The notes beneath the pieces are model-generated. The model was not told the DNA's origin. It did not search any database and saw only the letters and a list, made by a program, of their open reading frames with translations. From Alphaproteobacteria bacterium (GTDB lineage: Bacteria > Pseudomonadota > Alphaproteobacteria > UBA828), in assembly GCA_965214705.1 (NCBI GenBank), contig CBDCCI010000002.1, forward strand, positions 1,920,001 through 1,984,000: a stretch of DNA of 64,000 nt, in the 5' to 3' direction. The position numbers were made by a program, and so were the translations under genes. This document shows, piece after piece, positions 1 through 64,000 of the stretch (positions are counted from its first letter, which is position 1; each line of letters opens with the position of its first letter).

Positions 1-246
1 GCGCCGTTCGAGCCCGTGCAATCCGGCAACGGCTGGGACCGCAGCGCCCAGAAAGCCGTCGATCTGCCCGATGGGTCGGCCTGTTACGATCGCCACGGCG
101 CCGCCCAGCGCCTCGCGCAACGCGACCAACAGCGAAGGCAGGCAGTCCGGAACGTCGACGGCCTCCGGCGTCGGCGCGATATCGACGATGCAGCCGTCGA
201 AGTCGAGAAACAATGCCCAATCCAGGCACGGCTCGGGCAGAGTCAT
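1..246 (-). CDS. otsB: Trehalose-6-phosphate phosphatase, 5' part (runs off the window)
   Basis: Not in the ORF track. Manual translation from ATG 246 gives MTLPEPCLDWALFLDFDGCIVDIAPTPEAV...GGAVAIVTGR...AGLHGLERR, with HAD motif DxDG and OtsB-typical AxxTGR and GxHGxE motifs. Alternative GTG start at 255. Confidence 0.85.
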   Translation of the reverse strand, partial: MTLPEPCLDWALFLDFDGCIVDIAPTPEAVDVPDCLPSLLVALREALGGAVAIVTGRPIGQIDGFLGAAVPAVAGLHGLERR

Positions 247-386
247 GGAGCTCACGGTGTTGATAGGCGCCGAACTTTGCCCCCTCCAGAGTTTCGCTGT
301 CTCAATAGGTTACAGTGCCGATCAGCGTCAAATCCCCGCGCCAAACAACAGATTTCGAGAATGGGTAGGAACGCATGAATCCGGGG

Positions 387-436
387 ACTGGTGCCGCAGG
401 AGAGATTCGAACTCCCGACCCATGCATTACGAATGC
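387..436. repeat. att core copy (displaced 3' half of tRNA-Thr)
   Basis: ACTGGTGCCGCAGGAGAGATTCGAACTCCCGACCCATGCATTACGAATGC is identical to 12501-12550. It stops within the anticodon arm and lacks the tRNA 5' half. Confidence 0.97.
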
Positions 437-461
437 CGTGCGCCGCTATAGGTGGTAGCCA

Positions 462-474
462 TATCAAGCCCTTA
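462..474 (+). promoter_or_regulatory. IHF consensus site in the integrase-side att arm
   Basis: TATCAAGCCCTTA matches WATCAANNNNTTR exactly, 25 bp inside the att core. Confidence 0.65.
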
Positions 475-487
475 GCCCCCATATCAT

Positions 488-527
488 GCCGTTCGCGCAC
501 GTTCATTTCCGTTCATTGCCGTTGTTT
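488..527 (+). repeat. Four helically phased CGTT(C) direct repeats (candidate Xis/RDF sites)
   Basis: gccgttcgcg / cacgttcatt / tccgttcatt / gccgttgttt, with a 10-bp period. Confidence 0.5.
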
Positions 528-546
528 CTGGCAACTTGCCAGAAAC
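524..546. repeat. 23-bp perfect palindrome in the left att arm
   Basis: GTTTCTGGCAA-C-TTGCCAGAAAC. Its exact reverse complement lies at 12422-12444. Confidence 0.9.
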
Positions 547-552
547 CCCGCC

Positions 553-1581
553 TCAGCCCCGGCACCCGAGCGCTTCCACGGCGCTCCGCATGTGGTCGGG
601 GTGATGATGCCCATAGGTCGTCTCCAGCATGTCCATGGTCATGCCCAGGAAGCCGCACGCGGCCCATCGGTCGGCGCCCGCCTGCATCATCCACGTCGCA
701 CAGGTCCGCCGCAGGTCGTGCGGAGTGCAATGGTCGATGCCGGCCCCGCGGAGCGCGGTGCGCCATGCCGTCTTGAGGCTGCCCACGGGCTTGCCGTCGA
801 ACTCGACAACCCAGCGGGCGCCTATCCGCTGCCAGCGCCGCAGGTGAGCGAGCAAGCGCGGCGGCACTGGCACGGGCGGGGTCCGCTTGCGCGTCTCGGC
901 GGTGCCGGCCGCGCGGCGGTAGAGCACGCCTTTCTCGGTGTCCACCCATCCGCCCTGCATGTTCGGCATGAACTGGAGGCCCCGCAGCGCTTCGGAGCGC
1001 GTGCCGGTGTAGACGCCCACGAGGATGAAGCGGGCAAGGTGGCGCGCCTTGGGGTTGCGGCGGCACGCCCGGATCAACCGGGCGACCTCATCACGGGTCA
1101 GCCATCGGTCGCGCGGCGGTGCCTTGGGCGGCAGCGTCACTTGCACGTCGGTCACCAACAAGCCCTCGCGCTTGCACCAGTTGATCGCCGCATTCAGGTG
1201 GGCAAGCTCGCGCCGCGCCGTGTCGTTCGCGACGCCCCGATGGCGCACGTAGGCATCGCAGGTAGCGCGGTTGATGCTCGCCACCCTGGCCGGCCCGAAG
1301 TAGGGGCGCAGTGCCTTGATGCTGTAGCCGATCGTCTGCGGTGACTTCACGTTGACCGCATGGCCCTCGCCGTACAGGTCGAATACTTCGTCGTTGGTCA
1401 TGTCCTCCCCGGTGCGCGGCCCTACCGGCCGGCCCCGTTCGGCGATGTACCGTGCGAGCGCCTGGTCAGCTCGTCCTCGATCAGCGGTCCCGGTCGAGAA
1501 CCGCGTCTCGCCGTCGCGGATGTACCAGTTGCCCTTGTTGCCGTTCCGCCAGAGGCGGGCGCCTTTGCTTGGTCTCGGCAT
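553..1581 (-). CDS. int: Tyrosine recombinase (phage integrase)
   Basis: Catalytic motifs YTGTR, HDLRR and a C-terminal YGHH tyrosine; N-terminal arm-binding-like segment; ends about 120 bp from the att core. Confidence 0.95.
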   Translation of the reverse strand: MPRPSKGARLWRNGNKGNWYIRDGETRFSTGTADRGRADQALARYIAERGRPVGPRTGEDMTNDEVFDLYGEGHAVNVKSPQTIGYSIKALRPYFGPARVASINRATCDAYVRHRGVANDTARRELAHLNAAINWCKREGLLVTDVQVTLPPKAPPRDRWLTRDEVARLIRACRRNPKARHLARFILVGVYTGTRSEALRGLQFMPNMQGGWVDTEKGVLYRRAAGTAETRKRTPPVPVPPRLLAHLRRWQRIGARWVVEFDGKPVGSLKTAWRTALRGAGIDHCTPHDLRRTCATWMMQAGADRWAACGFLGMTMDMLETTYGHHHPDHMRSAVEALGCRG

Positions 1582-1736
1582 TTCTCCACGAGCTCCCCCA
1601 GTTGGGCCGCGTCCAGTAGCGGCTTGCGTCCGATCCTCACGATGTAGCCGTGCTGCTCTGCAACCGCGCGGAGCGCCTTGCGGGCCACGCCTAGGCGGTC
1701 GGCCGCTTCGGCGACGGTGAGAAGTTCAGGAATCAT
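1422..1736 (-). CDS. Excisionase-like HTH protein overlapping the integrase start
   Basis: LLTVAEAADRLGV is a MerR/Xis-type HTH start; overlaps int by 160 nt. Confidence 0.7.
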   Translation of the reverse strand: MIPELLTVAEAADRLGVARKALRAVAEQHGYIVRIGRKPLLDAAQLGELVEKCRDQAKAPASGGTATRATGTSATARRGSRPGPLIEDELTRRSHGTSPNGAGR

Positions 1737-1797
1737 TGACCCGCCGCGCGTAGCGCTTCAGCTCGGATTGGGTGACCGGCGCCTTCGGGCTGGGCAT
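1726..1797 (-). CDS. 23-aa micro-ORF or gene remnant (MPSPKAPVTQSELKRYARRVNDS)
   Basis: ATG sits 1 nt after the upstream stop codon; its own stop overlaps the xis start region. Confidence 0.35.
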   Translation of the reverse strand: MPSPKAPVTQSELKRYARRVNDS

Positions 1798-1798
1798 G

Positions 1799-2119
1799 CT
1801 AGTCGTCAACGTCTTTGTGGATGCCCCGAAGCGCAGCGGCCATAAGCGGAGAGGGGATGTAAACGTCTCTTGACCGCCCAGTGTCCGCGTCGGGGACGGT
1901 TCTTATATCGCCGCGCAGCACAGACACCGATGCTGGCTCCGTGCTACCAATGGAACGTGCGGCGATCTCGAGAGCCAAGCGGATGGTACCTACGTCGGTC
2001 AGGCGCCTCCCCCCGGTCGGAGGGTACTGCACCTCGATCATGCTGCGCACGACCGAAAGCATGTGTGCTGTGTCTTCGTTGACCCGAACAGTCCTATTGA
2101 ATTTCCGATCAGCCGCCAT
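1799..2119 (-). CDS. Small putative DNA-binding regulator (ribbon-helix-helix-like N-terminus)
   Basis: ATG 2119 with GGAGGG RBS. RTVRVNEDTAHMLSVVRSMI has a beta-strand-then-helix pattern; the fold call is inference. Confidence 0.5.
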   Translation of the reverse strand: MAADRKFNRTVRVNEDTAHMLSVVRSMIEVQYPPTGGRRLTDVGTIRLALEIAARSIGSTEPASVSVLRGDIRTVPDADTGRSRDVYIPSPLMAAALRGIHKDVDD

Positions 2120-2146
2120 GTCTTCCCTCCGCCAGATTACCCATTC

Positions 2147-2176
2147 GGTATACCATATGGCGCTCGTTATGGTCAA
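2147..2176 (-). promoter_or_regulatory. Candidate sigma70 promoter for the regulator-xis-int operon
   Basis: Minus strand TTGACC-18 nt-TATACC with an extended TG. Overlaps palindromes GGTATACC (2147-2154) and CCATATGG (2153-2160). Confidence 0.45.
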
Positions 2177-2373
2177 CACAAATTTTCACGTTTCATCGGC
2201 TCGCGAAAATCGGGCGACTTGGTAGTGGCCTACGACGGAGTGTACGGCGACGACCTCCCAGGGCGACCTCCCACGACGGACTAATCTCCCCTGGAAGAGG
2301 AATTCAGTGCACTGAGGGGCGCTGCTCGACCGGCTGGCGCGTCATCAACTTCTAGAAGAAGGAGATCAGCATC

Positions 2374-2568
2374 ATGCACTTGGAGCGGGACGAACGAGAC
2401 GCCATCGACATCCTTACCGATGCCATGCGAGATGACAGGCTCGGAAAGGCGGATCAGATCGCCGCCGCCGCCGGCCTACTGCAATTCTCGGCGACGGCCG
2501 CCGTCCAGGACCAGCTTGAGCGCATCGCCGACCACCTCACCGACAAGCCGGCGCCAAAAGTTCCGTAG
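2374..2568 (+). CDS. Hypothetical protein (64 aa), the only plus-strand gene of the element
   Basis: AGAAGGAG RBS upstream; helical composition. Confidence 0.6.
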   Translation: MHLERDERDAIDILTDAMRDDRLGKADQIAAAAGLLQFSATAAVQDQLERIADHLTDKPAPKVP

Positions 2569-2672
2569 AGCGCTCAGGACGCGCGCAAGCCCTCCAGGGT
2601 CGAGAGGTACGGACGGAATGCCGTTCGTCAGGTGCTGCCTGCGGAGCGCTCAGCACGGCGCCGAATTCGGGC

Positions 2673-2987
2673 TTACTGTACCGTCGCCGGCTGCCAACAA
2701 TCCGCGTCCGCCACCATCTGCCCGTCGGACACGAACACAAAGCGGCCGTCGTCCTGCAGCTCGGCTTCGACGGCCCGGTTGAATACCGCCGACAGCACGA
2801 CAGCCGTTTGCTGAGCCTGTAGGGCTGCCAGCATCGCGTCGTTGACCACGACGGCGCCCGTCTCGACACAGTGCGCGTGCGAGAGAACAGCCCACCGCAC
2901 GGCGCCCGCGTCGTCCGCGTCCGGGGCCTCGTTCGCCTTCATCACCTCCAGGATGATATCGAGCGCGCGCCTGAATTCTGCATCCAT
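2673..2987 (-). CDS. Hypothetical protein
   Basis: Starts 9 nt after the upstream stop; globular-looking composition. Confidence 0.6.
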   Translation of the reverse strand: MDAEFRRALDIILEVMKANEAPDADDAGAVRWAVLSHAHCVETGAVVVNDAMLAALQAQQTAVVLSAVFNRAVEAELQDDGRFVFVSDGQMVADADCWQPATVQ

Positions 2988-2996
2988 GATTCGCCC

Positions 2997-3233
2997 CTAT
3001 TCCATCGTCGACGAAGCCCGGCCAAAGCAACCCGCGCAAAGCATTCGCCGCCGCGCGGTTGGTTGAAAGCTGCGTCCGCACAACGCGCACGGGCGCTCAG
3101 GTCGCGCTGCATCCGGTAGGTCGGTCCTATGGTGCTGCGTCTTGTCCGTCTCTGGATTGAAGCCCGAATCCTGTCGCAAATCCTCGCCGACGGCGAGTTG
3201 CTTCCCGTTCCGGTAGAGCGGCCAGCCCATCAT
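2997..3233 (-). CDS. Small zinc-ribbon protein (CxxC...CxxC)
   Basis: CALC-x13-CAGC; ATGA overlap with the upstream gene. Confidence 0.65.
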   Translation of the reverse strand: MMGWPLYRNGKQLAVGEDLRQDSGFNPETDKTQHHRTDLPDAARPERPCALCGRSFQPTARRRMLCAGCFGRASSTME

Positions 3234-3793
3234 CCGCCGCTCGCCAAAAGCGCGCGCACGGCGCTCGGCAACGATTCCGTGTCGAGAACATGGCGCCGCA
3301 GGTGCACATGAGAGATATCCGTCCCCACCGCTAAATCGGGATAGTAGACGATCAAGTGATTGTCGGAGTCCCGCCCAAGAAGCACCCGGCCAAAGCTGGT
3401 CGAGCCGGCAACGTAGAAGGAAGACTCGGTCACTGGCCCGGTGCCGGGGTCGATTGTCCGGTGTCGTATGAACGCACTGGGGATGTACTCCACCGTTCCG
3501 GCAACGCCGACCGAAAAAACCTCATCTTCCGGCAGCACCCACTCGGTCGCCCAGGTGGGTGCGCTATCGTCGCGCGGTTGCTCGGTCACCTCGAAGAATC
3601 CGAGATTTTCAGTAGTAAACAGCCTGCGGAGTTGCCAATCCGGCGTGCCGGCAACGTGCACGTGGGCAAAGAGCGTGTCCACTAGATCGCGAAGGAACGC
3701 CCTATGCCCAGCGGCGGTAATTTCGCCGTCGGAGTTGTCGCGGAATGTGGTGTTGATCGCAGTCCATAGCTCTAGTTGTGTTCTCTCAACCAT
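3230..3793 (-). CDS. Putative virion fibre / decoration protein
   Basis: N-terminal INTTFRDNSDGEITAAGHRAFLRDLVD resembles the N-termini of phage fibre proteins (my recognition); beta-rich C-terminus; located in the morphogenesis operon. Confidence 0.5.
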   Translation of the reverse strand: MVERTQLELWTAINTTFRDNSDGEITAAGHRAFLRDLVDTLFAHVHVAGTPDWQLRRLFTTENLGFFEVTEQPRDDSAPTWATEWVLPEDEVFSVGVAGTVEYIPSAFIRHRTIDPGTGPVTESSFYVAGSTSFGRVLLGRDSDNHLIVYYPDLAVGTDISHVHLRRHVLDTESLPSAVRALLASGG

Positions 3794-4220
3794 AGTCTGC
3801 GCTGTAAGCGGGAGAGTACGCGCGGCGTGGTGCAGGTTCCGGTGCAGGTTCCGGTGCAGGAGCCCTCACCGTGCCAGCGAGCGATAGTCGCACCTCCAGC
3901 AATCGGAGAAAATACTCGCCGTGCAGCGAGCTGTAGTCGGCCGGCCGGTCACTGTCCTCGATGATGGCCGAAAGGTGCGGGCGCAGCGCGTCGAGCGCGT
4001 CAACCGCAATCGCGTCGACGCCTTCCGCCGTCGGCGAGCGGCACTCCAAGGCGAAGGTCTGGGCCCGGCCGCGTCCGGGGTCGAGAGTTTCTTGCCAACC
4101 CGCATCGTCGCAGCGAATCAGTACCGCCGGCCCGCTCGCGTCTGCCGCGTTCTGGAATCGGGTGCGCGCGATCACGACGCCCGGCAACGCCGCTCCCAGG
4201 AGCTCGCCAACGTCAATCAT
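3786..4220 (-). CDS. Putative neck / tail-completion-like protein with Pro-rich C-terminal extension
   Basis: ATG 4220 overlaps the portal stop. About 115-aa alpha/beta core (PAVLIR...FALECRSPTAEGVDAIA) resembles gp17-type tail-completion proteins, followed by APAPEPAPEPAP and RAYSPAYSADYG. Confidence 0.5.
   Translation of the reverse strand: MIDVGELLGAALPGVVIARTRFQNAADASGPAVLIRCDDAGWQETLDPGRGRAQTFALECRSPTAEGVDAIAVDALDALRPHLSAIIEDSDRPADYSSLHGEYFLRLLEVRLSLAGTVRAPAPEPAPEPAPRRAYSPAYSADYG
3829..3860. repeat. 12-bp tandem repeat (GGTGCAGGTTCC x2.7) encoding a PEPA linker
   Basis: Directly visible at 3829-3860. Confidence 0.9.
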
Positions 4221-5301
4221 CGCCGAACGCCAGTCTGCGGGCTTCTGCTTCGCCCATTCCGTCATCGCCCTCGCGGAGCTTGCGGTAAGCCTCAGCGCGG
4301 CGCGCGATCGCGCGCGATTGCACGTCTTCGTCGATCGCCTTCGCGGGGGGAAACGAAACCATCGCGGCGGGGTCGAGCTTCCGCCGCAACTCGACCTCCA
4401 GAATCATTCCGAGCGGCACAATCGTTCCGTTCCAGAGTCGCCGCGCGGCTTCGCGCTGCCCGCTCCCGTCGCCTTGCTCGGCAAAGAGCGCAGCCGGGCA
4501 GCCGAAAGCATTGGCGATCTCGAGTCCGAGTTGCGAGCGGAGCGCAAGCGCGTGCTCGGTTGGCGACGGTCCGTAAGGCTGGCCGGCATACCGCGAGGCC
4601 GGCAATTGCTCTAGGCCGGACGCCTGCCCGGTCGCGATGCCCGTGATTCCGCCCCGCCTGATACTGTCCATGATCGGGTCGGTTTGGCCGGGCCCAGGCA
4701 CGGCCGGCCGCGCCTGCGGGAACAGGATACCGACGGGCAGGCGCGAATAGTCCTGCATTCGCCGCTCCAGGCGCGCGGCAACGTCCGCCGTGGCCCGGCT
4801 GCGCCGAAGCGGCGGCCGGCCCCGCCACCATTGGACCGGATCGGCGCCCGCGGAGACATGCAGGACCGCAGCATCAGGGAGATTGCGGCGGACGGTCGAT
4901 TGCGGACCGCTCAGGGTCAAGTAGTAGTGCCGCGTTTCTTGGCGGTAGTCGCCGCGTGGATCCCAGGTCGAAGCCGGCCGCAACATGACACTGGCGTTCA
5001 TGACCTCGATTGCGAACACCGCATCGCCCGTCAGCGCGAGCGCCCGCCCCGCGAGCGCCAGGCAATCGGCCGTGACCGCCCGGAGCGGCACGGAGTCGGC
5101 GGGCTCGATCACGGCGGACGCGAACGAGCGCGACCATATGCCGACGCAAGCCTCAGCGAGTGCAAGGTGCTCCGGGCGAAGCGAAAGCCCGCTCAGCTCG
5201 CGCTGCTCGGCTTCAACCTGCTCGCGCTCGAGCCGGGCTTCAGCTTCGCGGCGCTCGCCTTCGGCCGAAGCCCGGACAGCACGGCCAGTGAACGGCCACA
5301 T
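4213..5301 (-). CDS. Phage portal protein (HK97-like)
   Basis: EACVGIWSRSFASA and EIANAFGCPAALF correspond to the conserved ACVxxIxxxIA and EIAxxFGVP portal motifs. Confidence 0.85.
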   Translation of the reverse strand: MWPFTGRAVRASAEGERREAEARLEREQVEAEQRELSGLSLRPEHLALAEACVGIWSRSFASAVIEPADSVPLRAVTADCLALAGRALALTGDAVFAIEVMNASVMLRPASTWDPRGDYRQETRHYYLTLSGPQSTVRRNLPDAAVLHVSAGADPVQWWRGRPPLRRSRATADVAARLERRMQDYSRLPVGILFPQARPAVPGPGQTDPIMDSIRRGGITGIATGQASGLEQLPASRYAGQPYGPSPTEHALALRSQLGLEIANAFGCPAALFAEQGDGSGQREAARRLWNGTIVPLGMILEVELRRKLDPAAMVSFPPAKAIDEDVQSRAIARRAEAYRKLREGDDGMGEAEARRLAFGDD

Positions 5302-5310
5302 GGGCAGCCC

Positions 5311-6501
5311 TTACGCGGCGTGTTGAACCTGCACGCGGTCGAAGCCGTCGGCGCGCAGAATTTTGAACGCGCAGAACATGCGTGCGGTCAGCTTGATCTC
5401 GCCTTCGGCCGCGCGCGTCGTTTCGTCGAAGATGATTCGGACGCCCCGCCAGATCGGCGCAACGAAATCGCGCCGCATTCCGCGTCGCACGATCACGTCT
5501 TGCTGGTTCGCGGCCGGCGCCGGAATGTGGTCGGTAACGCGGACGCCCGAAGTGATTCGCCGCAGGGAGTCGATGGCCGAATCGTCGGCAGTGTTGGAGC
5601 GGTACTGCCCCGACATGTGGCTTATGGTCTGGGAGGCGATCAACAGCCGGATTCCGTCTTCGCCCATGACCCATCGCCCGTCGATCTGCCCGTAAACGAG
5701 TCGGGAGCGGTAGGTTGCGAACGTGTCGACGGCGGTCGCATCCGTCCGGGCATTCTCGCTGCCCAACAGCTCGTTCACGATTCGCTCATCGTGCTTTTCC
5801 ATGAGTCCGCTCGTGAGATTCGAGCGCAAATCCGGGTCGAGCATGTCGAATCGCAGGCTATCGGATTCCCGATAGCTGTAGCCGGCTTGAATCCGCCCCG
5901 GCTGCAGCAATTCGCTCGTGATCGTGCCGTCCGTCTCGGCAACAGCCGTCGAATCGGTCAGCCGGTCGGACACGGTGGGGCGCGTGGTCAAGATCGGCCA
6001 AACCGCGTCGCCGGCGGGCACGATGGGCGAGTCGACCATCAAGAACGCCCCTTCGCCCATCGTGAAAATCGGCATGACGGTGCGTTGCTCGCTGGTCTCC
6101 ACATTCGTCGGCACCGTGGTCGCGGCTGCCCGGAACATATCGACGGGCACCGCGTTGTGCGGCAGCTCGTAGTGCGCCTGCAACTCGGCAAGCGCGCCCT
6201 CTTGCGGCTGCTTCAGTCGCAGCCGCTCGACGAATTCGGCCAGCGAAGCCCCGGCCACAACGCCCGCCATTTCGGCGAATTCGCCGTCGCGCGTCGCTTG
6301 GTCGCCGACCATGCTTGCGTGCTGCTCCTGCTCGGCCATCGCCGCGGCCAACTTCCCGCCCATCGTCATCTGCTCGGCCACGAGCGAGTCGACTTCGGCC
6401 TTGATCTCCGATGTTTGCTCGGCCTTGGGTAGCGCCTTGATCTCCTCCAGCCGCTTTTCGATCGCGGCCGCGCGAAGCTGCAATTTCTGAACTTTCGTCA
6501 T
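5311..6501 (-). CDS. Major capsid protein, HK97 fold with N-terminal coiled-coil (delta-like) domain
   Basis: Helical N-terminus of about 120 aa, then VAET...ELLQPGRI...SESD..FD segments and a C-terminal GEIKLTARMFCAFKILRADGF typical of HK97-family capsids. Confidence 0.85.
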   Translation of the reverse strand: MTKVQKLQLRAAAIEKRLEEIKALPKAEQTSEIKAEVDSLVAEQMTMGGKLAAAMAEQEQHASMVGDQATRDGEFAEMAGVVAGASLAEFVERLRLKQPQEGALAELQAHYELPHNAVPVDMFRAAATTVPTNVETSEQRTVMPIFTMGEGAFLMVDSPIVPAGDAVWPILTTRPTVSDRLTDSTAVAETDGTITSELLQPGRIQAGYSYRESDSLRFDMLDPDLRSNLTSGLMEKHDERIVNELLGSENARTDATAVDTFATYRSRLVYGQIDGRWVMGEDGIRLLIASQTISHMSGQYRSNTADDSAIDSLRRITSGVRVTDHIPAPAANQQDVIVRRGMRRDFVAPIWRGVRIIFDETTRAAEGEIKLTARMFCAFKILRADGFDRVQVQHAA

Positions 6502-8126
6502 TCCAATTCCTCCAGTGGGATATGGGTCACGATGGGCGCGGCCGTGGCAGCCGGGCCCATCGCGCGGGTGCCGGCGCCGACGGCCAGCAGGGACGCTACC
6601 AGCGCGTCAATCCGCCCCCGCTTGCGCCGCTTTTCCAGCACGGGGTTGTCGTTCCGCTTTTCGATCTCGACCACGGACTCCTTGATCGCGGACTCGAGCA
6701 ACAGGCACCGGCCCGGCCGCAGCGCTTCGGTATAGGCAGCCCGCTGGAAGCTCCGAAGATCGCTCACGCCGTCCTTGCCGCTCCCGCGTCGGCGCCATTG
6801 CAGCGGCCACCAAAGCCCGAGCTTCGCCCATGCGTCGCGCACTTCGGCCTCTTTGAAGGTGTCGGCGGTCGCGGACATGACGCTTTCGCCCTCGAGCAAG
6901 CCCGAGAACCACTCCAGGAACTCGTAGACCGGGGTTGCGCGCCCCGGCCATGTCCGCAGCTCGCCGCGGTCCGCCATGCGCTCGTAGAGGGTCGCCACGC
7001 CGTCGGCTTCGCCCCTAGCGGCAAGGTCCGGCACGTCGCCGAAGGCGCCATAGCACTCCAGGCGCTGCGAGGCCGGCCAGAATCCGGCCGCACAGGTCAT
7101 GCTCGCCGATTGGCCGATGTCGATACCTACGAAGCACGCCCCGGCACGCGGCGGCCGGTCCTTGTCCGCGCACGCTATCCATACTTCGGGCGGCACGATG
7201 GGCTCAGTATTAGGCGAGCCGACGATATTGAGATCGAAGACTCGGAAGTCCGCCGCATCGTTCGGCGAGGCCGCAGCGCGCCGCGCCATGTCCGCCATGT
7301 AGGACCGTGACTTGACGGTATCGAGCGCGGGGTTTGCGGCTTCCCAAGCTCGCTCATCGTCGAGCGCGCAGTTTGCCGGCGCCGCGTGCACGTGCACGGC
7401 CACCGCCGGATCATCCTTGCGCTCGATCATCTCGGCACTGAGCGGAGAATCCCCAAGCACTGAGATCGCGATCAGCCGGCCGTTGCGCGCGCTCGTGCTC
7501 GACAACAGCCCGGCCACCAGGTCGCGCCCGCCCCTGACCGGGAAAAGGCCCAACTCATCGCAGATCGCGAGATCGAATCCGCTCGCATGGCCGGCCGTCC
7601 GGTCAGCCGACAAGAATTCTGCGCGGCCCCATGCTGAGTCGATCTTGCGCGGCACCTTCCCGAAGGTGAGGCCCCGCAGCGCGCCCGCCTCGGCAATCGC
7701 TTTGCATTGCTCCCAAAGCTCGCCGGCCTTGTCACGATTCACGCTCGCCACGCCGCACCGCCAGCCGCGCCGACGCAGCGGCCCATCGTCCGCGAGGTGC
7801 GCCAGAATCAGCACCGCGAGCACCGCCGACTTGGAATTCTTGCGTGCACAGAACAGCCCGGCTTCGCGAACGCCCGGCGCCAGTGCGTCGCGGAAGAAAT
7901 CGACCGCGAAGGCCGGCAGCGTCATCGGCTGGTCGGCATTCTCGTGACCGTGCGGCACGATCAGGCGCTTTTCGGCCCAGTCCGCCACCGCCTGCGCGGG
8001 GTCCATCGGGAGCGGCGGTAGAGGCTCGACGGGCTCAGGCGCTCGCTCGCAAGGCTCAGTCAGGCGCCGTCCGCCGTTCGCTTTGCGGCGCTCGCGATAG
8101 GTCCGCATGTAGGCAGCACGACTCAT
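6498..8126 (-). CDS. terL: Terminase large subunit
   Basis: Walker A-like ARKNSKS, Walker B AICDELG, WEAANPAL, nuclease GID and C-terminal KRRKRGRIDALVA. Confidence 0.92.
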   Translation of the reverse strand: MSRAAYMRTYRERRKANGGRRLTEPCERAPEPVEPLPPLPMDPAQAVADWAEKRLIVPHGHENADQPMTLPAFAVDFFRDALAPGVREAGLFCARKNSKSAVLAVLILAHLADDGPLRRRGWRCGVASVNRDKAGELWEQCKAIAEAGALRGLTFGKVPRKIDSAWGRAEFLSADRTAGHASGFDLAICDELGLFPVRGGRDLVAGLLSSTSARNGRLIAISVLGDSPLSAEMIERKDDPAVAVHVHAAPANCALDDERAWEAANPALDTVKSRSYMADMARRAAASPNDAADFRVFDLNIVGSPNTEPIVPPEVWIACADKDRPPRAGACFVGIDIGQSASMTCAAGFWPASQRLECYGAFGDVPDLAARGEADGVATLYERMADRGELRTWPGRATPVYEFLEWFSGLLEGESVMSATADTFKEAEVRDAWAKLGLWWPLQWRRRGSGKDGVSDLRSFQRAAYTEALRPGRCLLLESAIKESVVEIEKRNDNPVLEKRRKRGRIDALVASLLAVGAGTRAMGPAATAAPIVTHIPLEELE

Positions 8127-8189
8127 CGGCGGTAACAGTTTCGAGGCCGCCGGCGCTGTTGGTTGGCGGACGGTCTGGAGGCCGGCGCC

Positions 8190-8951
8190 CTATAACCGCC
8201 GGGGCCCCACCGGGTTGTTGTGCACCGCACCATTCCCTTTCGCATGCGCAGCATTTCTGCTCCAGCGTGGCGGCCTGTCAAGCGCCCGCGTCTGCGGCGT
8301 GGCGTATTGGCTGGGATACTGGAGCCGGATGACCTGGGCGAAGGGGTCATGCGCTCGGCACATGTCATCGCGCGCTCTGTCCCGCGCGCACACCCACTCC
8401 CATGTGACCATGCAGTCCGGGGCTGGGTGGTTGACCACGGCGAGCAGCCGGTAAAGCTCCCTCAGCTGGGCTCGATTGACGCCCACGCCCTCGGGATGTT
8501 CGCGGCATAGCTTGCGTAGTTCGGCGATCGTCGGCCAGAACTTCTCTGAGCGGCGCCATTGTTGGGTCACGTCAACCAACACATGCTCGGGATATTCTTG
8601 CAGGTCTTCGAGATAGCACTCCATTGCGATGTCCATGTCGTCTCGTTCCGGGATGATGACGCATGCGGCGAGCCTGCGCAGGATCACCGCCGTGGCCTCG
8701 GGGCCGGCCGCCCGAAGATCGAACTCGACGCCCTCGATCCTGTCGAGCAGCTCCTCCACTTGCTCTTCGCACAGGTCCGGCGGGAGCAGGTCCCTCTTCT
8801 CACGCCATGTGTGTTGACGGTGCACGACGGCCAACGGCAGCTCATAGTCGCCGTCGATCAACTGCTTTAGCGAGGCCTTCCGCCAAGGCGCGCTCTCTAT
8901 CGCCCTGCGTCGTTCGTCTTCCTTCTGCCGGCGGATCAGCTCCAGATCTTC
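8190..8951 (-). pseudogene. Putative replicative helicase loader/inhibitor, 3' part (5' end at 11704-11747 cut off by IS66)
   Basis: YLEDLQEYP...WRRSEKFWPTIAELR motif typical of phage loader proteins found downstream of initiators. Removing the IS restores a 265-aa ORF starting MRERGGYELLTDEDLELIRRQ. Confidence 0.65.
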
Positions 8952-9031
8952 GTAAGCGGTACGCAGACCCCATACCGGAATCTGGCTTGACTACGACGGG
9001 GATTTCTTGAGGAGCGCCGTGAGCGCGCGAG

Positions 9032-10747
9032 TCATTTTGCCTCGGGCTGGAAGTTCCACGGCAGAAGCTCCTGGATGCCCGACTGCGGGTGGCCCTTGGC
9101 GATCTTCTCGAGCGTGCTCCGCATCCAGGCGTAGGGCTCGACGCCGTTCATCTTGCAGGTCTCGATCAGCGAGGCGATGCGGGCCCAGGCTTGCGCACCC
9201 TCGTCGTTGCCGGCGAAGAGCGCGTTCTTGGCGGTGAGCTTCAGCGGCCGGATTCGGTTTTCCACCAGGTTCGAGTCGATCTCGACACGACCGTCGTGCA
9301 GGAACTCCAGCAGCCCGTCCCACTGGTTGGCGATATAGGTCAGCTTCTCGCCGAGACGCGAGCGCGGTGAGACGCGCGAGCGCTGCTCGTCGAGCCAGAC
9401 ACCGAAGGTGTTCACGATCGGCGCCGACTCCTCCCAACGGATCGCGCGGCGCTCCGCCGGCGGCTTGCCCCGGATCTTCTTCTCGATCGCATAGAGCTTC
9501 GCGATCCGATTCAGACCGGCCAGCGCGATCGGCGATGCGCTCGAGTCGTATACCTCTTTCAGCTTCCGTCTTACATGCGCCCAACAGAGGGCCCGCGTCA
9601 CAGGGCCTTCCGCCCGGTCCGGCCGCGCCAGGATGTTGTGGCCCGAGTAGCCGTCGAGCTGCACCGTCCCCGAAAAGCCCTCCATAAGCTCGGCGCCATA
9701 CTTGCCGCCGCGGCCGGGCGCATAGCGATAGACGACGCCCGGCGGGTCCGTGCCGCTCCAGTGGCGCTCGTCACGCACAAGGGTCCACATGTAGCCCGTC
9801 TTCGTCTTGCCCCGGCCCGGGTCGAGAACGCGGATCGTGGTCTCGTCCAGACCCAGGTGATCCGACTTCTTCAGCTCATCCTCCAGGCAAGCGACCACGG
9901 GGCGCAGGTGAAACGACGCCTGGCCCACCCACGTCGCCAGCGTCGCACGGTGAACCTCGATCCCCGAGCGCTCGTAGATCTGCGACTGGCGATAGAGCGG
10001 GCAATGATCGCCGTACTTCGCGATCAGCACCTGCGCCAGAAGAGCCTCGGTGGGAAGGCCGCCCTCGACCAGAGCGGCCGGCGCCGGCGACTGCACCACC
10101 CCGCCCCCCTTGCACTTGTTGCAGGCGTAGCGGGGGCGCACGGTCTCGATGACGGTGAACTTCGCCGGCTCATAGTCCAGCCGCTCGCTGCGGTCCTCGC
10201 CGATCTTCGTCATCTCGCCGCAGCCGCAGGGGCACATGATCGTGTCCGGCTCGATCACCTCCTCGCGCCGGTCGACCTGGGGCCCGAAGCGCACCCCGCT
10301 GCGCGACCCCCGGGAAGAGCGCCGCCGGCGCTTGCCGCCAGCCCCCTCGTCCTGCTCCTGGTCATCTGCCTCGGGCCGACCGCCGGCTTCAGCGATCGCC
10401 GCCCAAAACTCCTCGAACGTAAGCTGGCGCTCGTCCTCGCCGAGCTTCTCGGAGCGCGGACCGAACAGCGCCTTCCTGAGCTCCTTGTTGAGATGCTCAA
10501 GCCGGCTGATCTGCTCCGCGCTCTGCGCGTTCTCGGCCTCCAGCCGTGCCGCCCGCGCTTCCGCCGTCTGCCTCGCCGCCTCCGCCGCGCCGCGTGCCTG
10601 CTCCGCTTCGCATAGGGCTGCTTCCGTCGCCCGGCGCGCCGCGCGCTCGTCGTCAAGCTCCGCATGCAGGGCCGCCAGCGCCGCCGAAACCACCGCAGGC
10701 GACGGCGAACCGGCGCTGCTGAGGGGTGAGGGCGTGACCTTCGGCAT
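9032..10747 (-). CDS. tnpC: IS66 transposase TnpC
   Basis: LFGPRSEK, zinc finger CPCGC...C..C, DET, CWAHVRRK, IDSNLVEN and ETCKMNGVEP motifs; start uncertain (10747 or 10774). Confidence 0.95.
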   Translation of the reverse strand: MPKVTPSPLSSAGSPSPAVVSAALAALHAELDDERAARRATEAALCEAEQARGAAEAARQTAEARAARLEAENAQSAEQISRLEHLNKELRKALFGPRSEKLGEDERQLTFEEFWAAIAEAGGRPEADDQEQDEGAGGKRRRRSSRGSRSGVRFGPQVDRREEVIEPDTIMCPCGCGEMTKIGEDRSERLDYEPAKFTVIETVRPRYACNKCKGGGVVQSPAPAALVEGGLPTEALLAQVLIAKYGDHCPLYRQSQIYERSGIEVHRATLATWVGQASFHLRPVVACLEDELKKSDHLGLDETTIRVLDPGRGKTKTGYMWTLVRDERHWSGTDPPGVVYRYAPGRGGKYGAELMEGFSGTVQLDGYSGHNILARPDRAEGPVTRALCWAHVRRKLKEVYDSSASPIALAGLNRIAKLYAIEKKIRGKPPAERRAIRWEESAPIVNTFGVWLDEQRSRVSPRSRLGEKLTYIANQWDGLLEFLHDGRVEIDSNLVENRIRPLKLTAKNALFAGNDEGAQAWARIASLIETCKMNGVEPYAWMRSTLEKIAKGHPQSGIQELLPWNFQPEAK

Positions 10748-10840
10748 GGGCCACCCCTTAATCCGATTCGCCAATGCATGACCAGGGAAAAGTGCAGGCG
10801 GGACCGCGACCGAAATCTGCGGCCCCGCCTGCGTGCCGCC

Positions 10841-11191
10841 TCACTCCGCCGCCAGCGGGCGGCGAACCGGGCGGGCCTTCACCCGGCGCCAGTCCAGACC
10901 CTCGAAGAGGGCCTCGAACTGGCCCTTCGTAAGGCGCATCACACCATCCTCGATCCGAGGCCAGGCGAAGCGGCCCTGCTCCAGACGCTTGTAGGTCATC
11001 ACCAGACCGCTGCCGTCCCACGCAAGGAGCTTGAGCCTGTCGCCGCGGCGCGAGCGGAAGATCACGATCACCCCGGAATAGATATCGAGGTCCAGCTCCC
11101 CCGCCGCCGTCGCCGCAAGCGCGTCGTGGCCGCGACGAAAATCAACCGGCCGCGTCGCCAACACGATGCGAAGCGAGGGGGCCGCGATCAT
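10841..11191 (-). CDS. tnpB: IS66 accessory protein TnpB
   Basis: PVDFRRG, FRSRRGDRLKLLAWDGSG and KRLEQGRF motifs. Confidence 0.95.
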   Translation of the reverse strand: MIAAPSLRIVLATRPVDFRRGHDALAATAAGELDLDIYSGVIVIFRSRRGDRLKLLAWDGSGLVMTYKRLEQGRFAWPRIEDGVMRLTKGQFEALFEGLDWRRVKARPVRRPLAAE

Positions 11192-11643
11192 GACGACGCC
11201 CGGCCCAGGCCCGAGGCCACCGCAACAATCCGATCGACCGCGCTCTCCACCGGAAGGCGAACGACCACGCCTAGCGCCTCGATCGCCACCGTCCGCTCGG
11301 ACGTCACGCTATCAACCACCACGGGAACAAATGGCGGTGCAGAGCCACCAATCCGAGCGCCCGGAAGAGTTCCCTCCCGCGCGCGCCGCCGCCACTTGGT
11401 CAGGGTCGTATCGCTGACGCCATGGCGGCGCGCGACCGCCGCAACCGAAGAGCCCGGCTCAAAGCTCTCCGAGACAATCCGCGCCTTCTCATCGTCCGGC
11501 CAGCGTCGCATGGGGGCCGGCTCAGACGGAGCCGGGGCGGCTCCCTCAGAAGCTGGGATCTCAACCGAAGCAACAGCGACACCGTCGCCAGATGCCAAAA
11601 TCGAATCTGTCATCGCGATCTCTCCTGTGTGGCTCGTGGTCAA
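11188..11643 (-). CDS. tnpA: IS66 TnpA HTH protein
   Basis: RRWPDDEKARIVSES...SVAAVARRHGV...WRR HTH; the true start may be slightly downstream. Confidence 0.9.
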   Translation of the reverse strand: MTTSHTGEIAMTDSILASGDGVAVASVEIPASEGAAPAPSEPAPMRRWPDDEKARIVSESFEPGSSVAAVARRHGVSDTTLTKWRRRAREGTLPGARIGGSAPPFVPVVVDSVTSERTVAIEALGVVVRLPVESAVDRIVAVASGLGRASS

Positions 11644-11664
11644 GGCGGAGAGTCAGCCCCGAAA

Positions 11665-12405
11665 TCAGATCCGCTGGAAGTATGGGGGCCCGATACCGCT
11701 TACAGATCTTCGTCCGTCAGAAGCTCGTAGCCCCCTCGTTCCCTCATTAGCCCGGCGCACGTCTTCTCTGATCCAGTTGCGCCAGATCGCATTCCAATCA
11801 GCGGCAGCTCGTCCGGTACCAAGGTAGTGATCCGTGAAGCGGTCGACTGCCTGGCTGATCTGGGCATCGCTCAATCCCTGGTTCTTCGCGAACAAGAGTC
11901 CCTTCTCTGACGGCAACCAATTGGCGGCCATGCGGGAGGTGGCGCGCTTGCGCGCGCCCCCGGTTCCCTGACGGTTCTTTGACGGTTCCTGATGGTTCGG
12001 TGGGCAACTTGCCCGCTGTTTCGGGCAACTTGCCCGCTGTTCTGTGACAGGTTGCCCGGTGTCGTGGGCAAGTTGCCCGGTGTCGTGCGCCGCCTCACCG
12101 GGCAGATTGTCCGGTGTCGAGGCTTCGTCCTCCCCCCCCAACTGCAGGTGGTATTCGTGACCTCGACCGCGCTTGGTCTTGAGGATCAGGCCACGAGACT
12201 CGAGGTGGTCCAGGGCCCGCCGCACTGTGCGCTCGTCGAGCTCGGTGTCGTCTGCAATCCGCCTTACCGAGGGGTAGCTGTGGCCACGGTCGTCGGCATG
12301 ATCGGCCAGCTTGAGAAGCACCAATTTCGCCGACGGCGCGGACACGCTTTTTTCTGCGTTCCCGACGCGCTGGCCAAAGGCCCAGGCCATCGCGCGAACA
12401 CTCAC
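11665..12405 (-). CDS. Phage-type replication initiator (N-terminal winged HTH, C-terminal DnaT-like region); native C-terminal tail displaced by IS66
   Basis: GTG start gives MSVRAMAWAF...KLVLLKLADHADDRGHSYPSVRRIA..ERTVRRAL..L...GLI and C-terminal DWNAIWRNWIR. It now ends with 12 IS-derived residues; the native tail is at 8842-8943. Confidence 0.85.
   Translation of the reverse strand: MSVRAMAWAFGQRVGNAEKSVSAPSAKLVLLKLADHADDRGHSYPSVRRIADDTELDERTVRRALDHLESRGLILKTKRGRGHEYHLQLGGEDEASTPDNLPGEAAHDTGQLAHDTGQPVTEQRASCPKQRASCPPNHQEPSKNRQGTGGARKRATSRMAANWLPSEKGLLFAKNQGLSDAQISQAVDRFTDHYLGTGRAAADWNAIWRNWIREDVRRANEGTRGLRASDGRRSVSGIGPPYFQRI
12002..12112. repeat. Intragenic iterons / putative replication origin
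   Basis: GGGCAACTTGCCC at 12002 and 12023, degenerate copy at 12045, GGGCAAGTTGCCC at 12066, degenerate copy at 12100. The first four have a 21-22 bp period, inside rep as in lambda O. Confidence 0.8.
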
Positions 12406-12410
12406 GGAAC
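12396..12410. promoter_or_regulatory. Candidate alphaproteobacterial LexA (SOS) box over the rep start codon
   Basis: GAAC-ACTCACG-GAAC = GAAC-N7-GAAC. Confidence 0.5.
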
Positions 12411-12421
12411 GAATCCGGGGG

Positions 12422-12444
12422 GTTTCTGGCAAGTTGCCAGAAAC
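12422..12444. repeat. 23-bp perfect palindrome in the right att arm
   Basis: GTTTCTGGCAA-G-TTGCCAGAAAC, the reverse complement of 524-546. Confidence 0.9.
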
Positions 12445-12475
12445 TCCCGGTCCTCGCGGCGGGCGGGCGGTTCTC

Positions 12476-12488
12476 TAAGTGATTGATT
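12476..12488 (-). promoter_or_regulatory. IHF consensus site in the tRNA-side att arm
   Basis: Minus strand AATCAATCACTTA matches WATCAANNNNTTR, 12 bp from the att core. Confidence 0.65.
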
Positions 12489-12502
12489 TATAAGGGGAGA
12501 AC

Positions 12503-12578
12503 TGGTGCCGCAGGAGAGATTCGAACTCCCGACCCATGCATTACGAATGCATTGCTCTACCGACTGAGCTACTGCGGC
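12503..12578 (-). tRNA. tRNA-Thr(CGT), integration target
   Basis: Acceptor stem GCCGCAG/CTGCGGC, anticodon arm ATGCA-TT CGT AA-TGCAT, TTCGAAT loop, encoded CCA; 76 nt. Confidence 0.97.
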
Positions 12579-12663
12579 CCGGTTCCGCGCCGGACTATCG
12601 TCAAGGCACGCTGCATTGTAAAGGCGCCAATCGCGGGCTGGCCCTGGCTTCCCGCAAGAACGG

Positions 12664-14043
12664 TCACTCGGCGGCGGTGCCTGCGGCCGCCGGTACCGGC
12701 TGCTCTTCGTCGTCGGCAGAGGCAGCGGTATCTGGCGGCAAGGCGCTTGCCTCGACGCGGGACGGTGTGCGCCACTCGATCGCATCGAAGGCACCGCAGC
12801 GATCGCAGACGATCGACCACGCCGGGCTCGCGCTGGCGCAGCGGGTGCAGAGCCAGGCCGGATCGGGCGGCGCCTCGCTCGCCTGCTGGAGGCGCCGCCG
12901 GACCGCGTCGCCGTCCCCCGTCTCGGCCTCCTCCAGACGTGCCAGCAGGCGGTAGGCGCCAGCGCTGGGGCACTCAACCGCGGCGCGCTCCAGATGCCGA
13001 CGCGCCGTCCCCCACTGCTTCGCGTCGAGCGCCTGGTTCGCGAGCAGCATGAGGCTCTCGGCGTGGTCGCTGTTGTTGGCCACCAGCGTCTCGACCCGCT
13101 TCAGCCGCTCTGCGGCCGAACTGTCGGCGTGGAGCGCGAGAAAGAGCCGGCCGAGCGCCGGGTGAGGACAATGACGCCAGGCATCGATCACCGCCCGCTG
13201 CGCAGCACTGTCTCGGCCGGCTTCCTTGGCGAGTCCGGCGCCCAGCAGCGCTGCGGGCAGGAACGCAGCATCTGCCGCGCGCGCCTCGTCGGCGACGCGC
13301 AGCGCCTCCCTCACCTCGCCCTGCTCGCGCAACGCCCGCGCCCGCTCGAAGAGCAATCCCGCCTGGCGTCGGCGACCGATCTCCTCGCTCACGGCGCCGT
13401 GGCGCAGGGCCTGCTTGACCGTTCCGACCGCATCCGACCAGCGCCCAGCCCGCGTTTGCATCTCCAGCAGCGCGGTCAGCACCCAGGGCGTCTCGGGCCG
13501 GAGCGCGAAAGCCTGCTCCGCAAGCTCCAGCGCCCGCGCCGTATCGCCGGTGCGCTCGGCCTGAACGAGCAAGCCGCGCAATCCGAGGAACGCCGTCGCC
13601 GGCTGGTCGAGCATGGCCTCGAAATAACCGCGCGCGGCGTGGTCGTCGCCCTCAAGCTGCGCCGCCTGGGCCGAGAGCAGGAGCGTCAGCGGGGGCTCCT
13701 CCAGCAGCGCATCGGCGCGACGCGCGAAGCGGCGGGCGCGCTTTGGGTCGCCCGCCGCCGCCGCGACCAGCCCCTGGGTCAGCGCCCGGTAGCCCAGACG
13801 CTCGCGGCGACGGCGGCGCGCCAATGCGACCCGGCGCGGGCCGATCCAGACGAAGCGCACCACGGCAGCGATCACCAGGACGATGGCCGCAGCCACGGCG
13901 AGGGCCGCAGCCAGGGTCCCCGGCGAGGTCTCGACCATGTAGTCGCCCCAAGCGATCTCGACACGGCCGGGCGGCTCCGAGATCCAGCTCGCGGCCGCCG
14001 CAACGACGATCACCGCAACGACGAAGGCGATGATGCGGATCAT
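12664..14043 (-). CDS. hemY: Heme biosynthesis-associated HemY-family TPR membrane protein
   Basis: Two N-terminal TM segments, HemY_N (PGRVEIAW...), TPR-like helices, C-terminal CxxC...CxxC; last gene of the hemC-hemD cluster. Confidence 0.88.
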   Translation of the reverse strand: MIRIIAFVVAVIVVAAAASWISEPPGRVEIAWGDYMVETSPGTLAAALAVAAAIVLVIAAVVRFVWIGPRRVALARRRRRERLGYRALTQGLVAAAAGDPKRARRFARRADALLEEPPLTLLLSAQAAQLEGDDHAARGYFEAMLDQPATAFLGLRGLLVQAERTGDTARALELAEQAFALRPETPWVLTALLEMQTRAGRWSDAVGTVKQALRHGAVSEEIGRRRQAGLLFERARALREQGEVREALRVADEARAADAAFLPAALLGAGLAKEAGRDSAAQRAVIDAWRHCPHPALGRLFLALHADSSAAERLKRVETLVANNSDHAESLMLLANQALDAKQWGTARRHLERAAVECPSAGAYRLLARLEEAETGDGDAVRRRLQQASEAPPDPAWLCTRCASASPAWSIVCDRCGAFDAIEWRTPSRVEASALPPDTAASADDEEQPVPAAAGTAAE

Positions 14044-15608
14044 TGCGTGCCGCCGGTCGTTGCCCAACGGGCGCCGATGCGCGCGTGGACGGCGGCGACA
14101 AGAGTGGCGAGCGCGTCGTCGGCCTCCTGTCGGGCGCGGGCGTCGCGTAGCCAGGTTTGAGCGCTGATGGCCTCGACGGCACCGGGCATCGTCGCCTCGA
14201 CGATGGCAATTGCGCGCCCGAGATCGCCGGTCGCGAGCGCCGATTCGGCCTCGACCAGACGGCCGTCGAGGCTCTGAGGATCGATGGCGCCGCTAGTCTT
14301 GCGGATCGTCACGAGCTGACTCAGCCGGGTGACCGTCTCGTCGATCCAGTCGGCGTCCTCGGTCGCGGGCGCGGCGCGCACGATGGCGCTGGCGGCCTCG
14401 GGAAAGCGCGCGAGGAGCCCGTCGATGGTCGGCACGCCCGTGGCGGCGAAGGGCGCCAAGCGCGCGAGGGCGCTCTCGACCGCGGGGTCGTCGCCGGTGA
14501 TGCCGCGAACCGTGTCGAGCGCGGGTGCGAAACCGCGGGATGAGGCGAGAGCGGCGGTGAGCTCGCCGGTCGCCAGCACCAGCGTCACCAGGCGCCCATC
14601 AGCGGCGGCTTGCTGTGCGGCCTCTTCCTCGAAGTGCGCGAGCCGCGCGCTTACCTCGGCAAGCGCGGTCTCCAGCGCGGCGCGCTGTTCTCCCCAAGCC
14701 GCGAGCGCCTCGCCGAGGGGCTCGCGCGTCGGATCGTCCTCGAGCACTCGGACCCGCTGCTCCAGGGCGATCACCGCAGCGCCCGCGCCGATGGCACCAT
14801 CGGACCGCGCCTCCAGGGCATCCAGCCGAGCGTTGAGCGCGCCGAGCGCGTCGCTGCCGAGATCGGCTTGCGCGGTCGACCGGGTGGCAGGCTGGGACTC
14901 GTCGACCGCAACCGGAGCCGCTTCGGCAGCAACGGCGGTCGCGCGCTCGGGCACGACCTGCTCCTCGGCGTGTACGGGGGCAACGGCCGGAGTCGCCGGC
15001 GGATCGTCGGCCGCAAGCGCCGGCGATGGCGACGGGGGATCCACTGCAGGCGCTGCCGGCTCGGGCGTTGCGGTCACCTGTGGAGTGGTCTCGTCGTCCT
15101 GCGGAGCGGCGGCGGCCGGTACCGCTTCTGTCGGGCCGGCCCTGGAGTCCTCGTCCTCTATCTCTGCAACAACAAGCGGCGCGCCGGCACCGTCGGCAGG
15201 GGGAGAGGTCGCCGTGCCCTCACCCGACGGACCGTCACCCGTTTGTTGGGCGACGGGCGGCGCAGCGGCGGGGGCCGTCGCGACGGTCTTCTCGCCGCCA
15301 ATGCCGAAGACATCGGGCCCGAATTCGGACCACGCGGCGTAAAGCCCGACGCAAACGAGCGCTGCAGCCAGGCCTATGACTGCTACCAGCGGGACGCGGC
15401 GACCCTTCGGGCGATCCGCCTCGGCCTCGGCGGCGGGGGCATCGGGGGTGTCCGCGTCCTGCGTCGCACCCCGCGTCGCCGGCAATCGCCAGATCACGCC
15501 TGGCCGGCCGCTTGCCGGCGTCTCCTGGCCGTCGTCCTTCCGCGCCGCCATGTGTCTCTCGTTACGCCTGTCGCGGCCTCTTCGGCGCCGGCTCGATCTC
15601 TTGCTCAC
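14040..15608 (-). CDS. COG4223 / mitofilin-like (alphaMic60, HemX-position) membrane protein
   Basis: Single TM, Pro/Ala-rich linker, coiled coil, C-terminal GVPT...LVTIR...AESALATGDL...W..DA.AR; lies between hemD and hemY. Start uncertain. Confidence 0.8.
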   Translation of the reverse strand: MSKRSSRRRRGRDRRNERHMAARKDDGQETPASGRPGVIWRLPATRGATQDADTPDAPAAEAEADRPKGRRVPLVAVIGLAAALVCVGLYAAWSEFGPDVFGIGGEKTVATAPAAAPPVAQQTGDGPSGEGTATSPPADGAGAPLVVAEIEDEDSRAGPTEAVPAAAAPQDDETTPQVTATPEPAAPAVDPPSPSPALAADDPPATPAVAPVHAEEQVVPERATAVAAEAAPVAVDESQPATRSTAQADLGSDALGALNARLDALEARSDGAIGAGAAVIALEQRVRVLEDDPTREPLGEALAAWGEQRAALETALAEVSARLAHFEEEAAQQAAADGRLVTLVLATGELTAALASSRGFAPALDTVRGITGDDPAVESALARLAPFAATGVPTIDGLLARFPEAASAIVRAAPATEDADWIDETVTRLSQLVTIRKTSGAIDPQSLDGRLVEAESALATGDLGRAIAIVEATMPGAVEAISAQTWLRDARARQEADDALATLVAAVHARIGARWATTGGTQ

Positions 15609-16366
15609 CGTTGCAGCTCGCCGACTTGCGGGCTCGGCGCGAGTGCACTCACGACGCAGGCGACGAGCGCATCCTGTTGCGGCGCGGCGGCCACGGAGAC
15701 GCGTTTCCAGGGAAGAGATGCTGCCGCTTCGGCCACCGCTTGGCTCAGGCAGAACGCGGTGAGTGTCCGCGCCGTCGAGTCGACTCCCGACTCGCGCGCG
15801 AGCTTAGCAAAGAGGCGCGCGGTGCGGGGAGAGTAAAACGCAGCGCCGGTGAGGGCTTGTGCCTCCAACGCCTGGCGCGCCGGCGCAGACAAGGCACACG
15901 AGGCGACCGCGTCGTAGAGAAGCACGCGCACCGCATCGAAACCGGCGGCGCGCAGCCGGGGCGCCAAATCGCCCGTGCTGACCCGGCCGGCCACGTGGAC
16001 GAGGCGGCCGGAGGCTGGGCGGAGTCGGGCTAAGGCGAGCGCCGCCAGCGCGTCCACGTCGCCGTCCGCCGCGGTCACCGAGCGGAAGCCGGCGTCCTGC
16101 GCAGCCTGCGCGGTGGCGCAGCCCACCGCCAAGACCGGAAGCCGGCGCGCATCCTCGTCGGGAGACGTCGCCGCGAGCGCGCGCGCGCCGTTCGCGCTGG
16201 TGAGCAGGATTGCTTGGGCGCCCGCAAGGTCGAGGCGCGCATCGTGGTCGAGACGGATCGACATCATCGGCTCGATCAGCGACTCGATGCCGTGACGCGC
16301 CAGCTCTTCCGCGAGCGCGAGAGAATCCTGGCGCGGGCGGGTGAGCAGCAGGCACGGCTGGCTCAT
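15605..16366 (-). CDS. hemD: Uroporphyrinogen-III synthase
   Basis: LLTRP, TSANG, AVGxATA and YSPRTA motifs. Confidence 0.92.
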   Translation of the reverse strand: MSQPCLLLTRPRQDSLALAEELARHGIESLIEPMMSIRLDHDARLDLAGAQAILLTSANGARALAATSPDEDARRLPVLAVGCATAQAAQDAGFRSVTAADGDVDALAALALARLRPASGRLVHVAGRVSTGDLAPRLRAAGFDAVRVLLYDAVASCALSAPARQALEAQALTGAAFYSPRTARLFAKLARESGVDSTARTLTAFCLSQAVAEAAASLPWKRVSVAAAPQQDALVACVVSALAPSPQVGELQR

Positions 16367-17298
16367 GACTCGAACCAACCGGGGCCGCCAGCCGCACGCA
16401 GCGCAGCACCGGCATCGCGGCCGATGGCGGGCGCGTCGACCATGGCGCCAGCGCGCTCGACCCGGTGGCAGACGCTACCGTCGGCCCGCGCGATCAGGGC
16501 GTCGAGGCGAAGCCCGCCCGAGCCATCCGCCTCGGCGAGGCCTGCGATCGGCATGCGGCAGGAACCATCGAGCACCTCCAGCAGCGCCCGCTCGCACTGG
16601 ACGGCAGCAGTCGTCACCGAATCCACGATGGGCTGCAACAATTCTTGCATCCGCTCGTCGCCCGTCCGGCACTCGATGCCGAGCGCCCCCTGCCCCACCG
16701 CCGGCAGCATCTCCGCCAGCTCCAACACCGCCATCCCGCCTACTTCCTCGCCCAGCCGTTTGAGGCCGGCCAGAGCCAGCAGCGTGGCGTCGGCCGCGCC
16801 ATCGGCCACCTTGCGCAGCCGGGTGCCGACGTTGCCCCGCATCGGGACGATCTCGATATCGGGGCGGCGCGCCAGAAGCTGCGCCTGGCGGCGGAGCGAA
16901 CCGGTCCCGACGCGCGTCCCCGCCGGCAGGTCGGCGAGGCCGGTCGCACCAGGCGCGATCAGCACGTCGCGCGGATCCTCCCGCTCAGGGATCGCGGCGA
17001 TCTCCAGCCCCTCCGGCAGCCAGGTCGGCACGTCCTTCATCGAGTGCACGGCGAGGTCGATGCGCCCATCCAGGAGCGCCTCCTCGATCTCCTTGGTGAA
17101 GAGCCCCTTGCCGCCGATCTCGGCGAGCGGGCGGTCGACGAAGCGATCGCCCGAGGTGGTGATGGTCTCGGTGAGCAGCGCACCGTCCTCGGCCAGCACG
17201 GGATGCGCCGCAGCCAGCCGGGCGCAGACGTGGCGGGTCTGGGCGATGGCGAGCGGGCTGCCCCGCGTCCCGACGACTATTGGCAGGCGCACGTCCAC
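16363..17298 (-). CDS. hemC: Hydroxymethylbilane synthase
   Basis: GTRGSPLA, GGKGLFTKEIE, VHSMKDVP and RGNVGTRL motifs. Confidence 0.97.
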   Translation of the reverse strand: MDVRLPIVVGTRGSPLAIAQTRHVCARLAAAHPVLAEDGALLTETITTSGDRFVDRPLAEIGGKGLFTKEIEEALLDGRIDLAVHSMKDVPTWLPEGLEIAAIPEREDPRDVLIAPGATGLADLPAGTRVGTGSLRRQAQLLARRPDIEIVPMRGNVGTRLRKVADGAADATLLALAGLKRLGEEVGGMAVLELAEMLPAVGQGALGIECRTGDERMQELLQPIVDSVTTAAVQCERALLEVLDGSCRMPIAGLAEADGSGGLRLDALIARADGSVCHRVERAGAMVDAPAIGRDAGAALRAAGGPGWFES

Positions 17299-17429
17299 GG
17301 CACCGAATCGGAGCGTTGCGCCCCTTCTACACAGCGCGCCGCGCCGACGCGAGCGCTTTCAGGCCACGCAAGGCCGGGATCGTTGTGGCGCCGGCCCCGC
17401 TCGGACCAGCGCCAAACCCTGTCCCATTG

Positions 17430-17546
17430 TCAGACGTAGGAGACCGCCTCGTTGAGCGGCTTTCGCCCGATGTCGGGCACTACCGCATCCTGGTCCGGAT
17501 AGCCGACCACCAGCAGCAGGAAGGGCCGCTCGGCCGCTTCCGTCAC
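17430..17546 (-). pseudogene. C-terminal remnant of an iodotyrosine-deiodinase-like nitroreductase
   Basis: Manual translation EAAERPFLLLVVGYPDQDAVVPDIGRKPLNEAVSYV* resembles the IYD-family C-terminus; the rest of the gene is absent. Confidence 0.7.
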
Positions 17547-18406
17547 TCAGCGGCGAGGAACTCCAGAAGCGCGGTGTTCACCGCCTCGACCTGCTGCCAG
17601 TGCGCGAAGTGGCTGGAATTGCCGATCAAGAGCAACTGGGAGCCCGGAATGAGTTCCGCCATGCGCTTGGTGTGAGCCTCGTCGATGGCCTCTTCGTAGA
17701 CACCCGCCGCGATCACGAACGGAACTGTGATGCTTGCCAGCTGCTCGTCGGTATACGCGGGCTGGCCGCCCCACATCGCGAACACCTTGCCGGAAAACGC
17801 CTCCCACGCGTCGGGCGTCGGCGAAATCTGGGCGTACTGTGCGGCCGCGTGACCGACATAGGCACCGATCAGCGCGTCATGGAAGGCGGTGGGGCGAATG
17901 CCGGAGGTCTGGTAGTTGGCCCCGAGCGCGAACACCTTGGTCAGGCGGTCGGGATTGTGGATCGCCAGATCGAGGCCGATGTTTCCGCCGTCGCTCCAGC
18001 CCACGATTGCCGCTTGGTCCAGACCGAGGCTGTCCATCACGCCCATCACGTCGCTTGCCATCAGGTGATAACCATAAGGCTGGTCGTCGTCGGTCGAGCG
18101 GCCGTGGCCCCGGCTGTCGATGGCGATTACCTTGTAGGTGGCAGCGAGGGCGTCGATCTGCCCCCCGAAATCCTCGGCCGCGCCCAAGCCGCCGTGCAAC
18201 AGCAACACCGCGTCGTTGTTGCCGGAGCCGTAGAGCGCGTAGTGAATGTTGGCTCCGTTGACTGCAACGTTGCCGGTCGCTTCGGGTGCCGGAAGCGGCT
18301 GCGGCGGCGTCAGCGTGCGCCAACCGTCGCCAGCCGTCGCCGGGCCGGCTGCGGCAAACAGCAGGACGACCCCGAGAGCCAAGAACATTTGCAGTGCGCG
18401 TTTCAT
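17543..18406 (-). CDS. Secreted alpha/beta hydrolase
   Basis: Signal peptide MKRALQMFLALG..., LLHGGLG, DSRGHGRS, GWSDG nucleophile elbow, catalytic His SHF; AAGGAG RBS. Confidence 0.9.
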   Translation of the reverse strand: MKRALQMFLALGVVLLFAAAGPATAGDGWRTLTPPQPLPAPEATGNVAVNGANIHYALYGSGNNDAVLLLHGGLGAAEDFGGQIDALAATYKVIAIDSRGHGRSTDDDQPYGYHLMASDVMGVMDSLGLDQAAIVGWSDGGNIGLDLAIHNPDRLTKVFALGANYQTSGIRPTAFHDALIGAYVGHAAAQYAQISPTPDAWEAFSGKVFAMWGGQPAYTDEQLASITVPFVIAAGVYEEAIDEAHTKRMAELIPGSQLLLIGNSSHFAHWQQVEAVNTALLEFLAAE

Positions 18407-18923
18407 GGTGATTCTCCTTGTCGAACGTGCCCGTCCCCCAAGGGGGGCGGTCGGATGTGAATGCTGGTCGACGCCCAGCAAGCCCGCCGTCGTCCATCGC
18501 GACCGGTTCGTGCAGCGGAGCCAGTCCGGTTTCGGTCCGACGACTCGCGCTATGGAGAAAATACGAGCTATTAAGAAAAATTCATAGCGTTATAGAAAAA
18601 TGCGAACCAAGCGAAAAAGACGTGAACGCCAAATTCACGGCGTCAGGAGCCTCCAGATCGACCGAGTGCCCGGCTTTGGCGGCGTGCGAAGATCGCTTCG
18701 GGAAGCGCCTCCACCATCGCCTTCACGGCCTCGAAGGTCGTCCGTAGACTTACAATCGTCGGGGCACGATCTGGCATCAGGGTGCTCCTGATCGAGGCTA
18801 TTGGTTATCCACGGGGAGCACCCGTTTTTCTCCTGACACGTAATCGCGAACGTCACCCATTTCGGCGCGAAAGTATCGTGCAAGCACTGACCGTGATGAG
18901 AAATCTGAGTTAGGCTCGCGCCC

Positions 18924-19997
18924 ATGATCGTCCTTGGCATCGAGACGAGCTGCGACGAGACGGCGGCCGCAGTCGTGACCGGCGAGCGCCGGGTGCTGTC
19001 CGACATCGTGCTCTCCCAAATCGCCGACCACGCGCCCTATGGCGGCGTGGTGCCGGAGATCGCCGCGCGCAGCCACGTGGAGCATCTCGACGGCCTCATC
19101 GCCCGCGCCATGGAGCAAGCCGGTGTCGGTTTCGCCGAGCTCGACGGCGTGGCCGCTACCGCCGGCCCCGGCTTGATCGGCGCGGTCATGGTCGGGCTCA
19201 TGACCGGCAAGGCGATCGCCGCCGTCCACGACAAGCCGCTGCTCGCCGTCAACCATCTGGAGGGGCACGCGCTCAGCCCCCGCCTCATCGCGCCCGACCT
19301 CGATTTTCCTTACCTGCTGCTGCTGGTCTCCGGCGGGCACTGCCAGCTGCTGCTCGTCGAGGAGGTCGACCGCTACCGGCGCCTGGGCACCACCATCGAC
19401 GACGCGGTGGGCGAGGCCTTCGACAAGGCGGCGATGCTGCTGGAGCTCGGCTATCCGGGCGGGCCCGCAATCGAGCGCGCAGCCAAGGACGGCGACCCGG
19501 CAGGCGTCGCCCTGCCCCGGCCTCTGCTCGGCCGGCCGGGGTGCGACTTCTCGTTCTCGGGCCTCAAGACCGCGCTGCTCCACGCCGTCCAGGCAATGGG
19601 CACGCCATCGGAGGGCGACCGCGCCGACCTCGCGGCGTCGTTCCAGACGGCGGTCACCGACGTGCTCGTCGACCGCACGGCGAACGCGATCGACATGCTC
19701 CGGGGCTCAAACGTAGAGCCGGCGGCGCTGGTGGTGGCGGGCGGCGTCGCGGCCAACAGCGAGATTCGGCGTCGCATCGAAGAGCTGGCGGCGGCGCGCG
19801 GCCTCGCCCTCAACATCCCGCCGCCCCGGCTTTGCACCGACAACGCGGCCATGATCGCCTGGGCCGGGATCGAGCGGCTGACCCGAGGCCTCACCGACCC
19901 GCTCGACGCATCGCCGCGGGCGCGCTGGCCCCTCGACGAGGACGCGGGGCTCGCCGAGGGCGCCGGCGTGCCGGGACGATTGGGACGAAAGGCCTGA
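18924..19997 (+). CDS. tsaD: tRNA N6-adenosine threonylcarbamoyltransferase
   Basis: [33 protein letters not shown] and CTDNAAMIA motifs. Confidence 0.97.
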
Positions 19998-20019
19998 GAC
20001 CCGCGACCGTTCTCAGCGC

Positions 20020-20838
20020 CTACGAATCGCCGGCGCAGCGAAAGCCCACCATGTCGAGGCCGATGTCGGGCGGATTCTTGTGTCGGTAGCTCACCCGCAG
20101 ACAGAACGGATTGTTGCCCCAGCCGCCGCCGCGAATCACGTACTTGCCGCTGTCGCCGTCGGGGCTCGACGTCCACTCCCAGACATTGCCGGCCATGTCG
20201 TGAAGGCCGAAGGGCGAGACGCCGGCGGGATAGGAGCCGACGGGAGCGGTCTCGTGATAGCCGTCGGTCATGTCCGCAGCACAGCACTTGTTGGTGCCGT
20301 AGTTGGCGCGCCGCACGCCGCCCTCGTCCGGCGCCGCATCGCCCCAAGGGAAGATGCGCCCGTCCGTGCCGCGCGCGACGAATTCCCACTCCTCCTCGCT
20401 CGGCAACCGCAGCCCGTGGTGGCGGCAGAAGGCACCGGCGTCGTTCCAGCTCACCTGCACCACCGGATGGTCGTCGAGGCCAATGGGATTCGAGGCCGGC
20501 CCGCTGCGATGCCGCCAGTCGGCGCCCGGCACCTTGATCCAGCGTCCGGGCCAGACGTAGCCGAAGCCGCGGCGCTCCGGATCGGTGACGTGTCCGGTCT
20601 CGGCGACGAAGGCGGCGAACTGAGTGTTCGTCACCTCGAAGAGCATGAGCCGAAACGGCGCGACGGTTGCCGGCCTGGGTGTCTCGTCCGGCCGGCCGTC
20701 GGCATCGCCCATCTCGAAGCTGCCACCGAGAATGTCCACCATCTCGAAGGGCGCATCGGCCCACCCGGTGGAAACCGCCGGAAGTGCGGTGAGCGCGACG
20801 GCAAGAAGACCCCCGATTGACGACACCGCGTGCATCAT
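20020..20838 (-). CDS. Formylglycine-generating enzyme (SUMF1) family protein, exported
   Basis: EVTN.QF, HPVVQVSWNDA, RLPSEEEWE.ARG, DMAGNVWEW and GFRC motifs; signal peptide. Confidence 0.92.
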   Translation of the reverse strand: MMHAVSSIGGLLAVALTALPAVSTGWADAPFEMVDILGGSFEMGDADGRPDETPRPATVAPFRLMLFEVTNTQFAAFVAETGHVTDPERRGFGYVWPGRWIKVPGADWRHRSGPASNPIGLDDHPVVQVSWNDAGAFCRHHGLRLPSEEEWEFVARGTDGRIFPWGDAAPDEGGVRRANYGTNKCCAADMTDGYHETAPVGSYPAGVSPFGLHDMAGNVWEWTSSPDGDSGKYVIRGGGWGNNPFCLRVSYRHKNPPDIGLDMVGFRCAGDS

Positions 20839-20981
20839 GCGCCCCTCCCCTTACACCGCCGTGTTTCCGATTGTACGCGTGGCTCGCTGCGGCGTCTGTC
20901 GCCGTGTCGTGTATCCGACTCGACGGCGTCGGCTACACTGGGCGGCATGGGACGCGAACCTTCGACGACCGCACGAGAACG

Positions 20982-21983
20982 ATGAAGCGCGTCGGCGTGA
21001 TCGGCGGCGGCGCCTGGGGCACGGCCTTGGCTGCGGTGGCGGCGCGAGCCGGCCGGTCGGTGACCCTCTGGGCACGCGAGCCCGACGTTATCGAGAGCAT
21101 CAACGACCGCCACGAGAACAGGCGCTTTCTGCCCGGCGTCCCCCTTGAGCACGCGATTCGTGCCACCGCCGACCTGAACGAGGCGGCGGATGCCGACCTC
21201 CTGCTCCTGGTGACGCCGGCGCAGCATCTCGCTGAGACGACGGCGCAGGTCGCCAAGGCGACCGACTGCGCGACTCCCGCCGTCATCTGCCCAAAGGGAA
21301 TCGAGCGGGGCACCGGCGCGCTGATGAGCGAAGCGGTGCGCCGGGTGGCACCCGACATGCGGATCGCCGTGCTCTCGGGCCCCACCTTCGCGCGCGAGGT
21401 CGCGGACGGCCTGCCCGCCGCCGTGTCGCTCGCCTGCGAGGACGCGCGCATGGGCGGGGCGGTGGTGAAGGCGCTCGGCGTCCCGGCCTTCCGCCCCTAT
21501 CTCACGGACGACCTGATCGGCGTGCAGATCGGCGGCGCGGTCAAGAACGTGATCGCGATCGCCGCCGGCATCGCCATCGGTCGCGGCTTGGGCGACAACG
21601 CCCGCGCCGCCATCATCGCGCGCGGCTTCGCCGAGCTTGTGCGCCTCGCCGTCGCCAAGGGCGCGCGGATGGAGACCCTCGCCGGCCTCGCGGGCCTCGG
21701 CGATCTCGTGCTCACCTGCACCGGCGACCAGTCGCGCAACTTCAGCTTCGGCCGCGCCATCGGCGAAGGGACGGCGCCCAAGGCGGCGCTCGACTCCAGC
21801 GAGGCGGTCACCGAGGGCCACGAGAGCGCGCCGGCCGTGGTGACGATGGCGTCCGGGCTCGGCGTCGAAATGCCGATCGCCAGCGCCGTGCATGCAGTGC
21901 TGCATCGGGGCGCGTCGGTCGACGATGCAATCGGCGGCCTGCTCTCCCGCCCCTTCAAGCCCGAGGCCGGCGCCAGCCGTTAG
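20982..21983 (+). CDS. gpsA: NAD(P)H-dependent glycerol-3-phosphate dehydrogenase
   Basis: GGGAWGTALA, SGPTFA, GGAVKNVIAI and GLGDLVLTC...SRN motifs. Confidence 0.96.
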   Translation: MKRVGVIGGGAWGTALAAVAARAGRSVTLWAREPDVIESINDRHENRRFLPGVPLEHAIRATADLNEAADADLLLLVTPAQHLAETTAQVAKATDCATPAVICPKGIERGTGALMSEAVRRVAPDMRIAVLSGPTFAREVADGLPAAVSLACEDARMGGAVVKALGVPAFRPYLTDDLIGVQIGGAVKNVIAIAAGIAIGRGLGDNARAAIIARGFAELVRLAVAKGARMETLAGLAGLGDLVLTCTGDQSRNFSFGRAIGEGTAPKAALDSSEAVTEGHESAPAVVTMASGLGVEMPIASAVHAVLHRGASVDDAIGGLLSRPFKPEAGASR

Positions 21984-23185
21984 GGAAAGTCTGAACAACC
22001 CCATCTTCTCGGCTTCGAGGGGGAGAGGGGGCTTGGATTTGAAGCTCGACGATATTGCCGACGGGCCGGGGGCTGCTTTTGTCGCGGGATGCGTTGCGAA
22101 CGGGCGATATCCACGTCGATCCGCCGCATTTGCCGCCGTCCCGCCCGCGGCGGGCAGACTGCTCCCCTGTCATTGCGTCGCGTAGCGGCCGGCGATCAGC
22201 AGGTTCGAGAACCCCAGCAGCAACGCGATGCGCTGCCTGTTCTTCGCCACGCCCCGGTAGCGCACCCTGGCGTAGCCGAAGTGCCGCTTCACGTACAGGA
22301 ACGGATGCTCCACTTTCGCCCGCACCGACGCCTTGCGCGTCTCCGCTGCCGCTTCGGCGCCGCCCTCGCCCAGAAGCCGCCGCCGCCCCGGCTTCATCGC
22401 CACACGCCACTCGACACCGCCATCCCGGTGCTCGGGACGCTTCTCCACCCCCTGGTAGCCCGCGTCGCCCCACGCCGTCGTCTCAGCGCCATGCAGCAGC
22501 GCTCCCGCCTGCGTCACGTCGCTTGCGTTGGCCGCCGTCGTCACCACGCTGTGCGCCAGACCCGACCCGGCGTCCACCCCGATGTGCGCCTTCATCCCGA
22601 AATACCACTGCTTGCCCTTCTTCGTCTGACGCATCTCAGGGTCCCGTGCGCGGCCCCGGTTCTTCGTCGACGACGGCGCCTCGATGATGCTCGCGTCAAC
22701 GATCGTCCCCGTGCGCAGCCGATGGCCGCGCAATGCCAGGTGCGCATTGATCTCCTCGAACAGACCCTCGCCCAGATCGTGCCTCTCCAGCAGATGCCGG
22801 AAGTTCAGGATGGTGGTCTCGTCGGGCAGCGCCTCCGTCAGGCGCAGCCCCACGAAACGCCTCACCGACTCCACCTCGTAGAGCAGGTCCTCCATCCCCG
22901 GATCGCTCAGGTTGTAGAACAACTGCACGCAGTGAACCCGCAGCATCACCCCAAGCGGGTAAGGGCGCCGACCGCGCCCCGCCTTCGGATAGAACGGCTC
23001 GATCCGTCGTTCCAGCCGCTCCCAGGGAACCAGCTTGTCCATCTTCTCAAGGAACAGCTCGCGCCGCGTCCGGCGCTTCTTCATCTCGTGCTCCAGTTCC
23101 GCAAAGCTTGCCTGTGCCATGGCCCGATCATCCAATCTGCGACTCCTACGAAAATCATGGCACACCCGACTTGATCAGACCTTCC
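21984..23185 (-). mobile_element. IS5-family insertion sequence (1202 bp)
   Basis: IRs GGAAAGTCTGAACAA and GGAAGGTCTGATCAA; TTAG duplication at 21980-21983 and 23186-23189. Confidence 0.95.
22170..23120 (-). CDS. IS5 family transposase
   Basis: TRRELFL, PDETTILNFRHLLE, VDASII, WYFGMKAHIGVD, DAGYQG and RAKVEHPF motifs. Confidence 0.96.
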   Translation of the reverse strand: MAQASFAELEHEMKKRRTRRELFLEKMDKLVPWERLERRIEPFYPKAGRGRRPYPLGVMLRVHCVQLFYNLSDPGMEDLLYEVESVRRFVGLRLTEALPDETTILNFRHLLERHDLGEGLFEEINAHLALRGHRLRTGTIVDASIIEAPSSTKNRGRARDPEMRQTKKGKQWYFGMKAHIGVDAGSGLAHSVVTTAANASDVTQAGALLHGAETTAWGDAGYQGVEKRPEHRDGGVEWRVAMKPGRRRLLGEGGAEAAAETRKASVRAKVEHPFLYVKRHFGYARVRYRGVAKNRQRIALLLGFSNLLIAGRYATQ

Positions 23186-23220
23186 TTAGGGCGTTTCCGT
23201 TTCTCACGGAAACGCCCTAA
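23186..23220. repeat. Perfect 15-bp-stem hairpin (REP-like or terminator) at the IS5 target
   Basis: TTAGGGCGTTTCCGT-TTCTC-ACGGAAACGCCCTAA. Confidence 0.8.
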
Positions 23221-23423
23221 CACTTTGTCGCTCACGGCAGCCGGCCTTCGGCCGGCGCCTGCGCGCCGCAGAAGCGGCGGGCCGCGGTCGCGGCCTGTCG
23301 CACGTCCGTCAAAGACGGACGCGCTATAACGGCCCCGGCGATAGTGCTGCGGATCGCGGCTTGACAAGGCGCTGCCTTACCTTGTTTTCTCCGCCCCGCC
23401 CGCTCTTCGAGCACGGGTGTCTT

Positions 23424-23510
23424 GCGGCTGTGGCGGAACTGGTAGACGCGCAGCGTTGAGGGCGCTGTGGGGGCGACCCCGTGGAGGTTCGAGTCCTCTC
23501 AGCCGCACCA
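23424..23510 (+). tRNA. tRNA-Leu(GAG)
   Basis: Anticodon arm CAGCG-TT GAG GG-CGCTG, long variable arm, CCA; 87 nt. Confidence 0.96.
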
Positions 23511-23519
23511 TCTGACCTG

Positions 23520-23606
<87 letters not shown>

Positions 23607-23629
23607 GATGGACAGAGGCCGACAGGCAA

Positions 23630-23848
23630 TCAGCCCTTCGGCCGCTTCTCGCCTGAGAGGAAGGCGCCGAGCATCTTGCCCGCCTCGCGCGCAGGGTCCT
23701 TGGCGGCCGCAACGTCCGCGACCTTGTCGGCGGCCTTGTCCATTTTCCGGTCGACGGCCCGAAACGCCTGCCCCGCCTTCTTCTGCACGCGCGGGTCCGA
23801 CGCGGCGCGGCGCGCGAGCGACCAGAGCACTGTGCGCAGGATAGCCAT
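23630..23848 (-). CDS. Small hypothetical protein
   Basis: 72-aa amphipathic helical ORF with typical codon usage. Confidence 0.65.
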   Translation of the reverse strand: MAILRTVLWSLARRAASDPRVQKKAGQAFRAVDRKMDKAADKVADVAAAKDPAREAGKMLGAFLSGEKRPKG

Positions 23849-23949
23849 GGCGCCATTCTAACGCGCCGGCGCCCGATCCGATCAAGATTCTCTCCCTCGA
23901 CTCCGGCGCCCCCCTTGGGCACAAGGGGCGGCCACAAGGAGAACCCGCG

Positions 23950-24729
23950 ATGAAGCTGCCGTCGAAGATCGTCGACATCTCCCAGCCCCTCGACAACGAG
24001 ACCGTCGTGGACCCGGATTTCATGCGGCCTTCGATCCGCTACGTGACGGGCAAGGAGAGCGCGGCGATGATGTGCGAGCTGTTTCCCGGCCTCAAGGAGG
24101 AGCAGTTGCCGGGCGGCGAGGGCTGGGCGATCGAGTTCATCGAGCTCGCGACCCACAACGGCACCCACATGGACGCGCCCTACCACTACAACTCGCGCGA
24201 TTCGAAGGGCAATCGGATGCCGACCATCGACGAGATGCCGCTGGACTGGTACTTCCGGCCGGGGGTCAAGCTTGACCTCCGCCATCTCGACGACGGTTAC
24301 GTTGCTACGCCCGCCGACATCGAGACCGAGCTCAAGCGCATCGGCTACGAGCTCCAGCCCATGGACATCGTACTTGTGAACACGCGGGCGGGCGAGCGCT
24401 ACGGCCACGACGACTACATTCATTCCGGCTGCGGCGTCGGCCGCGAGGGGACCCACTATCTCACCGAGCGCGGCGTGCGCGTCACCGGCATCGACGGCTG
24501 GAGCTGGGACGCCCCCTTCTCCGCCACCCGCGAGCGCTGGCTCAAGTCGCGCGACCCCAAGATCATCTGGGAAGGGCATTACGCCGGCATCGACACGCCC
24601 TATTGCCACATGGAGAAGCTCAGGCACCTGGAGGAGCTGCCGCCCTTCGGCTTCACGGTCGCGTGCTTCCCCTGCAAGATCAAAGCGGCCTCCGGCGGCT
24701 GGACCAGGGCCGTCGCGCTCTTCGACTGA
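23950..24729 (+). CDS. Cyclase family metal-dependent hydrolase (kynurenine formamidase-like)
   Basis: HNGTHMDAPYH motif, GIDGWSWD, EKL; AAGGAG RBS. Confidence 0.92.
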   Translation: MKLPSKIVDISQPLDNETVVDPDFMRPSIRYVTGKESAAMMCELFPGLKEEQLPGGEGWAIEFIELATHNGTHMDAPYHYNSRDSKGNRMPTIDEMPLDWYFRPGVKLDLRHLDDGYVATPADIETELKRIGYELQPMDIVLVNTRAGERYGHDDYIHSGCGVGREGTHYLTERGVRVTGIDGWSWDAPFSATRERWLKSRDPKIIWEGHYAGIDTPYCHMEKLRHLEELPPFGFTVACFPCKIKAASGGWTRAVALFD

Positions 24730-24767
24730 CATCCCCTCACCCACCACGAACGTCCCCAAGAGTTTCC

Positions 24768-26891
24768 ATGAGCACCTATCTCTGCGGCATCGACATTGGC
24801 GGCACCTTCACCGATTGCGTGGTGGTGGACGAGGCCGGCCGCGTCACCACCGGCAAGGCACCGTCGACGCCATCCGATTTCGGCGAAGGGCTGATTGCCG
24901 CCCTCGACATCGTCGCCGGCAAGCTCGGGAGGCCGCTCGACGCGCTGTGCAGCGAGCTTGCGGTGCTGGCCCACGGCACCACGGTCGGCACCAACGCTAT
25001 CATCCAGAAGAAGGGCGTCAAGGTCGGGCTCATCACCACCAAAGGCCACAACGACGTCATTCACATCATGCGGGGCTCGCGCGGGCTGACCGGCCGCGAC
25101 ATCCGCCTCGTCGTCCACATCCCGGAGAGCAGCAAGCCCGACCCGATCGTGCCCAAGTACCTGATCGAGGGCGTGTCGGAGCGCGTGGACTGCTTCGGCA
25201 AGGTCGTGGTCGAGCTGAACGAGGAGGAGGCGGAGCAGGCGATCCGCCGGCTGGTCGCGGACGGCGTGGAGGCGCTCGCGATCTGCTTCCTCTGGTCCTT
25301 CCTTGCATCCGAGCACGAGCAGCGGGTGAAGGCGATGGTAGAGCGCATCGCGCCTGACCTCTTCGTCACCTGCTCGTCCGAGCTCGTGCCCAAGTGGGGC
25401 GAGTACGAGCGCACCGCGGCGGTGGCGCTCAACGCCTACATCGGCCCGCTGGTCACCGGCTACCTCGCCCGCATGGACCGGCGCACCACCGATCTGGGCT
25501 ATCACCACCCGTTGCAGATCACCCAGTGCGCGGGCGGCACCATCCCCGTCGCTAAGGCGATGGCGGCCCCGCTGCTTACTCTCGATTCCGGCCCGGTCTC
25601 CGGCGTCACCGGCTCGCGCTACGCCGGCGGCATCATGGGCTACGACAACGTCATCACCACCGACATGGGCGGCACCTCGTTCGACGTCGGCATCATCCAC
25701 GGCGGCGAGCCGGCGTTCTCTTACCGCAGCCTGGTCCACCAGTACGAGTACTACCTCTCCAAGGTGGACATTCAGGTGATCGGCGCGGGTGGCGGCAGCA
25801 TGGCCCGGATCGACGAGGCCACCGGCGCCTTCCGTGTGGGGCCGGAGAGTGCCGGCGCCGATCCCGGCCCGGTCTGCTACGGGCGGGGCGGCACGGTGCC
25901 GACCGTCACCGACGCGGACCTGGTGCTCGGCTATCTCGACCCCGACAACTTCGCGGGCGGCGCGATCGCGCTGGACCGCGATGCGGCGGCGCGGGCGCTC
26001 GCGCCGATGGGCGAACGCCTGGGTCTCGGCCTCGACGAGACCGCGAGCGGCATCGCCCGCATCGCCGAGTTCCAGATGGCCGACCTGATCCGCAAGGTGA
26101 CGATCCAGAAGGGCCACGATCCGCGCGACTTCGTGCTCTTCGCCTTCGGCGGCGCCGGCCCGGCCCACGCCGGAGTGTTCGCGCAGGAGCTCGGGGTCTC
26201 GAAAGTGATCGTCCCGCAGCGCGAGACCGCCTCGGTCTGGTGCGCTTTCGGCGCGGCGGCAGCCGACCTGCTGCACGTCCACGAGAGGGTCAACATCATG
26301 CGCTCGCCGTTCGATGCGGCGGAGATCAACGCGATGCTGGCCGAACTCAAGGCACGCGGCGCCGCCGATCTCGCGGCCGACGACGTCGCGCCGGTGGACC
26401 GCCACTACCGCTTCACCCTGGATATGCGGCACAAGGGCCAGATCAACGAGGTCGAGGTGGAGCTTGCGGGCGAAGCCGTCGCCGCCGATGGAGTCGACGC
26501 GCTGCACGAGGAGTTCCGCCAGCGCTACGAGGCGCTCTACGGACGCGGCGCCGCGCTGCCGGGCGCGCAGCTTGAGATCGTCACCTTCCGCTGCCGCGCC
26601 TCGGGCGTCACCCGCAAACCCCTGCTGTCAACGGCTGACCTGCTCGACCCGGAACCGGCGCCGGAGGCCCAGCACCCTTCCCGCTCGGTCTATTGGGCAG
26701 AGTGGGGGCACCGCGCCGAGACTCCAATCTATAACGGCGCGCGTCTGGTGCCGGGCAACCGCTGCGAGGGGCCGGCGGTGATCGATACCGACGTCACCAC
26801 GGTGGTGGTCCATCCGGGACAGACCCTTACTGTCGACTCCTACGGTAATTTCGAGATCGCCCTGGCCCCGAGCGCGGAAGGCGCGGGATGA
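24768..26891 (+). CDS. Hydantoinase/oxoprolinase A subunit
   Basis: GIDIGGTFTD, HGTTVGTNA, DMGGTSFDV, GPESAGADPGPVCY and FGGAG motifs. Confidence 0.93.
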   Translation: MSTYLCGIDIGGTFTDCVVVDEAGRVTTGKAPSTPSDFGEGLIAALDIVAGKLGRPLDALCSELAVLAHGTTVGTNAIIQKKGVKVGLITTKGHNDVIHIMRGSRGLTGRDIRLVVHIPESSKPDPIVPKYLIEGVSERVDCFGKVVVELNEEEAEQAIRRLVADGVEALAICFLWSFLASEHEQRVKAMVERIAPDLFVTCSSELVPKWGEYERTAAVALNAYIGPLVTGYLARMDRRTTDLGYHHPLQITQCAGGTIPVAKAMAAPLLTLDSGPVSGVTGSRYAGGIMGYDNVITTDMGGTSFDVGIIHGGEPAFSYRSLVHQYEYYLSKVDIQVIGAGGGSMARIDEATGAFRVGPESAGADPGPVCYGRGGTVPTVTDADLVLGYLDPDNFAGGAIALDRDAAARALAPMGERLGLGLDETASGIARIAEFQMADLIRKVTIQKGHDPRDFVLFAFGGAGPAHAGVFAQELGVSKVIVPQRETASVWCAFGAAAADLLHVHERVNIMRSPFDAAEINAMLAELKARGAADLAADDVAPVDRHYRFTLDMRHKGQINEVEVELAGEAVAADGVDALHEEFRQRYEALYGRGAALPGAQLEIVTFRCRASGVTRKPLLSTADLLDPEPAPEAQHPSRSVYWAEWGHRAETPIYNGARLVPGNRCEGPAVIDTDVTTVVVHPGQTLTVDSYGNFEIALAPSAEGAG

Positions 26892-26922
26892 TCCCAGGAC
26901 GGAGACGAACGGGAGGCCCACC

Positions 26923-27216
26923 ATGGACCTGACGGCATTCGAAGGCTCGCTCGAAGGCGCCGCGCCGCCAACCGGCCTGAGCAAGCCGCTTCAGGCGCTC
27001 TGGCAGGAGGCGAAGGGCGCGTGGGACGAGGCCCATAACCTCGCCCAAGCGGACAAGGGACCGGCAGGCGCCTGGGTCCACGCCTATCTTCACCGCGTGG
27101 AAGGCGACCTCCGCAACGCGGGCTACTGGTACCGGCGCGCAGGCCGTCCGGCGTCGGAGCAGGCGCTGCGCGACGAGTGGCGCGCCATCGCGACGGCGCT
27201 GCTTGCCGAACAATAA
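26923..27216 (+). CDS. Conserved hypothetical protein
   Basis: WDEAH..AQ...AWVHAYLHR.EGD..NA.YWY motif; GGAGG RBS. Confidence 0.85.
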   Translation: MDLTAFEGSLEGAAPPTGLSKPLQALWQEAKGAWDEAHNLAQADKGPAGAWVHAYLHRVEGDLRNAGYWYRRAGRPASEQALRDEWRAIATALLAEQ

Positions 27217-27303
27217 GGGCGCTGGAATAACGCGCGAGGGCGCCGTTGACGGTCCCACTAGCGCTCCCTACATTCCGACTGTTGCCGCCCCGGAGGAGTA
27301 TCC

Positions 27304-27624
27304 ATGAGCGTTACCCACGTCACCGACGCCGAGTTCGAAGAGAAGGTCCTTAACGCCGAAGGCCCGGTCCTGGTCGATTTTTGGGCCGACTGGTGCGGCC
27401 CCTGCAAGGCGATCGCGCCTGCGCTGGAAGAGCTCGCCGGCGAGATGAGCGAGTCGCTTTCGGTGGCCAAGCTGGACGTGGACTCGAATCCCTCCACGCC
27501 GGCGAAGTACGGCATCCGGGGCATTCCGACGCTGATCCTCTTCAAGGGCGGCGAGGTCGCTGACACCAAGGTCGGCGCGCTGCCCAAGGCCAAGCTCGCG
27601 GAGTGGCTGCGCGGCGCGGTCTGA
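27304..27624 (+). CDS. trxA: Thioredoxin
   Basis: WCGPC active site and GIRGIPTL. Confidence 0.97.
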
Positions 27625-27635
27625 ATCCCCTCCCC

Positions 27636-28946
27636 TCACGCGGCCGCAACACCAGCGGTCGCGAGCACGCCACCGATCAGATAAAGCGAGCCGCACACCA
27701 GGATGCGGCCGGGCTGAGCCGTGCCTGACGAGAGGTGTGTGATGGCCTCGTCGACGCTGGCGGCGGCCTCCGAATCGATACCGAGAGACCGCGCGGTCGC
27801 ATCGATCTCGTCCGCCGTCCTGCTCGCGGCCTGATCGGGGATCGCCACCGCCGCCATCCGCCGCACGAAGGGTGCGAGCGGCCTGAGATAATCCTCGGGC
27901 GGCCTCGTGTTCAACATGCCGACCACGAGGTCGAGAGGCCGGTCGGCCCATGCCTCGGCGACGCGGGCGAGCGCCATCGCAGCAGCCGCGTTGTGACCGC
28001 CATCGACCCAGATTTCCCAGCCGTCGGAAAGGCCGGCCCAGGGGATGCGCTGCAGACGCCCCGGCCAGCGCGCCTCGCGCAATCCCTGGGCGACGGCGTC
28101 ATTGCCGACATCGAAGCTGGGAAGCATCCGCGCGCAGACGACGGCAAGCGCCGCGTTCTCGACCTGATGGCCGCCGACGAGAGCAGGCAGCGGATAGTGC
28201 CCGCCGCCACAAGCGTCACGAACCTCCATGTACGAAGCGGCGCGTTCGAACGACCACTCCCGGCCGAGCCGCGCGAGCGGCGCCCCTACCCCGCCCGCGA
28301 CTCGCTCGATGACCGCGTCGGCCTCCGCCTCCTGTCGCCCGATCACGCCGGTCACGCCCCGCTTCAGAATTCCCGCCTTCTCGGCGGCAATGAGTTCGAG
28401 CGTCTCGCCAAGGTAGTGCGTGTGGTCGATGGAGACTGGGGTGATGACGGTGAGCGCCGGCCGCGCGATCACGTTGGTGGCGTCGAGCCGGCCGCCGAGG
28501 CCGACCTCCAGCAGCAGCACATCCGAAGGATGGCGCTCGAAGGCGTGGAACGCCGCCGCCGTGGTGATCTCGAAGAAGGTGATCGGCGCGTCGTCGTTGA
28601 CCGCCTCGCAGTGGGCAAGGCTCGCGCGCAACGAGTCCTCGGCAATCGGCACCCCGCCCAGCCTGATCCGCTCGGCGAAGCGAACTAGGTGCGGCGAGAC
28701 GTAGCCGTTCACCCGATAGCCCGCCGCCCGCAGCATCGCGTCGAGATAGGCGACGACGCTGCCCTTGCCGTTGGTGCCGGCGACGTGGATCACCGGCGGC
28801 ATGGCGCACTCCGGGTTGCCCAGCGCATCGAGCAGCCGGGTCATGCGTCCGAGCGAAAGATCGATCGATTTGGGGTGGAGGTCGAGCAGCCGGGCGAGAA
28901 TCGCGTCGCTCTCGCGCGGAGCGGCCGGCTTGGACGCCACGCTCAC
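27636..28946 (-). CDS. folC: Dihydrofolate/folylpolyglutamate synthase
   Basis: HVAGTNGKGS, EVGLGGRLDATN, WPGRLQ and DGGHN motifs. Confidence 0.96.
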   Translation of the reverse strand: MSVASKPAAPRESDAILARLLDLHPKSIDLSLGRMTRLLDALGNPECAMPPVIHVAGTNGKGSVVAYLDAMLRAAGYRVNGYVSPHLVRFAERIRLGGVPIAEDSLRASLAHCEAVNDDAPITFFEITTAAAFHAFERHPSDVLLLEVGLGGRLDATNVIARPALTVITPVSIDHTHYLGETLELIAAEKAGILKRGVTGVIGRQEAEADAVIERVAGGVGAPLARLGREWSFERAASYMEVRDACGGGHYPLPALVGGHQVENAALAVVCARMLPSFDVGNDAVAQGLREARWPGRLQRIPWAGLSDGWEIWVDGGHNAAAAMALARVAEAWADRPLDLVVGMLNTRPPEDYLRPLAPFVRRMAAVAIPDQAASRTADEIDATARSLGIDSEAAASVDEAITHLSSGTAQPGRILVCGSLYLIGGVLATAGVAAA

Positions 28947-28991
28947 TTGACCCCGCAGAAACAGGCCGCAGAGAACGCGACCAAGCGCCGC

Positions 28992-29927
28992 TTACTCGGC
29001 GCTGGCCGATGCAGGCAGGTCCTTGCCCCCGCCCGTGTCGGGCGCGTCCCTATGCAGGGCGATAACCTCCGCCGCAGGCTTCTTGTCGCGCAGCAGCGAG
29101 AGCAGCAGCGACAGGGTCTCGCGCAGCTTACGGCGGTGCACCACCATGTCGACCATGCCGTGATCGCGCAGGTATTCGGCGCGCTGGAAGCCCTCGGGCA
29201 GCCGCTCCCGGATCGTCTCCTCGATCACGCGCGGGCCCGCGAAGCCGATCACGGCGCCTGGCTCGGCGATGGCGATGTCACCGAGCATGGCGAAGGAGGC
29301 CGTCACGCCGCCGGTCGTCGGATTGGTCAGCAGGACGACGTAGGGCACGCCCGCTTCCTTCAGCTCGTCGACCGCGATGGTGGTGCGCGCCATCTGCATC
29401 AGCGAGAGCACGCCCTCCTGCATCCGTGCGCCGCCCGAGGACGGAATGACGATCAAAGGCGCTTCCTGCAGGATGGCGAGCCGCGCGGCAGCCAGCAGGC
29501 TTTCGCCGACGGCGGTGCCCATCGAGCCGCCGAGGAAGCCGAAGTCGAACGCGGCGACGACCGCCGGAGCGCCGCCGATCTTGCCGTGGGCGACCACGAT
29601 GGCATCGTCGTGGCCGGTGTTGCTGCGCGCTTCGCGCAGGCGGTCCGAGTAGCGCTTGCGGTCGCGGAAGCGGAGGGGGTCCTCGTCAACCGCCGGCAGC
29701 TCGATAGTCTGATACTCCCCCCCGTCGAAGAGCAGCGCGAGCCGCTGGTTGGCGCCGAGCCGCATGTGATGGTCGCAGCGCGGGCAGACCCGGAGGTTAC
29801 TCTCCAGCTCCCGGTGAAAAATCATCTGCTCGCACTTCTCGCACTTTTCCCACAGGTCGTGGGGGATGTCGGGCTTGCGGAACAGGCCGCTCACCTTGGG
29901 GCGGGCGAAGCGTTCGAGCCAGCTCAC
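28992..29927 (-). CDS. accD: Acetyl-CoA carboxylase carboxyltransferase beta subunit
   Basis: LWEKC..C zinc finger, [14 protein letters not shown] and GFAGPRVI motifs; GTG start overlaps the trpA stop. Confidence 0.96.
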
Positions 29928-30763
29928 GATGCAGCCTCCTGCCGCGCTGTGCGCACGCCATCGCCGAGCGCGCGCACCAGCGCGAGCGCGTTGTCGCGGC
30001 AGGCGGCCGTCGCCCCGCCGCCCGCGTCCAAGCCTTTCTCGATCGCAGACACCAGGGCTGAGCCCACGACCGCGGCGTCCGCCACCCGTGCCACTTCCGC
30101 CGCCTGATCCGGCGTCTTGATGCCGAAGCCCACCGCGATGGGCAGCGTAGTGTGGCGCCTCAGCCGGTCGACTGCCATCTGCGTCGCGGCGGTGGTGGCG
30201 CCCGCCGCGCCGGTAATCCCGGTGATCGAGATGTAATAGACGAAGCCGCTGGTGTTGGTGAGGACCGCCGGCAGGCGGGCCTCGTCGGTCGTCGGCGCCA
30301 CCAGGCGCACGAAGGAGAGCCCAGCGTCGAGCGCCGGCCGGCACAACTCGGCGTCCTCCTCGGGTGGCAGATCGACCACGATCATGCCGTCGAGCCCGAC
30401 CTCCAGCGCGTCGTTAAGGAAGCGCTCCACGCCGTAGATGTAAATCGGGTTGTAGTAGCCCATTAGGACCAGCGGCGTGGCGGCGTCCTGCGCCCGGAAG
30501 CGCCGCGCCAGCTCAAGCGACTTGCCGAGCGTGATGCCGGCCCGGAGCGCCCGCTGGCCCGCACGCTGAATCACCGGCCCGTCGGCCATCGGATCGGTGA
30601 AGGGTGAGCCGATCTCGATGACATCGGCACCGGCCTCCGCCAGCCCTTCCAGGATGGCGTAGGAGGTCTCGATGTCCGGGTCGCCCATCATCGTGAAGGT
30701 GACGAGCCCGGCGCGGCCCTCCTCGGCGAGCGCTTGGAAGCGCCGCTCGATACGCCCGCTCAC
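29924..30763 (-). CDS. trpA: Tryptophan synthase alpha chain
   Basis: [27 protein letters not shown] and VGFGI motifs. Confidence 0.97.
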
Positions 30764-31971
30764 AGCGCCGTGCCCATCGTATCTGCGACGGTGAAGATGT
30801 CCTTGTCGCCCCGGCCACACATGTTCATGACGAGTATGTGGTCATTGGGCAGACCCGGCGCCAGCTCCACCACATGGGCCAGCGCGTGGGCGGGCTCGAG
30901 GGCGGGAAGGATTCCCTCCATCCGCGCACACAGGTGAAAGGCATCCAAAGCCTGGTCATCGGTGATCGCCACATAGTTGACGCGGCCCGAGTCGCGCAGC
31001 CAGGCGTGCTCCGGCCCGATCCCCGGATAGTCGAGACCGGCGGAAATCGAGTGCGCCTCGATGATCTGGCCGTGCTCGTCCTGCAGCAGGTAGGTCCGGT
31101 TGCCGTGCAGCACGCCCGGCGAGCCGGCGGTCAGCGACGCGGCATGCTTGCCGCTCTCGACTCCGTGGCCGGCGGCCTCGACGCCGACCATGCGCACGCT
31201 CTCTTCGTCGAGGAAGGGGTGGAACAGGCCGATGGCGTTGGAGCCGCCGCCAACGCAGGCGACCAGCGTGTCCGGCAGCCGGCCTTCCGCCGCCATGATC
31301 TGCTCGCGGGTCTCGTGCCCGATCACAGACTGGAAGTCGCGCACCATGGCGGGATAGGGATGCGGGCCAGCAACGGTACCGATCAGGTAGAACGTCGTCT
31401 CGACGTTGGTCACCCAGTCGCGGAGCGCCTCGTTCATGGCGTCCTTCAGCGTGCGCGAGCCCGAGTCCACGGGCACCACCTCGGCGCCCAGCAGCTTCAT
31501 GCGAAAGACGTTGGGCTGCTGCCGTTCGATGTCGGTCTCGCCCATGTAAACGGTACACGGCAGGCCGAAGAGCGCGCAGACGGTCGCCGTCGCAACGCCA
31601 TGCTGGCCGGCCCCGGTCTCGGCGATGATGCGGGTCTTGCCCATGCGGCGCGCCAGCAGGATCTGGCCGATGCAGTTATTGATCTTGTGCGCGCCGGTGT
31701 GGTTGAGCTCGTCCCGCTTGAAGTAGATGCGCGCGCCGCCGAGATGTTCGCTCAGGCGCTCCGCGTGATAGAGCGGGCTGGGTCGGCCGACGTAGTGGCC
31801 GAGCAGGCGCTCGAACTCCTCGGTGAACGCGGGATCGTCCTTGGCCTGCTCGTAGGCCTTCTCCAGATCGAGGATCAGCGGCATCAGCGTCTCGGCGACG
31901 TAGCGGCCGCCGTAGATGCCAAAGTGTCCCTCCGCGTCCGGGCCGGGCCGGTTGGCGCCGCGTGCGCTCAT
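30760..31971 (-). CDS. trpB: Tryptophan synthase beta chain
   Basis: [20 protein letters not shown] and SAGLDYPG motifs. Confidence 0.98.
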
Positions 31972-32642
31972 GCCTTTGCCTCTTTCGGTATTGGGACAGC
32001 CGCGGCGGCGGCAGCGGCGAGGAAGGCGCTGATCTTCTCAGGGTCCTTGCGCCCCGGCGCGGATTCGATGCCGGACGAGACATCGACCGCACGCGCACCC
32101 GTGATCCTAATCGCCTCGCCCACGTTCTCCGCATCCAGGCCGCCGGAGAGCAGCCACCCGGTCGATGGCGGCGGCGCGGCCTCGAACAGCCTCCAGTCGA
32201 AGGTCCGCGCATTGCCGCCAGGGCGCGTGTCGCCGGTCGTCGCCTTGGCGTCGAACAGGATCAGGTCGGCGCTTTCGCCGTAGTCGTCGGCACGGGCAAT
32301 ATCTGAGGCTTGGGACACGCTGATTGCCTTGATGATGCGGCAGCCGGTGCGCGCGCGGATGGCCTCTGCGCGCGCCGGGCTCTCGTTTCCGTGCAGTTGG
32401 ATATAGTCGAGTCGCATCTCGGAGAGAATAGCGTCGAGAAAGTCGTCGTCCGGCTCGACCATGACGCCGACGGTCGCGATGCTGTCCGGCACATCCGCGC
32501 TCAAGGTCGCGGCCCGGCCTGGTGCCACGTCGCGCGGAGAGGGCGGAAAGAACACGAAGCCCAGGTACCGCGCGCCCCCGGCCAGCGCCGCATCGACGGC
32601 GGCACGATCGCTCAGTCCGCAGGTCTTGACCGCAACAGGCAT
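31968..32642 (-). CDS. trpF: Phosphoribosylanthranilate isomerase
   Basis: VKTCGL, QLHGNE, LSGGL and VDVSSGIE motifs. Confidence 0.95.
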
Positions 32643-32692
32643 GGCCTACCCTATCCCGAATTTCTCGCCACGGCCCCAGCGAGAAACCGGGC

Positions 32693-33049
32693 TCAAGCGA
32701 GGTCCTTGGGCGTCAGCGACACGGGCGCACCCGGCGCCACCGTCGCCCGCTGGGCGCGCACCGTCTCGTCGAGCTTCTCGCGCGCCCGCGCCAGCTCCTG
32801 CTCCAATGCGCGCGTGCGCCTGCGGCCCCGGCGCGCCATGCTGCGCACCTTGTGGTCGAGCAGCCAGCGGACCAGGGCGCCGGTCAGGAACCCGACCAAC
32901 AGCGCCCCCACTGCCAGCGCCCACATCGGAATCTCGAGGGTGTAGGGGAACGGCGCCACGCTGATGGTCACGGGGCCACGATTCGCCACGGCGAAGGCGA
33001 TGACGATCACCGCCACCGCCCCTGCGATCGCCCAGGCGAGAATCCTCAT
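32693..33049 (-). CDS. LapA-family membrane protein
   Basis: FAVANR motif, two TM segments and a coiled coil; downstream of ihfB. Confidence 0.8.
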   Translation of the reverse strand: MRILAWAIAGAVAVIVIAFAVANRGPVTISVAPFPYTLEIPMWALAVGALLVGFLTGALVRWLLDHKVRSMARRGRRRTRALEQELARAREKLDETVRAQRATVAPGAPVSLTPKDLA

Positions 33050-33144
33050 GGGCTTGCTCTTCTGCGCCGCAATGCGCGGCCCGTCAACCGCGCCGTTCGG
33101 CGGTCGTGGTCCCGGACCGCCGCGCGCCGTTCAAGCCGCGGCGC

Positions 33145-33432
33145 TCATGGACGGTTGAGCCGCTCGCGCAGTTCCTTGCCGGTCTTGAAGAACGGCAGGA
33201 ATTTCTTGTCGACCCGCACCGCAGCGCCCGTGCGCGGATTGCGGCCCACGCGCGCGCCCCGCGGGCGGACCGAGAACGCGCCGAAGCCGCGAAGCTCGAC
33301 CCTGTCGCCCTGCGCGAGCGCGTCGCTGATCTCGTTGAAAATTCGGTTCACCACGCGCTGATAATCGCGGTGGTAGAGGTGCTGGTCGGCATGCTTCTCC
33401 GCCAGCAGTTGAATGAGTTCGGACTTTGTCAT
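33145..33432 (-). CDS. ihfB: Integration host factor beta subunit
   Basis: [24 protein letters not shown] and [10 protein letters not shown] motifs. Confidence 0.96.
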
Positions 33433-33498
33433 TCCAGAGGCACTCCACCATGTGCACGCTCCCGGCGCATGTGCCGAGTTGCCGAGAACGTCGTCATT

Positions 33499-34410
33499 TC
33501 AGTCCGATAACTCAGGGTGCCAAACGGCGATCAGACCGTCAAGCGCTAGTGTTCGTAGCGGCAGGGTTCGCTTCAGCGCCGCGTCGAGGGTGCCCAGCAG
33601 GCCGCCCTCGTCGCCGGTCGTCACGTCGGTCGCCGGAACGCTCTTCGGCACGCCGTGTGCCTGCGCCAGCCACGCCCGCGCTTCCTCTTCGCCGCCGATG
33701 GCATCGACCAGGCCCGCCTGCACCGCCTGTCGGCCGGTGAAAACGCGGCCGTCGGCCAGCGTCAGCGCCGTCTCGCGGTCGAGGGAGCGCCGCTCCATCA
33801 GCAGGCGGAGAAAATACTCGTAGGTATCGCTCACTACGCTCCGCATGGCCTGGCGGGTCGGGTCATCCAGTTCCTCGTAAGGCATCGGCTTCGCTTTCAG
33901 CGGCCCGCTGCGGATCGCCTCCGCGCGCACCCCGATTTCTTCCAGGAGCGCGGTGAACTCGGCGGTCTGGAACAGGACCCCGATCGAGCCCGTGAGCGAT
34001 GATTCGCGGGCCAGCAAGCGATCTGCGGCCAGCGCCGCCATGTAGGCCGCCGAGGTCGCCGTCGTACCGAGAACGGCGACCACCGGCTTCTTCTCGGCGA
34101 GGGAGCGCAGGCTGAGATAAAGCGCTTCGCCGCCGACCGCCGTGCCGCCTGCCGAATCGAGCCGCAGGACCACCGCCTTGACCGCATCGTCGTCACGGAG
34201 ATCGGTAATGATACGGTCGCGCCCGGGATCGTCCTCGATGAACCCGCTAACCCAAAGCCGGGCCACGCGCTCGCCCTCGTCAAGGGCGAAGGGCATCGCG
34301 CCCACCAGGGCGGCGACGATCAACGCGACGATGGCAAGCGCACGCCAGATTGCGACGCCCCGCTTGAGACGGCGGCGGTCGAGCAACCTGTCTGGTTCCA
34401 GGCTCGCCAT
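33499..34410 (-). CDS. sppA: Signal peptide peptidase SppA (short form)
   Basis: KKPVVA, SAAYM, TGSIGV and DGRVFTG motifs; lies between rpsA and ihfB. Confidence 0.92.
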   Translation of the reverse strand: MASLEPDRLLDRRRLKRGVAIWRALAIVALIVAALVGAMPFALDEGERVARLWVSGFIEDDPGRDRIITDLRDDDAVKAVVLRLDSAGGTAVGGEALYLSLRSLAEKKPVVAVLGTTATSAAYMAALAADRLLARESSLTGSIGVLFQTAEFTALLEEIGVRAEAIRSGPLKAKPMPYEELDDPTRQAMRSVVSDTYEYFLRLLMERRSLDRETALTLADGRVFTGRQAVQAGLVDAIGGEEEARAWLAQAHGVPKSVPATDVTTGDEGGLLGTLDAALKRTLPLRTLALDGLIAVWHPELSD

Positions 34411-34451
34411 CTCCCTCCTGGATCGCGGCCTAGAGGGTCAAGGTGCGCGCC

Positions 34452-36209
34452 TCAGCTCTCGTCGTCGGACGCGTCCTTGGCCTCCGCCGCGCGCGCGGCC
34501 TCCTCCTGCGTCTTGCGGTCGAGCGCGGCGCCGAGGATGTCGCCGAGGCTCGCGCCGCTGTCGGTCGAGCCGTACTCCTCCATCGCCTGCTTCTCTTCCT
34601 GGACCTCCAGGGCCTTGATGGAGAGCGTGACGCGCCGGTTGTTGCGGTCGATCTGTAGCAGCTTGGCGTCAACCTTGTCGCCCGCCGCGAAGCGCGAGGG
34701 GCGCTGCTCGTCACGGTCGCGGGCGAGCTCGGAGCGCTTGATGTCGCCGGGCAGCGATCCGAAGATTTCGACCTCGACGCTGTGCTCGTGCACCGCGGTG
34801 ACGGTGCAGGTCACGGTCTGGCCACGCCGCGCGTCCGCGCCCTGGAAGGGATCGTCGTCAAGCTGCTTGAGGCCCAGTCCGATTCGCTCCTTCTCGACGT
34901 CGACGGTCAGCACCTTGGCCTTCACTTCGTCGCCCTTCTTGTACCGTTTCAGGGCCTCCTCGCCGGGCGTCAGCCAGTCCAGGTCGGAGAGGTGCGCCAT
35001 GCCGTAAATCTCGCCCTGCAGCTCGACGAACAGGCCGAACTCGGTGATGTTCTTGATCTCGCCCTCGACGATCGCGCCCTCCGGATGGGAGTCGGCGAAG
35101 ACGATCCATGGGTTGTCCAGGCACTGCTTGAGGCCGAGGCTGACCCGGCGCTTCTCGGGATCGACGTCGAGCACCATCACCTCGACCTCCTGGCTGGTCG
35201 AGATGATCTTGCCCGGATGCACGTTTTTCTTGGTCCAGCTCATTTCGGAAACGTGGACCAGACCTTCGACGCCCGGCTCCAGCTCCACGAACGCGCCGTA
35301 ATCGGTGATGTTCGTCACCCGGCCGGTGAACTTGGTCCTGACCGGGTACTTGGCCTCAACACCCTCCCACGGATCGGCCTCGAGCTGCTTCATGCCGAGG
35401 GAGATACGCTGGGTCTCCGGATTGAAGCGGATCACCTGGACGTTGACGGTCTGGCCGATCTGCAAGGCGTCGGCCGGATGGTTGACCCGGCGCCACGAAA
35501 TGTCGGTCACGTGCAGCAGGCCGTCCACGCCACCGAGATCGACGAAGGCTCCGTAGTCGGTGATGTTCTTGACCACGCCCTCGAGAATTTGGCCCTCGTG
35601 CAGGTTGGCGATCAGCTCGTTGCGCTGCTCGGCACGGGTATCTTCCAGAACGGCGCGGCGGGAGACAACGATATTGCCGCGCCGGCGGTCCATCTTGAGG
35701 ATCTGGAACGGCTGGTCCGTGCCGACCAGCGGCGCGATGTCGCGCACCGGGCGGATATCGACCTGACTACCCGGCAGAAACGCCACGGCGCCGTCGAGAT
35801 CAACCGTGAAGCCGCCCTTGACCCGGCCGAAGATGACCCCAGAAACCCGCTCGCCGTCCTTGTAGGCCTGCTCCAGCTTCTCCCAGGCCTCCTCGCGGCG
35901 CGCCCGCTCGCGGCTGAGCGAGGCCTCGCCGCGCGCGGTCTCGAAGCGCTCGATATAAACCTCGACCTCGTCGCCGACCTTGACCTCGGCCGCCTGCCCC
36001 GGTGCGGAAAACTCCTTGAGCGGGACCCGGCCTTCCACCTTGAGGCCGACATCGATGAGGGCTGCGTCGTTCTCGATGGCGAGAACGGTGCCCTTGACGA
36101 CGCTCCCCTCGAAGCGGGGCTTGTCGTCGAGGAACGAGTCGAGCATGTCGGCGAAGGACTCTTTGGGCGCGCCGGCCTGCTCTGTTGCTTCCGTTGTCTC
36201 TGCTGTCAT
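34452..36209 (-). CDS. rpsA: 30S ribosomal protein S1
   Basis: Repeated S1 domains (VKNITDYGAFVDLGG, GLVHVSEMSW) and C-terminal SGASLGDIL. Confidence 0.98.
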   Translation of the reverse strand: MTAETTEATEQAGAPKESFADMLDSFLDDKPRFEGSVVKGTVLAIENDAALIDVGLKVEGRVPLKEFSAPGQAAEVKVGDEVEVYIERFETARGEASLSRERARREEAWEKLEQAYKDGERVSGVIFGRVKGGFTVDLDGAVAFLPGSQVDIRPVRDIAPLVGTDQPFQILKMDRRRGNIVVSRRAVLEDTRAEQRNELIANLHEGQILEGVVKNITDYGAFVDLGGVDGLLHVTDISWRRVNHPADALQIGQTVNVQVIRFNPETQRISLGMKQLEADPWEGVEAKYPVRTKFTGRVTNITDYGAFVELEPGVEGLVHVSEMSWTKKNVHPGKIISTSQEVEVMVLDVDPEKRRVSLGLKQCLDNPWIVFADSHPEGAIVEGEIKNITEFGLFVELQGEIYGMAHLSDLDWLTPGEEALKRYKKGDEVKAKVLTVDVEKERIGLGLKQLDDDPFQGADARRGQTVTCTVTAVHEHSVEVEIFGSLPGDIKRSELARDRDEQRPSRFAAGDKVDAKLLQIDRNNRRVTLSIKALEVQEEKQAMEEYGSTDSGASLGDILGAALDRKTQEEAARAAEAKDASDDES

Positions 36210-36318
36210 CTGATCTCCGGAATGGTCGGTGGGCACTTTCGCGCAAGGCTTGCCCGGCATAAGCCGCGGGCCGTGACGGGTGAGCGCGTTTCCGCGGCGT
36301 GGGTTCCGCTACGTACCG

Positions 36319-36972
36319 CTACGTGGAGGAAAGACGCGAGTCGACGATTGCCGCCGCCTGCCCGAACACCTCATCGGGTCCGAGAGCGGTGGTGTCGATC
36401 CGACTTGCGTCTGCCGCCGGCTTCAACGGTGCGGCGCTACGCCGGCTGTCGCGGACGTCGCGAGCGATTATTTCTTCCAAAACACTGGATTCTATACTCT
36501 CGACGCCGCGCGATCGCAACTCACAAAGGCGGCGCTCCGCCCGCACTTCGGCGGTTGCCTCCAGGTAGAACTTCACTTGCGCCTCCGGGCAGACGACGGT
36601 GCCGATATCCCGTCCGTCCAGCACGGCGCCCGGCGGCGCGGCGGCGAAGGTCCGCTGATAGTCGAGCAGAGCCCGTCGCACAGCGCCGTGGGTCGCGACC
36701 ACCGATGCCGCCTGCCCCACATCTTCTTCGCGCAGCGCAGGATCGTCGAGGTCGGCGGCCGTGACATGACGCGCCGCCGCTGCCGCTTCCGCCTCCCGTG
36801 CTGGGTCGCTGTTTGCGCGCAGCAGGCGCAGTGCCGTCGCGCGATAGAGCGCGCCGGTATCGAGGTGCCGCAGCCCGTAGTGCGACGCGAGGCGGCGCGC
36901 GAGGGTGCCCTTCCCCGCCGCCGCAGGACCGTCGACCGCGATGACCAGCGGCGCCGGCTCACTGCGCGACAA
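36319..36972 (-). CDS. cmk: Cytidylate kinase
   Basis: AVDGPAAAGKGT, LDTGALYR and DGRDIGTVV motifs. Confidence 0.97.
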   Translation of the reverse strand: MSRSEPAPLVIAVDGPAAAGKGTLARRLASHYGLRHLDTGALYRATALRLLRANSDPAREAEAAAAARHVTAADLDDPALREEDVGQAASVVATHGAVRRALLDYQRTFAAAPPGAVLDGRDIGTVVCPEAQVKFYLEATAEVRAERRLCELRSRGVESIESSVLEEIIARDVRDSRRSAAPLKPAADASRIDTTALGPDEVFGQAAAIVDSRLSST

Positions 36973-38287
36973 TCGAGGCTCCCAGACGATTCATGTCGGC
37001 GACGAAGCCCGGATAGCTGGTGCCGATCATCGACCCGTCGTCGACGGTCATGGGCTTCCCGCTCGCCATGCCGAGGGTAAGAAAGGCCATGGCGATGCGA
37101 TGATCGAGGTGCGTCGCCACCAGGCCCCCGCCGGGCGGCGGGCCGCCGCATCCCTCGATATCGAGCCCGTCGTCCCGCTCGATCACTGTCACACCGGCGG
37201 CACGGAGACCCGCGGCGGTCGCGCCCAGCCTGTCGCTCTCCTTGACGCGCAGCTCGGCAAGCCCGTTGAGCCGTGTGGTGCCCTCGGCGCAGGCGGCGAT
37301 CACGCTCAGGATGGGATACTCATCGATCATGCTGGGCGCCCGCACGGCCGGCACGTCGACCCCGCGCAGCGGGCCGGCGCGCACCGCGATATCGGCAAGC
37401 GGCTCGCCCCCCAACTCGCGACGCGGCCCCATTTCGATCCTGGCACCCATCTCGCGCAGGGTCTTGAACAGGCCGATCCTGCCGGGATTGACGCCCACCC
37501 GGCGGATTACGATGTCGGAGCCGGGCACCATCAAGGCGGCAGCCATCGGAAACGCCGCAGCGCTCGGGTCGCCCGGCACGGTAAGCACGCAAGGCTGGAG
37601 CTCCGGATAGCCGGTGACGGCGATGACGCTGCCGCCGTCCGCGTGTGCTTTCACGCCGACCCGCGCGCCGAAGCGGCGCAGCATGCGCTCGGTGTGATCG
37701 CGGCTCGGCGCAGGCTCGATCACACGGGTCTCCCCCGGCGCATTGAGACCGGCGAGCAGCACCGCCGACTTCACCTGCGCCGACGCTACCGGCAGCCGAT
37801 ACTCGATGGGCAGCGGCTGGTCGGCGCCGATCAGCGCGAAGGGCAACCGGCCGCCGCTGCGGGCCTCGAAACGCGCGCCCATCCGCTCCAGCGGCTCGAT
37901 GATCCGGCCCATCGGCCGCTGTCGCAGCGAGGCATCGCCGGTCATGAAGGCGGTGAACCCGTGGCTCGCGCAGATACCCGCAAGCAGGCGCACCGCGGTG
38001 CCGGAGTTGCCGAGGTCGAGCACCGCGTCGGGCTCGGCCAGCCCGCCGACGCCGACCCCATGCACGTGCCAGCTTCCGTCATCGGCCGGCCCGATGGTCG
38101 CCCCGAGAGCGCGGAGCGCAGCCGCGGTCGCCGCCACGTCCTCCCCCTCCAGGAGGCCACTGACGCGAGTCTCGCCGACCGCGAGCGCGCCAAGCATGAG
38201 CGCACGGTGGGAGATGGACTTGTCGCCGGGCACCGAGCAGGTTCCCTTCAACGGGCCGGCAGCCGAGGAGATCAGGGGGTCTGGCAC
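36959..38287 (-). CDS. aroA: 3-phosphoshikimate 1-carboxyvinyltransferase
   Basis: PGDKSISHR, LGNSGT, SAQVKS, RVKESDR and DHRIAM motifs; start 38287 or 38344. Confidence 0.97.
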   Translation of the reverse strand: MPDPLISSAAGPLKGTCSVPGDKSISHRALMLGALAVGETRVSGLLEGEDVAATAAALRALGATIGPADDGSWHVHGVGVGGLAEPDAVLDLGNSGTAVRLLAGICASHGFTAFMTGDASLRQRPMGRIIEPLERMGARFEARSGGRLPFALIGADQPLPIEYRLPVASAQVKSAVLLAGLNAPGETRVIEPAPSRDHTERMLRRFGARVGVKAHADGGSVIAVTGYPELQPCVLTVPGDPSAAAFPMAAALMVPGSDIVIRRVGVNPGRIGLFKTLREMGARIEMGPRRELGGEPLADIAVRAGPLRGVDVPAVRAPSMIDEYPILSVIAACAEGTTRLNGLAELRVKESDRLGATAAGLRAAGVTVIERDDGLDIEGCGGPPPGGGLVATHLDHRIAMAFLTLGMASGKPMTVDDGSMIGTSYPGFVADMNRLGASIVAQ

Positions 38288-38470
38288 GTGCTCTCCGGCG
38301 CAGTCCTCGCGGCGCGCGCGTGGCGTGGCAATGGCGTCGGACACGCCCCGTCTCTAGCACAGCGCCGGGTGGCGTCAAGCGGTCCGAATTCGAACCAAAT
38401 TTTGGTTTTGACAGGGGGGCGCCAAACTGGCATTGGCGACGGTCATAATTGAAATAAGAGTATGGGAGGC

Positions 38471-38800
38471 ATGGGCTTGGCAAAGCGGGAGTGGGGTAAC
38501 AAACACACCTGCGTGGCCTGCGGCGCGAAGTTCTACGACTTGCATCGCAGACCAATCGAATGTCCCAAGTGCGGCACCGTGGTCGAGGTCGAGACCGCGC
38601 GGCCGAATCGGCGCCGCCCGCCGGCGCAGCCGGAACCGCCGCCACCACAGGCGCCGCCCGCCAATGACGACGATGTCGCGGCAAGCGCGGTGGATGAGGC
38701 CACCGACGATGACGACGACATGATCGACGACATCGATCACGGCGATGACGGTCTGGTCGAAGGCATCGACAAGAGGGAGCCGACACAGGCGGAGTCTTGA
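38471..38800 (+). CDS. TIGR02300 / FYDLN acid-domain protein
   Basis: WGNKHTC..CGAKFYDL...CPKCG followed by an acidic tail; divergent from aroA. Confidence 0.9.
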   Translation: MGLAKREWGNKHTCVACGAKFYDLHRRPIECPKCGTVVEVETARPNRRRPPAQPEPPPPQAPPANDDDVAASAVDEATDDDDDMIDDIDHGDDGLVEGIDKREPTQAES

Positions 38801-38895
38801 CCCGCGGCGGACCGTGCCTAATTCTTGTTTCACCTTGCGTCGTGAGTAGCGGAGCGCCTAGGGTTCCACCCGCCGCGCGGCGCGCCCGGAATTGC

Positions 38896-38971
<76 letters not shown>

Positions 38972-38996
38972 TTCCGGCCGCCGAGGTGGCGCTAGC

Positions 38997-39686
38997 GTGA
39001 GCGCCCAGAAGAACATTCTGATCGTCGACGACGACCAGGCGCTGCGCCAGTCCCTCGCCGAGCAGCTCCACATGTACGAGGAGTTTTCGGCGAGCGAAGC
39101 GGGGACCGGTCGCGCGGCTCTCGATGCGATCAAGAGCGGCCGCTTCGATCTAATCCTGCTGGATCTCGGCCTGCCTGACATGGACGGCCGGGAGCTCTGC
39201 AAGCTCATGCGGCGCAGCGGCATCGCGGTGCCGATCATCATGCTGACCGCCGCCGACAGCGAGGCGGACACCATTCTCGGCCTGGATTCAGGTGCCAACG
39301 ACTACGTCACCAAGCCCTTCCGCCTCGGCGCCCTGCTCGCCCGCATCCGTGCCCAGTTGCGCCAGCACGAGCACAGCGAGGACGCGACCTTCACCATCGG
39401 CGAGTTCACCTTCAAGCCCGCGTCGAAGCTCCTGCTCAAGCCCGACGGCAAGGGCAAGATTCGCCTGACCGAGAAGGAAGCCGCGATCCTCAAGTACCTC
39501 TATCGCGCGCGTGACCGGGTGATCGCCCGCGACGTGCTGCTGAGCGAGGTGTGGGGCTACAACGCGAACGTCGCGACCCACACGCTGGAGACCCACATCT
39601 ACCGGCTGCGCCAGAAGATCGAGGACGAGCCCTCCGATCCCCGTCTGCTGATCACCGAGGGCGGCGGTTACCGATTGGTGGCATAG
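38997..39686 (+). CDS. OmpR-family response regulator (no adjacent kinase)
   Basis: ILIVDDD, LLDLGLPDMDG, GANDYVTKPF and ETHIYRLRQKIE motifs. Confidence 0.93.
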   Translation: MSAQKNILIVDDDQALRQSLAEQLHMYEEFSASEAGTGRAALDAIKSGRFDLILLDLGLPDMDGRELCKLMRRSGIAVPIIMLTAADSEADTILGLDSGANDYVTKPFRLGALLARIRAQLRQHEHSEDATFTIGEFTFKPASKLLLKPDGKGKIRLTEKEAAILKYLYRARDRVIARDVLLSEVWGYNANVATHTLETHIYRLRQKIEDEPSDPRLLITEGGGYRLVA

Positions 39687-39716
39687 CGGTTACGCTGCCG
39701 TCGCGGGCGGCAGCAA

Positions 39717-40511
39717 TCAATCGACCAAAAAATCCTTGAGCGCGTCGAGGGTCGCGTCGGGCTCTTCGTCGAGCATGATGTGGCCGGCTTGTGGAATCAC
39801 CACCGTGGTCGCATCCGGCAACATCCCGGCGAGCGCCCGCCCGCGCTTCGCCGGCGTCATCAGGTCGCGTGCGCCGATGACCACCAGTGTCGGGCAGGCG
39901 ACGGCCGCGGCGGCCGCTTCGCCGTCCTCGTAAGCGTTGGTCGCGACCAGGTCGTTGTGCAACACGCCGGGCGCCGCACGCTCGAGGGTGCGCAACCCAC
40001 CGCCGGTCATCCAGATCCCCGGCATCTTGTGGACGCCGTAATGCGCGCGCCGGCCATAGCCCCAGCCGGTGAGAAGCTCGAGCGCGTGGTGGTCGTCCGC
40101 AGCTGAGCTGTCGAGCAGGAGGTCGTTGACCGGGATCGCGGGCGCCGCGCCGAGCAGCGCGAGCTTGCGGACTCGCGTGCCGTGGCGCGCCGCCGCATCC
40201 ATCGCAACCAGGGCGCCCATGCTGTGGCCGACCAGGTTGGCCTCGCCGACCTCCGCCGCATCCATGAGCGCAACGAGCCAGTCCGCCATCGCCGGGATGG
40301 TGGGGCGCGGCGGCCCGTCCGAGCGGCCGTGGCCGGGCAGGTCGATCGCCAGCACGCTGCCGCCGTTCCAGGCAAAGTAGCGCGCCTGCAATTTCCAGAC
40401 CGTATGATCGAAGGCGGCGCCGTGCACGAATATCGTCACCGGCAGGCTGGGATCGAACGCCCGGCCGCCGGTGGCGGCGAAGGCCGTCGCGCCGTTGACC
40501 CTGATATCCAC
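39717..40511 (-). CDS. Alpha/beta hydrolase
   Basis: FVHGA, DLPGHGRS, GHSMG and AGH motifs. Confidence 0.9.
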   Translation of the reverse strand: MDIRVNGATAFAATGGRAFDPSLPVTIFVHGAAFDHTVWKLQARYFAWNGGSVLAIDLPGHGRSDGPPRPTIPAMADWLVALMDAAEVGEANLVGHSMGALVAMDAAARHGTRVRKLALLGAAPAIPVNDLLLDSSAADDHHALELLTGWGYGRRAHYGVHKMPGIWMTGGGLRTLERAAPGVLHNDLVATNAYEDGEAAAAAVACPTLVVIGARDLMTPAKRGRALAGMLPDATTVVIPQAGHIMLDEEPDATLDALKDFLVD

Positions 40512-40513
40512 GG

Positions 40514-41821
40514 CTAACGGCCCTTCGCGGCGCGTGCGGCCGCGCGAAGGCCGCGTTCGAGATCGGTGATCAGGTCCCCCGGGTCTTCCAGCCCGATGGA
40601 GAGCCGCACCATGTCCTCGCCGACGCCCGCGGCCTCCAGTGCCGCCGCGTCCATCTGCTGATGAGTGGTGCTGGCGGGATGGATGACGAGGCTCTTGGCA
40701 TCGCCCACGTTGGCCAAGTGCGAGAGCAGTTCCACCGCCTCGATGAAGGCCCGCCCGGCCTCGCGACCACCTTTCACGCCGAAGCAGAAGATTGCGCCTG
40801 AGCCCTGAGGCAGCAGGGTTTTCGCGCGCTCGTGATCGGGGTGTGAGGGGAGCTCCGGGTAGCTCACCCACGAGACGGCATCGTGCTCATCGAGGAAGGC
40901 CACGATCTTGCGCGCATTCTCGACATGGCGCGCCATACGGACCGGCAGGCTCTCGACACCCTGGAGAATGTGAAAGGCGTTGGTTGGGCTCATGCACGCC
41001 CCAAAATCCCGCAGGCCCTCTGCCCTGGCGCGCGCGATGAAGGCAGCCGGGCCGAACTCTTCGGCGAAGTCGATGCCGTGATAGCCGAGATAGGGCTCGG
41101 TGAGAGTCGGGAACTTGCCCGAAGCCTCCCAGTCGAATTTTCCGGCGTCGACGATGACGCCGCCGATGGCGACCCCGTGCCCGCCCAAGAACTTCGTCGC
41201 CGAGTGCATGACGATGTCGCAACCGTGCTCGATCGGGCGGCAGAGGCAGGGCGTGGCGAAGGTGCTGTCGATCATCAGGGGAACGCCGGCCTCGTGGGCG
41301 ATGGCAGCGACCGCCGGCATGTCCATGATCTCCAGGCCGGGGTTGCCCAGCGTCTCGCCGAAGACGAGCCGCGTCTCCGCTCGGATCGCCGTGCGGAACC
41401 CCTCGGTGTCGCGGGGATGGACGAAGGTCGTTTCGATCCCGAAGCGCGGCAAGGTGTGGGTGAAGAGGTTATGGCTGCCGCCGTAGATCGACGCGGACGA
41501 GACGATGTGCCCGCCGGCATCCATCAGGGTCGCGACCGCGAGATGAAGCGCCGCCTGCCCGCTCGCGGTGCAGACCGCCCCGACGCCCCCTTCCAGCGCA
41601 GCGACGCGCTCCTCCAGCACCGCGACCGTCGGGTTCGAGATGCGCGTGTAGATGTGGCCAGCCCGCTCTAGATTGAACAGCGAGGCCGCCTGCTCGGTGT
41701 CGTCGAAGACGTAGGAGGTGGTCTGGTAGATCGGCACCGCGCGGGCGCCGGTCGTCGGGTCCGGCTTCTGGCCCGCGTGCAGGCTCAGTGTGTCGCGCTT
41801 GAAGGCCAGTGGATCAGCCAT
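40514..41821 (-). CDS. metY: O-acetylhomoserine aminocarboxypropyltransferase / sulfhydrylase
   Basis: PIYQTTSY, YTRISNPT, HSATKF and ANVGDAKSLVIHPASTTH motifs. Confidence 0.88.
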   Translation of the reverse strand: MADPLAFKRDTLSLHAGQKPDPTTGARAVPIYQTTSYVFDDTEQAASLFNLERAGHIYTRISNPTVAVLEERVAALEGGVGAVCTASGQAALHLAVATLMDAGGHIVSSASIYGGSHNLFTHTLPRFGIETTFVHPRDTEGFRTAIRAETRLVFGETLGNPGLEIMDMPAVAAIAHEAGVPLMIDSTFATPCLCRPIEHGCDIVMHSATKFLGGHGVAIGGVIVDAGKFDWEASGKFPTLTEPYLGYHGIDFAEEFGPAAFIARARAEGLRDFGACMSPTNAFHILQGVESLPVRMARHVENARKIVAFLDEHDAVSWVSYPELPSHPDHERAKTLLPQGSGAIFCFGVKGGREAGRAFIEAVELLSHLANVGDAKSLVIHPASTTHQQMDAAALEAAGVGEDMVRLSIGLEDPGDLITDLERGLRAAARAAKGR

Positions 41822-41904
41822 TGCCTCTTTCCCCGGTGCGCCGATACGGCTCAGGCCGCCGCCCGGCGCGAGGCTCTGCCATCCGTGCTACGTTGGCAAG
41901 CGTC

Positions 41905-42078
41905 ATGACGGCAGACCGACGCAAGCAGAAGCCGGCCACTCCCGGTACTGGCAAGCGGCCCGAGCGCGAGGCGCGGCTCGCCGCCGCTCTGCGGGAGAAC
42001 CTGCGCCGGCGCAAGCGCCAGAAGAGCGAACGCAAGGCCGCTGCGCCGCCGCCGGATCGGGACGGCGACGGCGCGTAA
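41905..42078 (+). CDS. Small basic conserved hypothetical protein
   Basis: REARLAAALRENLRRRK motif, which I recognise from small alphaproteobacterial proteins. Confidence 0.7.
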   Translation: MTADRRKQKPATPGTGKRPEREARLAAALRENLRRRKRQKSERKAAAPPPDRDGDGA

Positions 42079-42108
42079 AGCGAGCGTTCGGTCGCGGCAC
42101 CGCGCCGC

Positions 42109-42855
42109 TCACAGCATCACGTCGCCTGAGTTGGGCCCGAGGGTCTGGCCCACGTAGATGGCCCCGCCGGGGCCGGCGAGGAAGGCCACGGTCTCGGCGA
42201 TCTCCCACGCCTCGCCGAAGCGCCCGAGCGGCAGCTCGGCGGCCTTTGCCTGCTGCCACTCCTTGGAGATGTCGTTGAGGATCGGGGTGTTGCAGGGGCC
42301 GGGACCGATAGCGTTGACCCGCACGCCGCGGCTGGAGACTTCCAGCGCCAGCGACTTGGTGAGTCCGATCACGCCGGCCTTCGCAGCCGCGTAATGGGCC
42401 ATTTCATTAGCACCCTTGTGGCCGAGCTGCGAGGCGGTGTTGATGATCACGCCCTCGCCCTTCTCCAGCATCGGGCCGAGCGCCTCGCGGTCGCAGAGGA
42501 AGACGCCGCGCAGAAGCACCGCCACCATGCGGTCGAAGTCCTCCGTTTTCATCTCCACGAACGGCGACAGCTGGGCGTAGCCGGCATTGGCGAAGAGCAG
42601 CGTGCAGTCGCCGAAGGCGTTGCGGCAAGCCGCGAACATCGCCTTCACGTCGGACTCGCTCGCGACATCGCCGCCGATCGCCTCGGCCCGGCCGTTGCCT
42701 TCCCGGATCTTGGCGGCCGTGCGCTGGGCGTTCTCCTCGTTGATGTCCTGGCAGAAGATCGGCATCCCCTCCCGCGCGAGCCTGAACGCGCTAGCCTCGC
42801 CGAAGCCGCTGCCGGCACCGGTGATCACGGCGATGTGGTCCTGCATTTCGATCAT
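42109..42855 (-). CDS. Short-chain dehydrogenase/reductase
   Basis: TGAGSGFG, NAG and YAAAK motifs. Confidence 0.93.
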   Translation of the reverse strand: MIEMQDHIAVITGAGSGFGEASAFRLAREGMPIFCQDINEENAQRTAAKIREGNGRAEAIGGDVASESDVKAMFAACRNAFGDCTLLFANAGYAQLSPFVEMKTEDFDRMVAVLLRGVFLCDREALGPMLEKGEGVIINTASQLGHKGANEMAHYAAAKAGVIGLTKSLALEVSSRGVRVNAIGPGPCNTPILNDISKEWQQAKAAELPLGRFGEAWEIAETVAFLAGPGGAIYVGQTLGPNSGDVML

Positions 42856-42885
42856 GACCGTCCACTCCCTTCGATTGTCGTTTGA

Positions 42886-44205
42886 TTACTCCGTTCGCCC
42901 GAACACGCGGGCGAAGATGGTATCAACGTGCTTGAGATACGGCTCCGGCGCGAACAGCGCGGCGAGCGCGGCGCGATCGAGCACTGCAGCAACCCGCGCG
43001 TCCGCCGCGAGCGCAGCCTCGAAACTTCCCCCGTTTTCCCAGATTTTTAGCGCGATTTCCTGAACCATAGAATAAGCTTCTTCACGCGACATGCCGCGCT
43101 CGATCAGCGCAAGCAGCACGCGCTGGCTGTAGACCAGCCCGCCCCGGCTCTCCAGGTTGCGCCGCATGGCCGCCTCGTCGACCACAAGTCCATCGACGAC
43201 CCCGGCAAGTCTGGTCAGCGCGAAGTCCAGCGCGATGGTGGCATCCGGCGCGAACACGCGCTCGACCGCCGAATGGCTGATGTCGCGCTCGTGCCAGAGC
43301 GCGATGTTCTCCAGCGCCGGCACCACGGCCGCGCGCACGATGCGGGCGAGGCCGGTCAGGTTCTCGGTCAGGATCGGGTTCTTCTTGTGGGGCATGGCCG
43401 ACGAGCCTTTCTGGCCCTTGCCGAAGGCCTCGGCCGCCTCCCCCACCTCGCTTCGCTGCAAATGTCTGATCTCCACCGCGAGCCGCTCGATGGCGCCGGC
43501 GATGACGCCCAGCACCGCGAAATACATGGCGTGGCGATCGCGCGGAATCACCTGGGTCGAGACCGGCTCCGGCGCGAGCCCCATCCGCTCCGCGACGTGC
43601 GCCTCGACCGCCGGGTCGACGCTCGCGAAGGTGCCGACCGGGCCGGATATGGCGCAGGTCGCGATTTCGCGCCGCGCTGCCTGCAGCCGTTCTTCTGCCC
43701 TCGCAAACTCGGCGTAGTGACCTGCGAGCTTGAGCCCGAAGCTCGTCGGCTCAGCGTGGACGCCGTGGCTCCGGCCGACGCAGAGCGTGTCCTTGTGCTC
43801 GAAGGCGCGGCGCTCCAATGCCGCGGCCACGGCATCGACGCCCTCTGCGAGCAAGGCACCGGCCCGGTCGAGCTGCACCGCGAAACAGGTGTCGAGGACA
43901 TCGGAGGAGGTGAGACCCCGGTGGATCAAGCGCGCCTCCGGCCCCACGTGGTTCGCGAGATTGGTGAGGAAGGCGATCACGTCGTGGCGAGTCTCGCGCT
44001 CGATCGCGTCGATCTTCGCGGGATCAATCAGCGCCGCCGGATGCTCCTCGATGGCGCGTGCGAGCGCGTCTGCCGCCTCCTGCGGCGCCTGCCCGAGCGC
44101 GACCTGAGCGTCAAGCGCGTGACGCTCGATCTCCAGCCAGATGGCGAACTTGGTTTCGGGTGCCCAGACCGCGGCCATCTCCGGGCGTGAGTAGCGCGGG
44201 ATCAT
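42886..44205 (-). CDS. purB: Adenylosuccinate lyase
   Basis: MIPRYSR, GRSHGVHAEP, GSSAMPHKKNP and HERDISHS motifs. Confidence 0.97.
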   Translation of the reverse strand: MIPRYSRPEMAAVWAPETKFAIWLEIERHALDAQVALGQAPQEAADALARAIEEHPAALIDPAKIDAIERETRHDVIAFLTNLANHVGPEARLIHRGLTSSDVLDTCFAVQLDRAGALLAEGVDAVAAALERRAFEHKDTLCVGRSHGVHAEPTSFGLKLAGHYAEFARAEERLQAARREIATCAISGPVGTFASVDPAVEAHVAERMGLAPEPVSTQVIPRDRHAMYFAVLGVIAGAIERLAVEIRHLQRSEVGEAAEAFGKGQKGSSAMPHKKNPILTENLTGLARIVRAAVVPALENIALWHERDISHSAVERVFAPDATIALDFALTRLAGVVDGLVVDEAAMRRNLESRGGLVYSQRVLLALIERGMSREEAYSMVQEIALKIWENGGSFEAALAADARVAAVLDRAALAALFAPEPYLKHVDTIFARVFGRTE

Positions 44206-44257
44206 GGGATATCGCGGCGGGGGATCGACCCTCTCCTCAGATGCCGGCGGCAGGGCT

Positions 44258-44331
44258 TGGCTGGGGCGCCAGGATTCGAACCTGGGATCACGGGACCAAA
44301 ACCCGTTGCCTTACCGCTTGGCTACGCCCCA
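44258..44331 (-). tRNA. tRNA-Gln(TTG)
   Basis: TGGGGCG...CGCCCCAGCCA with anticodon arm ACGGG-TT TTG GT-CCCGT. Confidence 0.95.
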
Positions 44332-44552
44332 GGCGGGGCGGCTTTTACCACGGCGCGAAGCGGCGCGGAAGCGAGCGGCTTATCCTGATCGTGGCGAGAA
44401 CCCCTCCCCAAGGCGGGCCGCCAGCAGGCCCGATGGCCGCAAGACCGGTGGTCCGGGTAGCTTCGTGATTCCGGCAAGTGGTAGATTGTGGCCAGCGGTC
44501 GGCATTGCCGGCCGATAACGACCCATCAAGGGCGCATCAAGGGAGGCTTCAA

Positions 44553-45674
44553 ATGAAGCGAGTCTATGCCAAGACCACGGCCGCTGCCGTGGGCGCCGTC
44601 GCCGCTGTCGCGGTGACGGCTCTGCTGAGTGGAGCCCAGGCCCAGGGCCTGGACGCCGCCCGTCAAATGATCGAGGAACACCGCGCCAAGCCGGTGTTTT
44701 CCGCCCCGGGACCCGCATTCGACGCGAAGTCCTGTGCAGCCGGAAAGCGCGTCCTGACCATTCCTGTCTCCAGCGCGAACCCGTTCACCAAGAACATCGC
44801 CCTGGCAATGATCGAAGCCGGAACCGAAGCCGGCGTCGAGGTGACTGAATGGGAGAACCAGGCGCAACCGTCGCAATGGGTGCAGGGCATCAACTTCGCG
44901 ATCAACGAGGGCTTCGACCTGATCGATCTCCTCGGCGGCGTCGATCCCAGCGTGATCGTGCCGCAAATCCAAGCAGCAACGGGCGCAGGTATCGTCGTCA
45001 AGACGTCGCACTTCTACGACCTGACCCAGACGCCGCACGAGAGTGTCGACGGCGCCGTGCCGCTGAGCTTCTACAAGGTCGGTCAGATCCTCGCGAACTG
45101 GGCCATCAGTCAGACCGACGGCAAGGCTAACGTCGTCATCATCGGTTCCGACGAGATCGTTCCGACGGCGCCGTTCGTCCAGGGTATCCGCGACACGCTG
45201 CAAGCGAATTGCCCGGACTGTCAGGAAGTGGCGTACATCAATGCGCCGGTGCCCGAGTGGGCCACCAAGATTCAGCCCAGCGTCCAGTCGGCGCTGCTCG
45301 CCAACCCAGACGTCAACTACCTCATACCGATCTACGACTCGATGTCGCAGTTCGTCGTGCCGGCCGTCCGCGTGGCCGGCAAGACGGGGCAGGTCAACAT
45401 CGCGACGTTCAACGGCACGCCCTTCGTCATCGACCTGATCCAGCAAGGGCAGGTGGAGATGGATGTCGGCGAGTCGCTCGGCTGGATTGCACGCGGCATC
45501 CTCGATTCGCACATGCGCACGCTGTGCGGGTTGGCCGAGCCGGCCGAGCTGAACGTACCCTTCTATATTTTCGACAGCAGCAACGCGAACGATGCCGGCA
45601 CCCCGGCGGACTACGACCGCGGTTACGGCGACGTGCACGTCTCCGGCTTCCGCACGCTGTGGGGCCTTGAGTAG
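44553..45674 (+). CDS. Sugar-type ABC transporter substrate-binding protein
   Basis: Signal peptide; periplasmic binding protein type I features; GGGAGG RBS; operon with ATPase and permease. Confidence 0.88.
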   Translation: MKRVYAKTTAAAVGAVAAVAVTALLSGAQAQGLDAARQMIEEHRAKPVFSAPGPAFDAKSCAAGKRVLTIPVSSANPFTKNIALAMIEAGTEAGVEVTEWENQAQPSQWVQGINFAINEGFDLIDLLGGVDPSVIVPQIQAATGAGIVVKTSHFYDLTQTPHESVDGAVPLSFYKVGQILANWAISQTDGKANVVIIGSDEIVPTAPFVQGIRDTLQANCPDCQEVAYINAPVPEWATKIQPSVQSALLANPDVNYLIPIYDSMSQFVVPAVRVAGKTGQVNIATFNGTPFVIDLIQQGQVEMDVGESLGWIARGILDSHMRTLCGLAEPAELNVPFYIFDSSNANDAGTPADYDRGYGDVHVSGFRTLWGLE

Positions 45675-47298
45675 CAGTCACTCCGATCTCGGAACGGGGG
45701 CGCCGGATACCAGCGCCCCCGCTCTGTTTGCGGAGCACGTTTCCAAGACATTCGGCGGCGAGAAGGCGCTCAGCGACGTCGCCTTCACGGTTGCCCCACA
45801 GGAAGTTCACGGGCTCCTGGGCCAAAACGGCTCGGGCAAGTCAACTCTGATCAAGATTCTTGCGGGCTTTCATGCCCCGGACACTGGGGCAACCCTGCAA
45901 GTCTTCGGGCGCCCCGTTCCATTGCCTCTGGCGCCCGGCCAATTTCGCGGGCTGGGGCTTGCCTTCGTGCACCAGCATCTCGGTCTCATGCCCAGCCTGA
46001 CCGTGCTTGAAAACCTGATGCTCAGCGAGCTTGCGACGCGCGCCGGCGCCTATATCAATTGGGCACGGGAACGGCAGCGCGCCAGAGAGGTCTTCGCGCG
46101 CTTCGACCTCGACCTGGACCCGTCGGCCAAGGTGGAAGATCTGCCACAGGTGGAGCGCGCGCTCCTCGCGATCGTTCGCGCCTTCGACGACATCCGCGGC
46201 GAACGCGCGGCGCATGACACGCCGGGCATCCTCTTTCTCGACGAGCCCACGCCGTTCCTGCCGAAGGAAGGAGTCAGCCAGCTCTTCGGGCTGGTGCGCG
46301 GCATTGTCGACGAGGGTGCGAGCGTCATCTTCGTCTCCCACGACGTTGACGAGGTTCTCGAAATCACCGACCGTGCCACCATTCTGCGTGACGGCCGCGT
46401 TGCCGGGACCCTCGAAACGGCAAACGCGTTGTACGCCGATTTCGTGGAGCTGATCATCGGACGCCGTATCGAGGCGTTCCAGGCCAAAGCGCACGACCTG
46501 CGCGGGGCGGAAGTCGATGTGGCCGTGAGCGGCCTGACCGGCGGCACCGTCGTCGATCTCTCCGCGGATTTGCACCGTGGCGAAGTTCTCGGCCTGACCG
46601 GCTTGATCGGCTCCGGTTTCGACGAGGTGCCATACCTGTTGTTCGGCGCTTCGCGGGCCGCATCAGGCACGCTCAAGATCCACGACAAGTCATACGATCT
46701 GCATGACATTTCGCCGCAGCGGGCGATGGAGGGAGGCATTGCGCTGCTTCCCGGCGACCGCCTTGGGACGGCGGGCGTTGGCGACCTGACTCTTATCGAC
46801 AACATCACCCTTCCCGTCCTCTCTTCATTCCACAGCCTGACCGGCCTGAAGCGTCGTGCGATGCGGCGCAGGACGTCCGAGCTGGGCAGGGAATTCGACG
46901 TGCGGCCCAACGTGCCGGAGAGGGAACTCGAGTCTCTCTCGGGCGGCAACCAGCAGAAGGTCCTGCTCGCCAAGTGGATGCAGACGAGCCCGTCCCTCAT
47001 GCTGCTGGACGAGCCGACCCAGGGCGTGGACGTTGGCGCCCGGCAGCAGGTCTTCGAGGCAATCCGCGACGTGGCGGCGCAGGGTGCGGCGGTCATCTGC
47101 GCCAGCACCGACTACGGACAACTCGCGGCGATCTGCGATCGCGTCCTGATTTTCGCGCGCGGCCGGGTGGTTCGAGAGCTCGTCGGCAGCGATGTCACCA
47201 AGGACCGCATCGCCGAGCAGACGGTCCTCAGCCTGGCATTGGGCAATCAGGGAGAAGCCGGCACGGCGGGGCACTCAACGGAGCAGGTACATGGCTGA
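45667..47298 (+). CDS. Sugar ABC transporter ATP-binding protein (two domains)
   Basis: GQNGSGKS, LDEPT, LSGGNQQK and DEPTQGVDVG motifs; TTG start inferred. Confidence 0.93.
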   Translation: MSSSHSDLGTGAPDTSAPALFAEHVSKTFGGEKALSDVAFTVAPQEVHGLLGQNGSGKSTLIKILAGFHAPDTGATLQVFGRPVPLPLAPGQFRGLGLAFVHQHLGLMPSLTVLENLMLSELATRAGAYINWARERQRAREVFARFDLDLDPSAKVEDLPQVERALLAIVRAFDDIRGERAAHDTPGILFLDEPTPFLPKEGVSQLFGLVRGIVDEGASVIFVSHDVDEVLEITDRATILRDGRVAGTLETANALYADFVELIIGRRIEAFQAKAHDLRGAEVDVAVSGLTGGTVVDLSADLHRGEVLGLTGLIGSGFDEVPYLLFGASRAASGTLKIHDKSYDLHDISPQRAMEGGIALLPGDRLGTAGVGDLTLIDNITLPVLSSFHSLTGLKRRAMRRRTSELGREFDVRPNVPERELESLSGGNQQKVLLAKWMQTSPSLMLLDEPTQGVDVGARQQVFEAIRDVAAQGAAVICASTDYGQLAAICDRVLIFARGRVVRELVGSDVTKDRIAEQTVLSLALGNQGEAGTAGHSTEQVHG

Positions 47299-48289
47299 AG
47301 GGACCGAGGTATCTGCCAAGGAGAAGGGTGTCGATTGGCTTCTCGTGCTGGAAAAGTACGCGCTGATCCTGGCCTGGATCGCGTTGATCGTGGTTTTCGC
47401 CTTCGTGGCCCCGTCATCGTTTCTCCAATGGCCGACCTTCTCCTCCATCATATTCGGCTCCCAGGCCGTTCTGGTCGTGCTGACCCTGGGCCTGATCATC
47501 CCGCTCACGGCGGGCGACTTCGACGTTTCGGTCGCCGCCGTTCTGACCTTCTCGGCAATGATTCTCGCCGTCCTGAACGCCAAGATGGGCTTGCCGCTCT
47601 GGCAGGCCGTTCTGGCGTGCCTGGCCATGGGGCTGATCGTCGGCTTTCTCAACGCGTTCTTCATTATCTTCTTTCGAATACATTCCTTGATTGTGACCCT
47701 TGGCACGGCATCGGTCATCCAGGGGCTCATCCTGTGGATCAGCAGCTCGCAAACGCTGAGCGGCGTGTCTCCCGGCCTGATCGACTGGGTCATCGTCAAT
47801 CGTCTCTTCGATATTCCGCTGGCCTTCTACTACGCGATGGCTCTGGGTGTGATCATTTGGTACGTCTTCGAATTCACGCCCATCGGCCGGCGCCTCCTGT
47901 TCGTGGGCCGCGGACGCGAAGTCGCCCGCCTATCCGGTATCAGCGTGGTGCGCGTCCGCGGCGTTGCTCTCGTGGCGTCCAGCGTCATCGCCACGCTCGC
48001 CGGCATCATCAACGTGGGCACCACGGGCGGCGCCGACCCGCTGTCAGGCCTCACCTTCCTGCTCCCGGCCTTTGCCGCCGCGTTTCTCGGCGCGACGAGC
48101 ATTGTTCCCGGACGGTTCAATCCGCTGGGCTCGATCATCGCGGTGTTTTTCCTGGTCACCGGCATCACCGGGCTCAACTTCCTGGGCGTCGACACGTTCG
48201 TGCAGAACATGTTCAACGGTGCCGCGCTGATCCTGGCCGTGTCCCTCTCGCAGCTCGTGCGCGGTCGGAAGGAGCAGGGGCTGACCTGA
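47291..48289 (+). CDS. Sugar ABC transporter permease
   Basis: GDFDVS, SLIVTLG and AAAFLGATS motifs; multiple TM segments. Confidence 0.93.
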   Translation: MAEGTEVSAKEKGVDWLLVLEKYALILAWIALIVVFAFVAPSSFLQWPTFSSIIFGSQAVLVVLTLGLIIPLTAGDFDVSVAAVLTFSAMILAVLNAKMGLPLWQAVLACLAMGLIVGFLNAFFIIFFRIHSLIVTLGTASVIQGLILWISSSQTLSGVSPGLIDWVIVNRLFDIPLAFYYAMALGVIIWYVFEFTPIGRRLLFVGRGREVARLSGISVVRVRGVALVASSVIATLAGIINVGTTGGADPLSGLTFLLPAFAAAFLGATSIVPGRFNPLGSIIAVFFLVTGITGLNFLGVDTFVQNMFNGAALILAVSLSQLVRGRKEQGLT

Positions 48290-48374
48290 CCGGCGCACGA
48301 ACTCAAAGTCCGATACACCGCGCCATGTCGCTGCCGGACGTGGCGAGCCCCATGTCGGGCTCAGGCGCGACCGT

Positions 48375-48872
48375 TTAACCCGGCTCCTCGTGGAAGAAGC
48401 GGAGCCGGTGAGCGGCGACACGGCCGAAGCGAATCGCCTGCTTGCGGCGGAGCCCCTGGGCCATGGACTGGAGCGGCGCATCGCGCCTGATCTCGGCGCC
48501 GAAGCGGTCGGCGACAATGATGCCCACGTCATTCGGCAGCACGTCGAGGGGGAAGGCGTCGCCCACCGCGAAGTAGAGCCGGTCGCAATGGTTTCGATAG
48601 TCGCCCCACTTGGTGTCGGCCCGAAAATCGGCGAGCCCGCTCTTGATCTCGACGATGACGAAGCGGCCCTTGCCGTCCTGCCCCAGCACATCCGCCCGCC
48701 GGCCGGTGCCGAGTGGCACTTCCACGAGCGGGCAGATCCCCATCTCGTCTAGCAGCCGGCACACGCCACGGGCCAGCCCCTCCGCCCGGCCCTCGGCCAC
48801 GCAGGGGCGCGCGAGGTCCAATGCAAGCTGAGCAGACGCGGACTCGGAGACGGAAACGGACATGAACACCAC
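48375..48872 (-). CDS. mmcB: MmcB family DNA repair endonuclease
   Basis: GRRAD, IVEIKS..ADFRAD.KW..Y..HCD and A..RL motifs. Confidence 0.9.
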   Translation of the reverse strand: MVFMSVSVSESASAQLALDLARPCVAEGRAEGLARGVCRLLDEMGICPLVEVPLGTGRRADVLGQDGKGRFVIVEIKSGLADFRADTKWGDYRNHCDRLYFAVGDAFPLDVLPNDVGIIVADRFGAEIRRDAPLQSMAQGLRRKQAIRFGRVAAHRLRFFHEEPG

Positions 48873-49045
48873 GGTCGTGATTGACCCGATGTTCCTAGTT
48901 TAGTCCAATTTGAGTCTTTTTGTATCCCTCAGACGCCGGGCGCTCGCTCCGCTCGCTTGGCTTTCGCGCCTTACGGCGCGCGGCGCAGTCGCGCCGTCCG
49001 GGCCTTCGGCCCGGCTCTCTTCATATTCCAGCCCCGCCGCGCCCG

Positions 49046-49795
49046 TCAGGCGTGGTCGAATTGGGCCGGCTTCTCCTTGCCGAGGCGGGTCCAGTATTCC
49101 GCCGGGATCAGCTCGGGCTTCTTGTAGAAGTGCCAGCGGCAGGGCTTGGCGTGATCGGGGTCGAAGTCGGTGACCCAGAGCGGCGCGCCGCCCCACTCGA
49201 TCGGCAGGATTTCGTTGAGGGCGCAGTGGACGCAGTAATAGGGCACGTCCTTGCGGCCCCAGCTCCACCAGTGCGCCTCCTGGGTCGCGCCGAAGTTGTA
49301 GGGCGGGCCGAGGCGCGAAGGGGTCTGGTCCACCGGGTCGCCGCGGCGCATGCGCCCGCCACTGCCGCAGGGGTCCATCACGATGGTGTAGCGCTCCGAT
49401 TCCTCCAGCACCTCGATGTCGCCCTCCTGCCGCGGGCCGCAGCGGTGGGCGCGCATCATCTCGGCGGTGAGCGTGACCTGGCGCTCGACGGTCATCTTGC
49501 GGAACCCCTTCCAGGTCCGCTTCATCATCCAGGTCTCCTGTGTCGCACGCAGCATGGCGTAGACCTCGCCCTCGCCGAACTTGCGCCCGATCTTGGTCAG
49601 CAGGTCCCAGACCCAGTCGCAGTAAAGATCGTGCAGGCCCTTCCACTCGTGGATCAGGTTGCGCGCAAGCGTCTTGGCCTCGTCCGTGCGGCCCGCGTCG
49701 ATCGCCTCTTCGATCACCTCCCCGGTGGGCCGGCCGAGATCGTCGAGGTCGTCCTCGCGCAGCACCCGGCCCGCGAAATCGGAAAGCCTGAGCAT
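49046..49795 (-). CDS. Conserved hypothetical protein with putative metal ligands
   Basis: MRAH, DPCGSGG, YYCVHC and PCRW motifs; strong RBS. Confidence 0.8.
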   Translation of the reverse strand: MLRLSDFAGRVLREDDLDDLGRPTGEVIEEAIDAGRTDEAKTLARNLIHEWKGLHDLYCDWVWDLLTKIGRKFGEGEVYAMLRATQETWMMKRTWKGFRKMTVERQVTLTAEMMRAHRCGPRQEGDIEVLEESERYTIVMDPCGSGGRMRRGDPVDQTPSRLGPPYNFGATQEAHWWSWGRKDVPYYCVHCALNEILPIEWGGAPLWVTDFDPDHAKPCRWHFYKKPELIPAEYWTRLGKEKPAQFDHA

Positions 49796-49817
49796 GTCGT
49801 CTCCCCTTCCTTAACGG

Positions 49818-50855
49818 TTATGCGTCCTGCGCGGGGCGGACGGCACCGACGAGGCGGCCCGCCCAGTTGCGCAAGGGCTTGTCCAGCATGTCTGCCAGTG
49901 CCTCCCGGTCGCGGTCGTCGAGAACGCCGAGACGGTCGAGCATGGCCGCGATCGCGGCATCGGCGGCACGGGTTGCGCCGTCCCGCACCTTCAGCGCGAG
50001 CCCGAGGCCGCTCTCGTAGAGCGCCGCGTAGAACACCCCTTCCGCGCCGAACTTGACCAGCACGCGCTCGCCGGCCGTCTCGATGATGCGCGTGCAGGCG
50101 CGGCCGTCGCCCGCGACCATGAAAGGATGGGCTGCCACGGCCCGGCGTACGCGCGCTATCGCGGCTTGGCGCTCCTCCGAGAGACCGGAGGAGTCCGCGA
50201 TGTTGGCCGCGGCCCGTGCGAGCCCGGAGAGCGGCAGACCGATGGTCGGGATGCTGCAGCCGTCGATGGCCCACGGCGCCCGGTCGAGATTGCAGCCGGA
50301 AAGTGCGGCAATCGCGGCCGACACCCGCCGCTGCACCGGATGGTCGCGCGCGATGTAGCCCTGCGTCGGCTCGCCCAGCGCCTGCGCCGTCACCAGGAAG
50401 GCGCTGTGCTTGCCCGAGCACATGTTGTGGACCGCGCGCCCCGCCTCGCCCTCCCGTACGCAGTCATGGGCGGAGGGCGTGTGGTAGGGCAGGTGCGGCC
50501 CGCATTCGAGGTCGTCCTCGCTGAGCCCGGCGCGCGCGAGCCAGCCACGCACGACTACGACATGGGCCGGCTGGCCGTTGTGCGAGGAGCAGGCGAGCGC
50601 GACCTCCTCGTCAGTCACCGCATAACTCTCGGCGGCTCCGCTCTCGAGCAGCGGCAGGACCTGGACCGACTTGATGGCGGAGCGCGGATAGACCACCGCA
50701 TCAGTCTCGCCCCAGCCGTGGACGAGGCGCCCGGCCGGATCGACCACCGCCGCATCCACCAGGTGCCGGCTCTCCACCGCCGGGCCGCGGGTGCATTCGA
50801 CCACGAACGGCCCCTGCCGTTCCGTTCCCAACCTAGCCTCGCCTTGCTGCTGCAT
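49818..50855 (-). CDS. L-asparaginase II (Rhizobium-type) family
   Basis: VESRH, PRSAIK, CSSHNG, HNMCSGKH, DGCSIP and K.GAEG motifs. Confidence 0.9.
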   Translation of the reverse strand: MQQQGEARLGTERQGPFVVECTRGPAVESRHLVDAAVVDPAGRLVHGWGETDAVVYPRSAIKSVQVLPLLESGAAESYAVTDEEVALACSSHNGQPAHVVVVRGWLARAGLSEDDLECGPHLPYHTPSAHDCVREGEAGRAVHNMCSGKHSAFLVTAQALGEPTQGYIARDHPVQRRVSAAIAALSGCNLDRAPWAIDGCSIPTIGLPLSGLARAAANIADSSGLSEERQAAIARVRRAVAAHPFMVAGDGRACTRIIETAGERVLVKFGAEGVFYAALYESGLGLALKVRDGATRAADAAIAAMLDRLGVLDDRDREALADMLDKPLRNWAGRLVGAVRPAQDA

Positions 50856-50892
50856 CTGGCCGTTGCGAGAGCGTAGCACGCCGGCGTCTCGG

Positions 50893-51741
50893 CTACGTGT
50901 CGCTGGCCGCCGTCAGCACCTCGCTCGCCCACCACAGGCGCCGCGCGGTCTCCGTATCGCGCGAGGCGCGTGACGATCGGACGGGCTTGCGTTTCACGAA
51001 GTACTGCCCGCTCACCTCGGCAAGCTCAGGCGCGGTGGCGAGATAAATCATCGTGTCCGCGCCGCGCTCGGGAGTGAGCACGAGCGGGCTGGTCAGGATG
51101 AAGCGCATCCAGCGCGGAATGTTGCGGAAGATACCCGTTGCGACGACGCCGGGGTGCAGGCAGTTGGCGGTGACGCCGGTGCCCTCCAGCCGTCGCGAAA
51201 GTTCGAGGGTGAAGAGAATGTTCGCGAGCTTGGAGCGGCCGTAGGCGCCGAAGCCGGAATAGCGCCGCTCGCCCTGCAAATCTTCCAGGTCGAGGGTGAA
51301 GCTCTTGTGCGCTGCGGAGCTCACGGTCACCACACGCGACGGCGCGCTCGCCTTGAGCCTGTCGAGCAGAAGGTAGGTCAGCAGGAAGGGTGCCAGGTGG
51401 TTCACCGCGAAGGTCGCCTCCAGCCCGTCTTCGGTCACGAGCCTGGTGCCCCAGCCGGCGACGCCTGCGTTGTTGATCAGCACGTCGAGGCGATCGAACC
51501 GCTTCAGGAAGGCAGCCGCGACCTCGCGCACCTGCCGCTGGGACGCGAGGTCGGCGATGAGCAGTGCCGCATCACCGCCGCGCTGCCCGATCTCCTCCAC
51601 CACGGCGGAGCCGCTGGCGTGGTTGCGGCAGATGAGCACGACCGTCGCGCCCCGCCCTGCGAGGTCGATGGCCGTTACCCTGCCGATCCCCGAGTTCGCG
51701 CCCGTGACGACGCAGACTTTTCCGTGCATTTCAGCTTGCAT
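50893..51741 (-). CDS. Short-chain dehydrogenase (retinol dehydrogenase-like)
   Basis: TGANSGIG, NNAG, VNHLAPF, YGRSKLAN and HPGVV motifs. Confidence 0.92.
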   Translation of the reverse strand: MQAEMHGKVCVVTGANSGIGRVTAIDLAGRGATVVLICRNHASGSAVVEEIGQRGGDAALLIADLASQRQVREVAAAFLKRFDRLDVLINNAGVAGWGTRLVTEDGLEATFAVNHLAPFLLTYLLLDRLKASAPSRVVTVSSAAHKSFTLDLEDLQGERRYSGFGAYGRSKLANILFTLELSRRLEGTGVTANCLHPGVVATGIFRNIPRWMRFILTSPLVLTPERGADTMIYLATAPELAEVSGQYFVKRKPVRSSRASRDTETARRLWWASEVLTAASDT

Positions 51742-51782
51742 CGGCGATGCTCAATGCGGCCGTTCCGAGGCGCTCGCGGGCA

Positions 51783-52580
51783 TCAGGCTGCAGCGGCGGC
51801 AGGCGCGAGAATTTGGAGCGCGGGCGCGTGCAGCCGGCGGTCGCCCACCGCCAGCACCTGGCCGTCGGCGCCGACCGGGCCGCCACTCCACGAGGTCACG
51901 ACGCCGCCGGCGCCCTCGACGATGGGAATCAACGCCGCGATGTCCCAGGGGTTCATGCTCGCCTCGACCACGAGATCGACGAAGCCGGCGGCGAGCATCC
52001 CGTAGGCGTAGCAATCGGCGCCGAAGCGGCGGAGACGCACCCGCGCGGCAAGCGCCTCAAACGCGGCAAGCTCGGCCGGCGTGAACATATTGGGCTCGGT
52101 TGCATAGAGAGTAGCCCCGGCCAAATCAGGACACGAGCGCACGGCAAGACGCCTGTCGCCCAGGTAGGCGCCCTCGCCGTGGCCGACAAAGCGCTCGCGC
52201 AGGAAAGGCTGATCCAGCACGCCGATAATGCCTCGGCCGCGGTCCTGCAGCGCGATCAGCGTGCCCCAGGTCGGCATGCCGGAGATGAATGCCTTGGTGC
52301 CGTCGATGGGGTCGATGACCCAGGTGAAGCGGGCATCCGGGCGCTCGTACCCGTGCTCCTCGCCGAGGATGCCGTGGTCGGGGCAACTCTCGTTGATCAG
52401 CGCGCGAATCGCGGCCTCGGCCTCGCGATCAGCCGCCGTGACCGGCGAGTAGCCCGCGATATGGTCCTTGTCTTCGATCGCAAGTGATTGCCGGAAATAG
52501 CGCAGAATGACCGCACCCGAGGCATCGGCCAGCCGATGAGCCAGGGGAAGAAAATCGCGCCAGGCTTCCGTGTCCGCCAC
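51783..52580 (-). CDS. hisN: Histidinol-phosphatase (inositol monophosphatase family)
   Basis: PVTAADR, GEE, WVIDPIDGTKAF, DCYAY and WDIAA motifs. Confidence 0.85.
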   Translation of the reverse strand: MADTEAWRDFLPLAHRLADASGAVILRYFRQSLAIEDKDHIAGYSPVTAADREAEAAIRALINESCPDHGILGEEHGYERPDARFTWVIDPIDGTKAFISGMPTWGTLIALQDRGRGIIGVLDQPFLRERFVGHGEGAYLGDRRLAVRSCPDLAGATLYATEPNMFTPAELAAFEALAARVRLRRFGADCYAYGMLAAGFVDLVVEASMNPWDIAALIPIVEGAGGVVTSWSGGPVGADGQVLAVGDRRLHAPALQILAPAAAAA

Positions 52581-52751
52581 ACCCTTTTCCTCTGTTTCTG
52601 CATGAGGGCCTGACCATAGCAGCACGGCCCCGCGGCCCGCCATCGTGGTACTGAATGGCAAGAGGAGACGGCGCTTGCACGGTCGCATCGTTTGGCCGAC
52701 GCTCAGGCCGCTTGAGAAACAGAGGCAACGGATTCGGCACGGAGCGATCGT

Positions 52752-55229
52752 ATGCACCGCGTGTTTCGCCAAATGCTGCCCATCCGCCCATGTCTCGTGT
52801 TCCCGCTGATCGCGGTCTTCATGGCCGTAGTAATGGCGGGTCCCGCGCAAGGCGGCGACGCCGGCGCGGACACCTCCGTGGGCAGCCTGATTTCGAGCGT
52901 GCCGGTGGGCAATTTACGGCCCGTGACCGTGATCGACCGCGACGACATTGACCTTTCCGGCATGCGCAACGTCTGGGACCTCCTGCGTAGCCGGGACGAG
53001 TTCAACTACTTCGGCCTGCACCGCCCCTTAAAGCTCGGGGGCCTTCGTGCCGCGATCCTGATCAACGGCCGGCGCATTTCAGACTCGTACTTTGATCTGG
53101 ACGCGCTGCCCATATCGGCCATCGAGCGTATCGAGATTCTCAGCTCCAGCGCTGTTGCCATTCATGGGGCTCAAGCCATCTCCGGCGCGATCAACATCGT
53201 GCTGAGGAGCGGCTTCGAGGGAGTCGAGGCCCAGGCTCACGGCGAAAGTCCACGAGACTCCGGCGGTGAGGCAGGTGTTGCCTCCGCGCTATGGGGCGGC
53301 AGCATCGGCGCGGGACACCTGATCGTCGGGGCGGATGTCTTCAACCGCAACGAGGTTCGATCCGTCGATCGCACCTACAGCCGCGCCTCGTGGACTCCCG
53401 GCGGCTCCTTCGACGACGCGCACGGCGTCTCGGTGGCCGGCAATACGGCCATCGTCTTCACGGAGGAGGGACCGGTTGCCCGCTCGCTCGGCCCCTGCGA
53501 GGGCAGCCAGTACACTGGCCCGCTTTCGGAACCCTACGGCATCCCCGGCGAGGGATGCGGGTTCGCCTACGGCAACATCGAGTGGAACTGGGAACGGCGG
53601 CAACGGGAAACTGCGTTCCTCATGGGGGATTACCCGGTCGGCCAAGACCTGTCGGTCTATCTCGATGCGCGCGTGGCCGACAGTGACTACACAAGCCTAT
53701 ACATGGCCCCGTTGCCCGACAGGCTCCCCCTCGGCGGTGGTGGCTTCGTCCTCCACCGCTTTGTGGGCCACGGCGATCGCGTCTGGCGCTGGACGGCGCA
53801 AGAGCATGACATCACGCTTGGCGTCGAAGGGCGCCTCACGGACGATATCCGCTATGACGCGCACCTGCGCTCGTTCTCGAACGACGACATTTTGCAGGGC
53901 GGAACCTTCGTGCACGAACCCGCAATTCTGGAGGCTATAGCAGCCGGCAGCTACGATCTCCGCAACCCGCTTTCCACCGATCCCGGCCATCTCGAGGTAG
54001 TCCGGGACACGGGTGTCACCCGCTTCGTCGACAACCTCACGAGGCGCAGCGAAGCGCGGGTCGCGCTCGATGGATCGAGCTTTTCCATCGGCGGCCGGCC
54101 TATCGGCTGGGCGGCGGGAGCGGAGTGGGTTCGCGAGAGCCGTGAATGGCTCACGACGTACGTCAGTGGTGCCGGGGACGTGATCGAGGAACAGAGCGAC
54201 GTTATCGGCTCTTTCGGCGTCAGCTTCACCGGGGAGCGCGACAGCGTCTCGCCATTCCTGGAGGTTTCGCTCCCGCTCCACCGGATCTGGGACGTCGGCC
54301 TCGCCGGGCGCTACAGCGACCATGACGACGTCGGCGCGACCACCGCAGCGCAAATGGAAACGGTCTTCGAGCTGAGCCCGGACTTCGCGCTCCGGGGCAA
54401 TTGGAGCATGGCCGACAGGGCCCCGTACCTGGGCGGCCTGCACACGGCACGCGTCACGTCAGTTCCCCGCATCTACGATCACGCGACGGAGCGGCGCTAC
54501 CAGGTGGAGGCGGTCAACTTCGGGAACCCCGACCTCGAGCCGGATCGGGGCGAGAGCTACGGTGCGGGAATCGTCACCAAGCTCGGCCCCGTCTCGCTGA
54601 GCGCCGACTGGTACTGGACCAAGCTTTCCGAGCTGCTGACGGTCGTCGGCGCGCAGGACATCGTCGACTACGAGCACGAACACGGGTCATTGCCGCCGGG
54701 CACCGTCATCCACCGCGCGCCGCCGCTCGTTCCTGACACGCCGGGGCTGATCACAAGAATAGAAAAGCCGATCCTCGGCGACGGCGAGGTCGATATTTCA
54801 GGCTTCAACGTCCATGCCCACACGGCGTGGTCGGCCGATTGGGCGGATTTCGACCTCGACGCCCGCTGGTCTCATGTACAGGACTACGAAGAGCGCGCCC
54901 TCGACTTCGTGGGGCCGGACGACTTTGCCCGTAACCGTCTCCACGTCACGCTGAGCGGCACGCGGGGCAAGGTCACGGCGCAGTGGAGCGTCTACGGGAC
55001 AACCGGCTACAGAGGGAGTGTCGGTCGCTTCGGCTCGTGGGTGGGCCACGACGTTTCCGTGCGCTGGCGCAACCCTTACGAGTTCGATGGCGTCGAGCTC
55101 ATGGGCGGCATTTTCAACGCCTTCGACGCCGAACCGTCGATCAACCCTGAGATTCCCGAGGATCCGGACGAGAGCCTGGATTCGATTCGCGGGCGGACGT
55201 TCTTCGTGACCGTCAAGAAGGTCTGGTGA
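52752..55229 (+). CDS. TonB-dependent receptor
   Basis: Signal peptide, plug motifs (PVTVIDR, ILINGRR, IERIEIL, GAINIV), GNPDLEP and a C-terminal aromatic residue. Confidence 0.9.
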   Translation: MHRVFRQMLPIRPCLVFPLIAVFMAVVMAGPAQGGDAGADTSVGSLISSVPVGNLRPVTVIDRDDIDLSGMRNVWDLLRSRDEFNYFGLHRPLKLGGLRAAILINGRRISDSYFDLDALPISAIERIEILSSSAVAIHGAQAISGAINIVLRSGFEGVEAQAHGESPRDSGGEAGVASALWGGSIGAGHLIVGADVFNRNEVRSVDRTYSRASWTPGGSFDDAHGVSVAGNTAIVFTEEGPVARSLGPCEGSQYTGPLSEPYGIPGEGCGFAYGNIEWNWERRQRETAFLMGDYPVGQDLSVYLDARVADSDYTSLYMAPLPDRLPLGGGGFVLHRFVGHGDRVWRWTAQEHDITLGVEGRLTDDIRYDAHLRSFSNDDILQGGTFVHEPAILEAIAAGSYDLRNPLSTDPGHLEVVRDTGVTRFVDNLTRRSEARVALDGSSFSIGGRPIGWAAGAEWVRESREWLTTYVSGAGDVIEEQSDVIGSFGVSFTGERDSVSPFLEVSLPLHRIWDVGLAGRYSDHDDVGATTAAQMETVFELSPDFALRGNWSMADRAPYLGGLHTARVTSVPRIYDHATERRYQVEAVNFGNPDLEPDRGESYGAGIVTKLGPVSLSADWYWTKLSELLTVVGAQDIVDYEHEHGSLPPGTVIHRAPPLVPDTPGLITRIEKPILGDGEVDISGFNVHAHTAWSADWADFDLDARWSHVQDYEERALDFVGPDDFARNRLHVTLSGTRGKVTAQWSVYGTTGYRGSVGRFGSWVGHDVSVRWRNPYEFDGVELMGGIFNAFDAEPSINPEIPEDPDESLDSIRGRTFFVTVKKVW

Positions 55230-56398
55230 TCGGAGCCCGCATCCCGATACGTGGCGCCGGCACGGCAGCGCTTGCCATCGGAGCGCTTGCGTTCGCCGCT
55301 GCGCTGACGCTGGCGCCGGCCAGTGGGACCGCGGCCGAGCGCCAATGCGAGGGGCCGGGCATCAACCACCTGCCAGAGCCGGCGGCCTCCGACGACGTGC
55401 TCAGCGTCCTCGCCTACAACGTCTATCTGCTGCCCTCCCACGTCCGCAACATTCCCTTCATGGGTGAGCGCTTCGCTCTCGCGCAGGAGGAGCGGGCCGC
55501 CCTCATCCCGCGCTTCCTCGCCCCCTACGACGTGATCATCCTGTCGGAGGCCTACGACGACGGCGCGCGTGCGACCCTTCTCGCGGGGCTGAGGGCGCAG
55601 GGGTTTCGCTATGCGACCCGCATCCTGGGCACCGCCTGCCGCGCCGCCTCACGCTGCGAGAAGGGCGCAGTCTACGAACAGCCCCTCACCGAGGACGCGC
55701 CGCGCGGGGGCGAGGGCGACACCTGGTTCGGCGAGGACGGCGGCGTGCTGATCGCCAGCAGGCATCCCATCGGTGCCGCCAAGGAGTGGGTCTACGCCGA
55801 TTGCGTAGAGCCCGACTGCAATGCCGCCAAGGGCTTCGTCTATGCCCGCATCGACAAGGGCAGCGCGCGCTACCACGTCATCGGCACCCACGCGCAGTTC
55901 GGCTGGAGCAGGGAGCAGCGCACGGCCAAGGCAGCGCAGTTCCGCGCCATCCAACGGTTCCTGGAGGAGCACTCGGGGATTCCGCGCTCGGAGCCGATCA
56001 TCGTCGGCGGCGACTTCAACGTGCTCAGCCACGCGTTCGAGAGCCTGCTCGACGACGAGCCGCTCGGTGTGCTTGCGCCGACCTTTCGCGGCCATCGCTT
56101 CACCCGAGAGTCGCGCAGCGACTGGGCGCGGCGCGGCAACGGCTACGTCGATTACGTGCTCGCCAAGAAGGGCTGGCGCGAGCCGCGCTACCACAGCAAC
56201 TGCCCGATGGTCTTTCGCAGCCTCTTCGACTTCGAGGACCGCACGCTGTTCTCGGCCGTGCGCGGGCAAGGCTACTGCGATCTCTCGGACCACTGGGCCG
56301 TGTGGGGCTATTTCGACTACCGCGACGATGCCGCCGAGCCGCCCGACTGCCCGGTTCCCCAATTCCCGCCGGGCTCAGCCCCGTCCATGCGGCGCTAA
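55226..56398 (+). CDS. Exported sphingomyelinase C-like phosphodiesterase (EEP superfamily)
   Basis: AYNV, SEAYD, EDGGV, KGFVY, GTH, GGDFN, DYV and LSDH motifs; signal peptide; GTGA overlap with the TBDR. Confidence 0.8.
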   Translation: MIGARIPIRGAGTAALAIGALAFAAALTLAPASGTAAERQCEGPGINHLPEPAASDDVLSVLAYNVYLLPSHVRNIPFMGERFALAQEERAALIPRFLAPYDVIILSEAYDDGARATLLAGLRAQGFRYATRILGTACRAASRCEKGAVYEQPLTEDAPRGGEGDTWFGEDGGVLIASRHPIGAAKEWVYADCVEPDCNAAKGFVYARIDKGSARYHVIGTHAQFGWSREQRTAKAAQFRAIQRFLEEHSGIPRSEPIIVGGDFNVLSHAFESLLDDEPLGVLAPTFRGHRFTRESRSDWARRGNGYVDYVLAKKGWREPRYHSNCPMVFRSLFDFEDRTLFSAVRGQGYCDLSDHWAVWGYFDYRDDAAEPPDCPVPQFPPGSAPSMRR

Positions 56399-56413
56399 GG
56401 CGCGCGCGCTCCC

Positions 56414-57814
56414 CTACTCCGCCGCGTCGAGGCGGCGCTCCTGCTGCATCCAGCGCGGCTTGCTGGTCGCGTGCTCGCGCACGAAGCTCTGGGTCGGCAT
56501 CCGCGGATCCTCCCAGTACAGCATGGGCTTTTCCCAGTTGTAGCGCGCGGGCTCGGGGATCGGCGCCTCGGTATCGACGACCGCGCCGTCCTTCATCACG
56601 ACCGCGAGGCGCTCCCTGTCCTGCAGCACGGCGATGTCGGCGAGCGGATCGCCGTCCACCACGAGGATGTCGGCGAGCTTGCCCTCCTCCAGCGTGCCGA
56701 TCTCGTCCTCCATGCCGAGCGTCAGCGCCGCGTTGGCGGTGCCCGCGCGGATCGCCTCCATGGCGCTCAAGCCGCCATAGGTCATCAGGTGCTCCATCTC
56801 GCGGGCGTGCCACTCGCCGTAGGGCACCGAGCCCTGGCCGCTATCGGTGCCGGCGATGATGGTGATCCCCTCGGCATGGGCGCGGGAGACGACGTTGGCA
56901 AGCCGCTCAACCTCGTCCTTGTAGGCGTCGAGGATGAAGTCGGAGCAGCCGAGGTCCGGACCCCATTCGAGGGTGTTCGCCAGCAGCGAGAAGGTGGGGA
57001 TCAGCGGCGTCGGGTTGCGGAAGAGCACGTCAAGGTCGTCGTCGGACATGTAGGAGCCGTGGATGATCCAGTCGAAGCCGGCGCGGATGGCATCGGCCGC
57101 CGCGCGGCCCGAGCGCGCATGGATGGTGCAGACCTTGCCGAGCCTGTGCGTGACCTCGGCGATGGCGCGCAAGTCGTCGAGCCCGATGCTGCCGGCAAGC
57201 TCCGCCTCGCCGGTGAGCACGTCGCCGTCGCCGGCCACCTTCACGATGTCGACGCCGTCCTTGATCTCGCGGCGCGCCTCCGTGACCATTTCCTCGCGCG
57301 TGTTGCAGAGTACGGCGAACGACGACTTGGGGTGCTCCATCCAGCTGGGCCAGGGCGAGCCGATCGCGTTGAAGGTGGTGATGTAGCGCCCGGCCGACGC
57401 CATGCGCGGCCCTTCGATCAGGCCGGCGTTAATGGCGTCGCGGACCGCGACCGAGATGTTCCAGGTGGATCCTGGATCGGAGAACGCGGTGACGCCCGCG
57501 CGCAGCACCTTGCGCGCGTTGTTGGCGGCGCGCAGGGTGCGGTACTCCACGCCTGCGTAGAGGTCGAGCTCCTCGAACGAGAGAATGTCGCCATAGGAAA
57601 TGTGGCAGTGGGCGTCGATCATGCCCGGCATGACCGTGTGCCCGGCGGCATCGATGGTCCGGTAGCCGCCCAGGGTCTCGGCCGCGGCCGCGACCTCCCG
57701 GTCCGGGCCGATCTTGCGGATGCGGTTGCCCTCCACCAGCACCGAAACGCGGTCCTGCGGTGACGCGCCGGTGGCGTCGAGCAGCCGCCCGCCGGTGATC
57801 AGATATCCGCCCAT
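56414..57814 (-). CDS. Amidohydrolase family protein
   Basis: MPGMIDAHCH, HA, IIHG, GTD and GKLAD motifs. Confidence 0.92.
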   Translation of the reverse strand: MGGYLITGGRLLDATGASPQDRVSVLVEGNRIRKIGPDREVAAAAETLGGYRTIDAAGHTVMPGMIDAHCHISYGDILSFEELDLYAGVEYRTLRAANNARKVLRAGVTAFSDPGSTWNISVAVRDAINAGLIEGPRMASAGRYITTFNAIGSPWPSWMEHPKSSFAVLCNTREEMVTEARREIKDGVDIVKVAGDGDVLTGEAELAGSIGLDDLRAIAEVTHRLGKVCTIHARSGRAAADAIRAGFDWIIHGSYMSDDDLDVLFRNPTPLIPTFSLLANTLEWGPDLGCSDFILDAYKDEVERLANVVSRAHAEGITIIAGTDSGQGSVPYGEWHAREMEHLMTYGGLSAMEAIRAGTANAALTLGMEDEIGTLEEGKLADILVVDGDPLADIAVLQDRERLAVVMKDGAVVDTEAPIPEPARYNWEKPMLYWEDPRMPTQSFVREHATSKPRWMQQERRLDAAE

Positions 57815-57960
57815 GTCATTGCCCTTCCCTACGCCCCCGCGCTCCCCGGCGCCTCACCCAACGGGGCCAGCCCACGCATGGAGGCAGGTTTGGATTCGCC
57901 CTTCGCCCTCTGTACGATCAGCGACAGCTTGAGGCAACCGAATAGCCGGGGAGGCAGGGC

Positions 57961-58956
57961 ATGAGCAGAGTGGGAGTCGCGTTCTCGGCAGGGTTGAACG
58001 CGTCCGAAACCGTCGAGTGCGCGCAACTCGCCGAATCGCTCGGCTATGATTCGGTCTGGATGGCAGAGGGGCACGGCGGTGACCAATTCGCGGTGCTCTC
58101 GGCGGTCGCGGCGCAGACCAGCAGGGTGCAGCTCGGCACCTGCATCTCCAGCGTCTTCGTGCGCTCGGCGCCAACCATCGCGATGTCGGCGGCGGTGGTC
58201 GATCAGCTTTCCGAAGGCCGGTTCATCCTGGGTCTCGGCTCCAGCCACAAGGTCCAGGTCGAGCCCGAGCACGGCCTCGTCTACAGCAAGCCGGTGACGC
58301 GCGTGCGGGAGACCGCCGAGGTCGTGCGCCGCCTGTTGCGGGACGGCCAGGTGTCCTTCCAGGGCGAGACCGTCGCCATCGAGAACTACGAGCTCTGGTT
58401 CCAGCCGTTCCGCCCCAGCCTGCCCATCTATTACGCGGCCGTGTTCCCCAAGATGATCGGGATATGCGGTGAGGAAGCGGACGGCCTGATCCTCACCCGC
58501 ACCACGCTCGACGTGGGAGCCGAGGCCCGCAAGTACATCGCCGCCGGGGCGAAGGCGGCGGGGCGCGATCCCGGCGCGGTCGACGTCACCACACTGGTCC
58601 CGACCGCAGCCGCCGACGATCCTGCCGACGCTTACGATGCTCTGCGGCCGGGTGTTGCGATGTATACGGGCTTCTTCCCCCGCTACAACCGGATGGCACA
58701 GGACCAGGGCTTCGGCGAGGAAGCAGCAACGATCGCCGAGCTATGGGGGCGCGGCGAGCGCGAGGCGGCGACCCGGGCGGTGAGCGACGCGCACATCGAC
58801 GCAGTCTGCATTGCCGGCACGCCCGAGCGCTGTCGCGAGCGGGTCGAGGCCTATCGCGCCTCGGGCATCGACCTGCCGATGATCGCGCCCATGGCCGGCG
58901 GCCCCAACGCCAAGGCGATGGCCGAGACCACCATCAGGGCCTGCGCCCCGCGCTGA
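57961..58956 (+). CDS. LLM class flavin-dependent oxidoreductase
   Basis: AESLGYDSVWMAE, TSRVQLGT and SEGRFILGLG motifs. Confidence 0.92.
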   Translation: MSRVGVAFSAGLNASETVECAQLAESLGYDSVWMAEGHGGDQFAVLSAVAAQTSRVQLGTCISSVFVRSAPTIAMSAAVVDQLSEGRFILGLGSSHKVQVEPEHGLVYSKPVTRVRETAEVVRRLLRDGQVSFQGETVAIENYELWFQPFRPSLPIYYAAVFPKMIGICGEEADGLILTRTTLDVGAEARKYIAAGAKAAGRDPGAVDVTTLVPTAAADDPADAYDALRPGVAMYTGFFPRYNRMAQDQGFGEEAATIAELWGRGEREAATRAVSDAHIDAVCIAGTPERCRERVEAYRASGIDLPMIAPMAGGPNAKAMAETTIRACAPR

Positions 58957-59013
58957 GAGGGTCGTCGTGCCGCTGCCCGAGCATCTGAGCGTCCCGTCGC
59001 GGGAGGCGCGGGC

Positions 59014-59523
59014 GTGACCGGCGCGATGCGCGGCTACATTCTCGTGGTCGACACGGTCAACCGCCGCGTCGGGCGCGTCATCATGTACGGCATGTTCGCG
59101 ATCATGGCGATACTGCTGTGGTCGTCGCTCTCGAAGACGTTTTTCAATCCCTCATTGTGGACGCTCGAAATGGCCCAGTTCGCGATGGTGGGCTATTACA
59201 TTCTGGGCGGTCCCTACGCGGTTCAAACGGACGCGAACGTGCGGATGGACCTGTTCTATGGGTCGTGGTCCGCACGCCGAAAGGCGTGGTTCGACGTCTT
59301 TACGGTGTTCTTTCTGCTCTTCTATCTGGCGGTTCTTCTCTGGGGCGGAATCGACTCCACGATTTACAGCTTTCAGTACGGCGGGGAGCGAAGCCCCAGC
59401 GCCTGGCGGCCTTATCTTTGGCCGATCAAGGTGGTCATGGTCACCGGTATCGTCTTGATGGTTTTTCAGGCAGTTTCCGAGTTCTTCAAGGACATCCTGC
59501 GACTTCGGCGCGAGGACTTCTGA
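59014..59523 (+). CDS. dctQ: TRAP transporter small permease
   Basis: Four TM segments, VRMDLFY motif. Confidence 0.9.
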   Translation: MTGAMRGYILVVDTVNRRVGRVIMYGMFAIMAILLWSSLSKTFFNPSLWTLEMAQFAMVGYYILGGPYAVQTDANVRMDLFYGSWSARRKAWFDVFTVFFLLFYLAVLLWGGIDSTIYSFQYGGERSPSAWRPYLWPIKVVMVTGIVLMVFQAVSEFFKDILRLRREDF

Positions 59524-60848
59524 TGTCCTACGAGCTCATCACCGTCCTGATGTTCGCGCTGATGATGCTCATGCTGGCGACCGGCCAGCGCGTCTTCGCC
59601 GCCATCGGATTCGTCGCCGTTCTGTCCGCGCTCCTGCTCTGGGGCGATCGCGGCGGTTTCGACCTGGGCTTCTCCGCCGCCATGAAACTCATGAAATGGT
59701 ATCCGCTGCTCACGCTGCCGATGTTCATTTTCATGGGGTACGTCCTCTCGGAATCGAGGATCGCGGACGATCTTTATCGCATGTTCCACGTCTGGACCGG
59801 CGGCATGGCCGGCGGGCTCGCCATGGGCACCATCGGCCTCATGGTGCTGGTCTCGGCGATGAACGGACTCAGCGTTGCGGGCATGGCCATCGGTGCCACC
59901 ATCGCGCTGCCGGAGCTGCTCAGGCGCAACTACGACAAGCGCATGGTGACCGGGGTTATCCAGGCCGGAAGCTCCCTCGGCATCCTTGTGCCCCCATCCG
60001 TGGTGCTCGTGCTCTACGCGATGATTGCGCGCCAGCCCGTCGGCCAACTTTGGCTCGCGGGTCTCTTCCCCGGACTGATGATGGCCGCGCTCTTCGTGCT
60101 CTACATCTGGCTGCGCTGCCGGATTACGCCGAACCTCGGTCCGGTTCTTCCCAAGGCGGACCGCGACATTCCCCGAGTCGAAAAGCTGAAGCTCCTCCGG
60201 GCCGGCCTCCTGCCGCTGTTCATCTATGCGGTGATGATTGTGCCCTTCGTCACGGGGTCGACCTCGCTCGTCGAGTCCTCGGCCATCGGCGCGCTCGCCG
60301 CCTTTCTCGCCGCCGTGGTCAGGCGCCGCATGACCCGGCAGGTCTTCGAGAACTCGGTGCGCAACACGCTCCGCATCACCTGCATGTTCATGTGGATCAT
60401 CATGGCGGCATTGGCCTTCGGCTCGGTGTTCGACGGGCTCGGCGCCGCGCACGCGATCGAGAACCTGTTCACCGAGCAAATGGGGCTCTCGCCCTGGATG
60501 GTCCTCATTCTCATGCAGCTTTCGTTCCTCGTGATGGGAACGTTCCTCGACGACACGGCGATGCTGGTAATCGTGGCGCCCCTTTACGTCCCTCTCGTCG
60601 ACGCGCTGGGCTTCAACTTGATCTGGTACGGCATCCTCTACACCATCACCACGCAGATCGCGTACATGACCCCGCCCTTCGGCTACAATCTGTTCCTGAT
60701 GCGGGCGATGGCCCCGCCCGAAATCACCTTGCGCGACATTTATCGATCAATCATTCCCTTCGTGGGCGTGATGATCGTTGCACTTGCCATCATCATGATC
60801 TTCCCGGAAATCGCCCTGTGGTTCCCGTCTTACGTTTACGGCAACTGA
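59523..60848 (+). CDS. dctM: TRAP transporter large permease
   Basis: LPMFIFMG, SLGILVPPS and TPPFG motifs. Confidence 0.93.
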   Translation: MSYELITVLMFALMMLMLATGQRVFAAIGFVAVLSALLLWGDRGGFDLGFSAAMKLMKWYPLLTLPMFIFMGYVLSESRIADDLYRMFHVWTGGMAGGLAMGTIGLMVLVSAMNGLSVAGMAIGATIALPELLRRNYDKRMVTGVIQAGSSLGILVPPSVVLVLYAMIARQPVGQLWLAGLFPGLMMAALFVLYIWLRCRITPNLGPVLPKADRDIPRVEKLKLLRAGLLPLFIYAVMIVPFVTGSTSLVESSAIGALAAFLAAVVRRRMTRQVFENSVRNTLRITCMFMWIIMAALAFGSVFDGLGAAHAIENLFTEQMGLSPWMVLILMQLSFLVMGTFLDDTAMLVIVAPLYVPLVDALGFNLIWYGILYTITTQIAYMTPPFGYNLFLMRAMAPPEITLRDIYRSIIPFVGVMIVALAIIMIFPEIALWFPSYVYGN

Positions 60849-60895
60849 TCGATAACCCGGTTCAATGTCACATCAACCTGGAAGGAGAAAGACCC

Positions 60896-61939
60896 ATGAC
60901 AACACGGCGTAATCTTCTCAAGGCGGCCGCTGCCGTTCCGGCCGCAGCCGCTGCCGCTGCCATCGTGAAGCCTTCGGTTGCGCAGGCGCAGATCACCTGG
61001 CGGATGCAGACCTATGCCGGCCCCGCCCTGGCCGAGCACGTGGTGGTACCCGCGATCGAAATGTTCAACAAGATCGCGGGCGAGCGCATGCAGATCGAGC
61101 TGTTCTTCTCCGATCAGATCGTGCCGACGGGCGAGCTCTTCCGCGCGATGCAGCGCGGCACCATCGATGCGGTGCAGTCCGACGACGATTCCATGGCCTC
61201 GCCCACCGAGGTCACCGTCTTCGGCGGCTACTTCCCGTTCGCCTCGCGCTACTCGCTCGACGTGCCCGTGCTCTTCAACCAGTACGGCCTCAACGAGATC
61301 TGGGGTGCGGAGTACGAGAAGGTCGGCGTCAAGCACATCTCGGCGGGCGCCTGGGACCCCTGCCACTTCGCGACCAAGGACCCGATCCATTCGCTCGCCG
61401 ACCTGGAGGGCAAGCGGGTCTTCACCTTCCCCACCGCCGGGCGCTTCCTGACCCAGTTCGGCGTGGTCCCGGTCACGTTGCCGTGGGAGGACATCGAGGT
61501 CGCGGTGCAGACCGGCGAGCTTGACGGCGTCGCCTGGTCCGGCATCACCGAGGACTACACGGTGGGCTGGGCCGACGTGACCAACTACTTCCTCACCAAC
61601 AACATCTCAGGCGCGTGGATCGGCCACTTCTACGCCAACATGGAGCGCTGGAACGAGGTTCCCGAAGACCTGCAGACGCTCCTGCGCGTGATCTGCGATC
61701 AGTCCCACTACTACCGCCAGTGGTGGTACTGGGGCGGCGAGGCCAGCCTGCGCGTGCACGGCACCAAGATGCAGCTGACCTCGATCCCGGACGACGAATG
61801 GGCGCAAGTGGAGGCCGCCGCGCGCACGTTCTGGGACGAGATCGCGGCCGAATCCGAGACCAAGGCCAAGGTGGTCGAGGTCTTCAAGCAGTACAACGCG
61901 GACATGGAGAGGGCGGGCCGCCCCTACCGTTACGGTTGA
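60896..61939 (+). CDS. dctP: TRAP transporter substrate-binding protein with Tat signal
   Basis: TRRNLLK Tat motif, WRMQT and QTGELDG; GAAGGAG RBS. Confidence 0.92.
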   Translation: MTTRRNLLKAAAAVPAAAAAAAIVKPSVAQAQITWRMQTYAGPALAEHVVVPAIEMFNKIAGERMQIELFFSDQIVPTGELFRAMQRGTIDAVQSDDDSMASPTEVTVFGGYFPFASRYSLDVPVLFNQYGLNEIWGAEYEKVGVKHISAGAWDPCHFATKDPIHSLADLEGKRVFTFPTAGRFLTQFGVVPVTLPWEDIEVAVQTGELDGVAWSGITEDYTVGWADVTNYFLTNNISGAWIGHFYANMERWNEVPEDLQTLLRVICDQSHYYRQWWYWGGEASLRVHGTKMQLTSIPDDEWAQVEAAARTFWDEIAAESETKAKVVEVFKQYNADMERAGRPYRYG

Positions 61940-61949
61940 TCCGCGAGAG

Positions 61950-61976
61950 GCGGCCCCGCGCCAGTCGCGGGGCCGC
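61950..61976. terminator. GC-rich hairpin between convergent genes
   Basis: GCGGCCCCGCG-CCAGT-CGCGGGGCCGC; no U-tract. Confidence 0.55.
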
Positions 61977-63295
61977 TACCATCCGGCGAAGGCGGCGACG
62001 TCTTCGTCTGAGACCCGGCCGGCCGCCACGTCCTCCAGCGCTTGGTCGAGGATGGCCAGTCCCTCGTCGATCTCGTCTTCGGAGATGGTCAGCGGCGGGG
62101 TGAGCTCGAGCACGTTCGATTCCATCCCGACGTAATAGAAGATCAGCCCAAGCTGGTGGGCGCGGAAGGCGACCTTCGCCGTCTCGCTGCTTGCCGGCTC
62201 CTTGCTCACCGGGTCGCGGACCAGCTCGACACCGCAGGTGAGGCCGCGACCGCGCACGTGGCCGATCAGCGCATGGCGCTGGGCGAGACGCGCCAGCCCC
62301 GCCAGCAGGTGCTCGCCCCTGAGCGCGGCCCTCGCCATCAAGTCTTCCTCCTCGATGGTGCGCAGGACGGCGCGGCCGGCGGCGGCGCAGACTGGATTGC
62401 CCGCCGCCGTCATGATGGCGAAGGCCGGCTGAAGGTTCATCAGCTCCGCCGGGCCGATCACGGCGGAGATCGGCAGCCCGCCGCCCAGGCCCTTGCCGTA
62501 GACGACGATGTCCGGGCTCAGGCCCTCGGCCTCGAAAGCATGAAACAGGCCGGTGCGGCCCATGCCGACCTTGACCTCGTCCACCACGATGAGGATTCCG
62601 TGGGCGCGGCAGCGCTCCTCCAGCCCCTTGAGGAAGCCGGCGGGCGGCACGATGAGGCCGCCGTCCGACTGGATCGGCTCGATGAAGACGGCAGCGATCT
62701 CGTCCGGCCGAAGCTCGCTCTCGAAGCGCCGGTCGAGGTCGTCGAGGGCACCTTGGACCAGATCGGGCGTGAACTGCGGGCGGTAGGAGTCGGGGTAGAC
62801 CAGCCGTGTGAGACCGGCGCGCGCCGGCGCGTGGCTCTGTGAGCTGTGGCCCGAAACAGACATCGAGGCCGCGCTGCCGCCGTGATAGGCGCCGACGAAG
62901 GAGAGGATGCCGCGGCGCGGCGTCGCCGCCTCCAGCAGGCGCACCACGGCGTCGTTGGCGTCCGAGCCGGCATGGCCGAACCAGACCCGCCGGTCGCGAT
63001 CGTCGGGCAGACGTGCCAGCAGGTCCTCCGCCAGCCCGACCGCGTGCCCCACCGCGCACGAGGCGAGGCTGACCGCGCCCATGTTGCGCACTGCCTCGCT
63101 GACCGCCTTGGCCAGCGCCGGGTGGCTGTAGCCCAGGCTCGCCGCGCCCCAGGAGGCGCTGAAGTCGAGCACGCGCCGGCCGCCCTGCTCGATCACGTAG
63201 GAGCCCTCGCCGCCCACTGTGGTTGCCGGGAAGAAGCGAATCCGCTCGATATCGGCGATGGCGCGCGCGTCTCGGGTCAGCAGGTCGTCGGTCAT
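61976..63295 (-). CDS. Class III PLP-dependent aminotransferase
   Basis: SLGYSHP, AYHG, FIEPIQSDGG, DEVKVGMGRTG and GKGLGGG motifs. Confidence 0.93.
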   Translation of the reverse strand: MTDDLLTRDARAIADIERIRFFPATTVGGEGSYVIEQGGRRVLDFSASWGAASLGYSHPALAKAVSEAVRNMGAVSLASCAVGHAVGLAEDLLARLPDDRDRRVWFGHAGSDANDAVVRLLEAATPRRGILSFVGAYHGGSAASMSVSGHSSQSHAPARAGLTRLVYPDSYRPQFTPDLVQGALDDLDRRFESELRPDEIAAVFIEPIQSDGGLIVPPAGFLKGLEERCRAHGILIVVDEVKVGMGRTGLFHAFEAEGLSPDIVVYGKGLGGGLPISAVIGPAELMNLQPAFAIMTAAGNPVCAAAGRAVLRTIEEEDLMARAALRGEHLLAGLARLAQRHALIGHVRGRGLTCGVELVRDPVSKEPASSETAKVAFRAHQLGLIFYYVGMESNVLELTPPLTISEDEIDEGLAILDQALEDVAAGRVSDEDVAAFAGW

Positions 63296-63342
63296 GGCGC
63301 GATCCCGGCTTCGATGTTGGCAGTGCGTGCGTGGGCGGCGAG

Positions 63343-64000
63343 TCAGAGCGGCGGGAGCACGTCCCGCCACGGATTGGCCGCCTCGTAGGCCGACGCGGCC
63401 TGGAAGACGCCGAGATCGTCGTAGGTCCGCCCGACGATCTGAATGCCGGTCGGTAGGCCAGCGTCGGTGAGCCCGCTCGGCACCGCGATCACCGGGCACT
63501 GGCTCACCATGTTGAAGGGATAGCAGAGGTTCCAGCCCAGATAGGCATGGACCGGCTTGCCGTTGACCCGGAAGTCCTCTGCGCCGCAGTCGTGCTCCGC
63601 CGCTACCGTCGGCAAGGCGAGCGACGGACACACCAGCACGTCGCATTCCTCCAGGATCGGCGCCAGCGAGCGGAACATGGCGCCGCGCACGATGTTGCAG
63701 CGGTAGAGCGTTCCCGCCGAGTGGGCACGGCCGTTCTCGATGATGCGGACCATGTAGGGGTCCATCTCGTCGCGCCACTCGTCGACCATGCCGCCGAGGC
63801 TCGACGCCGCCATGCCCTCCCAGTAGCGAAGGTAGGGATGCGGCAGGTCGAACCCGTCCCAATCCGGCTTCACCTCGCGGATGGTACAGCCGAGGCGTCG
63901 GAAAACCTCTATCGCCGCCTCCGTGTTGCGGGCGACCTCGGGGTCGATCTCGAACATGCCGAGGTCCATGGAGAAGCCGACGGTCCAGCCCTCGATCGGC
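63343..64000 (-). CDS. Amidase signature family protein, 3' part (starts beyond the window)
   Basis: DVLVCP, PFN....P...VPSG and GLPTGIQIVG motifs typical of the amidase C-terminus. Confidence 0.85.
   Translation of the reverse strand, partial: PIEGWTVGFSMDLGMFEIDPEVARNTEAAIEVFRRLGCTIREVKPDWDGFDLPHPYLRYWEGMAASSLGGMVDEWRDEMDPYMVRIIENGRAHSAGTLYRCNIVRGAMFRSLAPILEECDVLVCPSLALPTVAAEHDCGAEDFRVNGKPVHAYLGWNLCYPFNMVSQCPVIAVPSGLTDAGLPTGIQIVGRTYDDLGVFQAASAYEAANPWRDVLPPL

Follow-up and report, generated by a model that had tools for sequence, protein, structure and literature searches.

We propose, with a probability of roughly 70 %, that the region at 387..12550 of the window (the whole 64,000-nt stretch of DNA analysed) holds a satellite-type element that is integrated in the genome of an alphaproteobacterium and encodes a capsid but no tail. 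It belongs to a recurrent 9-10.6 kb family in Alphaproteobacteria and is not a one-off remnant, and gene content together with the cf-PICI precedent makes it most likely that the elements of this family borrow their tails from a helper phage. The copy in the window is IS-disrupted and probably immobile.

The element is bracketed by a direct repeat (387-436 and 12501-12550) that is identical at 50/50 nt, confirming the preliminary description of both att copies as intact. In its longer form (387-441 and 12501-12555, the first 50 nt identical), it is the sole direct repeat of more than 30 nt in bases 1-16000. attL (387..436) is a duplicated tRNA-Thr 3′ part that adjoins the integrase, while attR lies inside an intact tRNA-Thr(CGT) gene (12501..12578 for the two together, minus strand), which ARAGORN placed at 12503-12578; the att repeat therefore covers the 3′ end of the tRNA. 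The repeats bracket 12,114 bp, and the earlier IS-free length of 9,354 bp was reproduced on recalculation (12,114 - 2,760). Approximately 93 % of the element is coding, and no attP or attB joint was found in the contigs examined.

The head and packaging genes are intact, closely packed and encoded on the minus strand. The large terminase (TerL, 6498..8126, 542 aa), whose basic N-terminal arm is conserved, matched phrog_9 (1.9e-48) and TerL_nuclease (1.6e-6). Alignment A3 shows no variation at ATPase-like and acidic nuclease-like positions, which we read as the corresponding motifs. The major capsid protein (MCP, 5311..6501) was assigned by structure: an AF2 model built from 44 sequences (pLDDT 85) gave 381 PDB matches at E<=0.001 with Foldseek, including HK97, T5, RcGTA and siphophage capsids and encapsulins, and as a model confirms the predicted HK97 fold; PF05065 was matched by 6/44 MCP family members. 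The model has an N-terminal helical delta-like domain of ~110 aa, and in HK97-type heads the delta domain is taken off by a protease. The portal protein (4213..5301, 362 aa) matched PF04860 (4.4e-9) at 36.4 bits, against a cut-off of 39.1, and shares 46 % identity with its counterparts in loci L051 and L043, which reach or near that cut-off. Searches of Pfam, PHROGs and NCBIfam found no tail, holin or lysin family in the window element, in agreement with the earlier report of no recognisable tail or lysis gene, and the six unassigned small ORFs total ~700 aa, which is too little for a tail. Protease and HNH were likewise not found by local HMMs, a six-frame search included, and no TerS was recognised; as the MCP keeps its delta-like domain in an element that lacks all three, the element alone may not mature heads.

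The main gene string, encoded by the minus strand, follows a GC3>GC1>GC2 pattern. It had been presented as a nearly gap-free single-strand string, of which the minus-strand arrangement and tight junctions stand, but a 64-aa plus-strand ORF interrupts it. The short head-module junctions were recovered as a 4-nt overlap (terL/MCP) and a 9-nt gap (MCP/portal). Further along, the portal and 159-aa genes overlap by 53 nt (8 nt with the second ATG as start), the 159-aa and 187-aa genes by 8 nt and the 187-aa and 78-aa genes by 4 nt, with gaps of 9 nt between the 78-aa and 104-aa genes and 63 nt between gene 2 and terL. At the attL end, a tyrosine integrase (553..1581, minus strand, 342 aa; PF00589 1.2e-11, phrog_1 1e-52), which is without an Arm-DNA-bind_3 domain, shares 60 % identity with that of a second element in the same genome. 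Its start is overlapped by a 104-aa ORF (1422..1736, minus strand), a putative excisionase or AlpA-like HTH protein with weak matches only (HTH_17 0.0019, phrog_66 4e-4, TIGR01764 2.8e-4), which like the portal match fall under curated cut-offs; it is 54-59 % identical to the same-position ORFs of L031 and L033. A small regulator candidate (1799..2179, minus strand) returned no family match in Pfam, PHROGs or NCBIfam; reading of its sequence suggests a ribbon-helix-helix look and a likely start at the ATG at 2119 after GGAGGG, giving 106 aa. The intergenic region that follows (2180..2373) lies between divergent genes and is a candidate control region; GC falls to 0.59 in the 2001-2500 bin. On its other side is the plus-strand 64-aa ORF (2374..2568; RBS AAGGAG; GC by codon position 0.74/0.40/0.78), for which family searches, NCBIfam included, gave no match.

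The replication module occupies the attR end. The initiator gene rep (11704..12432, minus strand) encodes a protein in which a winged HTH is combined with a DnaT-like domain (HTH_36 4.8e-17, DnaT 3.2e-7, phrog_1032 9.5e-32), and three iterons (TTGYCCGGTGTCG) within it (12052..12119) represent a candidate origin; the motif has four matches in 64 kb versus 0.24 expected, a count that 0/100 shuffles reached, with the fourth copy at 3454-3466. Gene 2 (8190..8943, minus strand) has a frame open to the IS boundary and returned no match in Pfam, PHROGs, NCBIfam, PADLOC or PDB sequences. Between the two lies an IS66-family insertion on the minus strand (8952-11703; 8944..11711 with both target-site copies), recognised by imperfect terminal inverted repeats (8952-8975 / 11680-11703), an 8-bp target duplication (AGATCTTC, 8944-8951 and 11704-11711) and three genes with TnpA, TnpB and TnpC domains (matches to TnpA, TnpB and DDE_Tnp_IS66). 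The IS is more than mere cargo, as it severs the 3′ end of rep and the 5′ end of gene 2. It removes the last 33 codons of rep (276 aa in the IS-free reading, 255 aa as interrupted), together with the upstream signals and first ~12 codons of gene 2, whose frame continues beyond the IS in the IS-free join (near 11712-11747). Because both genes are broken and the element is stretched to 12.1 kb, past the size range of its family, replication and packaging of the window copy have probably been lost, and this copy may be dead. All 27 full-length IS66 copies, the window copy counted, are identical over 2,752 bp, so the disruption is recent.

The same core recurs elsewhere. The MCP profile matched 15/49 genomes of the order, 13/20 in the same genus; in a sample of 401 genomes from the class, it matched four at E<=1e-40. 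att repeats were present in 13/20 tRNA rows tested and are 32-55 nt long in nine of these 13, namely the window element and eight other tRNA-integrated relatives. Among nine well-bounded integrated copies, six span 9,444-10,584 bp, while the remaining three (12,114, 12,127 and 13,037 bp) exceed 10.6 kb because each carries an insertion; the 9.4-10.6 kb size is conserved over different tRNA sites and genomes. The core was also found in circular assemblies of 9.0-9.8 kb: in five of the eight contigs tested (9,051-9,849 bp), the two ends are identical over 43-99 nt, and these five encode replicase, TerL, HNH, MCP, protease and portal, without any tail family. A usual member encodes an integrase, an AlpA-like HTH protein, rep or a primase-helicase, TerL, HNH, MCP, S78 prohead protease, neck proteins (Ad1 adaptor, Hc1-like or phrog_939, Mu Gp37-like) and portal. 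Absence of protease, HNH and primase-type replicase is no family trait, as most relatives carry HNH, S78 protease and neck proteins and several have AAA_25 or Prim-Pol replicases. TerS was recognised in no family member. Among 50,697 phage records, MCP tblastn gave 0 matches and TerL matched eight, all below 30 % identity (maximum 29 %); IMG/VR TerL relatives at >=35 % identity are confined to 9.05-9.76 kb contigs, and the closest MCP homologues reach 51-57 % identity.

From their sequences, we regard the window element and the metagenomic contig L051 as a derived, reduced sub-lineage of this family. The two share 59 % (TerL), 48 % (MCP) and 46 % (portal) identity and the same terL-MCP-portal junctions, and the local protease and HNH HMMs, each of which matched 21 ORFs across loci, found no match in L051. 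In the MCP tree the two group together (100/97) in a position nested within protease-bearing relatives, so the loss of HNH and protease is derived. The terL-capsid-portal order singled out earlier thus recurs in L051 down to its exact junctions, but its capsid-to-portal part is not unique, being described for proteobacterial cf-PICIs. Loss of HNH and protease followed by an IS could also signify degeneration, i.e. a dead or decaying satellite that no longer makes particles. The retained delta-like domain, the cut in rep and gene 2 and the insertions in 3/9 well-bounded copies are in keeping with this, and L048, where 51 aa of a protease survive between the MCP and portal genes, shows that protease decay does occur in the family. 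We nevertheless consider decay unlikely: the TerL, MCP and portal genes remain intact with hardly any space between them, L051 keeps the 4-nt overlap and 9-nt gap at just 46-59 % identity, with MCP branches of 0.36 and 0.79 changes per site since the split, no protease or HNH remnant is left in six frames, and the IS, identical to 26 other copies, struck recently.

A helper-independent entity, either a mini-virus with no tail or a plasmid-like element self-packaged in heads, that would exit or infect cells with no borrowed tail appears improbable. Several circular 9-9.8 kb relatives have their own replicases and no integrase, one with a reported assembly coverage of 1463, and the host genome shows no evident resident helper: searches for PhageMin_Tail, TMP_2 and sheath as tail markers gave no match, and a lambda-like tail/head remnant ~880 kb from the element is all that it contains. 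A 2026 paper, in its accessible part, asks similar questions of HK97-fold genomes <11.6 kb (PMC13669383). However, head-tail adaptor and closure-type proteins, which are only sensible if a tail is attached, are encoded by relatives, and neither a lysis nor an entry function was recognised. All known bacterial viruses with a portal and TerL have a tail. Finally, phage-type head and packaging genes in an IS-rich genome, where IS could drive deletions, might recall a deletion remnant of an ordinary tailed prophage, but this is already largely refuted and very improbable, since the relatives of known context sit not in 35-50 kb tailed prophages but in att-flanked elements of conserved size (9.4-10.6 kb) over tRNA sites and genomes, with intact att sites here, 9-9.8 kb circular forms, no close homologue in phage records and no tail genes in any annotated relative.

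For the satellite-type element, anatomy and the cf-PICI precedent suggest the following life cycle. A helper phage or stress signal would lift repression at the divergent control region (2180-2373), upon which Int and the HTH excisionase would recombine the 50-bp att cores and free a 9.35-kb circle. The O-like initiator would bind the iterons in its own gene and, with gene 2, recruit host replication proteins. MCP and portal would assemble small procapsids, the N-terminal delta domain of the MCP acting as internal scaffold, and TerL would fill them with one genome unit of ~9-10 kb. Tail and lysis would be supplied by the helper, which in the window/L051 sub-lineage would probably also give the prohead protease, the HNH cofactor and any small terminase.

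Compared by description and not by sequence, the family is reminiscent of the cf-PICIs: small integrated elements with int, an AlpA-type HTH protein and a replication module, their own HK97-type MCP, portal and TerL with only distant similarity to phage proteins, HNH, prohead serine protease and head-tail adaptors in most members, and no tail or lysis genes. Most relatives represent the cf-PICI gene set minus TerS, and their MCP-protease-portal order is like the capsid-protease-portal-connectors order given for proteobacterial cf-PICIs (10.1101/2022.09.08.507074). In contrast, the family measures 9.0-10.6 kb against a cf-PICI median of 14 kb (prototype EcCIEDL933, 15.4 kb; 10.1101/2022.09.08.507074; PMC10085698), TerL-HNH lies ahead of the capsid genes where cf-PICIs have hnh-terS-terL after them, and the host class differs, the accessible parts of both papers containing 0 mentions of Alphaproteobacteria. 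The window element is also without HNH and protease, has an O-like initiator and would reach ~6-7 of the 11 core components of the SatelliteFinder cf-PICI model, which needs at least nine (PMC10085698). The Streptomyces satellites MulchRoom and MiniFlayer, again likened by description, encode their own capsid and packaging genes, show no homology to canonical satellite families and have helper-dependent tails, but differ in their Actinomycetota hosts, virulent helpers, DTR genomes and, in the text available, no obvious replicase (PMC10690885). Like P4 and the 'twilight zone' HK97-fold genomes <11.6 kb, the window element is integrative, and it is no longer than the smallest tailed-phage genomes known; however, P4 takes the capsid protein of its helper, whereas the family encodes its own MCP, and the dominant encapsulin-enriched mini-genomes are described as without a terminase or portal gene, whereas the family has both (accessible part of PMC13669383). 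RcGTA is likewise alphaproteobacterial with a small HK97-fold head (capsid 6tb9 among the MCP structural matches, target-normalised TM-score 0.66), but GTAs encode tails, package host DNA and lack an integrase, att sites and a replication module. The host genome contained no PF05065 match and no PF04860 match beyond the window portal.

The earlier labels 'loader' (gene 2), 'neck-like' (159-aa protein) and 'fibre-like' (187-aa protein) are backed by no tool. For the 159-aa orphan (3786..4265, minus strand), a word search returned itself alone, a single-sequence AF2 model was unusable (pLDDT 42), and Atlas scores of 0.89-0.91 to clusters with tail-terminator / tail-completion families are a lead only. 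The 187-aa orphan (3230..3793, minus strand) also returned itself alone in a word search of 5.8 billion proteins, with three marginal matches in a full HMMER search of 1.84 billion representatives; over its N-terminal 50 aa it shares 48 % identity with a 334-aa protein that carries no annotation, and its best Atlas score is 0.88, with a fibre family at 0.81 only. The 104-aa acidic protein (2673..2987, minus strand) has a coding-type GC pattern and no match in Pfam, PHROGs, NCBIfam or PDB sequences. Among the relatives examined, no homologue of the accessory genes was found except for the 78-aa protein (2997..3233, minus strand), which has a C-terminal CxxC...CxxC zinc ribbon and no HNH domain by the HNH HMM. 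It is 67-70 % identical over 27-33 aa to zinc-ribbon segments of L031 and L041, and in L031 the segment lies immediately upstream of the called HNH-matching ORF, overlapping its start.

The element at 387–12550 had been described as a tRNA-Thr-bounded, tail-less element that encodes a capsid, and its borders, head genes and lack of tail genes were all recovered here. No long repeat other than the att direct repeat (387–441 and 12501–12555) occurs within the window's first 16 kb. The att copies are intact, identical over their first 50 nt (50/50), and the second coincides with the 3′ end of a tRNA-Thr(cgt) gene (ARAGORN; 12503–12578, minus strand), which fits the expectation for site-specific integration. 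An IS66-family element occupies 8952–11703, with inverted ends at 8952–8975 and 11680–11703, and is flanked by an 8-bp target duplication (AGATCTTC; 8944–8951 and 11704–11711); the three ORFs it carries correspond in Pfam to HTH_Tnp_1, TnpB_IS66 and DDE_Tnp_IS66 (1e-96). Subtracting this insertion and one duplication copy reproduces the IS-free size of 9,354 bp. The insertion is not neutral. When frames are read across the IS-free join, rep (an O-like initiator) encodes 276 aa, versus 255 aa with an IS-derived tail, and the start of gene 2 sits ~12 codons past the IS; the single insertion thus cuts the end of rep and the start of gene 2 and damages both genes.

Among the 50 matches listed in the element's own genome, 27 full-length IS66-family copies, the window's included, are identical over 2,752 bp. 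Since the window's IS is identical to 26 other copies, the insertion is recent, and it has broken the window's copy of the element. The IS66-family element is massively expanded in this genome, and assembled contigs cover it ~50-fold more deeply than its flanks. Among the joints listed from the assembled contigs of four runs, none was of attP, attB or IS-free type, a result that is uninformative on excision, and on IS absence in the second study, because contigs break at the multi-copy IS. Contigs from two runs of different studies (X5 and X8) connect 3197 to 12452, with 13 other letters between, and may derive from a related element with another arrangement. Elsewhere in the window, tandem tRNA-Leu genes (gag and cag), 9 nt apart, lie at 23424–23606.

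Codon positions in the element's genes rank GC3>GC1>GC2, as they do in real genes at the ~66 % GC of this DNA. The nearly gap-free, single-strand gene string of the preliminary description is indeed tightly joined (terL/MCP, 4-nt overlap; MCP/portal, 9-nt gap; 159 aa/187 aa, 8-nt overlap; 187 aa/78 aa, 4-nt overlap; 78 aa/104 aa, 9-nt gap), but it is interrupted by a plus-strand 64-aa ORF with a strong ribosome-binding site inside the control region (2374–2568). Family searches assigned an integrase (PF00589, 1.2e-11; phrog_1, 1e-52), a replication initiator (HTH_36 and DnaT; phrog_1032, 9.5e-32) that is of the initiator type, without a primase, and a large terminase subunit, TerL (phrog_9, 1.9e-48; TerL_nuclease PF20441 above the cut-off). 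The putative excisionase or AlpA-type HTH protein gave weak matches (HTH_17, 0.0019, below the cut-off; phrog_66, 4e-4; TIGR01764, 2.8e-4). The portal matched PF04860 slightly below the cut-off (4.4e-9) and is 46 % identical to relatives' portals that pass it. Pfam, PHROGs and NCBIfam returned no tail, holin or lysin family in the element; no TerS family was found in it or in any annotated relative, and no conserved small ORF lies 5′ of TerL.

The 13-nt iterons comprise three copies within rep and a fourth exact copy at 3454–3466 (four matches versus 0.24 expected, a number reached in 0 of 100 shuffles). The fourth copy falls in the gene for the 187-aa protein, 8.6 kb from the other three. A promoter/terminator scan was uninformative, with one promoter-like site against 1.2 expected.

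By its own sequence, the major capsid protein (MCP) has no Pfam or PHROG match. Its 115 homologues are at most 57 % identical to it, the closest ones at 51–57 %, and six of the 44 that were aligned match PF05065. An AlphaFold model built from this 44-sequence alignment (pLDDT 85) matched 381 PDB chains at E<=0.001, with HK97-fold shells at a probability of 1.00 (target-normalised TM: HK97 Head I, 0.65; siphophage R4C, 0.67; RcGTA capsid, 0.66); T5 and encapsulins are also among the matches. By this model and its matches, the element has an HK97-fold capsid protein of its own. Residues 1 to ~110 are modelled as helices, which we read as resembling the HK97 delta (scaffolding) domain. Sequence searches of the PDB with the MCP profile and with the portal returned nothing meaningful.

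Several products had been labelled by function, namely gene 2 as a loader, the 159-aa protein as neck-like and the 187-aa protein as fibre-like. These labels are unsupported, as none of the three has a family match, and the same holds for the 104-, 64- and 106-aa products (Pfam, PHROGs, NCBIfam, PADLOC and PDB sequences). A word-index search with the 159-aa and 187-aa proteins found each protein itself alone. A full HMMER search added three marginal matches to the 187-aa protein, on which Pfam returned just sub-threshold, unrelated families; the only region it shares, a 50-aa N-terminal motif, occurs in a single unannotated protein. For the 159-aa protein, a language-model search (Atlas) gave a lead of 0.89–0.91 to tail-terminator and tail-completion clusters, making it a candidate only; its single-sequence AF2 model is unusable (pLDDT 42).

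That such an element might belong to a recurrent, very small, tail-less family encoding capsids was confirmed, the same map being found in related loci in both att-bounded and circular forms. In the same order, 15 of 49 genomes carry a match to the MCP profile, as do 13 of 20 same-genus genomes; at E<=1e-40, matches fall in four of 401 genomes sampled from the class and in two of eight from a second family. Related contigs, one from a same-genus genome included, are labelled Alphaproteobacteria. Scans of further collections gave these relatives: seven of 366 pattern-matched stretches of the genome collection with the TerL alignment and none there with the MCP alignment; two in IMG/VR with the MCP alignment and none with a single MCP or the portal alignment; and three metagenome loci with the MCP alignment, one of which duplicates the IMG/VR contig.

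We mapped 16 related loci using ORFs called by codon-position GC together with Pfam and PHROGs. The map begins with an integrase carrying Arm-DNA-bind_3 and an HTH_17 (AlpA-like) protein, followed by an HTH_36 initiator or an AAA_25, Prim-Pol or Replicase protein. The head genes are TerL, HNH (~95 aa), MCP, an S78 prohead protease and portal, with an Ad1-like adaptor or a phrog_939/Hc1-like protein at the neck and, occasionally, a Mu Gp37-like protein or a second HNH. None of the 16 annotated loci showed a tail family.

A far-side repeat of the tRNA end was present in 13 of the 20 tRNA rows tested, and nine of these repeats are 32–55 nt long. The nine elements so bounded, the window's included, use tRNA-Thr, Lys, Pro and Cys, and six span 9.4–10.6 kb from repeat to repeat: L025 (tRNA-Lys, 9,444 bp), L049 (tRNA-Lys, 9,667 bp), L046 (tRNA-Cys, 10,021 bp), L043 (tRNA-Lys, 10,437 bp), L030 (tRNA-Pro, 10,452 bp) and L040 (tRNA-Thr, 10,584 bp). 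The three longest each carry an insertion: the window's element (tRNA-Thr, 12,114 bp with its IS66), L033 (tRNA-Pro, 12,127 bp with a transposase gene) and L031 (tRNA-Pro, 13,037 bp), in which the insertion splits the integrase.

L033 is a second element of the family in the same genome, ~190 kb from the window's (contig 3, 2,115,467–2,127,670; L033:5068–17271), and is bounded by a 45-nt att repeat at tRNA-Pro(cgg). It encodes TerL, HNH, MCP, S78 protease and portal, and its integrase shares 60 % identity with that of the window's element; its inserted transposase gene is of the DDE_Tnp_1_4 type, and the element has no recognisable rep gene. Just outside lies a 771-aa ORF (L033:2411–4980) with a DruA-like (Druantia) region and transposase domains, adjoined by an 81-aa HTH_36 fragment that shares 51–55 % identity with the N-terminal part of rep in the window's element; the two may be what is left of a third element.

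Circular forms also exist. Five of eight contigs tested (9,051, 9,490, 9,520, 9,762 and 9,849 bp) have identical ends of 43–99 nt, a signature of circular assembly, and carry the family core, mostly without an integrase. The circularly assembled L060, L062 and L063 (IMG/VR) and L052 (a MAG contig), all of 9.0–9.8 kb, have the core, no integrase and a Replicase, Prim-Pol or AAA_25 replication gene, so the family includes members that are episomal or carried purely in virions. The label of L052 is Gammaproteobacteria, and its record reports a coverage of 1463. At the level of sequence, the family has the general properties of a phage satellite, being recurrent, discrete, mobile, far smaller than phages and without essential virion genes. 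Helper dependence and particle formation are suggested by gene content and precedent.

The view that the element is a one-off remnant of a complete tailed prophage would have close homologues occurring solely in such prophages and a layout that is unique; instead, the layout recurs and the closest TerL relatives in IMG/VR lie on 9.05–9.76 kb contigs. Against 50,697 phage records, tblastn with the MCP gave no match at E<=1e-3, and TerL matched eight records at 27–29 % identity, the best being the 60-kb Rhizobium phage 16-3. These matches include the unverified Ralstonia records ON170149.1, ON170171.1, ON170322.1 and ON170310.1 (12.9–18.7 kb, 28–29 % identity), four 'Ralstonia phage' records that are small enough that they could be satellites rather than phages. 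In IMG/VR, TerL relatives were found in 34 of 126 pattern-matched stretches; the four at 35–48 % identity are all on contigs of 9.05–9.76 kb, and the remaining 30 (24–32 % identity) are on unannotated contigs of 4–48 kb.

The minimal gene set marks a derived sub-lineage and not the whole family; most relatives keep HNH and protease. A prohead protease, found in most relatives, was not detected in the window's element by Pfam, by PHROGs or by a local S78 HMM run over called ORFs and six frames (best E 1.6), and the same searches with a local HNH HMM found no HNH (best E 0.052). Both local HMMs were built from relatives' proteins and each matches 21 ORFs over the loci; neither matches L051, a 7.3-kb metagenomic contig with an integrase gene and small ORFs followed by TerL, MCP and portal. 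L051 is 59 % (TerL), 48 % (MCP) and 46 % (portal) identical to the window's element and repeats its junctions, with the same 4-nt overlap and 9-nt gap. In the TerL alignment, a basic N-terminal arm is conserved within this sub-group.

The maximum-likelihood MCP tree has 25 rows and omits L027, L044, L047 (identical to L049), L059, L062 and L063, in which the capsid gene is absent, partial or split by contig ends. Here, L051 groups with the window's element (100/97) inside a clade that also holds the protease-bearing L049 and L028, and this nesting indicates that loss of HNH and protease is derived. Since the split, the MCP branches measure 0.36 and 0.79; all three core ORFs are intact. The losses thus precede the split and the core has been kept since, which argues for a working reduced design over a single deletion accident. 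The element has a delta-like MCP domain and no recognisable protease, and probably uses that of a helper. In the related L048 (MCP 35 % identical), HNH sits upstream of TerL, and a 51-aa ORF between MCP and portal (L048:5440–5595) matches the local protease HMM at 5e-14; this remnant shows a further branch in the course of losing the protease.

A more far-reaching reading, to which we give a probability of roughly 35 %, is that the window's element and L051 have a head and packaging module cut to three abutting genes (TerL, MCP with a delta domain, and portal). HNH, the prohead protease and any TerS would have been shed, and capsid maturation and packaging cofactors would be borrowed from a helper in addition to tails and lysis. 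In the same reading, the window's element would, at 9.35 kb, be the smallest among dsDNA elements that have a portal and encapsidate themselves, and the wider 9–10.6 kb family, both integrated and episomal and with the gene order TerL-HNH-MCP-protease-portal, would be a further, alphaproteobacterial origin of capsid-forming satellites, independent of the three described.

Capsid-forming satellites, which make their own heads, were described in 2022–23, mainly from Gammaproteobacteria and Firmicutes. As given in the main texts, the capsid-forming PICIs (cf-PICIs) have at least three origins, are ~15 kb in size (median 14 kb, 19 proteins) and encode int, alpA, rep, MCP, protease, portal, head-tail connectors, HNH, TerS and TerL, with the proteobacterial order capsid-protease-portal-connectors, then hnh-terS-terL (10.1101/2022.09.08.507074; PMC10085698). 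The SatelliteFinder cfPICI model has 11 core components, of which at least nine are required. Scored by the searches above, the window's element reaches ~6–7 of the 11, and for this reason we do not count it among the cf-PICIs. Integrase, its own MCP, portal, TerL and the lack of tail and holin genes are present; the prohead serine protease, HNH and TerS were not found. For the head-tail adaptors, relatives show Ad1, Hc1 and Gp37-like matches and, for the primase-replicase component, AAA_25 or Prim-Pol types.

We regard the window's element as a variant of the capsid-forming satellite kind. Judging from its genes, the 9–10.6 kb family would work like that kind; however, it is smaller than cf-PICIs, has no recognisable TerS whereas they have one, and places TerL-HNH before the capsid genes, where proteobacterial cf-PICIs have hnh-terS-terL after them. 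Unlike cf-PICIs as described, it also has episomal members and is alphaproteobacterial: the word Alphaproteobacteria has 0 occurrences in the main texts of 10.1101/2022.09.08.507074 and PMC10085698, and a full-text literature search pairing it with 'cf-PICI' returned a mention in a reference title only.

A coherent alphaproteobacterial family of this size, spanning integrating and episomal forms, would widen the host range of capsid-forming satellites and lower the known size limit of elements that make portal-bearing heads of their own and fill them; for tailed phages, the smallest genomes are given as 11.6 kb in the text of PMC13669383. With and without protease and HNH, and with no recognisable TerS, its members would be natural experiments in which parts of a head module are dispensable. 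Detectors requiring nine of the 11 cf-PICI components would overlook the reduced form.

Finally, the element's own genome (7.9 Mb, three contigs) was searched for a helper, and family-profile searches identified no helper phage. PF05065, PhageMin_Tail, TMP_2 and Phage_sheath_1 have no match in this genome, the only PF04860 and PF20441 matches are the window's genes, and the sole S78 match is that of the second element. A Phage-tail_3 match led to a lambda-like tail and head cluster on contig 3 (~2,804,300–2,819,100; L094/L095), in which no portal or terminase was seen. Neither the tail terminator nor the Phage_tail_S protein of this cluster resembles the 159-aa protein of the window's element. 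The cluster's tail side also encodes a collar fibre, a GpJ-like 1,225-aa protein, DUF1833 and a short Tape_meas_lam_C protein, and its head side a capsid-E-type MCP (Phage_cap_E) and a cement protein. The cluster, a possible defective prophage, terminates at an IS66-family transposase gene.
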